Shown one piece after another: positions 1 to 26,547 of a stretch of DNA of 26,547 nt. Source of the stretch: an uncultured Zetaproteobacteria bacterium. GTDB taxonomy: Bacteria; Pseudomonadota; Zetaproteobacteria; Mariprofundales; Mariprofundaceae. Below the pieces are notes generated by a model that was given only the letters and a program-made list of their open reading frames with translations, had not been told where the DNA came from and ran no database searches. Positions within the stretch are counted from its first letter, which is position 1, and each line of letters starts with the position of its first letter. Where the stretch lies: positions 1 through 26,547 of the forward strand of contig CAZQZF010000002.1 in assembly GCA_964597745.1 (NCBI GenBank), in the 5' to 3' direction. A program made the translations under genes and the position numbers.

Positions 1-122
1 GCGGAATATAGTCCATTTTATTCATGAATAAACATGTTATATCTTTGTTTATTGAAATTCACAGTTTCAAATATCAATGATAAATCTAAAGTGGTCAAGT
101 CTTTTGTGGCCATTCCCTGAAT

Positions 123-154
123 CAATCATCACGACGATTCATGAATAGTGCAGG
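123..154 (-). repeat. Inverted copy of the left end of the MITE-like element at 12700
   Basis: caatcatcacgacgattcatgaatagtgcagg matches the reverse complement of 12700-12731 at 30/32 positions. Confidence 0.75.
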
Positions 155-298
155 ATAGGTCCAGGCCTTGCACCGCACATCGTCCTGGCAGGCATTTTGG
201 CATATAGCAGGGTTTGCCGTTGCCGGTACAAAATCACGAAAATCATTCCAGCGACGATCCGTATCCTGTTCCATGCCGTTGGCGCCCTGTTTCGTGCC

Positions 299-2131
299 TC
301 AGGCATGGGTAGTCACTGATTTGAGCGCATTGCGTTTACCATGCCAGCCGTTCCCGGCGGCAGGATCGGCATCACAATAACTCCAGGTGCCGGAAAATGT
401 ATTGAACCCGCGATCAAATTTCCATTTGATTCGCCCCCAATAGCGGCTCCCATCGCGTTCGGATGCACATTGCTGATGCGAACTGTTTTCAACCCAGTAA
501 CCAGTCATATCGTCGCCCTTTCGTTGCAACAGCAAACGACCATGATCTTCTTGATTATAAAACCCGATATACTTTCCTCCACTGGCATCCAGCAAGCCCA
601 TTGCACCCTCGCTGGAATCCCATGACGTCCACTCTCCGGCACCAAGGTGCTGGACATAAACCGGCACCGTCAATGCCGCATCAAAAGAAACAACCTCATT
701 GGCAACGCCATCAGCCTTGACCTCAATGCCTTTAACAACCCGTTCACCCACACCTTCTATACCCATTGGGCTGATATGGAGATCGTATCTGCCCGCCGCC
801 AGTTTAATCTCCAGAGGCGTATTAGCGCCGATATACGGCATGGTCTCGAATATATGTTTTTTATCTCCAACCTGTGTTACATAGATCTCGGCCTTGGCCG
901 GGGTTTTGTTGACCTCCGCAGTTACCCGCAATGTTCCCGACTCAAAACGAACTGTTTTTTCCACGATTTTACCCGCTGATGTGAGATTGATATCCTCGCT
1001 GAACGGGGGGATGGATGACTTTGGAATCTGTGCCGTTAACCGGTATTTCCCCGGCAATACCTTGACATCATAGGGCGTTTTGACACCACGCATGGTGAAT
1101 GTGGAATAGGTGGCCGTGTCAAATACGGTCTTTCCGGACGCCAGATTCTTCAGATTGATTTGGACGACTACCGGCTTGCCGTTATTGGTCGCAATCAAAT
1201 GCAAGGTGGATTGATTGAAATCAAGCGCCTTCGTTACCGTCTTGCCCGAATCGATCTTGATGCCGCTCACAACCATTGGCGACACGCCATGCAGTCCTGC
1301 CGGATAGGTTTCAAGTTTATAGGTGCCGGGCTGCAAGTGCCAAATATGTCCCGGTTTCACACCCGCATCGCTGGTAAGCTCAGTCAAACCGATAGAACCT
1401 TGTCCGACAAGTTTCACCCAGGCATTCACGGGTTTGCCATTGCTTCGTAGTGTCAGCTTGAGTATTCCCGGCCCTTTGGATTTCACCGCCTTGCGAGCGG
1501 ACTTCAGCAGCTCCTCGGCATTATTGGCCTGAAAATACTGACCGCCACCGGCCTTGGCCATGCATTGCAGCTGCGCACTCTCTTTCTTGCTGAGGCCAAA
1601 ACCGACCGTGTGCAGGATGAATTTGACACCGGATGTCTTGGCCGCTTTCACCGCCGCGCAGGGGTCGCCGCCGCAGCTTTCGATGCCATCACTGACAAGC
1701 ACGACAGTCGAGGCGTCTTCTTCGGCGCGCAACAGCCCGATGGCCTGGTTCACCGAACGGGTCAAGGGTGTTTTACCCTTGGCATTCAATCCCTTCACTG
1801 CGCCCAGCACAGCTTGTTTGTGATTCCCGCCTAGCTTCACCAGTGTTTCCACATCATTGCAATCGCCCTTGCGTCGGTGCCCGTAGGCAATCAGACCAAT
1901 GCGGCTATTATCCGGTAATTCAGGCGCCAGTTTGGTCATCACCTCCTTGGCGATGGCGATCTTGGGTTTTCCATTGATCTGCCCCCACATGCTGCCCGAG
2001 GCATCGAGGATAAAGAGGGTATTGAAACCTTGCCCTGTATTGTCTTCCGCCTGCACTGTTGGCACCATCGCGAATGCAGATAAGATTATGGCAAACATCG
2101 ACACCCCCGATCGTTTTATATTGAATATCAT
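299..2131 (-). CDS. Secreted vWA-domain protein with repeated beta-sandwich-like segments
   Basis: Signal-peptide-like N-terminus (…VPTVQA|E); MIDAS motif LFILDASGSM, TPL and VSDG; three similar segments (PGTYKL, PGKYRL, AGRYDL). ATG 2131 follows GGGGAG; the ORF track start at 2182 is a GTG alternative. Confidence 0.8.
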   Translation of the reverse strand: MIFNIKRSGVSMFAIILSAFAMVPTVQAEDNTGQGFNTLFILDASGSMWGQINGKPKIAIAKEVMTKLAPELPDNSRIGLIAYGHRRKGDCNDVETLVKLGGNHKQAVLGAVKGLNAKGKTPLTRSVNQAIGLLRAEEDASTVVLVSDGIESCGGDPCAAVKAAKTSGVKFILHTVGFGLSKKESAQLQCMAKAGGGQYFQANNAEELLKSARKAVKSKGPGILKLTLRSNGKPVNAWVKLVGQGSIGLTELTSDAGVKPGHIWHLQPGTYKLETYPAGLHGVSPMVVSGIKIDSGKTVTKALDFNQSTLHLIATNNGKPVVVQINLKNLASGKTVFDTATYSTFTMRGVKTPYDVKVLPGKYRLTAQIPKSSIPPFSEDINLTSAGKIVEKTVRFESGTLRVTAEVNKTPAKAEIYVTQVGDKKHIFETMPYIGANTPLEIKLAAGRYDLHISPMGIEGVGERVVKGIEVKADGVANEVVSFDAALTVPVYVQHLGAGEWTSWDSSEGAMGLLDASGGKYIGFYNQEDHGRLLLQRKGDDMTGYWVENSSHQQCASERDGSRYWGRIKWKFDRGFNTFSGTWSYCDADPAAGNGWHGKRNALKSVTTHA

Positions 2132-2178
2132 GCTTTTCTCCCCATGATCTCCATTGCGATGCAAGTTGTGTTTCAGAG

Positions 2179-2970
2179 TCACCCGTCAATAAGCCTCCCG
2201 ATGCCTCCCAGCACCGAGCCTTCTCCCTTATCACTGCCGCCGTGAGCCGGGGCGCTGGACAGAATACGATCGGCCATACGTGAGAATGGCAGGCTTTGCA
2301 GCCATACCTTGCCGTAGCCTTGCAAGGTAGCCATAAACAAACCCTCGCCGCCGAACACCATGCTCTTGAGATTCCCCGCCCGCTCGATGTCGTAGTCAAT
2401 GGATGGTTGAAAAGCCACCAGACACCCGGTATCAACGCGCAGTGTTTCACCGTGCAATTCCTTTTCAATCACCGTGCCCCCGGCGTGAATGAACACCATG
2501 CCGTCGCCGTTCATCTTTTGTAAAATAAAACCCTCGCCACCGAAGAAACCGACGCCCATCCGTTTGGTAAAGGCAATATCCAGTTTCGTGCCCAGCGCGG
2601 CGCATAAAAAGGCATCCTTCTGGCACAGCAGTTCCCCGCCAATCGTGGACAGGTCAATGGGGATGATGGAACCGGGATAGGGCGCGGCAAAAGAGACATG
2701 GCTCTTGCCGCTGCCGTTGTGTGTAAAATGGGTCATGAACAATGATTCGCCGGTGATGGCTCGTTTTCCGGCGTTCAACAGCTTGCCGAACAGACCGCTC
2801 TCCGCTGATGACCCATCGCCCATCTTCGCCTCAAACGAGATGCCCTCCTCCATATAGGTCATGGCCCCGGCTTCGGCGATCACCGTCTCGCCGGGGTCCA
2901 GTTCCACCTCAACCATCTGCATATCGTGACCGATTATTTTATAGTCCACTTCATGTGATTGCCTGCTCAT
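2179..2970 (-). CDS. TIGR00266/AIM24 family protein
   Basis: [65 protein letters not shown] motifs. Confidence 0.9.
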
Positions 2971-2997
2971 TCATATTCTCCTTTATTGTTTTTCTCT

Positions 2998-3073
2998 CGC
3001 CAAGACGCAAAGATCGCCAAGTTTAGAACCATATCCGTTCATCTTGTCTTTGCGTGCTTCGCGGCTTTGCGCG
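2998..3073. repeat. Intergenic imperfect hairpin built from CGC(A/C)AAG-type short repeats
   Basis: cgccaagacgcaaagatcgccaag pairs imperfectly with ctttgcgtgcttcgcggctttgcg; a similar arm lies at about 4105-4128. Confidence 0.55.
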
Positions 3074-3082
3074 ACCCCGCTT

Positions 3083-3772
3083 TTACCGCCTGCTAATGCC
3101 CTGCATTAATTTGCCCATTCCCCCCATTTGTTGTGGCTTGGCCGGCAGTTCAAACATGGAGCCGGGGATGGCATGTGTATCCATGGACTGCAATCGCACA
3201 CCATCATCCAGACGCAACATAGCCATGTTTTTCATGGATGCATCCTTTGGTAGCTGATTCGCAGGATTTTCATCGGACATCATCCCCATTGTTGCTTTGG
3301 TGACTTCCATCAGTCCCGATACCGCATCCTTCAAATCCTGATTCGGGCCAAGTACGACTTCATGTTGCTTTCCCCGTTCTACAAATCGATACACCTTGCC
3401 CTCAATTCCAGCGATGGTTTCAGTCCGACCGGTATCCTCGTACTTAATCTGGCTCTCCGTTGCATGCGTGACATGGCTGCCTTTCCCGCCTCTGCCCATA
3501 GCCGCCATCATATCAGCCAGCTGACTCATATCCTGAACCACTTTGCCAGTGATAGAATAAACCTTGTCGCCCAGTTTCAGCATGCTCATATTGTTGGCGC
3601 CACTCTTCATATCGATACGGACATGCTGCTTGTCCACATACCGGATGGTTTGCATAGCATGGCCGTCCGGCGAGGTCATCTTGTAAACCGCCGTTACATC
3701 CGCAAACGCGCCTTGCGCCCCTATCAGCGCCATACCTGCCAGCACAGCTATTGAATAGATTTTTTTCTTCAT
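3083..3772 (-). CDS. Secreted hypothetical protein, DUF4412-like
   Basis: Start MKKKIYSIAV after GGAGG; signal peptide …GAFA|D; DTGRTETIAGIEG…Y segment and MFELPA tail resemble DUF4412-like proteins (family call tentative). Confidence 0.65.
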   Translation of the reverse strand: MKKKIYSIAVLAGMALIGAQGAFADVTAVYKMTSPDGHAMQTIRYVDKQHVRIDMKSGANNMSMLKLGDKVYSITGKVVQDMSQLADMMAAMGRGGKGSHVTHATESQIKYEDTGRTETIAGIEGKVYRFVERGKQHEVVLGPNQDLKDAVSGLMEVTKATMGMMSDENPANQLPKDASMKNMAMLRLDDGVRLQSMDTHAIPGSMFELPAKPQQMGGMGKLMQGISRR

Positions 3773-3864
3773 GTTTTTCCTCCTTATCATTGTCTCGCAC
3801 TGTCCTCTTGTTCGGTAGTCATCAATTATCCAGTCTTGCCGGAAATCAATCATTGCTGCATGAA

Positions 3865-3887
3865 CCCAACCCGACAAAGCCGGAACC
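3865..3887. repeat. Dispersed short repeat, with an inverted copy at 12084-12107
   Basis: cccaacccgacaaagccggaacc equals the reverse complement of ggttccggctttggtcgggttggg apart from one indel. Confidence 0.6.
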
Positions 3888-3898
3888 AAAACCCTTTG

Positions 3899-4002
3899 AA
3901 CCACGAATGAACGCGAATAGACATGAATAAAGCTCAAAGGCATATAGGATTGATTCTGGTTTTGTTTTTAACATTCGCGTGTATTCGCGTCCATTCGTGG
4001 TT
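3899..4002. repeat. 30-bp inverted repeat of tandem decamers (ACGCGAAT-type)
   Basis: 3899-3928 versus the reverse complement of 3973-4002: 26/30 identical; the left arm recurs at 7590-7623. Confidence 0.75.
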
Positions 4003-4051
4003 CGCCTCTCATGTTTCTTCTTCCGTATATATGCTTTTTTTCAACATCTTA

Positions 4052-4080
4052 AATTTCCCCGCAGCAAGCTACGGGGAATT
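4052..4080. repeat. GC-rich palindromic hairpin
   Basis: aatttccccgcagcaagctacggggaatt; stem ttccccg/cggggaa plus agc/gct. Confidence 0.55.
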
Positions 4081-4147
4081 GAACCCATAGAGATTAACGC
4101 CTTTCCTTTGCGATCTTTGCGCCTCTGCGAGAAAATTATTAGTCAGA

Positions 4148-4639
4148 TTATCGCATCCGCCGAACCAGATCATTCGTCGAAAGCATGCGATCGAGAAACA
4201 GGATGCCATCGAGGTGATCTACTTCATGCTGAATGACCCTGGCCTCAAACCCCCTCGCTTCCAGATCATGGCTCCCGCCTGTCAGATCCCGGTAGAGAAC
4301 ATGAATGCGGCTTGCCCTCGGCACCAGACCCACCCAGTCCGGTACGGATAGACAACCCTCCCTGCCCAGGACCTCATCTCCCTCAAATGTAGTCATCTCG
4401 GGATTGATTAGATATAACGGGCCGTGGTTACGGCACGGGCGTTTTGACAGGGAACAATCAATGGCAATGGCGCGAATTCCGCTGCCCACCTGCGGGGCGG
4501 CAATGCCGACGCCACCGGGAGGCTGGCGCATCAGGCCATCCAGATCACCCATAAAGCCCTCAAGATTCCTATCAAACCGGCTGACCGGCTGAGCTGAAAA
4601 ACGTAATCTTGGGTCCGGAAGACGCAGGATTTTCAGCAT
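4148..4639 (-). CDS. def: Peptide deformylase
   Basis: GVGIAAPQVG, EGCLS and QHEVDHLDG motifs. Confidence 0.95.
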   Translation of the reverse strand: MLKILRLPDPRLRFSAQPVSRFDRNLEGFMGDLDGLMRQPPGGVGIAAPQVGSGIRAIAIDCSLSKRPCRNHGPLYLINPEMTTFEGDEVLGREGCLSVPDWVGLVPRASRIHVLYRDLTGGSHDLEARGFEARVIQHEVDHLDGILFLDRMLSTNDLVRRMR

Positions 4640-4664
4640 AGCTCCTTAGCCTACCCGTAAAAGG

Positions 4665-5201
4665 TTAAAGAACGCTGGTTTCCAGGGGATGCGCCTCAAT
4701 ATCGACATTGATGGCTCTGGCGACTCCGGCCAGACGGGCCTGGAGTTCATTCATTGACTCGGCGGTTGCAACTTCCAGGACCATTGTGTATTTCTCTTCC
4801 TCATCACCGTCAGACACCGTGCGGGTGGACAGATCTACAATCGAGCTGCCTGCTTCCGCCATGGCCGCGGTCACGGCATGGACAATGCCCGGCCTGTCGG
4901 CCCCGCTGACGGTCACCATACAATTCGGTTCGGGGCCCCTGGAGGAGACTTCTTCATCCGTCAGCGGTCTGGATTGTACGGTGAGACCGGTCCGCTGCTC
5001 CAGCCCGGCAAGTGACGCCCTTAGGCCGCTGATACCGGAACCTTTGGTTAGACGCACAATCAGCATCATCACAAAACTTCCCCTCAGGGTCGTCATGGAT
5101 GAATCTTCAATATTGGCATTCAGATGAAGCAGGGACTCGGACAGGTCCCGGACAATACCAGGCCGGTCACGACCGGACACCGAAAGTAAAACATAGTTCA
5201 T
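4665..5201 (-). CDS. Tandem ACT-domain protein (GcvR-like)
   Basis: Two ACT motifs, SVSGRDRPGIV and TVSGADRPGIV; start MNYVLL after GAGGAGGG. Confidence 0.85.
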   Translation of the reverse strand: MNYVLLSVSGRDRPGIVRDLSESLLHLNANIEDSSMTTLRGSFVMMLIVRLTKGSGISGLRASLAGLEQRTGLTVQSRPLTDEEVSSRGPEPNCMVTVSGADRPGIVHAVTAAMAEAGSSIVDLSTRTVSDGDEEEKYTMVLEVATAESMNELQARLAGVARAINVDIEAHPLETSVL

Positions 5202-5251
5202 GATTCCCTCCTCGTCACTATACTCCTGGAAACCGCAGCTGCGGTTTCTAA

Positions 5252-5593
5252 TTAAACAGTAAAGGACATGCCACAGCCACATTCACCCTTTTTATTCGGA
5301 TTGCTGAACACAAATCCTGACGAAAGCGCATCCTCCTGATAATCGAGCCTCAGGCCGGCCAATGCCTTCCGGTATGACTCGGCATCGATATAGACGGAAA
5401 ACCCGTCACAGGTCTTGATATAATCATTGTCGGCCGGGGCTTCAGCGTACTCCATCACGTATTCCAGACCTGAGCAACCCGCCTCCCTGACGGAAATCCG
5501 CACGCCGTTGCAGTCATGCGCCTTTACACTGCGGCGGAGCTGCCGCATGGCGGCATTGGTCAATTCAATATCAGGTTCAGAATGCTTATTCAA
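5252..5593 (-). CDS. iscA: A-type Fe-S carrier, IscA/HesB family
   Basis: GCSGLEY and C-terminal CGCGMSF. Confidence 0.9.
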   Translation of the reverse strand: MNKHSEPDIELTNAAMRQLRRSVKAHDCNGVRISVREAGCSGLEYVMEYAEAPADNDYIKTCDGFSVYIDAESYRKALAGLRLDYQEDALSSGFVFSNPNKKGECGCGMSFTV

Positions 5594-5604
5594 TTTTCAA
5601 TCTC

Positions 5605-6798
5605 CTAACCCGCGCCGGCCATGATTTGCAGACGCTGACGTATGGCGCACAACTCATCAACCAGGGCTAACACGTCATCCAGCGAATTTTCCGGTCCAAG
5701 GCTGAGCCTTACGCTACTCCCTGCAATCTCAGGTGTTAGGCCCATGGCCATCAAAACATGCGAGGGATCGCGCTTGCCCGATGAACAGGCGGAGCCGGAG
5801 GCCAGGGCAAAACCGGCAAGGTCCAGTTGCATCAACAGCGTTTCACCATCCAGACCGGGCACGCTAAACATGCTGGTATTGGCCAGGCGTTCGACCTCCT
5901 CTGAAAAAATTCTTGCATCCTGAATGCGTTTATGGAGGCGTTTTTCAAAGGCATCTCTGATCGATTTCAGGGCGGAGAAATCGATTATGCCAAGGGCGGC
6001 GGCAAAGCCGGCAATGCCGGCTACATTTTCCGTTCCCGAACGTCTGCCTCGCTCCTGACCGCCGCCGGGGGCCAGTTCCATGAGCTTTCTGCCGCGGCGT
6101 ATAACCAGGGCGCCGACACCCTTGGGACCGCCAATCTTATGTGCGGAAAAGGAGACAAAATCGGCGCCCCAGACGGACAGATCTACCGGTATCTTTCCAA
6201 GCGCCTGAACGGCGTCAACCAGCAGGGGTATGGATTGATCACGACATAATGCCCCGACCTCCGCGACCGGCTGAATGGCGCCGGTCTCGTTATTGGCCGC
6301 CATCAGACACGTCAGCCGCGTATCCGGCGTCAGCGCATCGGCAACTGCGTCAACTGGAATCACGCCGTTTCCGGAAGGCATGATGGTTACAACCTCCCAG
6401 CCGGAATCAGCCAGACGCTGCACGGGTTTCAGCACCGACGGGTGTTCAATGGCTGAAACCACGATCCGCCCGCATGGCTTATCCGCCAGCCATCCCTGAA
6501 TGGCGATATTATTCGCCTCGGTCCCGCCCGATGTAAACACAATGGATGCGGCTTCAGTGTGGACAAATTGAGCCAGGCGATCCCTGGCATCATCGATTAA
6601 TCGGCGGGCAGCCCGCCCCGCCCAATGGATACTGGAGGCATTTCCAGGGGTCTGTCTGGCGGCAGCAATCAATTGTACCGCTGATTCTTCCAGTATTGGA
6701 CAGGTGGCATTATGATCCAGATAGCGTTGCAAGATCCTAGCCCGAATTTTCGGACACACTACTTTCGGAACAATAATTTTCGACCGGAGCAAGCTCAA
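5605..6798 (-). CDS. iscS: Cysteine desulfurase (IscS/NifS group)
   Basis: YLDHNAT, FTSGGTEAN, SAHKIGGPKG (PLP Lys), GSACSSG. The true start may be TTG at 6732, just after the iscR stop. Confidence 0.9.
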   Translation of the reverse strand: MSLLRSKIIVPKVVCPKIRARILQRYLDHNATCPILEESAVQLIAAARQTPGNASSIHWAGRAARRLIDDARDRLAQFVHTEAASIVFTSGGTEANNIAIQGWLADKPCGRIVVSAIEHPSVLKPVQRLADSGWEVVTIMPSGNGVIPVDAVADALTPDTRLTCLMAANNETGAIQPVAEVGALCRDQSIPLLVDAVQALGKIPVDLSVWGADFVSFSAHKIGGPKGVGALVIRRGRKLMELAPGGGQERGRRSGTENVAGIAGFAAALGIIDFSALKSIRDAFEKRLHKRIQDARIFSEEVERLANTSMFSVPGLDGETLLMQLDLAGFALASGSACSSGKRDPSHVLMAMGLTPEIAGSSVRLSLGPENSLDDVLALVDELCAIRQRLQIMAGAG

Positions 6799-7216
6799 TA
6801 TCCCCCAAGCCTACCTTGCCCTGACATACTTCTTCGAGACTGACCACATCCAGAAACCTGAATATATGTTCCCGAAGGGATATCCACAAATCATGCGTGG
6901 AACAGCGTTTGCCATTGCGGCAGCCAGGCATGGCATCCCGGCACACGGTTGTCCGTATGGGCTCATCTACGGCACGGATAACATCGGCAACTGAAATCTC
7001 GGCGGCCGGGCGGCTCAGCAGATAGCCGCCCCCGGGTCCACGGGTGGAGGTCACCAGCCCGTTTTCACGTATGCGGCGAAAGAGCTGCTCAAGATACGAT
7101 AATGAAATGTATTGCCGCTGGGATATTTTCGACAATGCTACAGGACCATTGGTCTGATGCCTGGATAAATCAACCATGGCGGATACAGCATATTGGCCCC
7201 TTGTGGTCAAACGCAT
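6737..7216 (-). CDS. iscR: Fe-S cluster regulator IscR (Rrf2 family)
   Basis: MRLTTRGQYAV, SLSYLEQLF, STRGPGGGY; C…C…C..H ligand pattern (VCRDAMPGCRNGKRCSTH); RBS CAGGAGG. Confidence 0.9.
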   Translation of the reverse strand: MRLTTRGQYAVSAMVDLSRHQTNGPVALSKISQRQYISLSYLEQLFRRIRENGLVTSTRGPGGGYLLSRPAAEISVADVIRAVDEPIRTTVCRDAMPGCRNGKRCSTHDLWISLREHIFRFLDVVSLEEVCQGKVGLGDIELAPVENYCSESSVSENSG

Positions 7217-7265
7217 AAAAACCTCCTGTTTTCTACATCTAGATGTAGAACGGGCATACAAGATG

Positions 7266-7297
7266 ATCCTATATACCTGATTGTTTTAGTCAACTAT
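7266..7297 (-). promoter_or_regulatory. IscR type-1 operator overlapping a sigma70-like promoter
   Basis: Minus strand 7297-7273 reads ATAGTTGACTAAAACAATCAGGTAT, 24/25 to the consensus ATASYYGACTRWWWYAGTCRRSTAT; -35 TTGACT (7293-7288), 16-nt spacer, -10 TAGGAT (7271-7266). Confidence 0.8.
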
Positions 7298-7298
7298 T

Positions 7299-7537
7299 AT
7301 CCTAGAAAAAGCAGTTGGAAGTGCGTGCAGAGTGGAAGGTATTGATTCGGGGCATCCGTGCCCCTCACCCTTCGGGCGGCTTGCAGCCGTCCAAACGGCT
7401 GTCCTGCCTTTTTGTGATTTGAAGGGCGTAATGAAAAAATGCGTCGTCACCTTATTGGTGATGAGCACTTTTTTCATATAGCCAGGCGAATCAAGAACTT
7501 GCGCTATGTGTGTGCGGCCAACTGCTTTTTCTAGGAT
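7299..7537. mobile_element. MITE-like element, 239 bp, with perfect 20-bp terminal inverted repeats
   Basis: atcctagaaaaagcagttgg (7299-7318) and ccaactgctttttctaggat (7518-7537); internal hairpin ggggca-tccg-tgcccc (7349-7364); no transposase. Confidence 0.6.
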
Positions 7538-7589
7538 TATAAAGATATTCCCTAACCCAACGTAGCCGGAGCCAGACAGGGCAATATCG

Positions 7590-7623
7590 AACCGCGAATG
7601 AACGCAAATAGACACGAATAAAG
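7590..7623. repeat. Second copy of the decamer-repeat arm at 3899
   Basis: 31/34 identical to 3899-3932. Confidence 0.7.
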
Positions 7624-7638
7624 TCAAAGGCAATGGGT

Positions 7639-8385
7639 TTAAATACCACCGCCGCCCAGGAACCGTTCAAGCGCCCTGTGCTCTTTCTGTATGTCCTGCT
7701 GGGCTCCGGATTGTCTCTCCTCATCAGGTTGCCCGGAATGCCCCTGGAACTCGTCCACACGAGTATTAACATCATCAATAAGATGCAGCATATGCTCAAT
7801 GGCGCGGGCAATGGGATCGGGCATTAAATGGTGATCAAGGTTGACTCTCCCATCAACAATGGTCTCCGCCGCCCCCACAACGCAACCCGGTATACCAACG
7901 ACGGTTGAATGCGGCGGGACGTTGCGAAACACCACCGAATTGGCGCCGATCCTTGAATGTTCGCCAATGGTGATAGCGCCCAGAACCTTGGCGCCGGCGC
8001 CAACAATGACTCCCTCCTTCAGTGTGGGATGCCGCTTTTCCTTTTCTTTGGTGGTTCCCCCCAGGGTCACGCCGTGATACAGGGTTACATCATCTTCTAT
8101 CTCGGTTGTTTCGCCAATGACAACGCCCATGCCATGATCGATAAAAAACCTTCTGCCAATCATGGCGCCAGGGTGAATTTCAATGCCGGTGAACCAGCGT
8201 GCGAGGTGTGAAAGAAGCCTGCCCAACCACCGGCAATGGCGAATCCAGAGCCAATGAGAGACTCTGTGAAACCATATGGCATGCAAGCCCGGATAACAGG
8301 TCAGGATCTCCCATCTTGAACGGGCGGCGGGATCTCGATCAAAAACAATGGCAATATCTTCTTTAACGGTCTCGTAAACAGTCAT
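7639..8385 (-). CDS. cysE: Serine O-acetyltransferase
   Basis: [42 protein letters not shown] hexapeptide region. Confidence 0.95.
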
Positions 8386-8386
8386 T

Positions 8387-9667
8387 TCAACCTACCCGTA
8401 TGCTCTTCAAGGTTTTTTCGGATCCACAGAAACTCCACATGGGCTGCTCCTTCAATTGCTTTCCGGCCCAGGCGCGAAGTTCATGATAATCAACTTTTTC
8501 CAGGGCATCGATCCAGTATGACAGCGGTCGAACCTCCATCTCATCAAAACGGGCGCCAAGGCGGAACATATTCTGCTCGACTGAATCCATTCCCATCCTT
8601 ATCTGGATTTGCAACTGCTTCTTTGCCCTGATGAATTCTTCCTGGGCCGGCCCCTGTTCGATGAATTTGTTGATGGTCTGTTCAATCACATCCATACTCT
8701 CTCTCAACCGTTCAGGCTCCGTTGCGCCGTAAACCGTCCATATGCCCGTATCACTGAAACTGGAAACCTGCGATCCTATTGAATAGGCCAGGCCCCGCTT
8801 CTCACGCACCTCCTGAAACAGGTATGAGCTCATACCCCCGCCAAGCATCTGGTTGGCCAGCCAGGCAATGGGCCTTTGCCGGGAAGCGGCATGAATCCCG
8901 GGAAATGATATTGAAAAATACGCCTGCTCAATCTCCCGAATCAGGGTTTGCATCCCATGATGGCGATTGGGCTTGCCACGCATCGGTTTTGTCCTGGCCC
9001 GAGGCCAGTCAAGGCTCGTCAGGACCTGAACTAACTCATTGTGTTCGATGCGACCGGCGGCCGCAACCAGCAGGCGCGGCGGCCGGTAAGTTGACTGCAG
9101 ATAACCGAGCAGATCCTCTTGAGTCATTCGCATCAGGGCATCCGGATTGCCGAGCACGGGCAAGCCGATCTTCTGATCCGGAAAAAGCGCCTGAAAATGC
9201 CGGTCCATGAGCCACTCTTCAGGGGAATCTTCAAGCAGATGCATCTCGGAAAAAATTACTCCGCGTTCCCGCTGCCATTCGATGACCGGAATGGTTGCCG
9301 AGAGCAATAGTTCAGTTAGCAGATCGAGTGCTTCAGGCCAGTCTTCAAAGAGACAATGTGAATGGAAACAGGTCCGTTCATGCGTGGTAAACGCATTGAC
9401 ATGACCACCGAGGTTGTCCATCCGGAGACTTATTCCCTTGGCATCGTGCTGCTCCGTTCCCTTAAACAGCATGTGTTCAAGCGCATGAGAAATGCCAGCT
9501 TGCTCTGAATCCTCATCCCGGCTTCCCGCATCAACCCACATACCGAGACTGACTGTCTGAACATCGGGCATGAACTGACTGATAACCAGGGGACCGCCCG
9601 GAACCTGTGTCTCATGGAGGGTGTTCCGGCTATTCATTGCGAAAATAACTGTTTGCCGCAGAGGCAC
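8387..9667 (-). CDS. M16 family zinc peptidase
   Basis: GSRDE, inverted zinc motif [40 protein letters not shown]; start may be ATG 9637. Confidence 0.9.
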
Positions 9668-9675
9668 AGAGGAAT

Positions 9676-9700
9676 GCGATTCATGAATAGTTCAGGCTAA
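9676..9700. repeat. Solo end of the 12700 MITE family followed by CTAA
   Basis: gcgattcatgaatagttcagg|ctaa, one mismatch to gcgattcatgaatagtgcagg. Confidence 0.6.
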
Positions 9701-9746
9701 ACTAGTCCGGGATGGTGATAAGATATTCTAAAGTTAAGAAGATCTA

Positions 9747-11843
9747 TTATTCAGCGGCGTCATTCTCCATCAGGGCCTTCATGGAGAGACGGATCCTGCC
9801 ATTTCTGTCCACATCCAGCACCTTAACGCGAACTTCCTGCCCCTCGGACAACTCATCAGAAACCTTGTTGACCCGGTGGGGGGCGATCTGTGAGATATGC
9901 ACTAGTCCATCCGAGCTGGGGGTAATCTTCACAAAGGCCCCAAAGTCCATAATCTTGACAACCTTGCCTGTATAAACTCTTCCGACTTCAACCTCGGAAA
10001 CGATCTCCTCGATACGCCGGCGAGCCTCGGCTCCGGCCGCCTCGGTCACCGCAAAGATATGGACCGTACCGTCGTCATCAATATCGATCTTCGCGCCTGT
10101 CTCGTCCACAATGCCACGAATAACCTTGCCTCCCGGTCCAATTACCTCCCGGATTTTATCGGTTTTGATCTTGATGCTGAACAATCGGGGCGCGTGTTTG
10201 GACATCTCCGGACGCGGTGTACTAATAGCCTTGGCCATCTCGGACAGGATATGCATCCGACCCTCTTTTGCCTGATCCAGCGCCTTGGCCATGATCTCAC
10301 TGGTCAATCCCGAGATCTTGATATCCAGTTGCAGCGTGGTTACGCCTTCGCTGGTCCCGGCCACCTTGAAATCCATATCCCCAAGATGATCCTCATCACC
10401 AAGGATATCGGAGAGAACGGCAAACCCGTCATCTTCAAGAATAAGTCCCATGGCAATGCCTGCTACCGGTCGCTTGACCGGAACGCCGGCATCCATCAGC
10501 GCTAGTGAAGCGCCACATACCGTCGCCATGGATGAAGAGCCATTGGACTCCGTGATCTCCGAGACGGCGCGAATGGTATAGCCAAAATCCTCTTCACTCG
10601 GAAGCACCGCCTCAATAGCGCGTTTTGCCAGTTTTCCATGGCCAATCTCACGCCTGCCGGGTGAGCCAAGGCGCCGCACTTCGCCCACGCAAAACGGCAG
10701 AAAGTTATAATGCAACATGAAGCGCTGTTTGGAAACACCCTCCAGGTTCTCAATCATCTGCCTGTCAGATTCTGTTCCCAGGGTCACGGTGACAAGCGCC
10801 TGGGTCTCGCCACGCGTAAACAGGGCAGATCCATGGGTGCGGGGGAGTACAGTGGTTTGGCAATCAATAGTCCGAACCTCATTGGTCGAACGACCATCAA
10901 TTCTGGGCTTGCCCTCAATAATGGAGCGCCGGACAACACGCTTTTCCAGATTCTTTATGGCCTGGGAGACATCATTGGCCTCAAACTCCCCATCTTCACC
11001 GGCCAACTGTTCCTGAGCCCGCAGGCGCAATGCATCAAGATCTGTTGAGCGCTCCTGCTTGTCCGTAATAGCATAGACCTCGCGCACAGCTGTCTCAAAG
11101 GTCTGATCAACCAACTGCTGGGCCTGTTCGTTACCGGCAAGCTCGACCTCCATGGCTGCCTTGCCAACTTCGGCGGCCAGGGCGTCAATGGCGGTAATCA
11201 CAGGCTGAAAACCGGCATGGCCGAACATTACGGCATCCAGCATAACCTTCTCGGAAAGCTCTTTGGCCTCGGATTCGACCATGAGTACGGCGTCTTTCGT
11301 ACCGGCGATGATCAGGTCCAGCGCCGAGGCTTCCATCTGCTCATAGGTAGGATTCAGCACAAACTCACCATCAATGTAACCCACCCGCGAGGCGGCAATC
11401 GTCTTTTGGACAGGAATTCCCGAGATGGCCAGGGCGGCGGAAGCGCCATTGATGGCGACAATATCCGGATTGTTCTCTTCATCCGCGGAGATCACCGTGG
11501 CGATCACCTGAGTTTCATGGAAATAACCCTTGGGAAACAGGGGCCGCAAGGGCCGATCGATCAATCTTGATGTAAGGACCTCCTTTTTGGAGGGGCGGCC
11601 CTCACGCTTGAAAAAACCGCCAAGAAAACGGCCCGCGGCATAGGTCTTTTCCTGATAATGAACCGTCAACGGCATAAAATTTGCGCCCTGCAGGGGTTGC
11701 TTTGCGGCACAAGCCGTGGCCAGCAAAACAACATCACCGTATCGTATATAGACCGCGCCATCCGCCTGCCGGGCAATTCTTCCGGTTTCAATTGTCAGAT
11801 CCCGGCCGCCAACAGCAGCCGATTTTGTCTTGATATTAAACAT
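9747..11843 (-). CDS. pnp: Polyribonucleotide nucleotidyltransferase (PNPase)
   Basis: TGRIARQADGA, FFKREGRP, RIDGR, HGSALFTRGETQ, SNGSSSMA, DHLGDMDFKVAG; KH and S1 domains. Confidence 0.98.
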   Translation of the reverse strand: MFNIKTKSAAVGGRDLTIETGRIARQADGAVYIRYGDVVLLATACAAKQPLQGANFMPLTVHYQEKTYAAGRFLGGFFKREGRPSKKEVLTSRLIDRPLRPLFPKGYFHETQVIATVISADEENNPDIVAINGASAALAISGIPVQKTIAASRVGYIDGEFVLNPTYEQMEASALDLIIAGTKDAVLMVESEAKELSEKVMLDAVMFGHAGFQPVITAIDALAAEVGKAAMEVELAGNEQAQQLVDQTFETAVREVYAITDKQERSTDLDALRLRAQEQLAGEDGEFEANDVSQAIKNLEKRVVRRSIIEGKPRIDGRSTNEVRTIDCQTTVLPRTHGSALFTRGETQALVTVTLGTESDRQMIENLEGVSKQRFMLHYNFLPFCVGEVRRLGSPGRREIGHGKLAKRAIEAVLPSEEDFGYTIRAVSEITESNGSSSMATVCGASLALMDAGVPVKRPVAGIAMGLILEDDGFAVLSDILGDEDHLGDMDFKVAGTSEGVTTLQLDIKISGLTSEIMAKALDQAKEGRMHILSEMAKAISTPRPEMSKHAPRLFSIKIKTDKIREVIGPGGKVIRGIVDETGAKIDIDDDGTVHIFAVTEAAGAEARRRIEEIVSEVEVGRVYTGKVVKIMDFGAFVKITPSSDGLVHISQIAPHRVNKVSDELSEGQEVRVKVLDVDRNGRIRLSMKALMENDAAE

Positions 11844-11911
11844 TATTTATCCTCTTGTTAATTAGTCTCTAACCCGTGAAATCTGATGCAAAACGCACAA
11901 GAAATTATTCA

Positions 11912-12107
11912 CCGCCTGTCTGCGTGCGTTCACGCACAGGCAGGCGGAGGGCGCAGAGGAAGAAAAGAGAGGAAAGACAAGGGAGCTTTTGATCTCCTCT
12001 GCGAACCTCTGCGTCCTTTGCGGTAAAAGTTTTGGCCTTTGTTCTCCATGTATCTCAGCGTTCTCCGTGATCCAACCTTGTTGGGTTCCGGCTTTGGTCG
12101 GGTTGGG
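11912..12107. repeat. Cluster of hairpins and short tandem repeats between rpsO and pnp
   Basis: ccgcctg…caggcgg hairpin (11912-11947); CTCTGCG-type tandem units near 11995-12020; copy of the 3865 repeat at 12084-12107. Confidence 0.6.
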
Positions 12108-12236
12108 GGTTGTAAAACGTCCGTCCATGGACATGATAATGAGCATAATGAGCTATTCCAAACTCATCAGTAAAAATAATCGGGAACATGAATCGAAGCA
12201 GGGTGGCGTTAAGCAATCGCCAGACACGAAAGAATA

Positions 12237-12506
12237 TTAGTGCCGCAAACCCAATCTTTCTATCAAACTGCGATAGCGGTCAAAATCCTTGGCCTTAAGA
12301 TATCTCAGGAGATTACGGCGAGTACCTACCATCTTTAGCAGCCCACGCCGTGAGTGGTGATCCTTGTGATTCACCTTAAAATGCCCGCCTAAATGGGTAA
12401 TGCGCGCCGTAAGCAGGGCAACCTGCACCTCAGGCGAACCTGTATCGCCGTCACGCAACTTAAATTTCTCAATAATTTCATTCTTCTGTTCTGTCGCCAA
12501 AGGCAT
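12237..12506 (-). CDS. rpsO: 30S ribosomal protein S15
   Basis: [35 protein letters not shown]. Confidence 0.98.
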
Positions 12507-12550
12507 ACTCTGTCCTACCTCATTACCTGCTTTTTATTTACTTTTTCCGA

Positions 12551-12579
12551 ACGCTACCGTCCATATGCGGCACTTGCAA
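12551..12579 (-). promoter_or_regulatory. Candidate sigma70 promoter of rpsO-pnp
   Basis: TTGCAA, 17 nt, TAGCGT on the minus strand, about 45 nt upstream of the rpsO ATG; consensus match only. Confidence 0.35.
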
Positions 12580-12699
12580 CGGCTCAATGAGGTTTCGCTC
12601 CCCACCTGTACCATCTATTGGTAATGGATATATATGACCGCAAGCTTGTGAATGTGATCATGAACCAATGAAGATGATATAATTCGGGGACTATCCTAA

Positions 12700-12859
12700 C
12701 CTGCACTATTCATGAATCGCCGTGATGATCGCGCAGGGCCTTTGTTCGTAACGGATTCCGAGGAAGGAGTGCGTAGCCGTGCATACGGGCGACCAACGAG
12801 GGATTCGGTGCGGGCAAAGGAACAAGCAAGGGCGCGGCAGTATTTATGAATAGTGCAGG
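12700..12859. mobile_element. MITE, 160 bp, with 18-bp terminal inverted repeats and a CTAA target-site duplication
   Basis: cctgcactattcatgaat … atttatgaatagtgcagg (17/18); CTAA at 12696-12699 and 12860-12863; related ends at 123-154 and 9676-9696. Confidence 0.75.
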
Positions 12860-12876
12860 CTAAGAGGTGGGGTTTC

Positions 12877-13065
12877 ATGTTGCAGATGGCAATTGCAGAT
12901 TTTTACAATGCCCAGCAAGCGGGGTTGGTCAGGGTGTTGATCGAAGGTGATACATATTACATTGTCGGCGATAATCTGATCGGTTCAGGGACAGCCTACA
13001 CCCGCGAAGAGATCGAACAGGCAGCCATGGCGACAGTTTTCGATGTCGAATACCTACAGGCATAA
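12877..13065 (+). CDS. Small hypothetical protein (62 aa), convergent with card1
   Basis: GAGGTG upstream of ATG 12877; plausible globular composition; no family recognised; 12-nt overlap with the card1 3' end. Confidence 0.3.
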   Translation: MLQMAIADFYNAQQAGLVRVLIEGDTYYIVGDNLIGSGTAYTREEIEQAAMATVFDVEYLQA

Positions 13066-14196
13066 TGGTTGATTCCGAACCTCTCCTTGATGTTGAATCC
13101 AGCGTCGAATCTTTTCATCCAAATGCCGGATGTCACGGCCCGTGCAGACAGCAATCCGGGCCTCGCTTGCCCGATTTCTGTCATGTTTTCCAAGCTTTTG
13201 GAAACTGACCAGCATGGATGCGGCGCGCAAACCGCCCAGGGCATCGGTTAATGCATCAAGCTTGTACACTGCATCCGAGCCGCCCTGTTTGAACTGTTTT
13301 GTCTTGCACTCAATCAGATGCAATCTGTTATCACACAAAAAAACGACATCAAGTTCATTGCATACCTCACCGCGCACCACGTTCAATCCCTGAGCCAGGT
13401 CATGGATATGCGGGTTGACGCTGCGCATGTGATGGATCACGGAAAAAACATGATGCTCCAGCCAACCGCCATTGACAAAAAAGCGGGCATCCTCATCCCG
13501 GAATCGCACCTGATCACCAGCGACCTCAAGCAGATTTTCCGCTGCAAACAGCCCCATTAAATCACCCAATTCTTTCCAGCGCCGTTTATCTTTGGGGACA
13601 GATGTCTGTAGCGTTGGATGCGCCTGATAGGCCAGATAATTCAGTGTTCCAAGCGGTGCGGTGAAGCGGTCAATCTCACTGATCAAGGTTCGGGTTAATT
13701 GGCGCAAATGTTTGGGCATGGCAGTGCGATTCATTGTCTTGCTCTGCACGCCATGCGCTTGCAGGAATTGCGGCAGACGAATTCTATCCTCGATGTCGAA
13801 TGCCTTTCTATCGGACGGATGCATCCAGATAACGCGATCCTTGTCAGGGTGGACATAAAAAATCGGCAATCCGAGTCCGCGAAACACCTCGTAAGCCGCA
13901 ATACTCATCGGCTTGGTGCCGCCAGTGGCATTTAAAGCGATGCTGCCCTCATGTTGCTCCAACAGTTCAAATACCCGATCTCGGATATGCTCCACATCCA
14001 TGGCATCATCAATCGGCCAGATAGATACGCGTACGCCGCATGGCTGAATCACCAGCTTGAGACGCTCAGCCTGCAACTTCTTTTCCGGGCTGGTCAGGAG
14101 GATCACTTCTTTCGGTTGAAATGAGGCATCCAGCAGCGGCGTGATATTCGGTGTTGGCTGATCGGAAACCAGGCAGAGGTGGCAGGTGGATTTCAT
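13054..14196 (-). CDS. card1: Card1/Can2-like CARF plus PD-(D/E)xK nuclease (DUF1887)
   Basis: HLCLVSDQPTPN, CARF motif LNATGGTKPMSIAAY, NGGWLE, NELDVV…LIECKT. Confidence 0.85.
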   Translation of the reverse strand: MKSTCHLCLVSDQPTPNITPLLDASFQPKEVILLTSPEKKLQAERLKLVIQPCGVRVSIWPIDDAMDVEHIRDRVFELLEQHEGSIALNATGGTKPMSIAAYEVFRGLGLPIFYVHPDKDRVIWMHPSDRKAFDIEDRIRLPQFLQAHGVQSKTMNRTAMPKHLRQLTRTLISEIDRFTAPLGTLNYLAYQAHPTLQTSVPKDKRRWKELGDLMGLFAAENLLEVAGDQVRFRDEDARFFVNGGWLEHHVFSVIHHMRSVNPHIHDLAQGLNVVRGEVCNELDVVFLCDNRLHLIECKTKQFKQGGSDAVYKLDALTDALGGLRAASMLVSFQKLGKHDRNRASEARIAVCTGRDIRHLDEKIRRWIQHQGEVRNQPLCL

Positions 14197-15425
14197 GCCA
14201 CCAGATCAGCCAGAGGCAGTGCTGTCACGCCGCCGCCCAGAGGCAGGCGCACATCACCGGGATGAATCACATAGCCGGGTGCAACCAGTGCTCCAAAGAG
14301 TGCTGAAAATTCATGGATGCCTCTGGCATAAGCCGGTTTGGGCGTACTGGATAGTTTAATTTCAACAGGATGCAGCCTGCCGTCTGATTCGATGATGATA
14401 TCCACCTCGCACCCTGCTGCCGTACGCCAGAACCAGACAGGAGGCCGTTCGCCCCGGTGCATATAATGCTTGACGATTTCGGCCAGAACGACGTTTTCCA
14501 TCAGCGCTCCACCCATAGGCCCGGCTGCGGCATGGAGGGGATCACGTAACCCAATCAGATAACAGAGGATGCCCGTATCCATGAAATAGACTTTCGGTCG
14601 TTTAACCAGGCGTTTGCCCACATTGGCATGATAGGGGCGCAATATAAAAATCTGGTAAGTCGCCTCCAGCACGGATATCCATGCCTTGATCGTATTGACT
14701 GCAATGCCAAGATCACGCGCAAGATCGGAAAGGTTGAGCAACTGGGCATTGTGTGCAGCCAGTGCGCGAAGAAAGGTTTGAAACTGTGTTAAATCGCCAA
14801 TCTGACGCAGGTTGCGTACATCACGCTCCAGATAGGTTTGCACATAAGCGGAAAACCACAGGGAAACATCCCTTTCAGGCGATGCTGCCAGTTCAGGATA
14901 GCCGCCACGCAGCACGTTGCGCCAGAGTTCATTGCCAGTAAAAGGTTTAGATGCCTGACCAGTCGATGCGCCTTCCCACGGAAACCGGACAGGCCCGGTT
15001 TGTTTCAATTCCCTGAGGGAAAGGGGCAAAAGTGTCAGCATGGCGGCGCGACCCGCCAGTGATTCAGAAATTTGCTGTGTGAGAAGAAGATTTTGTGAAC
15101 CGGTCAGCAGGTAACGCCCCGCATGATCCCTGTCCGCATCCACCTGTTCTTTGATATAAGGAAGCAGTCCTGGCGCGTATTGTACCTCATCGAAAATCAC
15201 CGGTGCCGGATACATGGCCAAAAAACCTCTTGGGTCTGCCGCCGCAGCCTGACGCACATCGGGCGGCTCCAGCGAAACGTAGGCGTAGTCATGGCCGAAC
15301 ATCCGTTTAAGCAGCGTTGTCTTGCCTGACTGGCGCGGTCCGGTCAGCACCAGAACAGGGAACTCTGCTACAGCCCGGCGGACAACAGATTCAATATTAC
15401 GGGGAATATATCCTTTCATAGCCAT
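14193..15425 (-). CDS. AAA_14 ATPase with DUF4143 C-terminus
   Basis: Walker A GPRQSGKTT, Walker B IFDEVQ, LTGSQ, LAGR, GGYPE, YLERDVR; C-terminal EVDIII…VEIK nuclease-like motif. Confidence 0.9.
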   Translation of the reverse strand: MAMKGYIPRNIESVVRRAVAEFPVLVLTGPRQSGKTTLLKRMFGHDYAYVSLEPPDVRQAAAADPRGFLAMYPAPVIFDEVQYAPGLLPYIKEQVDADRDHAGRYLLTGSQNLLLTQQISESLAGRAAMLTLLPLSLRELKQTGPVRFPWEGASTGQASKPFTGNELWRNVLRGGYPELAASPERDVSLWFSAYVQTYLERDVRNLRQIGDLTQFQTFLRALAAHNAQLLNLSDLARDLGIAVNTIKAWISVLEATYQIFILRPYHANVGKRLVKRPKVYFMDTGILCYLIGLRDPLHAAAGPMGGALMENVVLAEIVKHYMHRGERPPVWFWRTAAGCEVDIIIESDGRLHPVEIKLSSTPKPAYARGIHEFSALFGALVAPGYVIHPGDVRLPLGGGVTALPLADLVA

Positions 15426-15430
15426 ACTCT

Positions 15431-15463
15431 ATGCATATTTGCATTTCAAATGCAAATATGCAT
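15431..15463. promoter_or_regulatory. Perfect 33-bp palindrome, a candidate operator
   Basis: atgcatatttgcattt-c-aaatgcaaatatgcat, 16-bp perfect arms, 5 nt upstream of the ATPase start. The structure is certain; the function is inferred. Confidence 0.6.
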
Positions 15464-15483
15464 GAGGTAGTCTGCGCTATTTC

Positions 15484-15810
15484 TTAGTTAACAGCCGTTT
15501 TCCGTACCTGAAATTCCTCCAGCCGCGCATGGCAGCGAATCATGTCATCCATTGTCAATTCCCTGCCGCGAAGCTCTCGTGGCAGATCCAGTGAAAGATT
15601 GATATAGCGCGCTCCACGCTCACATACGGCGGCTGCAAGATGCACCGGCAATGAACCGATAACAGTATCGCCCGGCTGCACCTCACTCGTATCCAGATGG
15701 GCGCGGATTTCATCTGCCTCCATTCCCTGCAGACACAACCACTGCTGAGCTCCGGGATGCCGAGTGACAAACCATATACGGGAAGATGTCTTGCCTTCCG
15801 ATATGTTCAC
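15484..15810 (-). CDS. csx16: CRISPR-associated Csx16 (ring-nuclease family)
   Basis: WFVTRHPGA, GDTVIGSLPVHLAA, LDLPRELRGRELT motifs. Confidence 0.9.
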   Translation of the reverse strand: MNISEGKTSSRIWFVTRHPGAQQWLCLQGMEADEIRAHLDTSEVQPGDTVIGSLPVHLAAAVCERGARYINLSLDLPRELRGRELTMDDMIRCHARLEEFQVRKTAVN

Positions 15811-16883
15811 AGGTGTTTTCCCAACTGGTCAACAACAAAACAGTCACGCTCAAAATAACCAAATATTCGTTTCGCGCCCAGATCCGACCAGGCATACAAT
15901 TCGTGCGTGCAGGGGGGGTGCGGATCACCCTTCAGCCGTTTGAAATTGAGTGATCGCGGATTCGTTTTATCATAAAAATACCTGGCAAGTTCATCCATCC
16001 GTTCATTCACAATTCGTTTGCGTTCCGGTTGCAGCCCATTCACATCACGCTCAAAGCCGCATGAAAACCGGTAAGTATCCGCCAACGCGGGTAAAATAGA
16101 GTCTTCATATAATTTCGCTTTTGATTGATTCCAGACCAGTTCTCCCCAGTCTGACAGACAAACATCGCCGTCAATCTCCAGACGATAGAGCTCCGGGACC
16201 TCAGAAGGCAAGATATCAAGTCCAAGGTCAAGGCTGCGGAAGCCCTTTAGATGCTCACGCACCTCTTTCAGCGCATCCAGATAAACGGGCAGGCGGGGGA
16301 TTCGTAATAGCTCATTACCCGATTCAAAGATATAGATGCGCTCATCTGCATAGAATGCCCCCAGTGTTTGCATAAACCCCTGAATACTCTTGAAACCACC
16401 GGTGAGGTTGAACACAATGTGATAGCCTGATTGAGGAAGATCTTTTGCGCACCAGCGTGCAATATTTGCAAGCGCACGCCTAAAATGAGGCATGGAATCG
16501 GTGCGCAATCCCTCAAAGGTTTGCTCTTCCACACACAGCCCCGATTGCCGAAGCCACGCTTGTACGGCATCCGCGGCCTCCTTTCCCAACCATGTATCTG
16601 TGTGCAGCAGGATATGCTGATCCTGTTTTCCAAGATTCGGTTGATCACGGTAAAAATACATCAGTGCATTGATTTCAGCGCTTGCCTGTTTCGCCTCCTC
16701 CACGCTCATGCGCAGCATGCTATCGCGGCGATTCTGCAGGTGCCGGACGATCTGTTGACGGTGGTTAACAGGAATTGGCAAAGAACTGGCAGCATTACTG
16801 TATTGATTGCAAAGCCTGCGCACCTCCGGATCGGCCCTGTTGGTGATACAACTGGTGCCACAAAGACTGACGATATAGTTCAC
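15807..16883 (-). CDS. cami1: Cami1-like effector: APE2256-type CARF plus RelE-like mRNA interferase
   Basis: CGTS, SAEINAL, LLHTDT, FNLTGGFK, YIFESGNELLRIPRLP; C-terminal RelE-like domain (FKRLKGDP…HELYAWSDLGAKRIFG…LGKHL). Confidence 0.8.
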   Translation of the reverse strand: MNYIVSLCGTSCITNRADPEVRRLCNQYSNAASSLPIPVNHRQQIVRHLQNRRDSMLRMSVEEAKQASAEINALMYFYRDQPNLGKQDQHILLHTDTWLGKEAADAVQAWLRQSGLCVEEQTFEGLRTDSMPHFRRALANIARWCAKDLPQSGYHIVFNLTGGFKSIQGFMQTLGAFYADERIYIFESGNELLRIPRLPVYLDALKEVREHLKGFRSLDLGLDILPSEVPELYRLEIDGDVCLSDWGELVWNQSKAKLYEDSILPALADTYRFSCGFERDVNGLQPERKRIVNERMDELARYFYDKTNPRSLNFKRLKGDPHPPCTHELYAWSDLGAKRIFGYFERDCFVVDQLGKHL

Positions 16884-17347
16884 AGAAGTTTCTTTGTCGC
16901 TATATAGTTTCGTACAGATTCAAGCACTATCAGCAATGTCTGTGCATAATCATAAATACTGTTCAGCGCCTGAGCGCGATCTTCATCATTAAGCGGATAA
17001 TCGTGCGCCAGCCGGTTCCGAAGCAGCCGGGTTTCAATCCACTGCTCACTGTTGTCGATTAGCCTGCGTTTTTCCATAGCATGGAGGCAATCCAGCATCG
17101 AGACAGCCTCCTCCTGTTCAACCGTCAGCAGACCGCGGAACAACTGCCGCCCCAGCATATCCTGCAATTTACCGAAACGCATACAGAAGGCGTCAACACG
17201 CTCCAGCTCTTCCGGGGAAAGCACGCCTGTATTTCGACCATCCAGAGGAAAAATGGATGCCATCCGTTGCAGCGACCATTGCAGATGCTGAGCCAGCCGC
17301 GTGCATTGCTCCAGCGCCTCCGCCAACAATTTCCGCATATGAGTCAT
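16880..17347 (-). CDS. HEPN-like toxin (nucleotidyltransferase substrate-binding family)
   Basis: RVDAFCMRFGKLQD and Rx4H motif RNRLAHDY. Confidence 0.8.
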   Translation of the reverse strand: MTHMRKLLAEALEQCTRLAQHLQWSLQRMASIFPLDGRNTGVLSPEELERVDAFCMRFGKLQDMLGRQLFRGLLTVEQEEAVSMLDCLHAMEKRRLIDNSEQWIETRLLRNRLAHDYPLNDEDRAQALNSIYDYAQTLLIVLESVRNYIATKKLL

Positions 17348-17676
17348 AGTTCCACTCCCGTCTCAATGGCAACTTTCATGATGGTTTCCAACGGCTTGCC
17401 CCGCCGATGCAGCAGCAGATCAATCTTTTGCTCACCGAGCCGTCGCTGCAGGGCTACAGCCAGCCTGAGCTTGCGCTGGAACCAGTCGGAGGTGTCATCC
17501 ACTTCCAGATAAAGATCAATATCACCGCCCCGCTTCGCATCATCCACACGCGAGCCAAACAGATAAACGCAAGCGCCTGCGCCAAAGATTTCCTGAACGG
17601 CCTCGCGGATATGCTGTTGCTGAGCGGGGGTTAGGCGCAAGGTATTAACTGCGTTTTTCGGATAGTGCTTTGGCAA
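17344..17676 (-). CDS. Minimal nucleotidyltransferase (MNT) antitoxin
   Basis: LFGSRVDDAKRGGDIDL (GSx10DxD) and KIDLLL; true start is probably TTG 17640. Confidence 0.85.
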   Translation of the reverse strand: MPKHYPKNAVNTLRLTPAQQQHIREAVQEIFGAGACVYLFGSRVDDAKRGGDIDLYLEVDDTSDWFQRKLRLAVALQRRLGEQKIDLLLHRRGKPLETIMKVAIETGVEL

Positions 17677-18772
17677 TCTTTTTTGGCCGTTGCTTGAACT
17701 TCGGCTTATGCTTCTTGCCCATCACCGCATCGGGATTGGCCATGATTCCCCTGTACTTTTTCTCCATCCAGTCGCACAGATAACTTGCCACCTCTGGCAT
17801 GATCATGTCATGTTCCTCCAAGTATTGTTCCATATCCTGAAGGAAAGTCCCGTTATTGCCCCAACGCGATTCAGATTGATGCAGCAGTGCCAACTCCCGT
17901 TGACCGGGTGTCATTGCTGCCAGGCGAGCAGCCTGCTCTCTCTCTGCCGATACCTGTTTTTGTTGCTCACAGACTGCCTCGCGAACTGCTTCCTCCTCTT
18001 GCTGCGCTTGCTCATCCACCGCCATCGCCCCATAGCCGACTGCTGTCTTGGAACCAAACCCCAGCCAGTCAAAAACGTGCTCAAAACATTGTTTCAGCAT
18101 GACCTGCCAATCAAGAATGCCGGTCGGGCGAATCATTTGAACATGGAAGGCAAACTGCGCACCGGGAGCAACCGTAAGAAAAGGAATAGGATTAGGGGAT
18201 TCAGAATCGTGGGGTGATGCGATTCCTTCCTGAAGATACGCACTATGGTGCGGGGTCATGATATCCAGAGCCAGTTTACCCTGCGGAAATACATCCCAAA
18301 AGTTCAATGCGCCCTGGCTGTCATCGTCTGATCTACTGCCGAACAACTCGTCCACTACGCCAACATCAACTTTCAGTTCTTCAGCAGCACGAAGCATTAC
18401 TCCTTTCACCGACGAACCGGGCAGATAAGGAAGACCATAGGGGTTAAGGAATGCGAAGCCGTTTTCCAGAGGGTGTTCGTAGCCCATGCCTGTCGCAAAA
18501 GGCGCCGTGGCGATGGCATATTCAGAGTAAACAGAATCGCCTAATGTCAAAGCCTGAAACTGCTGCCGTTGTGCCAGAGAGTGCTGCCGTTGTGCCAGAG
18601 AGTGCTGCCGTTGATCATCAGGATGCAGTGCCAGCACCTTTTTGATTGCATCAGTTTTTTTATCCTTAACCATTTCCCATTGTTCATTCCAGATCGGGAA
18701 ATACATGCCAAACCGATGACCGGGCGCAGCCTGTTGCATATCGCGCATATATTGTGGAACTGCGGCTTTCAT
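17645..18772 (-). CDS. cmr6: Type III-B RAMP protein Cmr6, orphan in this window
   Basis: ENGFAFLNPYGLPYLPGSSVKG, GALNFWDVFP, DIMTPHH, SPNPIPFLTV, GFGSKTAVGYG; RBS TAAGGAG before ATG 18772. Confidence 0.85.
   Translation of the reverse strand: MKAAVPQYMRDMQQAAPGHRFGMYFPIWNEQWEMVKDKKTDAIKKVLALHPDDQRQHSLAQRQHSLAQRQQFQALTLGDSVYSEYAIATAPFATGMGYEHPLENGFAFLNPYGLPYLPGSSVKGVMLRAAEELKVDVGVVDELFGSRSDDDSQGALNFWDVFPQGKLALDIMTPHHSAYLQEGIASPHDSESPNPIPFLTVAPGAQFAFHVQMIRPTGILDWQVMLKQCFEHVFDWLGFGSKTAVGYGAMAVDEQAQQEEEAVREAVCEQQKQVSAEREQAARLAAMTPGQRELALLHQSESRWGNNGTFLQDMEQYLEEHDMIMPEVASYLCDWMEKKYRGIMANPDAVMGKKHKPKFKQRPKKIAKALSEKRS
18561..18613. repeat. In-frame 21-nt tandem repeat (2.5 copies) inside cmr6
   Basis: Unit tgctgccgttgtgccagagag at 18561 and 18582, partial at 18603; protein QRQHSLA-QRQHSLA-QRQ. 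Confidence 0.9.
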
Positions 18773-18782
18773 GATTTTCTCC

Positions 18783-18986
18783 TTAACCTGCATGCCGTAA
18801 CAGCTCTTCCGGTGCGTCCACAGGCAATACGCCATCTTTTTCAGCATCCAAAATAGTGATCTGACCAAGGCCATCTTCCGTTATTCCCGCCACCATATTC
18901 CAGCCATAGGAGATGTCCCGAATGATGGGTTTATCGTTAAAACGGATAAACAGCAGGTCTTCCTTATCATCATAGGTAATTTTCAT
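18783..18986 (-). CDS. DUF2283-like small protein (putative antitoxin)
   Basis: MKITYDDKEDLLFIRF…GQITILDA; ATGA overlap with the upstream gene. Confidence 0.75.
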   Translation of the reverse strand: MKITYDDKEDLLFIRFNDKPIIRDISYGWNMVAGITEDGLGQITILDAEKDGVLPVDAPEELLRHAG

Positions 18987-19249
18987 GTTATTAGCTCCCA
19001 ACGGATCATGACGGTCTTGATCACCAGATTTTCTTCTTGTACTGCGGCGGCACACATCAAATTATCATGACGATGGGCAAACGCATGATAAATCCAGAAA
19101 TGCTGCTTATCTTTTTCCTTCACGGTTCCACCTTCAATCAACGCCAACAGTTCACCTTTATGGATTCCTCGCTCCTGCATCCGTGCAATGGCATGCCGGG
19201 TAATTACGACACGACGATGGAAGCGTTTGCTGAACATCTTATCACTCAA
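18983..19249 (-). CDS. DUF4258-like small protein (putative RNase toxin)
   Basis: VITRHAIARMQERGI…LVIKTVM; TTG start (ATG 19237 is an alternative). Confidence 0.75.
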   Translation of the reverse strand: MSDKMFSKRFHRRVVITRHAIARMQERGIHKGELLALIEGGTVKEKDKQHFWIYHAFAHRHDNLMCAAAVQEENLVIKTVMIRWELIT

Positions 19250-19336
19250 TCAGAACCCCGGTGTCTGCAAACTGCCGCAGCCTGTTGTATATCGCACACA
19301 TATTGTGAAACAGCAGCCTGCATGATTTTCTCCTTA
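19246..19336 (-). pseudogene. Diverged duplicate of the cmr6 RBS and 5' end (25-codon mini-ORF)
   Basis: 19276-19336 versus 18725-18785: 53/61 identical, no gaps; MQAAVSQYVCDIQQAA versus MKAAVPQYMRDMQQAA. Confidence 0.8.
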
Positions 19337-19546
19337 TCCATACATCAGGCGACGCTCATGCGGGGCTGGAACTTCAACATCATCTTCGCGTGCGCTGGAG
19401 AACCACAATGCCATGGCCTGATGGATATTATTGCGTGCTTCACTGCCGCTTGCGCCATGTGCCATGCAACCGGGCAACTCCGGCACCTCAGCAATAAATG
19501 CATTATCTTCTTTGCTCCAGCAAATAATGGTTTCGTATTTATACAT
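19334..19546 (-). CDS. hicB: HicB-family antitoxin (short, no adjacent HicA)
   Basis: WSKEDNAFIAEVPELPGCMAHG…EA…I..AMALW. Confidence 0.85.
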   Translation of the reverse strand: MYKYETIICWSKEDNAFIAEVPELPGCMAHGASGSEARNNIHQAMALWFSSAREDDVEVPAPHERRLMYG

Positions 19547-19813
19547 CGGAGTTCTTCTTGCCCTTATGATTTATTTGATCCAAATCATCTTCCCAACTAT
19601 CCCGTTCTGCATGAATGTAGGCCATAATTTCCTGCATGGATTTTCGCGGATAATCCTTTCCATCCAGAGATTCGAGGAATGACAATAGACTTTCATCTGA
19701 TCGATCCTTTTCTTTATTTTCGTTCATAACCAAATACTTCGATTTCCTCTTCCTACCTCTCCCCTTGGCCACAATGCCGTCCTGATATTGACTCTCAATT
19801 TTACTGCCTGCAT
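19539..19813 (-). pseudogene. Probably frameshifted small antitoxin-like gene
   Basis: RBS TAAGGAG and ATG 19813 give MQAVKLRVNI, which stops early; a different frame gives …QDGIV…SMQEIMAYIHAERDSWE to the stop at 19539. Confidence 0.45.
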
Positions 19814-19880
19814 TTTATTTCTCCTTACGCCTGCTCAGACATCACTCTCGGAAAGGTAATACATGACTTTCAAAGGGCGC

Positions 19881-21347
19881 TCATTTTTTACCTCTATTGA
19901 ATTTTTCCTGCAAAGCCTTTAATGCATCAGAGGAAGCAGAATGATGCCTGGTTAGTTGCCCCTTAGGTTTCTTTTGTAGATGACCTTGTTTCATCTTGTC
20001 TTTCCGTTCTTGCGCTATAGGCATCCTGTTTTTCTGACGCATTCGTTGGCGGGCAATTTCAGCGGGGGGTAGGCCTTGCTGAATCTCCGGATGCGAACTG
20101 TGTTCCTTATTCCGAATCGACTGCTTAATTTTCGGTGCCAAGATTTCAGGCAATACTTCATTACCTTCTGCCATTTCCACCAACAACCACCCAAAGGGGC
20201 GCAACCTCTTTTGTTCATCCTGACTGCTCGCAGCCAGCCAGACAGTTTTTGCCTGTTTCTCCCATAAAGGTTGCTTGTCGCGCCCCTGCATAATCTTGAT
20301 ATTGCGCACACCATTGAGCGTAACTGATTCCGCACCGCTATGCCTTCCGACGCGCAATAAAAATGCCTTGTTATTTTTTAATAGCATTTGTACAGAAGCC
20401 TGTTGCAACAAGGCCAATGTTGCTTTTCTCCATTCCTGATCGAGAAGTCCTCTACCGCTTAACAGTTTTGTTTCCATATCCCATATTGGGCTGTAAAAAT
20501 GATTACAGGCGATGGCAATATCTTCAAAGCTAAAACGATACTCTGGAAGCTTTATTTTCTGATGCTCCAGTACTCCTCCAGGATTACTGATGCCAATTTG
20601 TCCAGTATAGGCGCGTACGTGAAATGGCGTTACGGTCTCCAATAATTGATACAATCCCGCTTTTTCCGCTTGTGACTTGATATTGTCTCCTGCCTTTTTC
20701 CTGCGATTGACGGCAAACAGGACTTCTGTCTGTGTCATGTTCTGCTTGTCCTGTCCGGCGCAATCACCAACCTGAACCAGTCTCATTGGGTCTTTGAAAA
20801 TTTCCTTCATGGAGTACTGAAACAGTCTTTGTTGTAGATCTCTGTTACGTTCGCCTCTTTCAGCCTGTTGCCCATGATTGATGCTATTCAACAATGCTGT
20901 TCGGATAGCGCCCTTCAAACCAGACCCCGGCAATATGGGATGGCGATTCAGGGGATTATAGAAGACTCTTTCGATTTCCAGTTTGTTCTGCACAGTTCTT
21001 CCGCCCGATTCCCTGTGCGCCGCCTGACCAATTTTACTTCGATAAAGTTCGGCCACGCCATGACTCACCCGTGTCTGGTTTATCGCGTGAGGAATCAATT
21101 GCTTCCTGTGCTCAAAAAACAATGCCTGCACGCGCATCAGCATTCGGCCACTGGCCTTACCTTCCAGCATTGACGCTAATTTCTTGCGCGTATCATCAGG
21201 CAACGAAGACAGTGCTCTATGATCAAATTCATACAATATATCGCCTTCAATGACATAATTTGTGGGAGCATAATCTTCATCCGTTCCCATATGCACGGGA
21301 GAAAGTGAAGTGATCAACACTTGCCGTGTTTCAGGAATGCCACTCAT
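19881..21347 (-). CDS. csm5: Type III-A RAMP Csm5
   Basis: LSPVHMG…Y.PTNY, ILPGSGLKGAIRTA, DPMRLVQVGD, LRVGRHSGAESVT, PFGW. Confidence 0.9.
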   Translation of the reverse strand: MSGIPETRQVLITSLSPVHMGTDEDYAPTNYVIEGDILYEFDHRALSSLPDDTRKKLASMLEGKASGRMLMRVQALFFEHRKQLIPHAINQTRVSHGVAELYRSKIGQAAHRESGGRTVQNKLEIERVFYNPLNRHPILPGSGLKGAIRTALLNSINHGQQAERGERNRDLQQRLFQYSMKEIFKDPMRLVQVGDCAGQDKQNMTQTEVLFAVNRRKKAGDNIKSQAEKAGLYQLLETVTPFHVRAYTGQIGISNPGGVLEHQKIKLPEYRFSFEDIAIACNHFYSPIWDMETKLLSGRGLLDQEWRKATLALLQQASVQMLLKNNKAFLLRVGRHSGAESVTLNGVRNIKIMQGRDKQPLWEKQAKTVWLAASSQDEQKRLRPFGWLLVEMAEGNEVLPEILAPKIKQSIRNKEHSSHPEIQQGLPPAEIARQRMRQKNRMPIAQERKDKMKQGHLQKKPKGQLTRHHSASSDALKALQEKFNRGKK

Positions 21348-22294
21348 GCGTCCACTTCCAGATGAATGGCCAACACAGGGGTATAACCCTGTTGTACCGT
21401 TTCAGGAATTGCCCGGGAAAGGCTGCCATCGCCTCCTAGGCCATGGCCGACAAACAGACTTTCCTGATATTTGTTCGGGGTCAGTACCGCACCTGTGTCA
21501 ACCAACAAGACGGGAGATTTGAAGGGTCGTCCTGTATGCACAGCCATGTCGCCATGTCTGCCAAAGCGAGTGAATGGCTGATACCAGCAGTGTTCAGCAT
21601 CAAGGGATAGCCCCTGTGATGCGCAGGGAGCAAGCGTCATCCAGGCATTGGCTTTTTCCTGTTCAGGCCATGTAGCGGAATCTTTTTTCAATAGCTCAAA
21701 TTTCCCTAGGCCAATGCTAGTATCTCGACCATAGCCACTGGTTCCTATATCCTCAATCATCATCTCGATCTCTTCCTGACCAATTCGATTAACATCAAAA
21801 CAAAGATAGATTTCCAACAGCATGCCTTGCACCGGCCAATATTGGGGCATTTGGTATGGCGCAAAAAGGTCAGTTCCCGTGGTACCGCTTAATCGGTTGA
21901 TGGTATTATGGGGTTGCGCTTTTTCCTGCCATAGCGGTGTACCTGCAATCTCCGTTTCACTTTTACAAACACGCAACCATTCCCGAACAGGTAAAATGAA
22001 ATTGGACTTCGGCAACCATTGGCGTTTCTTTACCTGCTTTCTATCTGCATCGGGTACATCATCATAGCGATACAGCGGCCATGCCGGTTTCGGAAGGAAC
22101 CCGGCGGGAAATGCATCGGAAACAACCAGAAACGGTTTTCCCTCTGTGTAGCCCTGTAGCAATGTCCGAAGTCTGTCTTCACCAAACCTGTGCCGGATTA
22201 TCCAGCACAGTTGCCCAAACAACGTATCCCCGCGAATGCTTCCGCCAAATGCAGATCGCGGCTGAATACGCATAGTGAGTGGCGCCATGGTCAC
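21344..22294 (-). CDS. csm4: Type III-A RAMP Csm4
   Basis: GDTLFGQLCW, LVVSDAFP, HNTINR, GYGRDTSIGLGKF. Confidence 0.92.
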   Translation of the reverse strand: MTMAPLTMRIQPRSAFGGSIRGDTLFGQLCWIIRHRFGEDRLRTLLQGYTEGKPFLVVSDAFPAGFLPKPAWPLYRYDDVPDADRKQVKKRQWLPKSNFILPVREWLRVCKSETEIAGTPLWQEKAQPHNTINRLSGTTGTDLFAPYQMPQYWPVQGMLLEIYLCFDVNRIGQEEIEMMIEDIGTSGYGRDTSIGLGKFELLKKDSATWPEQEKANAWMTLAPCASQGLSLDAEHCWYQPFTRFGRHGDMAVHTGRPFKSPVLLVDTGAVLTPNKYQESLFVGHGLGGDGSLSRAIPETVQQGYTPVLAIHLEVDA

Positions 22295-22296
22295 AA

Positions 22297-23010
22297 CTAC
22301 AGTTTCACCCGTTCCAGTCTTTCCTGAATGGATTGTCCATCTATTTGCAGACTACGAAAAGCGATTTTCCCATAGCCGCGAGACAACGATCCTCCCAAGC
22401 CAGTCAATTCAATCAGTTTGAGCCCACGAAAAATCGGTTTAAGTAAATCCTCACTGTCAACCACCTTCAGACTCAACTGAAACCTGAATCTTGCTCCGCC
22501 AGGAACACGCTCGGTGTTCCTTGGATTCTCCGCTGTTCCTTTGATACGATCAATAGTATTTTCCATCTTGGTTTCAGTGAGCAGCAGGTTTTTATCATCC
22601 ATCTCCCTGACCCACATCGCATCAAGAGCACAATCCCAGAAAGCCAGGCGGGTTGGGCCAATTTCCCTGACCAAATTCTCATCCATATTGGATCCGGTTG
22701 GCGAATAGCCAAAAAGTCGCAATATCTCGATACCCTGAGCTCTGTTGCCATCCAATTTGTGGATATGATCAATGCCAAGAGGTTTGCCGTTTGTCATACC
22801 AACCACGCCTGCATGCCATTCCATCAGGCTGCGCATCTTGCCCTTGATACTGGAACCGGGGATATATGGCTGATTGCTGACAGGGTTTTTGATGACCGGG
22901 TTATCCGTACCTCCAATATGCATCTCAGTATTGCCACTGCCAATATGGAGCCCTGAGACCAGTTCAATGATTCCGTTTATTTTTGAGATTCTATCCAGTT
23001 TCATGATCAA
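22297..23010 (-). CDS. csm3: Type III-A Csm3 backbone RNase
   Basis: SGLHIG, IGGTDNPVIK (catalytic Asp present), PYIPGSSIKGKMR, ENTIDR, ERVP, LGGSLSRGYG; ATG 23004 is an alternative start. Confidence 0.95.
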   Translation of the reverse strand: MIMKLDRISKINGIIELVSGLHIGSGNTEMHIGGTDNPVIKNPVSNQPYIPGSSIKGKMRSLMEWHAGVVGMTNGKPLGIDHIHKLDGNRAQGIEILRLFGYSPTGSNMDENLVREIGPTRLAFWDCALDAMWVREMDDKNLLLTETKMENTIDRIKGTAENPRNTERVPGGARFRFQLSLKVVDSEDLLKPIFRGLKLIELTGLGGSLSRGYGKIAFRSLQIDGQSIQERLERVKL

Positions 23011-23453
23011 TCTCCCTTTTCAACCTTGTAAAATCCCAGAAACGCTTCAAAAAATAATTTGGCAGTCCTTAAATCACTAAGGCCGTGCACTGAATCAATA
23101 ATTTGTTCCAATAACTCAACAAAAACAGTATCAACCAGTTTGCGACCTTTGGCATAGGCGGCTTTGGCCTTGAGCATCCGAATAAAGGGTAAATACTCAT
23201 CAAATCGTTCCGGATTTTGCCGAACCTTTTCTTCCCACATCACCAGTTCATCATAAAAACGACGGACTTGGGTGCCTTTATTCATTTCGCGTTTAACATC
23301 AGCAACTTTTTTTGCCGCTTTCCTGGCTGTAGTATCAAATAGGTTAGATGGGATATTCCCTCTATCATTTTTAAAGCAAATGTTGACATCTAGGGTTCGC
23401 GGTTCTTGATGACTGCGGCTGCCGCTACGGGGATTTGTTCGTGGATTATACAT
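23007..23453 (-). CDS. csm2: Type III-A small subunit Csm2
   Basis: TQVRRFYDEL, LKAKAAYAKGR, FFEAFLGFYK; lies between cas10 and csm3. Confidence 0.92.
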   Translation of the reverse strand: MYNPRTNPRSGSRSHQEPRTLDVNICFKNDRGNIPSNLFDTTARKAAKKVADVKREMNKGTQVRRFYDELVMWEEKVRQNPERFDEYLPFIRMLKAKAAYAKGRKLVDTVFVELLEQIIDSVHGLSDLRTAKLFFEAFLGFYKVEKGD

Positions 23454-23462
23454 ACTTTCTCC

Positions 23463-26132
23463 TTAATACCGTTCGTGATAAAGGTGCAAAAAAAGTGGCA
23501 CCCGAAACTTGCTTCCAAATAGATGAATCGGCTCTTTCAATACTTTTGCCAGTTCAACCATGCGCTGCTTACGTTCATCATTGTTAAGTCCACGGGTGCG
23601 TTCCAACATTCTCCAACTTCGGTAGGCGAACCATGCCTGCCAAATCGCATTTTCGATGTTTGGATGTTCCGATTTGAGGTTTTCTGACATGTTCGCCAGT
23701 TCCTGTAAGCGGTAAAGGTAGCCTGTGCTTAAACTATATTTCTCGCCAATGTTTTGGATATCATCGAAACAGCGCCACAACACTTCAAACTCTTTCCAGC
23801 TCGCAGTTTCACCAAATATAGTAATGGCATTCTTACCTTCATATAGCTTGGATGCATCCAGTGCAGTCTCCGCTATTTCTCCAAGCTGATGCACAGGCAG
23901 TCCCGGCTTGGTCATCACCAGCCCTGCTGAAAAATGGATGTCATGATTGTCTGCTACATAGCGCGAAAATTTCCGCTCTATTTCTCTAATCAATTTCACA
24001 GTGCTCTTCCATGGGCCGATCAGAAAAAAATCATCCCCGCCAGCGAAGACTGTATAGGTGCTTGGATACTTTTCCTGACACAGCATCGGCAAATAAACAG
24101 CAAAGAAAGCATTCATTTGACGAGATAGCGATGCCCACTTAGCAAAGGTCGGTCGCTCCAGACCCTTTTCAAAAATGGCCCCTAAATTATCCACATCTCC
24201 CTTGAGCACCATTAACGCGTCGCTGCCTTTCCACTTTCCTGATTCATCAACCCATAAATCATCCCTTGCGATATGCTCAAAGGTCTTGGGCGCAAGCGCA
24301 TCCCATTCTGATATCTTGTCCAACCCCTCGTAACGATCTTTGTCCCATGCATTCAACGCACCACACAGGGGGATATAAGCATCAATATTTCGCCGGGCAT
24401 AGCCTGAAAAAAGAGTGCTGTCCATATCAGCAGGCAGAGCATAATCCCATGCTCGCCGCAACTTTCCTTCTTTCGCCCATGCGCCGAATTTCCCTGTTGC
24501 ATCCTCGTCACCAGTGAAACTTGCCCAGTAACCAAACAGATTAAGCTTGAGCGTATGGTGGTTGGGGTTTTCTGTCGTTAGCAGCAGTCTGGCATAGTGC
24601 CCCAGCCACCGTCCGATCCGAATCTGATCAGCAGCAAGCCGTGATGCATATTTTCCAGCACCGGGTTCTATTTCTTCAATAGCCGGAGAACGGCCATCAA
24701 TAGCGCACACGCCCTTGTCCGCATCAAACGCATCCAGGAAGCTGTCAAAAACAGGCTTGGGGGCATGCTCGCAACAAAGCGAATATCGTTTTGTTTTCAT
24801 CTCTTCCAACTTGTGAAACAGGCAGCTAATCAATAGTTTGAAGGGCGCTTCTCTGTCTTTTCTTTTATTCAGAAAGTCATTACAGCACGCTGACTCCCAA
24901 GCCAGCCCGATACCCGACTGGCCATAGGTGTGTTCCAAAAACCACTGATCAACTTCCTGCTGTACTAATTGAAGTTTTTTCAGCGTTGCCTCACTGTTTG
25001 GAGCAACAATGAGAAACTTTCCAGCCGCATTGATAACCTGACTGGTTGGCGGAAGCTGCAGGCTTTCCAAGACCTTAAGTGCAACGCATTCCGTTAACAG
25101 GGATACATGGAATGAACGCCCGCGCATCAGCTTGGCTGCATTGCGCTGAGTTTCTCCCCCCGTAGCAAAAATAAATTCCTGGATGCCGAAAAAATCGCCC
25201 ATCACAATTAATAGTTTTTTCTCATCCCAATCATGCCTACTCTGCATCGCATCAATGGCGGAATCCTGATCCATCTGCTTATCGTGGTGATACCGCCATA
25301 AAGCCGTAGCAAGAGCAGACGTAGTTCGGGAGTGATCATACAGGGAAACTTCAGGTTTTGTGTTTCCAGCAGTCGCTGAAGGAATCGCATGAGTAAATGC
25401 TGCCCAAAGGGAGTCAAAGTGATCCAACCATAATGACCAGTTCTTTCGATGTGATGCCGGAATAGTTTTCAATGCCTCTGTAAAGCTATCCCAAAGTTGC
25501 CGGTACTCACTCTGTGCCTGGTTATTATGGTTGCTTTCGCACTCATCTGCCTTGACAGGAAACATTTGCTTTGCACTCATGGGTTTCAGCGGATGACGCC
25601 ACTTTAAATCTGCTTTGACTTCTTCTGTTTTTTGCTGCCAATGAATCTGTTCAAAAAGGGTCAGCTGCCTGGCGGTATAATGATTCCGTCCGGTTGATGT
25701 TTTCTCTTCTGCTACATTATAGGCTTCAAACTCCTCCCGCTCAAAACCAGAGGCGATTCGATCCGCTGTCGCCACAATCCACTGCAAAAATGTTTCTGGT
25801 TTGTGATGCTTGGCAGCAGCATTGATCATGGAGTCGGCGACATCAGGGCTTTTCCACGCTGGAAATGGAAGCATATCCTCACCAACCAGATCAGGAAGAT
25901 GGTGTTCAATCAGATCCATGGAAATAGCTGTATAGGCAGCATGAATATGTGTAAACCGGCCTGTTGCATCGGTAAATGCCTTTCGATGAGGGCAGTAAAG
26001 CTGCTTGTTAATCTCCAAATTTTCTTTATTTACCGGGTTGATACGGGCGCGTTCGGAGAATTTCCCCATGTCATGCAGTAAGGCAGATAAGGCAACCCTG
26101 CTGGATGCATCAAGTAAATCATTCTTCTTCAT
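23463..26132 (-). CDS. cas10: Cas10/Csm1
   Basis: HD motif LLHDMGKF, SLYDHS, GDFFGIQEFIF, RGRSF, KGDVDNLG, cyclase motif FAGGDDFF. Confidence 0.97.
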   Translation of the reverse strand: MKKNDLLDASSRVALSALLHDMGKFSERARINPVNKENLEINKQLYCPHRKAFTDATGRFTHIHAAYTAISMDLIEHHLPDLVGEDMLPFPAWKSPDVADSMINAAAKHHKPETFLQWIVATADRIASGFEREEFEAYNVAEEKTSTGRNHYTARQLTLFEQIHWQQKTEEVKADLKWRHPLKPMSAKQMFPVKADECESNHNNQAQSEYRQLWDSFTEALKTIPASHRKNWSLWLDHFDSLWAAFTHAIPSATAGNTKPEVSLYDHSRTTSALATALWRYHHDKQMDQDSAIDAMQSRHDWDEKKLLIVMGDFFGIQEFIFATGGETQRNAAKLMRGRSFHVSLLTECVALKVLESLQLPPTSQVINAAGKFLIVAPNSEATLKKLQLVQQEVDQWFLEHTYGQSGIGLAWESACCNDFLNKRKDREAPFKLLISCLFHKLEEMKTKRYSLCCEHAPKPVFDSFLDAFDADKGVCAIDGRSPAIEEIEPGAGKYASRLAADQIRIGRWLGHYARLLLTTENPNHHTLKLNLFGYWASFTGDEDATGKFGAWAKEGKLRRAWDYALPADMDSTLFSGYARRNIDAYIPLCGALNAWDKDRYEGLDKISEWDALAPKTFEHIARDDLWVDESGKWKGSDALMVLKGDVDNLGAIFEKGLERPTFAKWASLSRQMNAFFAVYLPMLCQEKYPSTYTVFAGGDDFFLIGPWKSTVKLIREIERKFSRYVADNHDIHFSAGLVMTKPGLPVHQLGEIAETALDASKLYEGKNAITIFGETASWKEFEVLWRCFDDIQNIGEKYSLSTGYLYRLQELANMSENLKSEHPNIENAIWQAWFAYRSWRMLERTRGLNNDERKQRMVELAKVLKEPIHLFGSKFRVPLFLHLYHERY

Positions 26133-26547
26133 CCCGCTTCCTCCTGCTTCAGTGCCATCATCTCATACCGGCCCATGCCCATCGTGGTCATTTTGCCGAT
26201 ATGCGTCCATTGACCCAGCCATAGCATCGGCCAGAGATGGTGCGCTTGAGCTGCTGTGAGGTCAAAGGCGCCAACCACGCCGCCAATTTTCATCGATGTT
26301 TTCTGGCGGCTGGAATAACGCTCTGTTTCCTGCCAGCGAAGGTCGGGGGCGCACCATTCTCCCGCTTCATCCACCGCGCATAATTGCCGCATGGCGGATT
26401 CATCGCCCCATGATGCGGCCAGACTGATCAACCTGCGCCGCAGTGCCCTGATCCATAGCTCCAGCGTCAGCGTATCCGGCGTGACAAAATGGCCCTGATG
26501 TTTGAACCGAACCGGCGTAATCAGTTGTAGATGCAATGTCTGCCCGG
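26129..26547 (-). CDS. cas6: Cas6, 3' part (open at the window edge)
   Basis: ITPVRFK, W.ETERYSSRQ…MKIGG and G-rich loop HIGKMTTMGMGRY; frame stays open to 26547; ATGA overlap with cas10. Confidence 0.88.
   Translation of the reverse strand, partial: GQTLHLQLITPVRFKHQGHFVTPDTLTLELWIRALRRRLISLAASWGDESAMRQLCAVDEAGEWCAPDLRWQETERYSSRQKTSMKIGGVVGAFDLTAAQAHHLWPMLWLGQWTHIGKMTTMGMGRYEMMALKQEEAG

Follow-up and report, generated by a model that had tools for sequence, protein, structure and literature searches.

Within a 26,547-nt stretch of DNA (the window) from an uncultured Mariprofundaceae bacterium, positions 13054 to 26547 probably (at a probability of about 0.8) hold a signalling-competent type III-A (Csm) module with a standard cA4 accessory set, followed by a tail whose remainder was built by repeated cassette exchange. 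Recombination has made the tail a patchwork in which swapped cassettes stand beside toxin-antitoxin (TA) passengers, and the tail forms no new integrated circuit. All genes of the region lie on the minus strand, at coordinates that were confirmed, and comprise cas6, cas10, csm2-5, genes for a Cami1-family CARF-RelE protein, Csx16 and Can2/Card1, the pairs MNT-HEPN and DUF4258-DUF2283, an AAA_14-DUF4143 ATPase gene and a solo cmr6; a CRISPR array was not found within the window. The gene families named in an initial annotation were right, each being typed by profile search (Pfam, NCBIfam, PADLOC or PDB), and its four 4-nt overlaps (17344, 16880, 15807 and 14193) are all real; a fifth, an ATGA, joins DUF4258 and DUF2283. 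Cas10, Card1, HEPN, MNT and the ATPase all retain their catalytic motifs.

The effector complex is encoded at the upstream end. The 3′ part of cas6 (26129..26547; Pfam CRISPR_Cas6, E 2.7e-16) has a frame that is open up to the window edge, the gene continuing beyond it, and is overlapped through an ATGA by cas10/csm1 (23463..26132; Pfam Csm1_B and Cas10-Cmr2_palm2), which keeps both the HD motif (residue 20) and GGDD (residue 698), as first described. Then come csm2 (Cas11; 23007..23453; Pfam Csm2_III-A, E 4e-14), csm3 (the Cas7 backbone RNase; 22297..23010; TIGR02582, 209 bits, cut-off 90), csm4 (Cas5; 21344..22294; TIGR01903, 119 bits, cut-off 55) and csm5 (19881..21347; TIGR01899, 39.4 bits, cut-off 38.3). 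This cas10-csm5 cassette, about 19881-26132, has a GC content of 0.43-0.49, below that of the rest of the window, and the nearest csm operons are those of Competibacter/Desulfomicrobiaceae loci (51-52% identity for cas10, 63-69% for csm3).

The recurrent core of the tail is the trio of Cami1-like protein, Csx16 and Card1, which is a published pattern: two cA4 effectors with a cA4 ring nuclease. The Cami1-family effector (15807..16883), with a CARF7 sensor and a RelE-fold mRNA interferase domain, matches PADLOC CARF7 CARF_RelE over its full length (E 2.9e-110). Its AF2 model (pLDDT 93.9) has Cami1 itself as best Foldseek matches (8phb/8phj, E 5e-15, about 380 columns), and the isolated C-terminal 100 aa (pLDDT 93.2) match only RelE/YafQ/YoeB/HigB toxins (TM 0.5-0.6), so the predicted Cami1 fold is borne out both for the protein as a whole and for its RelE-like domain taken alone. 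The next gene, csx16 (15484..15810; Pfam Cas_VVA1548, E 1.3e-36; TIGR02620, 120 bits, cut-off 46), belongs to a cA4 ring nuclease family. The Can2/Card1-type gene (13054..14196; Pfam CARF_Card1 and Card1_endonuc; PADLOC CARF4 CARF_PDDEXK, E 4.6e-125) encodes a CARF domain and a PD-(D/E)xK nuclease with the motif D283..E295-x-K297, and has PDB matches to VC1899 and Can2 7bdv (E about 1e-49 to 2e-48). The order Cami1-like-Csx16-Card1 recurs in the related loci L089 (78-79% identity), L091/L092 (74%) and, immediately behind csm5, L004/L005/L007 (52%). Csx16 has been shown experimentally to act as a ring nuclease specific for cA4 (PMC12409355). The Cami1 and Can1-2 effector families are specific for cA4 too, cA4 effectors in general frequently occur together (PMC11229360), and loci that combine several of them with a single ring nuclease are common (PMC11229360; PMC12409355).

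Family membership and motifs suggest how the module would work. Cas6 would mature the crRNA, and the Cas10-Csm2-5 complex would bind complementary invader RNA, upon which Csm3 would cut that RNA, the Cas10 HD domain would cut ssDNA and the GGDD palm would make cyclic tetra-adenylate (cA4). Binding of cA4 to the CARF domains of both effectors would lead the CARF-RelE protein to cleave ribosome-bound mRNA, stopping translation, and the CARF-PD-ExK nuclease to damage DNA/RNA, until Csx16 degraded cA4 and the cell was reset. The initial proposal, that cA4 triggers a RelE-type translation blocker and a Card1/Can2 nuclease and that Csx16 is the off-switch, agrees with both the typing and the literature; cA4 as messenger, ribosome-dependent cleavage by the Cami1-like protein and the activity of Csx16 are what membership of these families predicts.

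The history of the locus is best read against L095, a close relative at the same rpsO site with the order cas6-cmr1-5-hicAB-cmr6-MNT-HEPN-...-ATPase-Card1. Identity to the window is 82% for hicB, 84.5% for cmr6, 87% for MNT-HEPN, 91% from the palindrome described below through the ATPase to Card1, and 97.5% for rpsO. The 3′ part of cas6 is 93% identical in nucleotides (91% in amino acids) to the L095 cas6 that precedes cmr1; homology stops at 26124, at the cas6 stop and first cas10 codons, and between the same flanks L095 has cmr1-5 in place of cas10-csm5. Where the window has cami1-csx16, L095 has a 48-codon cami1 remnant and csm6. Between the two loci dS differs about three-fold among blocks, with 0.8-0.9 for hicB/cmr6 versus 0.26-0.33 for HEPN/ATPase/Card1. 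The ancestral locus would thus have been type III-B, running cas6-cmr1-5-hicAB-cmr6-MNT-HEPN-effector slot-palindrome-(ATPase)-Card1; by parsimony over four related loci, which sets the direction of the swap, a foreign lower-GC cas10-csm5 cassette would have displaced cmr1-5 in the window lineage, with cas6, an intact solo cmr6 and the tail staying behind. The effector slot would have come to hold cami1-csx16 here versus csm6 in the sister strain, the vapB-like gene and hicB would have lost their toxins, and the DUF4258-DUF2283 pair would have inserted at the cmr6 5′ end, duplicating that end. The joins carry scars: the cmr6 5′ end is duplicated, the vapB-like gene is frameshifted, and hicA and the PIN gene are gone.

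The AAA_14-DUF4143 ATPase (14193..15425; typed by Pfam and, at E 7e-122, as PADLOC PDC-S01, a candidate stand-alone defence gene) has Walker A (GPRQSGKT) and Walker B (VIFDE) motifs. A polymorphic cassette, it is found in L095 (95.6% aa identity, dN/dS 0.08) and is cleanly missing from L089, L091 and L092, whose homology to the window ends at 15428 and picks up again at 14216. In the spacer downstream of csx16 lies a perfect 33-nt AT-rich palindrome (15431..15463), unique in the window with 0 expected by chance, which is 97-100% identical in L089-L092 and L095 within flanking DNA of 77-91% identity, and whose RNA has a predicted hairpin (z = -4.75). It adjoins the boundary of ATPase presence and absence.

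Several TA modules had been reported; two are intact pairs, MNT-HEPN and DUF4258-DUF2283, and two others proved to be orphan antitoxin remnants. The DUF4258 toxin-like gene (18983..19249; Pfam DUF4258, E 1.5e-10) is absent at this position in L095 and L093, and for the DUF2283 antitoxin-like gene (18783..18986; Pfam DUF2283, E 1.3e-7) a 40%-identical relative sits immediately upstream of cami1 in L089/L090. The vapB-like remnant (orf77, 19539..19813) is frameshifted and read in two frames: the N-terminus MQAVKLRVNI begins at 19813 in one and the remainder lies in another. It has no Pfam match and its PIN toxin partner is missing in the window; its homologs in L095 (87 aa, 82 aa) and L096 (82 aa) each stand ahead of a PIN gene. 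The 70-aa HicB-like antitoxin (19334..19546; Pfam HicB_lk_antitox, E 3e-8) is 79% identical to the L095 HicB, which follows a HicA-like 85-aa gene that has no match in the window. Between cmr5 and cmr6, hicA-hicB is found in L095 and L096, and HicB in L093. HicB has 11 window-specific substitutions versus 1 L095-specific, suggesting relaxed constraint. The TA pairs and the AAA_14-DUF4143 gene are most likely independent, acting as addiction or abortive-infection modules, with read-through transcription probably carrying some of them along.

Two associations may go beyond passenger status: that of MNT-HEPN with cami1-csx16, and that of hicAB with cmr operons. The MNT nucleotidyltransferase (MntA-like antitoxin; 17344..17640, or to 17676) matches Pfam Polbeta/NTP_transf_2 weakly and NCBIfam MntA below cut-off, and has a GS..DxD motif; its L095 and L093 counterparts are 83% and 79% identical in amino acids. 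The HEPN RNase (HepT-like toxin; 16880..17347), with weak Pfam NTase_sub_bind/HepT matches below cut-off, carries RNRLAH (Rx4H). Its homologs in L095 (88%), L091/L092 (79%) and L002/L003 (59%) each immediately precede cami1 or what is left of it, and a 4-nt overlap of HEPN with the cami1 start is shared by the window, L002/L003, L091/L092 and the L095 remnant. MNT-HEPN thus co-diverges with cami1-csx16 down to 58% identity (59/79/88% for HEPN, 58/74% for the Cami1-like protein), and its place beside cami1 is more stable than random insertion. A true partnership with cami1-csx16, in which MNT-HEPN could be an addiction module stabilising the effector genes or, alternatively, could supply a second RNase released once type III activation perturbs ATP-dependent AMPylation, is nevertheless unlikely: L089/L090, the closest cami1 relative, has the DUF2283-like gene there and no MNT-HEPN, HEPN is lost in L093 and occurs in 3 of 86 Cami1-like loci, and a tightly linked selfish TA pair predicts co-inheritance equally. 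The same grade is given to a functional tie of hicAB before cmr6 with the effector complex. Three lineages have it inside a cmr operon, the window retains hicB alone, and Cas13a-HicAB is a precedent for a CRISPR effector directly activating HicB (PMC13448076); the HicB here, however, is a faster-evolving short form that, judged by its length, would be without the RHH domain that the Cas13a-linked HicB has.

The Cas7-family orphan first reported is real as a solo cmr6 (17645..18772; TIGR01898, 105 bits, cut-off 51; PADLOC Cmr6), but as part of a circuit it gives way to a leftover of III-B to III-A cassette replacement, because L095, at the same site, carries cmr1-5 together with cmr6. No cmr1-5 remnants occur anywhere in the window. 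Its homologs, at 72%, 78%, 58% and 51% identity, sit at the operon end directly after cmr genes, with full cmr1-5 sets wherever the contig is long enough. That Cmr6 still works, as a hybrid subunit within the Csm complex or for a second cmr locus at another genomic site, is unlikely. The intact 375-aa frame probably starts at 18772, preceded by a GGAG Shine-Dalgarno motif, and contains an in-frame 21-nt tandem duplication (18561-18613). Against L095, dN/dS is 0.23 with no surplus substitutions on the window branch (20 lineage-specific versus 53 in the L095 ortholog, an asymmetry partly due to the divergence of that protein's C-terminus). The rearrangement scar at 19246..19341, a second copy of the cmr6 5′ end with the RBS and about 20 codons, matches the true start region (18700-18790) at about 85% identity over about 75 nt and breaks off at the DUF4258 gene; L095 6735-7021 aligns through hicB into this copy. 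With the duplication, the insertion preserved a full-length gene. Yet the locus has a full csm set, in which Csm5 takes the equivalent position, all other homologs examined directly follow cmr genes, and an intact gene is also expected after a recent swap.

The initial annotation had gone further, proposing the whole tail as one coupled, undescribed circuit, co-evolved and co-regulated, of layered dormancy with TA pairs as cOA-independent backups; this is very unlikely. As a general idea, the linking of immunity to TA-type dormancy is also already in print (PMC3506569; PMC13448076 for Cas13a-HicAB). The packing is indeed tight: apart from two spacers, the genes, all on the same strand, overlap or stand no more than 10 nt apart. 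Co-transcription of most of the tail is likely, because neighbouring genes from DUF4258 to csx16 lie within about 10 nt of each other and promoter or terminator signals do not rise above shuffle expectation; the sole RNA contig in the locus, however, suggests a separate, abundant transcript over the toxin-less vapB-like/hicB stretch. All shared tail genes, including cmr6, MNT, HEPN and the ATPase, are under purifying selection (dN/dS 0.08-0.23); none is visibly decaying, so a passenger need not be functionless. The scaffold hicB-cmr6-MNT-HEPN-...-ATPase-Card1 is common to the window and L095 but confined to this same-site relative, and so reflects common descent. Near relatives differ in TA cassettes, ATPase, effector slot and even the whole effector complex, parts being swapped, truncated or absent in L095, L089, L091, L093, L096 and L100; Competibacter loci have a different TA pair (RHH-PIN) at the csm5-cami1 junction, and L100 (51% relative) has no TA genes. 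The conserved gene order that had been suggested as a check was largely not found: among 86 Cami1-like loci, Csx16 occurs in 19, Card1 in 8, the ATPase in 4, HEPN in 3 and MNT in 1, and AAA_14/DUF4143 is not among their top Pfam neighbour families. A metagenome assembly chimera of two loci at the csm-TA-cmr6 junction can be practically dismissed, even with several related strains in the source and contigs that break at the 21-nt repeat in cmr6, because independent Logan contigs from two studies each run from csm5 through the TA genes into cmr6 (run X1, 18584-26532; run X3, 18584-20651), and adjacent ones tile the remaining region at even depth.

In sister strains that lack the island, urease or transporter genes occupy its place. 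The region is a strain-variable defence island adjoining rpsO in an uncultured member of the Zetaproteobacteria: the system is ordinary, and the locus that houses it is unusually scrambled.

Every long open reading frame of the window lies on the minus strand. The 5′-most gene in transcription order is cas6, which continues past the window end, followed by cas10 (23463-26132) and by the contiguous, overlapping genes for Csm2, Csm3, Csm4 and Csm5 (19881-23453). These constitute a type III-A module: Cas10/Csm1 (Pfam Csm1_B and palm2) keeps both the HD nuclease motif (aa 20) and the GGDD cyclase palm (aa 698), as first reported, and the jointly encoded Csm2-Csm5 match Pfam Csm2_III-A together with TIGR02582, TIGR01903 and TIGR01899 above cut-off. 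The accessory genes stand directly 3′ of the last RAMP gene. A 1 kb stretch of small genes between csm5 and cmr6 is followed by cmr6, MNT, HEPN, the gene of a 358-aa CARF protein and csx16; after a 58-nt spacer come an AAA_14-DUF4143 ATPase gene and a Card1/Can2 nuclease gene, the latter ending at 13054, all on the minus strand. Profile typing, folds and motifs bear out the gene content listed in the initial annotation, and the four 4-nt overlaps that it named (MNT/HEPN, HEPN/cami1, cami1/csx16 and ATPase/card1) are real; DUF4258/DUF2283 adds a fifth. The window holds no CRISPR array or repeats, and an array may sit outside it, beyond cas6; no adaptation genes are visible in it, and Rfam and tRNA searches of it returned no family and no tRNA.

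Past card1 lies a 164-nt repeat element, and then rpsO, pnp and other housekeeping genes. The element is a MITE (12697-12860, between card1 and rpsO) bounded by 18-bp terminal inverted repeats (CCTGCACTATTCATGAAT / ATTTATGAATAGTGCAGG); its target duplication is CTAA. Its depth in DNA runs is in ~100-fold excess, with many loose ends, and an empty-site variant is present both in X3, one of the sequencing runs covering part of the locus, and in L095, a close relative with a type III-B locus beside rpsO. The PNPase sequence assigns the host to a lineage within Mariprofundaceae. The locus is present in hydrothermal-vent and microbial-mat metagenomes, and the junction from csm5 through the TA genes to cmr6 is real, since independent contigs from two studies span it.

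The 358-aa CARF protein is matched end to end by the PADLOC CARF7 profile CARF_RelE (E 2.9e-110). Its N-terminus is of the CARF7/APE2256 type (Pfam Cas_APE2256, E 1.9e-30), and the PDB sequence matches of the CARF domain are Cami1 (8phb) and the Crn1-type Sis0811. A model of the whole chain (pLDDT 93.9) finds its best fold match in Cami1 8phb/8phj, over ~380 columns. Because sequence searches aligned the CARF and linker part only, the last 100 residues were modelled alone (pLDDT 93.2); the top ~30 Foldseek matches of this domain are all RelE-superfamily toxins (TM 0.5-0.6, best E 1.8e-3), including HP0894/YafQ, RelE, YoeB and HigB. As the isolated domain matches RelE-superfamily folds, the designation ‘Cami1-like’ is supported by predicted structure. 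Pfam RelE/ParE had no match in the protein, and hhalign of the C-terminal profile against E. coli RelE was not significant (E 0.069). The protein shares with Cami1 a CARF7-type sensor, a linker and a RelE-fold C-terminal domain in the same order, but it is only 18-19% identical to the solved Cami1 and ~50 residues shorter, and is a member of a large ~365-aa subfamily found in Thioploca, cyanobacteria, Chloroflexi and others.

Csx16, Card1/Can2 and Cmr6 all score far over curated cut-offs. For Csx16 the values are 125 bits against a cut-off of 25 (Pfam Cas_VVA1548) and 120 bits against 46 (TIGR02620). Card1/Can2 carries both Pfam domains, an intact D283..E295-x-K297 motif and a match to Can2 7bdv (E 2e-48); its two-domain architecture with D..ExK is that of Can2/Card1 (7bdv, 6wxw) and VC1899 (1xmx), with E ~1e-49 to Can2 and VC1899. 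Immediately upstream of card1, and overlapping it, the window and L095 have an AAA_14-DUF4143 gene that most relatives lack. This ATPase matches PADLOC PDC-S01 at full length (E 7.4e-122 over 2-409) with Walker A and Walker B intact; PDC-S01 is a candidate stand-alone defence gene.

The module thus typed resembles known type III-A cA4 systems (PMC11229360, PMC12409355) in its Cas10 with HD and GGDD, Csm2-5, Cas6, two effectors of cA4 families (the Cami1 and Can1-2 classes) and a single ring nuclease, Csx16. It differs from them in that TA genes, a solo cmr6 and an ATPase are interspersed among its accessory genes, whose activities are predicted ones. What the analysis documents is fold, motif content, gene order and the history of the locus; from families and motifs, the likely pathway is one in which the Csm complex would recognise target RNA, Csm3 would cut it and the HD domain of Cas10 would cut ssDNA, while the Cas10 palm would make cA4. 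In turn, cA4 would switch on Card1 as a nuclease and the Cami1-like protein as an mRNA interferase, and Csx16 would remove it. By analogy with characterised members, the Cami1-like protein is predicted to perform cA4-activated, ribosome-dependent mRNA cleavage. For a member of the Csx16 family, cA4-specific ring-nuclease activity has been proven (PMC12409355), and cA4 degradation is likewise predicted for the copy in the window.

The initial annotation had suggested that the whole tail downstream of csm5 may be one coupled, undescribed layered dormancy circuit. The context of the Cami1-like family was surveyed in 80 collected genomic loci plus the contigs of the closest homologs. By tblastn, Csx16 is found near the Cami1-like gene in 19 of 86 loci, cmr6 in 14, Card1 in 8, the ATPase in 4, HEPN in 3 and MNT in 1. 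By Pfam typing of neighbouring ORFs, for which the ORF picking is approximate and the counts rough, the upstream neighbour is in most cases the RAMP gene that ends a csm or cmr operon, and the downstream positions are taken by rotating cA4 components: Card1, Csx16, Csm6-HEPN, WYL/Csa3, Csx3 and B116-like. TA genes are sporadic there and of varied families, and AAA_14/DUF4143 is not among the top neighbour families. The order Cami1-like, Csx16, Card1 stands directly after csm5 in a zetaproteobacterial locus (L004/L005/L007, 52% identity), and is seen again in L089 (78-79%) and L091/L092 (74%), which are the nearest relatives. This is the recurrent core, and the synteny of the tail as a whole is largely not conserved. 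The core matches published censuses, in which cA4 effectors frequently co-occur and Can1-2 loci usually have a ring nuclease (PMC11229360). A metagenome scan with Card1 returned only two loci and is uninformative on the ATPase-Card1 pairing.

The decisive evidence that the locus is a mosaic is provided by the close homologs of its solo cmr6, which all belong to complete type III-B loci (L093, 72%; L095, 78%; L096, 58%; L100, 51%); more distant homologs likewise stand directly after cmr genes. The window yields Cmr6 HMM matches and no tblastn match to cmr1-5. L095 occupies the same chromosomal site, and its order is cas6, cmr1-5, hicA-like, hicB, cmr6, vapB-like with PIN, MNT and HEPN, then a 48-codon cami1 remnant, vapB-like with a PIN fragment, csm6, a palindrome, the ATPase, Card1 and rpsO. 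Nucleotide identity to the window is 93% at the 3′ end of cas6, where homology stops at the stop codon, and is regained in hicB with a cmr6 5′ fragment (82%), cmr6 (84.5%), MNT-HEPN to the start of cami1 (87%), palindrome-ATPase-Card1 (91%) and the rpsO region (97.5%). The cas10-csm5 cassette of the window takes the exact position of cmr1-5 in L095. Window cmr6 is therefore, on this alignment, in all probability the leftover of a replacement of cmr1-5 by cas10-csm5. The loci L093, L095 and L096 have cas6, hicB, cmr6 and MNT(-HEPN) in common with the window, and L095 also the ATPase-Card1-rpsO end; the window differs in carrying cas10-csm5 in place of cmr1-5 and in its lack of hicA and of PIN toxins. 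Where L093 and L095 have csm6 in the effector slot, the window has cami1-csx16.

The csm cassette (19881-26132) has a GC content of 0.43-0.49, compared with 0.49-0.57 in the tail and housekeeping genes, which is consistent with a foreign origin. The synonymous divergence dS differs about three-fold between blocks, which fits different histories. A ~75-nt duplicate of the cmr6 start (19246-19341) lies just past hicB and stops at the DUF4258-DUF2283 pair, marking the insertion point of that pair. L095 also has a duplicated cmr6 5′ fragment at its cassette junction (8729-8866), there fused to a csm6 N-terminal fragment. The presence of such duplicates at junctions in both loci suggests a recurrent recombination substrate. 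Within cmr6 itself, an in-frame 21-nt tandem duplication (18561-18613, HSLAQRQ twice) is the point at which public assemblies break. Cmr6 (17645-17720) and the 488-aa Csm5 (19881-20150) have long lysine/arginine-rich C-terminal tails outside their profile matches.

The ATPase is a presence/absence polymorphism: homology to L091/L092 ends at 15428 and resumes at 14216. Comparison with L089, L091 and L092 had pointed to an insertion specific to the window, which is rejected, as the sister strain L095 shares the cassette. The boundary adjoins a perfect, AT-rich palindrome of 33 nt 3′ of csx16 (15431-15463), which is 97-100% identical in relatives, with flanks only 77-91% identical; it is a candidate operator, RNA hairpin or recombination site. 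Several relatives show decay: card1 of L091 has an internal deletion, L096 has a card1 fragment and L093 has lost HEPN. L100 is without TA genes, having only Card1, Csm6 and Csx16 around cmr1-6. In two sister strains (PNPase 97-98% identical), a urease operon or transporter genes stand beside rpsO and the CRISPR locus is missing from that place, so that the type III locus as a whole is an island whose presence at this site varies with the strain.

The several TA modules of the initial annotation reduce to two intact pairs and two toxin-less antitoxin remnants. MNT carries GSx(n)DxD (GSRVDDAKRGGDIDL) and the adjoining HEPN, joined by an ATGA overlap, carries RNRLAH (Rx4H). MNT scores over the cut-off for Polbeta (30.1 against 26.9) and under it for NCBIfam MntA (26.5 against 60); HEPN scores under it for NTase_sub_bind (22 bits against 31.8) and HepT-like (17.8 against 23.5). 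The small genes include the DUF4258/DUF2283 pair and a HicB-like gene, a 70-aa short form with a HicB_lk_antitox domain. A tblastn search of the entire window with the 85-aa HicA-like gene of L095 and L096 gave no match, and orf77 is a frameshifted vapB-like antitoxin with no PIN partner. Orf77 and hicB were considered as a TA pair and rejected, both being toxin-less antitoxin remnants.

Related Mariprofundaceae type III-B loci have TA pairs between core cas genes, with overlaps (L093 6132-6766, L096 7596-8263, L095 6501-6963): MNT-HepT at cmr2/cmr3, an 82-aa gene with PIN at cmr3/cmr4 and hicAB at cmr5/cmr6. The Competibacter loci with the closest csm operons, L040 (7325-8054) and L059, have an RHH-PIN pair at the csm5-to-cami1 junction instead. 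Purifying selection acts on every tail gene that is shared (dN/dS 0.08-0.23). Unique changes in window and L095 number 20 and 53 for cmr6, which is not accelerated, and 11 and 1 for the orphan hicB, which is; relaxed selection on the solo cmr6, initially expected, is not seen.

A promoter and terminator scan of 12.5-20.2 kb gave counts at shuffle expectation and is uninformative on operon structure. In a mat metatranscriptome, the one metatranscriptome to contain part of the locus, only 19281-19841 of the CRISPR region is present, as an RNA contig of the vapB-like remnant and hicB; the run is small and absence elsewhere means little. The contig hints at a separate, abundant transcript, as expected of a strong TA-type promoter, and a hairpin at its end is not significant.

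The best interpretation of the TA pairs and the ATPase is that they are modules independent of one another which gathered in an island prone to recombination, in keeping with Shah et al. (PMC6546367), who treated TA pairs beside type III modules as mobilome genes. An alternative is that the TA genes (hicAB at cmr5/cmr6, MNT-HEPN overlapping cami1, others at cmr2/3 and cmr3/4) work in the type III response or its maintenance, as a type III counterpart of CreTA or Cas13a-HicAB, perhaps with a role for solo Cmr6 beside the Csm complex. MNT-HEPN retains its 4-nt overlap with cami1 and diverges in step with cami1-csx16, to as little as 58% identity; hicAB lies within the cmr operon in three lineages; and in the case of Cas13a, a CRISPR effector has been shown to be functionally coupled to HicB (PMC13448076). 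As in TA-coupled CRISPR systems, TA genes stand inside or against cas operons, and HicB, sometimes orphan, beside a CRISPR effector. Those systems have demonstrated regulatory or physical coupling; the present locus differs in being type III and in its short, 70-aa HicB, and any one junction carries different TA families in different relatives. A working role is quite improbable. As to the single integrated circuit, the cA4 core (Cami1-like, Csx16, Card1) was rightly recognised, but the circuit as a whole is not supported: the extras are rare in the 86 loci and swapped among relatives. Coupling of immunity to dormancy is itself an old idea (PMC3506569).

As a defence system the locus adds little, a Cas10-cA4-Cami1/Can2 arrangement with a Csx16 off-switch being expected of known families. 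Its main interest lies in how cleanly it documents the exchange of a III-B for a III-A cassette and the turnover of TA genes within cas operons. It offers a natural example of type III rebuilding, in which cmr1-5 gave way to cas10-csm5 at one site while cas6 stayed in place together with the cA4 tail, an exchange that fits the published view that CARF effectors serve different type III subtypes. Because the breakpoints coincide with TA genes and with the repeated cmr6 5′ fragment, it is suggested, short of proof, that repeated TA cassettes are the source of homology for such swaps. The locus is a test case for whether protein TA pairs within cas operons stabilise or extend type III immunity.

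Follow-up and report, generated by a model that had tools for sequence, protein, structure and literature searches.

A lone, intact cmr6 beside a type III-A operon as the probable leftover of a Csm-for-Cmr module exchange

The solitary cmr6 gene that accompanies a type III-A operon in an uncultured Zetaproteobacteria bacterium is probably the leftover of a recombinational replacement of cmr genes by a csm cassette. The gene (17645..18772, minus strand) is an intact but orphaned type III-B Cas7-family RAMP gene encoding 375 aa, and it lies in what we call the window, the whole 26,547-nt stretch of DNA that was analyzed. At the same chromosomal locus, one vent-mat population has a complete III-B system, a III-A system without cmr6, and a III-A system with a stranded cmr6. 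Our account is built on observed gene identity, synteny, breakpoints, and these three haplotypes, whereas the order of events is one that we infer.

The gene is a genuine Cmr6. Its ATG (18770-18772) follows an AAGGAG motif placed 7 nt upstream, its ORF is open, and its product is identical in JGI gene calls from four other contigs. It matches TIGR01898 at 105.4 bits (cutoff 51.1, E = 4e-30) and PF03787 (RAMP) at E = 6e-14, and it keeps the G-rich loop GFGSKTAVGYG. All 44 invariant columns of a 28-sequence family alignment are kept. At 91 conserved columns, the protein departs from the family at 4, the family median being 3. When the family profile was compared with the PDB, the top matches were Cmr6 chains (9arw_H, 1e-36; 3x1l_H, 5e-34; also 9l7c_I, 4w8v_A, and 6s6b_I, the Cmr6 range being 1e-36 to 6e-13), whereas Csm3 reached only 7e-6 and Csm5 2e-3. 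An AF2 model (pLDDT 80) likewise returned the Cmr6 chains 6s6b_I and 9l7c_I as top Foldseek matches. The initial annotation, which described a lone intact cmr6 with a Csm operon, was correct on this point.

We found no frameshifts, stops, lost conserved residues, or raised dN/dS in cmr6. Relaxed selection, which the initial annotation had raised, left no sign: the pairwise omega of the RAMP part against the syntenic III-B contig L005 is 0.094, as low as that of neighboring genes (0.08-0.22) and csm genes (0.07-0.17), a value that mostly reflects evolution within III-B loci and from which the period after orphaning is not separable. cmr6 is free of the 19 SNPs that distinguish four near-identical contigs; these cluster toward contig ends, within csm3, csm5, and the AAA gene, and are uninformative for selection. 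One change is specific to this copy. A perfect 21-bp tandem duplication of 2.5 copies (18561..18613, minus strand; TRF, 100% matches) adds seven residues (QRQHSLA) that are absent from every homologue in the 28-sequence alignment, in a region whose length is otherwise conserved across the family. This duplication is a very recent change and counts for the relic reading. Because the gene is still undamaged, its orphaning looks recent; its context, but so far not its sequence, makes cmr6 a relic. The intact ORF, the strong RBS, the placement on the operon strand, the ordinary behavior at conserved positions, the low omega, and the fact that runs of 2017 and 2020 from three studies contain the haplotype unchanged are points against a swap relic.

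The surrounding locus is a complete type III-A module. Upstream of cmr6 and on the same (minus) strand, one operon carries the 3′ part of cas6 (26129..26547, PF10040), cas10/csm1 (23463-26132; TIGR02578, 674 bits, with HD and GGDD motifs visible), csm2 (23007-23453; TIGR01870, 57 bits), csm3 (22297-23010; TIGR02582, 209 bits), csm4 (21344-22294; TIGR01903, 119 bits), and csm5 (19881..21347; 488 aa), which at 39.4 bits passes the TIGR01899 cutoff of 38.3 only barely. The cas6 stop overlaps the cas10 start (ATGA). On the other side of cmr6, an ancillary block kept from the ancestral locus (13054..17640, minus strand) comprises MNT (17344-17640), a HEPN-like gene (16880-17347), the CARF gene Cas_APE2256 (15807-16883), csx16 (15484-15810), AAA_14/DUF4143 (14193-15419), and Card1 (13054-14196), all on the minus strand. 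ORF inspection and profile searches of the 26.5-kb contig revealed no cmr1-5 and no second cas10, which bears out the earlier remark that neither cmr1/3/4/5 nor a second cas10 lies between csm5 and the end of the locus. An Rfam scan of the window gave no match, and none of the contigs compared carries a CRISPR array. A promoter and terminator scan of 17200-20100 found nothing above chance and is silent on cotranscription of cmr6. The tiny metatranscriptome X7 yielded a single RNA contig (19318-19841), covering only hicB and a vapB-like gene; X10 yielded none.

Comparison with L005 provides the central evidence for replacement. This contig shares synteny with the window around a common rpsO-pnp site, at 82-97% nucleotide identity, and has cas6-cmr1-5-hicAB-cmr6 at the position of the window's cas6-csm1-5. 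At the cas6 end, window 26124-26236 matches L005 1-113 at 92.9%, after which L005 continues from cas6 into cmr1 through the same ATGA overlap that joins cas6 to csm1 in the window. On the other flank, identity is 81.9% over hicB and the start of cmr6, 84.5% over the cmr6 RAMP part, 87.3% over MNT/HEPN, 91% over AAA/Card1, and 97.5% in the rpsO region. Between these flanks, across cas10-csm5 (19905-26123), there is no DNA homology to L005. This synteny shows that cmr1-5 were replaced in situ by csm1-5; it supports and sharpens the suggestion that cmr6 was left over when a III-B module was deleted. The cas6 segment, common to III-B loci, is the left homology arm.

The right-hand breakpoint is more intricate. 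cmr6 is not adjacent to csm5: the two are separated by about 1.1 kb (18783-19880) containing toxin-antitoxin genes and pieces of genes, and this DNA is recombination debris. Directly upstream of cmr6 lies a toxin-antitoxin-like cassette (18783..19237) made up of DUF2283 (PF10049; 18783-18986) and DUF4258 (PF14076; 18983-19237), both on the minus strand, which is homologous to the one preceding cmr6 in the III-B contig L006 (76.6% over window 18002-19282). It is followed by a duplicate of the cmr6 5′ end, comprising the RBS and ∼21 codons (19276..19339, minus strand), which is 85.9% identical to 18725-18788. This fragment is continuous with L005, since window 19276-19562 matches the hicB-cmr6 segment of L005 (6735-7021) at 81.9%, and it is a recombination scar. 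Next come a hicB antitoxin gene without hicA (19334..19546, minus strand; PF15919) and the last ∼16 nt of a hicA homologue (19547-19562). The III-B-derived segment has its left edge here, where homology to L005 begins within the hicA 3′ end. Beyond it, three-frame translation against homologues in L011, L005, L014, and L006 identified a frameshifted vapB-like antitoxin gene without a PIN partner (19539..19813, minus strand). Finally, a relic of the 3′ end of a type 2 tail (19835..19890, minus strand) straddles the csm5 stop; its +1 frame reads KNERPLKVMYYLSESDV and then a stop, and it is homologous to the end of L005 cmr6 (KKHERTLKVMRYLAKDAD, then a stop). A search of the other frames of the csm5 3′ region for a hidden tail module recognized only these last ∼17 codons past the stop. 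On the right, the csm cassette ends with this relic, which is probably its 3′ homology arm.

The sister haplotypes L014 and L015 carry the same csm cassette (Csm5 83% identical) and clearly lack cmr6: directly past csm5, their DNA is that found behind cmr6 in L005 (97.4% identity). In L014, positions 3043-4745 correspond to L005 7961-9662 (97.4%), and the crossover falls exactly at the tail relic. A third csm contig, L011, is 86.5% identical to the window over cas10/csm1 to csm4 (Csm5 75% identical); it keeps hicA-hicB, and the DNA after its hicB is the sequence that follows cmr6 in L005. L011 therefore probably lacks cmr6, judging from a 57-nt match on a contig that ends 50 nt past hicB. More distant csm operons (L016, L102, and L103) also have no cmr6. 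An independent case of III-B decay next to a csm operon is seen in contig L098, where intact csm1-5 are preceded by cmr1, cmr5, and a cmr6 with an internal deletion.

These observations suggest the following course of events. The ancestral locus, beside rpsO-pnp, would have been cas6-cmr1-cmr2-cmr3-cmr4-cmr5-hicA-hicB-cmr6-ancillary genes, in what was probably a Zetaproteobacterium of hydrothermal microbial mats. A portable cassette, consisting of the cas6 3′ end, csm1-5, and the tail relic, would then have replaced the cmr genes via homologous recombination. With the left crossover placed within cas6, cmr1-5 would have been exchanged in situ for csm1-5, from the cas6 stop codon to hicB, and the position of the right crossover would set the fate of cmr6. 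A crossover within the short relic that trails csm5 and matches the 3′ end of tail-type-2 cmr6 genes would remove cmr6, as in L014. In the window haplotype, the right crossover would have lain farther upstream, among the toxin-antitoxin genes near hicA/hicB, so that cmr6 was stranded. The inserted DUF4258/DUF2283 cassette and the second copy of the cmr6 5′ end would stem from a later exchange. Cmr6 is known to form the crRNA 3′ cap with Cmr1, to bind Cmr4, and to assemble with Cmr1, Cmr4, and Cmr5 at the crRNA 3′ end, enabling target capture (PMC4215187). The contig encodes none of Cmr1, Cmr4, and Cmr5, and cmr6, left without partners, is therefore presumably functionless or at most an optional passenger.

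The wider family gives the same picture. The nearest Cmr6 loci belong to Zetaproteobacteria/Mariprofundaceae, at 57-69% identity, and all eight nearest relatives with readable context (P0002, P0003, P0004, P0005, P0008, P0009, P0010, and P0074) sit in complete cmr1-6 operons (8/8). This Cmr6 clade is represented by 80 genome loci: cmr1-5 lie upstream of cmr6 in 58, cmr genes run as far as the end of the contig in 15, five are uninformative, and two are decayed, so that cmr genes accompany 73 of the 75 informative loci. A lone cmr6 after csm5 without cmr genes, the recurrence of which the initial annotation had raised, was seen in none of these 75. A search of the full-text literature turned up no description of a lone cmr6 accompanying a Csm operon.

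Residues 251-375 of the Cmr6 (17648..18022, minus strand; AF2 pLDDT 91) form a type 1 tail module: a long helix, a three-helix bundle, and a basic end, GIMxNPDAxxGKKxKPKFKxRP. Csm5 proteins of ∼550 aa have C-termini homologous to this module (phmmer E = 5e-21), which occurs in 66 of 120 Cmr6 homologues and 14 of 120 Csm5 homologues. Its 37 hits among 1.84e9 representatives are always C-terminal, in Cmr6-size or Csm5-size proteins or in fragments. It has no match in Pfam or among PDB folds (E > 6), shows no correlation by eye with csx16 or other neighbors, and is the subject of no report that we found in the full-text literature of a tail common to Csm5 and Cmr6. Csm5 and Cmr6 of these proteobacterial systems share interchangeable C-terminal tail modules, and cassette exchange probably uses these as its 3′ homology arm. 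Unlike most of its ∼550-aa relatives, the window's Csm5 does not carry the module: it has no tail HMM match, and its homologues cover 82% of the query. The pairing of a tail-less Csm5 with a tailed Cmr6 is a point against a swap relic, as it would fit a complementing role.

Three other biological explanations were weighed. Unlikely, but the best of them, is that cmr6 acts in trans, serving another cmr module of the host that possibly lacks a cmr6 of its own. III-A and III-B modules often occur together, even in tandem, in related bacteria (L050, L060, and L101), complete III-B loci are found at another chromosomal site in the same samples (L108, beside rlmN), and cmr6 is well preserved. However, every cmr module seen in relatives has its own cmr6, and no further cmr module can be linked to this organism, which is known from one 26.5-kb contig. 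With this contig as the only one known, a trans role with another Cmr module is possible, as is some residual role, and this too is a point against a swap relic.

Quite unlikely, in our judgment, is a functional hybrid in which the Csm complex has taken up Cmr6 as an additional or substitute 3′ cap, as the initial annotation had proposed; in one variant, Cmr6 gives in trans the tail lost by Csm5, altering crRNA length or target capture. It would be consistent with such a role that cmr6 is intact, provided with an RBS, co-oriented, and low in dN/dS, that Cmr6 has a functional counterpart at the crRNA 3′ end in Csm5, the type III-A 3′ cap (PMC10289348; PMC4215187), that homologous tails occur in both proteins in this clade, and that here Csm5 is tail-less while Cmr6 bears the type 1 tail. 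We regard as highly doubtful the specific version in which Cmr6, bound to the Csm3 filament next to Csm5 or in its place, provides the lost tail, although, if true, it would make a natural Csm/Cmr chimeric effector whose tail has no known fold or function. Against the hybrid, the arrangement recurs neither in the 75 informative genome loci nor in any relative examined, and the closest csm cassettes manage without cmr6: L014 and L015 pair a tail-less Csm5 like that of the window with no cmr6, and L011 has seemingly lost the gene. In addition, debris separates csm5 from cmr6, the shallow metatranscriptome X7 gave no RNA contig over cmr6, and the known Cmr6 partners are missing from the contig. 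Judged by the refuting condition of the initial annotation, no association with Csm, the hybrid reading fails, as the csm5-cmr6 arrangement did not recur in any other lineage examined.

Very improbably, the same relic could have arisen by another route, from an ancestor with csm1-5 and cmr1-6 in tandem that later lost cmr1-5. Such tandem loci exist (L101 has csm1-5 and then cmr1-6), and L098 has a decayed III-B module beside csm. However, the relic past the csm5 stop matches the 3′ end of tail-type-2 cmr6/csm5 genes, L014 crosses over with an L005-like locus at that very point, and cas6 abuts csm1 by the overlap seen at cas6-cmr1 in L005. The relic crossover and shared overlap therefore argue for replacement, rather than insertion followed by deletion. 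An assembly chimera joining a csm strain to a cmr strain was rejected as having a negligible chance, even though several related haplotypes occur together in the same samples and contigs end in shared sequence (cas6 and the 21-bp repeat, where unitigs of all runs end), because four independent JGI assemblies carry the csm5-cmr6 junction at 99.9-100% identity and runs of three separate studies each give a single contig or unitig from cmr6 into csm5 (X1, 18584-20651; X3, 18584-21400+; X4, 18743-20651), with even depth and no differences.

Replacement of the cmr genes by a csm cassette makes this locus a clean natural example of type III effector module exchange, with breakpoints at cas6, at toxin-antitoxin cassettes, and at the tail-coding segment common to csm5 and cmr6. 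It shows that Csm and Cmr complexes are exchangeable while cas6 and the cOA-responsive ancillary genes stay the same. The idea of a new hybrid effector is not upheld, and the lone cmr6 is best taken as a side product of recombination. The uncharacterized C-terminal module common to both 3′-cap subunits may merit study of its own. In S. epidermidis, Csm5 recruits PNPase and RNase R (PMC10289348), and host RNases are therefore candidate binding partners of the module.

It is useful to set this locus against known systems. In family, RAMP/Cas7 core, and G-rich loop, the window's Cmr6 is like the solved Cmr6 proteins of P. furiosus (4W8V), the chimeric P. furiosus/A. fulgidus Cmr complex (3X1L), A. 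fulgidus (9L7C), and S. islandicus Cmr-beta (6S6B). Unlike these, it is encoded without cmr1-5, has a unique 7-aa duplication, and bears a ∼125-aa C-terminal helical and basic tail. Csm5 and Cmr6 are distinct RAMP families (TIGR01899 and TIGR01898), yet in this clade both carry the same interchangeable tails, which the window's Csm5 lacks. Nitrosomonas europaea-type III-B loci are arranged csx1/NE0113-cas6-cmr1-6-csx16/NE0116, Csx16 being NE0116 (PMC6546367). The window's frame of cas6, hicB, cmr6, csx16, Card1, and MNT/HEPN matches that of relatives L001, L003, L005, L006, L107, and L108, but csm1-5 stand in place of the cmr1-5 of the Nitrosomonas type. Finally, the CRISPRCasTyper preprint (10.1101/2020.05.15.097824, citing Bernheim 2020) describes atypical and hybrid CRISPR-Cas loci as common. 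Like such mosaic loci, ours combines genes of two subtypes with cas6 and ancillary genes in common. Unlike them, it comes with donor, recipient, and both kinds of recombinant seen in one natural population, and with breakpoints placed within a few tens of bases.

The best-supported explanation for the solitary cmr6 of this Csm locus is that recombination exchanged Cmr for Csm genes and chanced to leave cmr6 behind. The gene itself is as the initial annotation described it, lone and intact: it lies at 17645-18772 on the minus strand, encodes 375 aa, has AAGGAG 7 nt 5′ of its ATG, and is accompanied in the window by neither cmr1-5 nor a second cas10. Its product scores 105.4 bits against TIGR01898 (Cmr6; cutoff 51.1). 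A profile of 28 family members matches solved Cmr6 chains at 1e-36 to 6e-13, compared with 7e-6 for Csm3 and 2e-3 for Csm5 chains. Cmr6 chains also rank first for the AlphaFold model (pLDDT 80), and the columns invariant across the family alignment are all kept, the G-rich loop among them. The gene belongs to a known family, and its context is best read as accidental. The csm5-cmr6 linkage is genuine; it is present in four JGI assemblies at 99.9-100% identity, and in sequencing runs from three separate metagenome studies of microbial mats and hydrothermal vents, individual contigs reach from cmr6 into csm5 and show zero differences.

The relevant genes are all on the minus strand and are transcribed in order of descending coordinates. 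First comes a partial cas6 (PF10040; from 26129 to the end of the contig), followed by cas10/csm1 (23463-26132; TIGR02578, 674 bits, with visible HD and GGDD motifs), csm2 (23007-23453), csm3 (22297-23010), csm4 (21344-22294) and csm5 (19881-21347; 488 aa), whose match to TIGR01899 (39.4 bits) is barely over the cutoff. About 1.1 kb of small genes separates csm5 from cmr6. After cmr6 come an ancillary set at 13054-17640 (an MNT/HEPN-like pair, a Cas_APE2256 CARF gene, csx16, an AAA_14/DUF4143 ATPase and Card1) and finally rpsO, pnp and housekeeping genes. Between rpsO and Card1 lies a 172-bp MITE-like element (12694-12865) with 24-nt terminal inverted repeats; its metagenome word depth is ~6700 versus ~50 in the flanks, and it is missing from the syntenic contig L005.

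L005, which carries a III-B locus at the same chromosomal site, comes from a sample in which the window haplotype is also present. L005 and the window share 97.5% nucleotide identity in the rpsO region, 91% across the AAA and Card1 genes, 87.3% in MNT/HEPN, 84.5% in the RAMP part of cmr6, 81.9% over hicB and the cmr6 start, and 92.9% in the last 113 nt of cas6. Between cas6 and hicB, L005 has cmr1-cmr2-cmr3-cmr4-cmr5-hicA, whereas the window has cas10-csm2-csm3-csm4-csm5, and no DNA similarity links them in this effector-gene interval; on each contig, cas6 and the first effector gene overlap, stop to start. Hence cmr1-5 were swapped for csm1-5 in situ, which supports the suggestion of the initial annotation that cmr6 could be the remnant of a III-B module. 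The ancillary set of the Csm cassette, including two CARF proteins (Cas_APE2256 family and Card1), was inherited from the III-B locus, implying that cOA signalling partners are common to Cmr and Csm effectors. Downstream of related type III operons there are also CARF-adenosine deaminase fusions (Cas_NE0113 + A_deaminase; L109 4783-8876, L016 16061-18217, L002 19337 to end), accompanied in L109 by NUDIX and Csx3-like genes.

Elsewhere this Cmr6 family normally belongs to complete cmr operons. All eight of the nearest relatives with readable contigs (P0002, 72% identical; P0003, 78%; P0004, 58%; P0005, 70%; P0008, P0009, P0010 and P0074) stand at the end of one, in the usual order (csx1)-cas6-cmr1-cas10/cmr2-cmr3-cmr4-cmr5-[small toxin-antitoxin genes]-cmr6-(csx16, Card1, and so on). 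We scanned one genome per species, classing neighbours by HMMs made from the relatives' operons. Among the best 80 loci, the closest of which are from Zetaproteobacteria/Mariprofundaceae, full cmr1-5 lay upstream of cmr6 in 58 and cmr genes as far as the contig end in 15; five were too short to tell and two were decayed or rearranged. The count of solitary cmr6 genes in csm loci, with csm5 upstream and no cmr genes, was zero of these 80. In the long-read MAG CATOTI01, six identical complete cmr1-6 loci (L035-L040), several at contig ends, represent a repeated element or else an artefact of assembly.

Among the sister csm haplotypes, the most similar cassette, L014/L015 (Csm5 83% identical; same samples), runs from csm5 directly into the genes 3′ of cmr6 in L005, and L014 3043-4745 matches L005 7961-9662 at 97.4%; here the swap took out cmr6 too. 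In L011 (Csm5 75% identical), hicA-hicB is kept and is followed by sequence found downstream of cmr6 in L005 (a 57-nt match; the contig ends 50 nt past hicB), which suggests that cmr6 was deleted. Csm operons further removed (L016, L102 and L103) lack cmr6. An independent instance of III-B decay adjoining an intact csm operon is L098 (Ga0256839_1000097, 1-5200), where an intact cmr1, a cmr5 and a cmr6 shortened by an internal in-frame deletion, without cmr2-4, lie directly upstream of csm1-5. PIN/VapB pairs are scattered through that module. Tandem complete III-B and III-A effector operons, in both orders, occur in L050, L060 and L101 (Thiobacillaceae and Gammaproteobacteria MAGs and one metagenome contig).

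The C-terminal tail of the window Cmr6 (aa 251-375; 17648-18022) is confidently predicted (pLDDT 91) to form a long helix and a three-helix bundle and to end in a basic segment, with no Pfam or PDB fold match. Many Csm5 proteins of ~550 aa end in homologous sequence (phmmer E values as low as 5e-21). Two mutually unrelated tail types each occur in both families (for example in P0194, P0174, P0127 and P0003): type 1, that of the window Cmr6, in 66/120 Cmr6 and 14/120 Csm5 homologues, and type 2 in 31/120 and 29/120. The tails, helical by confident prediction and without a Pfam or PDB match, stand at the C-terminus in every case. Among 1.84 billion representatives, type 1 was found only at the C-termini of Cmr6- or Csm5-sized proteins, or in fragments. 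Unlike the ~550-aa family, the window Csm5 and its three closest relatives bear neither tail; only a type-2 relic remains past the stop. In cassette exchange, the tail-coding DNA that both families share could plausibly have acted as the homology arm on the right, and cas6 as that on the left.

The csm5-cmr6 interval is a patchwork of four pieces. First, the type-2 relic (~17 codons; 19835-19890) straddles the csm5 stop; its +1 frame reads KNERPLKVMYYLSESDV and then a stop, homologous to the end of L005 Cmr6 (KKHERTLKVMRYLAKDAD, then a stop) and to the ends of some Csm5 proteins. It is present in all three csm haplotypes and contains the L014/L005 crossover. Second, a vapB-like antitoxin gene (19539-19813) is frameshifted relative to four homologues and has no PIN toxin. 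Third, hicB retains only a ~16-nt 3′ remnant homologous to hicA (19547-19562). Fourth, the RBS and first ~21 codons of cmr6 recur at 19276-19339, 86% identical to the real start (18725-18788). These two copies flank an inserted DUF4258/DUF2283 cassette, which in the III-B locus L006 lies directly before cmr6; recombination within the conserved cmr6 5′ end seems to exchange the toxin-antitoxin cassettes that precede the gene. A ~50-nt conserved segment (RBS and vapB-like start, MQAVKL...) at several cassette boundaries (L005, L014, L011, L006 and window 19777-19830) may be a recombination hotspot. The single CRISPR-locus RNA contig in the metatranscriptome (19318-19841; word depth 56) takes in the frameshifted vapB-like gene together with the orphan hicB; none covered csm genes or cmr6 in this one very small run.

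The cmr6 gene is itself a mosaic, with an L005-like RAMP part (84.5%) and a tail that has no DNA similarity to L005 and resembles L003, another III-B locus (75.5% over the whole gene). Within cmr6, a 21-bp stretch is perfectly duplicated in tandem (18561-18613; 2.5 copies), adding seven residues, QRQHSLA, seen in no homologue in the family alignment; all short-read unitigs break there. The protein is off consensus at 4/91 strongly conserved columns (median 3 in 120 homologues). Against L005, dN/dS of the RAMP part is 0.094 (Nei-Gojobori), mostly reflecting a long history in III-B operons from which the post-swap period is not separable; the corresponding values are 0.08-0.22 for neighbouring genes and 0.07-0.17 for csm genes compared with L011. 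By conserved columns and dN/dS there is thus no visible decay, nor a sign of the relaxed selection that the initial annotation had considered. The four orphan-lineage contigs are nearly identical, with zero differences in cmr6. Together, these observations make cmr6 a relic in its context rather than in its sequence; it was probably orphaned recently.

A trans role of Cmr6 with an unseen Cmr module seems improbable. We regard a hybrid Csm+Cmr6 complex, the other reading offered by the initial annotation, as unsupported and very improbable: cmr6 is intact and co-oriented, and a tail-less Csm5 adjoining a tail-bearing Cmr6 is suggestive, but the same tail-less Csm5 occurs without cmr6, and the csm5-cmr6 arrangement is confined to one clonal haplotype.

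Beyond the lone cmr6 itself, the more useful results are the record, at population level, of exchange between III-B and III-A cassettes and the tail modules shared by Csm5 and Cmr6. Judging from sequence homology, these modules are interchangeable between the Csm5 (III-A) and Cmr6 (III-B) proteins of these proteobacterial systems. Work on solved and reconstituted Cmr complexes places Cmr6 with Cmr1 at the 3′ cap and shows it binding Cmr4 (PMC4215187); neither partner is encoded in the window, and Csm5 already occupies the corresponding position in Csm complexes (PMC10289348).

Follow-up and report, generated by a model that had tools for sequence, protein, structure and literature searches.

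A toxin-antitoxin pair probably transferred between type III-B CRISPR operon variants at short microhomologies in a Mariprofundaceae genome

The window analysed here is a whole stretch of 26,547 nt from a metagenome-assembled genome (MAG) of a Zetaproteobacterium (Mariprofundaceae), which comprises 318 contigs and is 94.7% complete. The genes of the locus are all encoded on the minus strand. A cas6-csm1-5 gene set occupies the locus in place of cmr2-cmr5, and the interval between csm5 and cmr6 holds small toxin-antitoxin (TA) genes, gene remnants, and a diverged direct repeat of the cmr6 start. In L103, the nearest relative, the type III-B operon is complete and runs cmr5-hicA-hicB-TAAGGAGAAAATC-ATG-cmr6. 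The features of the interval and of cmr6 are as follows, in the direction of the minus strand:

19840 to 19904, minus strand: 3'-tail remnant of a second, L103/G004-type cmr6 (KNERPLKVMYYLSE, cf. KHERTLKVMRYLAK)
19539 to 19813, minus strand: remnant of a PIN-associated (vapB-like) antitoxin gene, with a 16-nt deletion and a frameshift
19334 to 19546, minus strand: orphan HicB-like antitoxin gene, 70 aa, 82.7% nucleotide identity to L103 hicB
19276 to 19336, minus strand: upstream repeat copy a', comprising the hicB TAA, ribosome-binding site and spacer GGAGAAAATC, and cmr6 codons 1-16
19246 to 19323, minus strand: stub open reading frame (ORF) of 25 codons, MQAAVSQYVCDIQQAAAVCRHRGSD and a stop, from ATG 19323-19321 to TGA 19248-19246
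19242 to 19282, minus strand: cmr5 3' tail, (W)LRQFADTGVLIE and a stop in its own frame, with no start codon
18786 to 19275, minus strand: whole insert of 490 nt, comprising cmr5 tail, spacer, DUF4258, and DUF2283
18983 to 19237, minus strand: DUF4258 toxin-like gene (PF14076), intact, 84 aa, start ATG at 19237
18783 to 18986, minus strand: DUF2283 antitoxin-like gene, intact, 67 aa, with C-terminus ..ELLRHAG and a TAA stop
18725 to 18785, minus strand: downstream repeat copy a'', comprising TAA, ribosome-binding site, and the live first 16 cmr6 codons
17645 to 18772, minus strand: cmr6, 375 aa, TIGR01898 match of 105.4 bits against a cut-off of 51.1

A preliminary description of this DNA reported the diverged 61-nt repeat, and the repeat is borne out. 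A repeat search pairs 18725-18788 with 19276-19339 (64 nt, 86% identical, spacing 551), and the 61-nt version is identical at 53/61 positions, against a best 61-nt match of 37/61 (mean 32.8) in shuffles of the region 17500-20000 (n = 100). On the minus strand both copies read TAAGGAGAAAATCATG, followed by cmr6 codons 2-16. The TAA of TAAGGAG had been taken in both copies as the stop codon of the preceding small gene, correctly so: TAA 19336-19334 ends the HicB-like gene (19334-19546) and TAA 18785-18783 ends the DUF2283 gene (18783-18986). A continuation of the repeat into the hicB and DUF2283 3' ends was rejected, since the match upstream of TAAGGAG is 8/21 positions by hand count and was put down to chance. 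Each of the ..RHAG and ..LMYG ends is native to the family of its gene, and the TAA stop and ..LLRHA(G/V/A) C-terminus of DUF2283 are native in L022, L097, L076, and L104, not borrowed. The 13 nt of TAAGGAGAAAATC are the same in both repeat copies and in L103, where the junction reads hicB..ATGTATGCA TAAGGAGAAAATC ATG AAA GTT GCG GTT CCA... Gene conversion between the copies as the source of their identical 16 nt is unneeded, since the L103 site has the same 16 nt. Compared with L103, the downstream copy is unchanged over the stop, binding site, and spacer (13/13 positions) and agrees at 43/48 coding positions. Between the stub and the live copy there are 8 differences, of which 5 are non-synonymous and fall at conserved Cmr6 positions; P6 and M9, invariant in the Cmr6 alignment, are S and V in the stub. 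Judged from these changes, the upstream cmr6 copy is a decaying, dead 5' stub. At 4/8 of the differing sites the stub shares its state with other hicB-type alleles (CAx at codon 2 and T at the third positions of codons 3 and 4 in L101, TGC at codon 10 in L105), and its source allele could differ from that of the live cmr6.

Repeats are classic places for a mis-join, and in a 318-contig MAG a chimeric assembly of two strains has to be considered, as does a simple tandem duplication of the cmr6 start with later decay. The same arrangement is present in two further assemblies from other samples, JGI 3300023507 (100% identity over 9128 nt) and JGI 3300023310 (99.96% identity over 8848 nt, with all four mismatches within csm5), and the 5-7 nt shared at the junctions fall well short of assembler k-mers. 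Since these two assemblies agree and a de Bruijn mis-join would need longer homology, misassembly is very unlikely. Tandem duplication is contradicted by the DNA between the copies, which is unrelated to them and homologous to another operon, and artefact and tandem duplication together have a negligible chance of explaining the locus.

The DNA between the copies had been regarded as a self-contained DUF4258/DUF2283 cassette. Instead, the insert opens with the last ~12 cmr5 codons and the native cmr5-DUF4258 spacer, not with the toxin gene. The tail sequence (GCAGTTTGCAGACACC..) aligns with the cmr5 3' ends of G001, G004, L103, and L101, and the first 60 nt of the insert (cmr5 tail plus spacer) are 88% identical to L104, an operon with the gene order cmr5-DUF4258-DUF2283-cmr6. 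Full-length identity of the insert is 80.2% to L104 and 64% to L097 and L022, which are natural operons of the same order; L076 is a further one from which the toxin has been lost. A scan of JGI metagenome contigs with Cmr6 returned two loci only, one of which, L097, is the third DUF4258-type operon. A donor closer than L104 (75% aa) was sought with the DUF4258 protein and none was found, the other matches being 54-65% identical or located in non-CRISPR TA islands. The GC content of the insert (46.5%) lies between those of its neighbours (40-51%) and is uninformative on origin. Because it starts with a cmr5 3' tail and the native cmr5-DUF4258 spacer, the insert is, by its gene content, a piece of another type III-B operon rather than a cassette with ends of its own.

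This composition bears on the earlier analogy with phage attL/attR sites. The insert does lie between direct repeats and the target gene has stayed intact, as would follow from site-specific or Campbell-type integration of a ~551-bp circle that carried its own cmr6 5' copy and was mobilised in trans; GGCTGCG direct repeats in cmr5 and cmr6 of a DUF2283-type operon could in principle loop such a circle out. However, the insert has cmr5 coding DNA at its left end, and the absence of a nearby integrase, already remarked upon, extends to the entire 26.5-kb window, where no sizeable ORF matches integrase, recombinase, or transposase Pfam families. The analogy also led to the expectation of the same flanking duplication around such cargo elsewhere. 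With the 93-nt cmr6 start as query, no second cmr6 5' copy was found in 11 other operons with cargo in the cmr5-cmr6 gap (four with DUF2283, seven others); the pair thus lacks such a repeat in four native cmr operons, and it also occurs in TA islands outside cmr operons. A crossover within the 61 nt predicts one DUF2283-type spacer, whereas both copies carry the L103 spacer; in the place of TAAGGAGAAAATC, DUF2283-cmr6 operons read TAAGGGGTCATT, TAAAGGAGAAGATG, TAAAGGAGAAGAAGTC, or TAAAAGGAGGCGATC. Given the minimal pairing lengths of RecA, 61 nt at ~87% identity is a poor substrate for homologous integration. Together with joints of 5-7 nt of microhomology, these observations make integration of a circle highly improbable.

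The preliminary description also proposed an insertion at the cmr6 5' end that restored the gene, and suggested a search of relatives for an empty site. Both points hold: cmr6 is whole, with a decaying 5' stub upstream, and the 16-nt junction recurs in L103 with no insert. L101 and L105, which share the hicB-10 nt-cmr6 layout, likewise have no insert. Elsewhere in the locus, L103 is 87% identical to the window in MNT-HEPN and 93.6% in DUF4143-Card1. The hicB and stub flank is nearest to L103 throughout (80-87%; 82.7% overall), as are the first ~750 nt of cmr6 (80-97%, with 90% in the first comparison window), and no L104-like tract was seen at the cmr6 5' end in the identity comparison; the C-terminal tail of cmr6, from ~18020, is L101-like. 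At the left joint the shared bases are GGCTGCG (19282-19276, the end of the upstream copy), which belong both to cmr6 codons 14-16 (CAG GCT GCG) and to the conserved cmr5 WLR tail (TGG CTG CGG). At the right joint TAAGG(AG) is common to the DUF2283 stop with the ribosome-binding site that follows it and to the hicB stop with the cmr6 ribosome-binding site. The microhomologies are thus 5-7 nt long, with L104 itself reading GGCTACG, not GGCTGCG, and the junction positions are known only to within a few bases because the best stand-ins for donor and recipient reach no more than 80-85% identity. Short microhomology at both joints, an empty site in relatives (L103, L101, and L105), and a donor-type arrangement in others (L104, L097, and L022) are the features of a recombination scar.

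Taken together, the comparisons indicate that the TA pair was probably transferred between III-B operon variants by microhomology-mediated recombination, and did not arrive as an att-like cassette. The ancestor would have been a III-B operon of the L103 kind, cmr5-hicA-hicB-TAA-GGAGAAAATC-ATG-cmr6, into the first cmr6 codons of which a 490-nt piece of an L104-like III-B operon was spliced. The donor operon would have had DUF4258-DUF2283 in place of hicAB in the same cmr5-cmr6 gap, and the transferred piece would start within the cmr5 tail and finish with the DUF2283 stop codon, both joints having formed at short chance homologies, GGCTGCG and TAAGG. With the re-entry point (-13) upstream of the exit point (+48), 61 nt of recipient DNA would have been copied twice, so that a dead 5' stub, which drifted after the event, would stand upstream of a complete cmr6. 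No site-specific recombinase would have been involved. Candidate pathways are double illegitimate recombination at microhomologies, template switching on incoming or ectopic DNA, and homology-facilitated illegitimate recombination (HFIR) anchored in cmr6. To our knowledge, no single bacterial pathway is well documented as producing an insertion that combines microhomology at each end with duplication of 61 nt of the target.

Further scars lie on the csm5 side of the insert. The tail remnant of the second cmr6 (19840-19904) spans the csm5 stop and has a 1-nt deletion; it is followed by TAAGGAGA and then by the vapB-like start, as in L103. The 3' part of the vapB-like remnant is fused in frame with the last ~7 hicA codons (ending ..GKKNSDV, cf. 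..GKEKHDA in L103), 19562-19547 being hicA 3' DNA, and hicA, the partner of the orphan hicB, is deleted. No promoter-like or terminator-like site was seen between csm5 and cmr6. The cmr6 product scores above the TIGR01898 cut-off, and the companion genes cmr2-cmr5 are absent: a genome search found no other cmr genes, no second cmr locus, and no donor copy of the insert, and Cmr4 and Cmr5 of relatives, searched against the whole MAG by tblastn, gave only a weak RAMP match, in csm5. The transfer would be one of several illegitimate joints within 700 nt between csm5 and cmr6, which together would record the replacement of a III-B effector module by its III-A (csm) counterpart; the orphan antitoxin genes (the vapB-like remnant and hicB) would be what remained as TA pairs were serially displaced.

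These scars are also relevant to an alternative origin, the fusion of two III-B loci, X (..hicA-hicB-cmr6..) and Y (..cmr4-cmr5-DUF4258-DUF2283-cmr6-MNT-HEPN..), in tandem or via incoming DNA. One event at GGCTGCG, either a deletion or an illegitimate crossover, would have joined codon 16 of the X cmr6 to the Y cmr5 tail and removed cmr2-cmr5 of Y, and the 61-nt copies would be the 5' ends of two different cmr6 genes with no target duplication. Such a fusion needs only one illegitimate joint at the time of the event; the CAx of codon 2 and TGC of codon 10 in the stub, common to the hicB-type alleles L101 and L105, fit two source genes, and the second-cmr6 tail and the vapB'::hicA' fusion upstream imply that more than one cmr6-bearing unit was once present. 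Operons of the hicB type (L101) and DUF2283 type (L104) do coexist in one sample, JGI 3300022695. However, fusion presupposes that locus Y was already mosaic, switching from L104-like to L103-like sequence directly after the DUF2283 stop, and the TAAGG joint is therefore required here too. Moreover, TAAGGAGAAAATC is identical in L103, the first 90 nt of cmr6 are 90% identical to L103 vs. 80% for L104, and the two flanks are equally distant from L103, as expected of one locus. Fusion of two loci is accordingly regarded as possible but unlikely, and microhomology-mediated transfer of the pair remains the preferred reading.

The transferred genes are predicted to constitute a type II TA pair on the basis of family matches and a conserved overlapping partner. 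DUF4258 belongs to the BECR / RelE-ParE superfamily, and the family is described as uncharacterised (PMC11980606). The two products match PF14076 (41.6 bits, cut-off 25) and PF10049 (33.3 bits, cut-off 23), respectively, and the DUF4258 stop overlaps the DUF2283 start (ATGA) in a bicistronic arrangement. The pair is also found in L022, L097, L104, and L109-L112, which include non-CRISPR TA islands. Placement of the DUF4258 start at TTG 19249, within a TTGA overlap, was mistaken; homologues begin MLSKRF, MRSARF, or (L)FSKRF, and the start is therefore assigned to ATG 19237-19235, giving MFSKRF. The 25-codon ORF opened by the upstream repeat copy does exist as described. It begins on the cmr6 ribosome-binding site and ATG, crosses the cmr5 tail out of frame, and terminates at a TGA that is the native cmr5 stop position in an L104-type operon, 8 nt upstream of the DUF4258 ATG; TTCTGATTGAGTGATAAG provides stops in all three frames immediately upstream of that ATG. 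The stub retains a strong ribosome-binding site and ATG. A good ribosome-binding site is missing in front of DUF4258, a gene that in native operons directly adjoins or overlaps the cmr5 stop. The role of cmr5 as the preceding cistron that hands ribosomes on to DUF4258 has therefore probably passed to the stub ORF, and it is plausible, as first suggested, that its initiation signal now serves the toxin gene.

Read in this way, the locus offers a clean, readable natural case of defence-operon re-tiling. A TA pair would have moved between two variants of one III-B operon without mobile-element machinery, the downstream gene surviving via its duplicated start and an upstream leader ORF arising by accident. 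With the neighbouring scars, the locus would record replacement of a III-B effector module by III-A, with cmr6, accessory genes, and TA pairs staying in place. For annotation, duplicated gene starts beside small cassettes can be recombination scars and not att sites, and a cmr6 found alone in a csm operon can have been left behind and is then no evidence of a hybrid complex. The case opens neither a new mechanism nor a long-standing question. The cmr5-cmr6 gap holds three unrelated TA types in 11/81 operons. It is conceivable, if rather doubtful, that this and other III-B gene boundaries are a preferred docking site at which TA pairs become translationally coupled to Cmr subunits and are serially displaced by recombination between operon variants, with arrays of orphan antitoxins shielding the host from re-addiction and the stub ORF a selected leader. 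If true, such docking would be a CRISPR-operon counterpart of type VI secretion system (T6SS) orphan-immunity arrays, and the stub leader would keep the newest toxin coupled after the loss of cmr5.

Several known systems share features with this locus. As in phage and ICE attL/attR pairs, direct repeats bracket foreign DNA and the interrupted gene stays complete; unlike those elements, the locus has no integrase, its repeat does not accompany the pair in the native cmr operons examined, and the insert ends in operon DNA (the cmr5 tail) at microhomologies. Integron cassettes are likewise small and promoterless, arranged in a row, and expressed from upstream. Short leader ORFs in integrons can aid translation of cassettes that have no ribosome-binding site of their own. 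Here, in contrast to integrons, there is no attC, attI, or IntI, and the boundaries are not cassette-specific. HEPN-MNT pairs occur in type III loci. TA genes within or next to CRISPR-cas cassettes have been noted for archaea (PMC3973734), with small TA pairs similarly interleaved with cas genes; the present case differs in being position-specific, to the cmr5-cmr6 gap, and in that one inter-operon transfer is readable from its scar. Double illegitimate recombination (SPDIR) in Acinetobacter baylyi (bioRxiv 10.1101/2023.11.22.568220) and HFIR, known in transformable bacteria (PMC3240628), also integrate ectopic DNA at microhomologies, with or without one homologous anchor, although the SPDIR patches described are short microindels and not a 490-nt insert with a 61-nt recipient duplication. 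HFIR has been invoked to explain module displacement that leaves orphan immunity genes, as in the orphan immunity arrays of Vibrio cholerae T6SS clusters and in the exchange of C-terminal modules at Rhs/CDI loci (PMC5361080). The present case, known from sequence alone, departs from these in involving type II TA pairs in a CRISPR type III effector operon, in the entry of the new pair downstream of the old antitoxin, and in duplication of the 5' end of the neighbouring gene, not its 3' end. In common with them, a related cluster appears to have supplied, from its equivalent position, a toxin/antidote module that was added without an integrase, conserved cluster genes may serve as the anchor, earlier antidote genes stay as orphans (hicB and the vapB-like remnant), and stubs of a flanking conserved gene mark the joints.

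All of the relevant genes of the locus are found on the minus strand, and a lone intact cmr6 lies within a complete cas6-csm1-5 locus (13054-26545). The remainder of the window carries housekeeping genes.

Gene order of the locus along the minus strand (named genes called with Pfam and NCBIfam).
26129-26545, minus strand, cas6
23463-26132, minus strand, cas10/csm1
after csm1, minus strand, csm2, csm3 and csm4
19881-21347, minus strand, csm5-like RAMP gene, 488 aa
19539-19772, minus strand, 77-aa ORF 3' of the csm5-like gene
19334-19546, minus strand, HicB-like antitoxin, 70 aa
between the HicB-like gene and DUF4258, minus strand, the stub ORF (see below)
18983-19237, minus strand, DUF4258
18783-18986, minus strand, DUF2283
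17645-18772, minus strand, cmr6 (TIGR01898, 105 bits)
after cmr6, in order: MNT, HEPN, Cas_APE2256 CARF protein, Cas_VVA1548, DUF4143 ATPase, Card1, rpsO, pnp

The source MAG (318 contigs, 94.7% complete) encodes no cmr2-5, and no second DUF4258/DUF2283 copy and no hicA were found in it. Comparison with L103, the closest relative of the locus (JGI 3300023548), suggests that the lone cmr6 is a leftover of a replaced III-B module. The window encodes no integrase, recombinase or transposase, in agreement with the preliminary description, which had seen no integrase nearby. Upstream of the DUF4143 ATPase gene lies a 33-nt palindrome (15431-15463) that is kept at 97-100% in L103 and a second relative, L097, even where its flanks are only ~67% identical.

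The start of cmr6 is present twice. Positions 18725-18788 and 19276-19339 are 86% identical over 64 nt and lie 551 nt apart (repeat search). Over the 61 nt originally reported, 53 positions match, against a best 61-nt match of 37/61 in 100 shuffles of the surrounding 2.5 kb, which confirms the diverged repeat. Both copies consist of a TAA, GGAGAAAATC, an ATG and 15 further cmr6 codons, and the TAA is indeed the stop codon of the preceding small gene, hicB for the upstream copy (the stub, 19276-19336) and DUF2283 for the downstream, live copy (18725-18785). The identical cmr6 protein is present on five contigs. Two of the loci were fetched, from two further JGI samples; over the entire region one matches the window at 100% and the other at 99.96%, the four mismatches of the latter all lying in csm5. 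Since the novel joints share only 5-7 nt, they are very unlikely to have been made by the assembler.

For comparison, 80 loci were gathered from species-representative genomes with a Cmr6 alignment, and further loci were added from metagenomes. In about 70 of the 81 loci with cmr5 upstream of cmr6 the two genes abut or overlap (gap <=26 nt), and in 11 the gap holds 250-700 nt of cargo, always a toxin-antitoxin (TA) pair or what is left of one. Three unrelated kinds occur: hicA-hicB (L018=G040, L054, L101, L103, L023), DUF4258-DUF2283 (L022, L097, and L076 with DUF2283 alone) and reversed RHH-PIN (L092, L085, L024). Two loci fetched later, outside the 11, carry hicB with hicA gone (L105) and DUF4258-DUF2283 (L104). 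The genes preceding the two repeat copies are thus ordinary alternative residents of the cmr5-cmr6 gap, and their ends are native ones: DUF2283 ends in ..LLRHA(G/V/A) with a TAA stop followed by a ribosome-binding site, and hicB ends in ..RLMY(A/G), 10 nt from the cmr6 ATG. The toxin partner is the one that repeatedly decays in relatives, through a stop codon, loss of the start, truncation or deletion: hicA carries an in-frame stop in L101, is missing from L105 and is cut short in L023; DUF4258 has been deleted from L076 and lacks a start codon in L104; and PIN is truncated in L097 and L103. TA pairs also occur at other gene boundaries of zetaproteobacterial and gammaproteobacterial III-B operons (L018, L054, L097, L101, L103, L104 and others), with vapB-PIN in the cmr3-cmr4 gap and MNT-HEPN in the cmr2-cmr3 gap or after cmr6. 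A truncated DUF4258 (56 aa) paired with DUF2283 is found in a non-CRISPR TA island beside ParE, Phd and MqsA-like genes (L109-L112; JGI samples 3300009408, 3300023310, 3300023481 and 3300023444, one of which also holds the window's organism).

An insertion into the 5' end of cmr6, as first proposed, is borne out by an empty-site allele. L103 carries a complete III-B operon, cmr2-cmr3-cmr4-cmr5-hicA-hicB-cmr6, and is 84.5% identical to the window in cmr6, 87% in MNT-HEPN and 93.6% in DUF4143-Card1. Its hicB-cmr6 junction, ..CGTCGCCTGATGTATGCA TAAGGAGAAAATC ATG AAA GTT GCG GTT CCA CAA TAT ATG CGA GAT ATG CAA CAA GCT GCG CCC.., has no insert and shares the 16-nt TAAGGAGAAAATCATG with both window copies. 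In sliding windows, hicB and the upstream copy are nearest L103 throughout (80-87%, overall 82.7%), as are the downstream copy and the first 750 nt of cmr6 (80-97%); the first 90 nt of cmr6 are 90% identical to L103 versus 80% to L104. The cmr6 gene is itself a mosaic, its first ~750 nt L103-like (80-97%) and its C-terminal tail (17645-18030, minus strand) L101/G040-like (58-78%) and unrelated to that of L103; two tail types circulate among these Cmr6 proteins. Within the gene, three in-frame 21-nt tandem units (18552-18614, minus strand; QRQHSLA repeated) are found where L103 has one.

The insert was previously taken to be a DUF4258/DUF2283 cassette; it is not self-contained and begins with operon DNA. 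Directly after the upstream copy stands GCAGTTTGCAGACACCGGGGTTCTGATTGAGTGATAAG-ATG, in which GCAGTTTGCAGACACCGGGGTTCTGATTGAGTGATAAG is the 3' end of cmr5 (..RQFADT..) by alignment with G001, G004, L103 and L101. Its best match is L104 (JGI 3300022695), a III-B operon of the order cmr3-vapB-PIN-cmr4-cmr5-DUF4258-DUF2283-cmr6, whose cmr5 tail and spacer (..GCAGTTTGCCGACACAGGCAGTTCTGATTGAGCGATAAG-CTA TTCAGCAAACGC) match the remnant in the window over its full length, bar one 1-nt indel. Over its 490 nt (18786-19275) the insert matches L104 at 80.2%, rising to 88% over the tail, and L097 and L022 at only 64%; in protein sequence it shares 74% of the toxin and 82% of the antitoxin with L104, and a collection of 5.8 billion proteins holds no closer DUF4258. 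This pair and MNT/HEPN are the only intact TA pairs in the window, which fits DUF4258/DUF2283 as the latest arrival.

Both joints can be read to within a few nucleotides. At the left joint, cmr6 codons 14-16 (CAG GCT GCG) and the conserved cmr5 tail (TGG CTG CGG CAG TTT) share GGCTGCG, and it is exactly there (19282-19276) that the window switches from cmr6 to cmr5. At the right, the DUF2283 gene ends in ..GGT TAA, which in donor-type operons is followed by GGGGTCATT (L104) or AGGAGAAG.. (L097, L022); in the window the recipient's GGAGAAAATC comes next, which puts the switch back within TAAGG(AG). With the return at -13 from the cmr6 ATG and the exit further downstream, at +48, 61 nt were duplicated. 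In none of the 11 other cargo-bearing operons is the cmr6 start found a second time, so that, judged by this set, the duplication is a single scar peculiar to this lineage and not a property of the pair, around which a look for the same flanking duplication elsewhere had been suggested. Three routes would fit the recombination pathway, among them double illegitimate recombination or template switching at the microhomologies on ectopic DNA, and homology-facilitated illegitimate recombination with cmr6 as the anchor. The third and less likely route, in which a donor operon loops out a circle between its GGCTGCG repeats and the circle then integrates in the Campbell manner, predicts a donor-type spacer in one repeat copy, which is not seen. 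A 15-nt tandem duplication in the cmr5 tail of L022 (4500-4536; ..FADSE FADSE Q*), at the DUF4258 joint, is another small scar of that boundary.

The stub differs from the live copy at eight positions, giving K2Q (2 nt), two silent alanine changes, P6S, M9V, R10C and M12I. The Cmr6 alignment shows no variation at P6 or M9, so the constraint that acts on Cmr6 has lapsed in the stub. The stub keeps its ribosome-binding site and ATG unchanged, and its ORF runs for 25 codons from the ATG at 19323 to a TGA at 19248-19246, 8 nt before the DUF4258 ATG. Owing to the 1-nt indel, this TGA coincides in place and frame with the native cmr5 stop of L104 (GAT TGA); each of the three frames meets a stop in the spacer TTCTGATTGAGTGATAAG. 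Native operons place the start of DUF4258 at or across the cmr5 stop (ATGA in L022; TGA-3 nt-ATG in L097), and the gene lacks a convincing ribosome-binding site. Between csm5 and cmr6 no sites resembling a promoter or a terminator were found, and the pair is probably transcribed from the csm operon. The stub ORF probably now plays the role of cmr5, bringing terminating ribosomes to the toxin start. The idea that DUF4258 borrows the cmr6 initiation signal may accordingly hold for the leader, with its intact ribosome-binding site and ATG, and fails for the TTGA overlap: a TTG start is not supported, since all homologues align from an ATG (M[FLR]S[KA]RF).

The 700-nt interval between csm5 and cmr6 holds further scars. 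Across the csm5 stop (19840-19904, minus strand), ~60 nt are homologous to the 3' tail of a cmr6 of L103/G004 type, reading KNERPLKVMYYLSE (compare KHERTLKVMRYLAK) and ..KHERTLKVMRYL.., and lack 1 nt. Next come TAAGGAGA and the beginning of a PIN-associated antitoxin gene (MQAVKL..; 19539-19813, minus strand), in the same order as in L103; homologues of the gene occur in L018, L054, L097, L103 and L104. In the window the gene has a 16-nt deletion and a frameshift, and the 77-aa ORF is its 3' half joined in frame to the last ~7 codons of hicA. The PIN toxin, cmr4, cmr5 and hicA are missing from the locus (cmr4, cmr5 and hicA from the whole MAG), leaving hicB an orphan antitoxin. The stretch 19840-19904 looks like the joint at which a csm (III-A) effector module replaced the cmr (III-B) module. 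From the scars and the lost genes, the locus resembles a III-B operon of the L103 kind in which a csm module has taken the place of the effector genes, with cmr6, the accessory genes and a string of antitoxin genes apparently left behind. The remnants of a second cmr6 upstream, and four stub states common to other hicB-type alleles, would also suit a possible fusion of two loci by a single deletion at GGCTGCG; the DUF2283-bearing locus must then turn from L104-like to L103-like exactly at TAAGG, which is the same second joint.

The preliminary description was thus half right, in the insertion, the empty site and possibly the borrowed leader, and half wrong, in an att-like, self-contained cassette and a TTG start. 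That CRISPR-cas cassettes can contain TA genes is known in general (PMC3973734), and DUF4258 is an experimentally uncharacterised BECR-fold member of the RelE/ParE superfamily (PMC11980606). Unlike integrative elements, and contrary to the suggested likeness to attL/attR, the insert has no recombinase, a repeat absent from the 11 other cargo-bearing operons, and ends made of operon DNA. The closest analogues are the T6SS effector-immunity modules of Vibrio cholerae, which displace one another in sequence, and C-terminal displacement in Rhs/CDI: there, homologous clusters supply the added modules through homology-facilitated illegitimate recombination, and orphan immunity genes and stubs are left behind (PMC5361080). 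The event is a new example of this already known kind, and is of note mainly because its scar is so completely readable.
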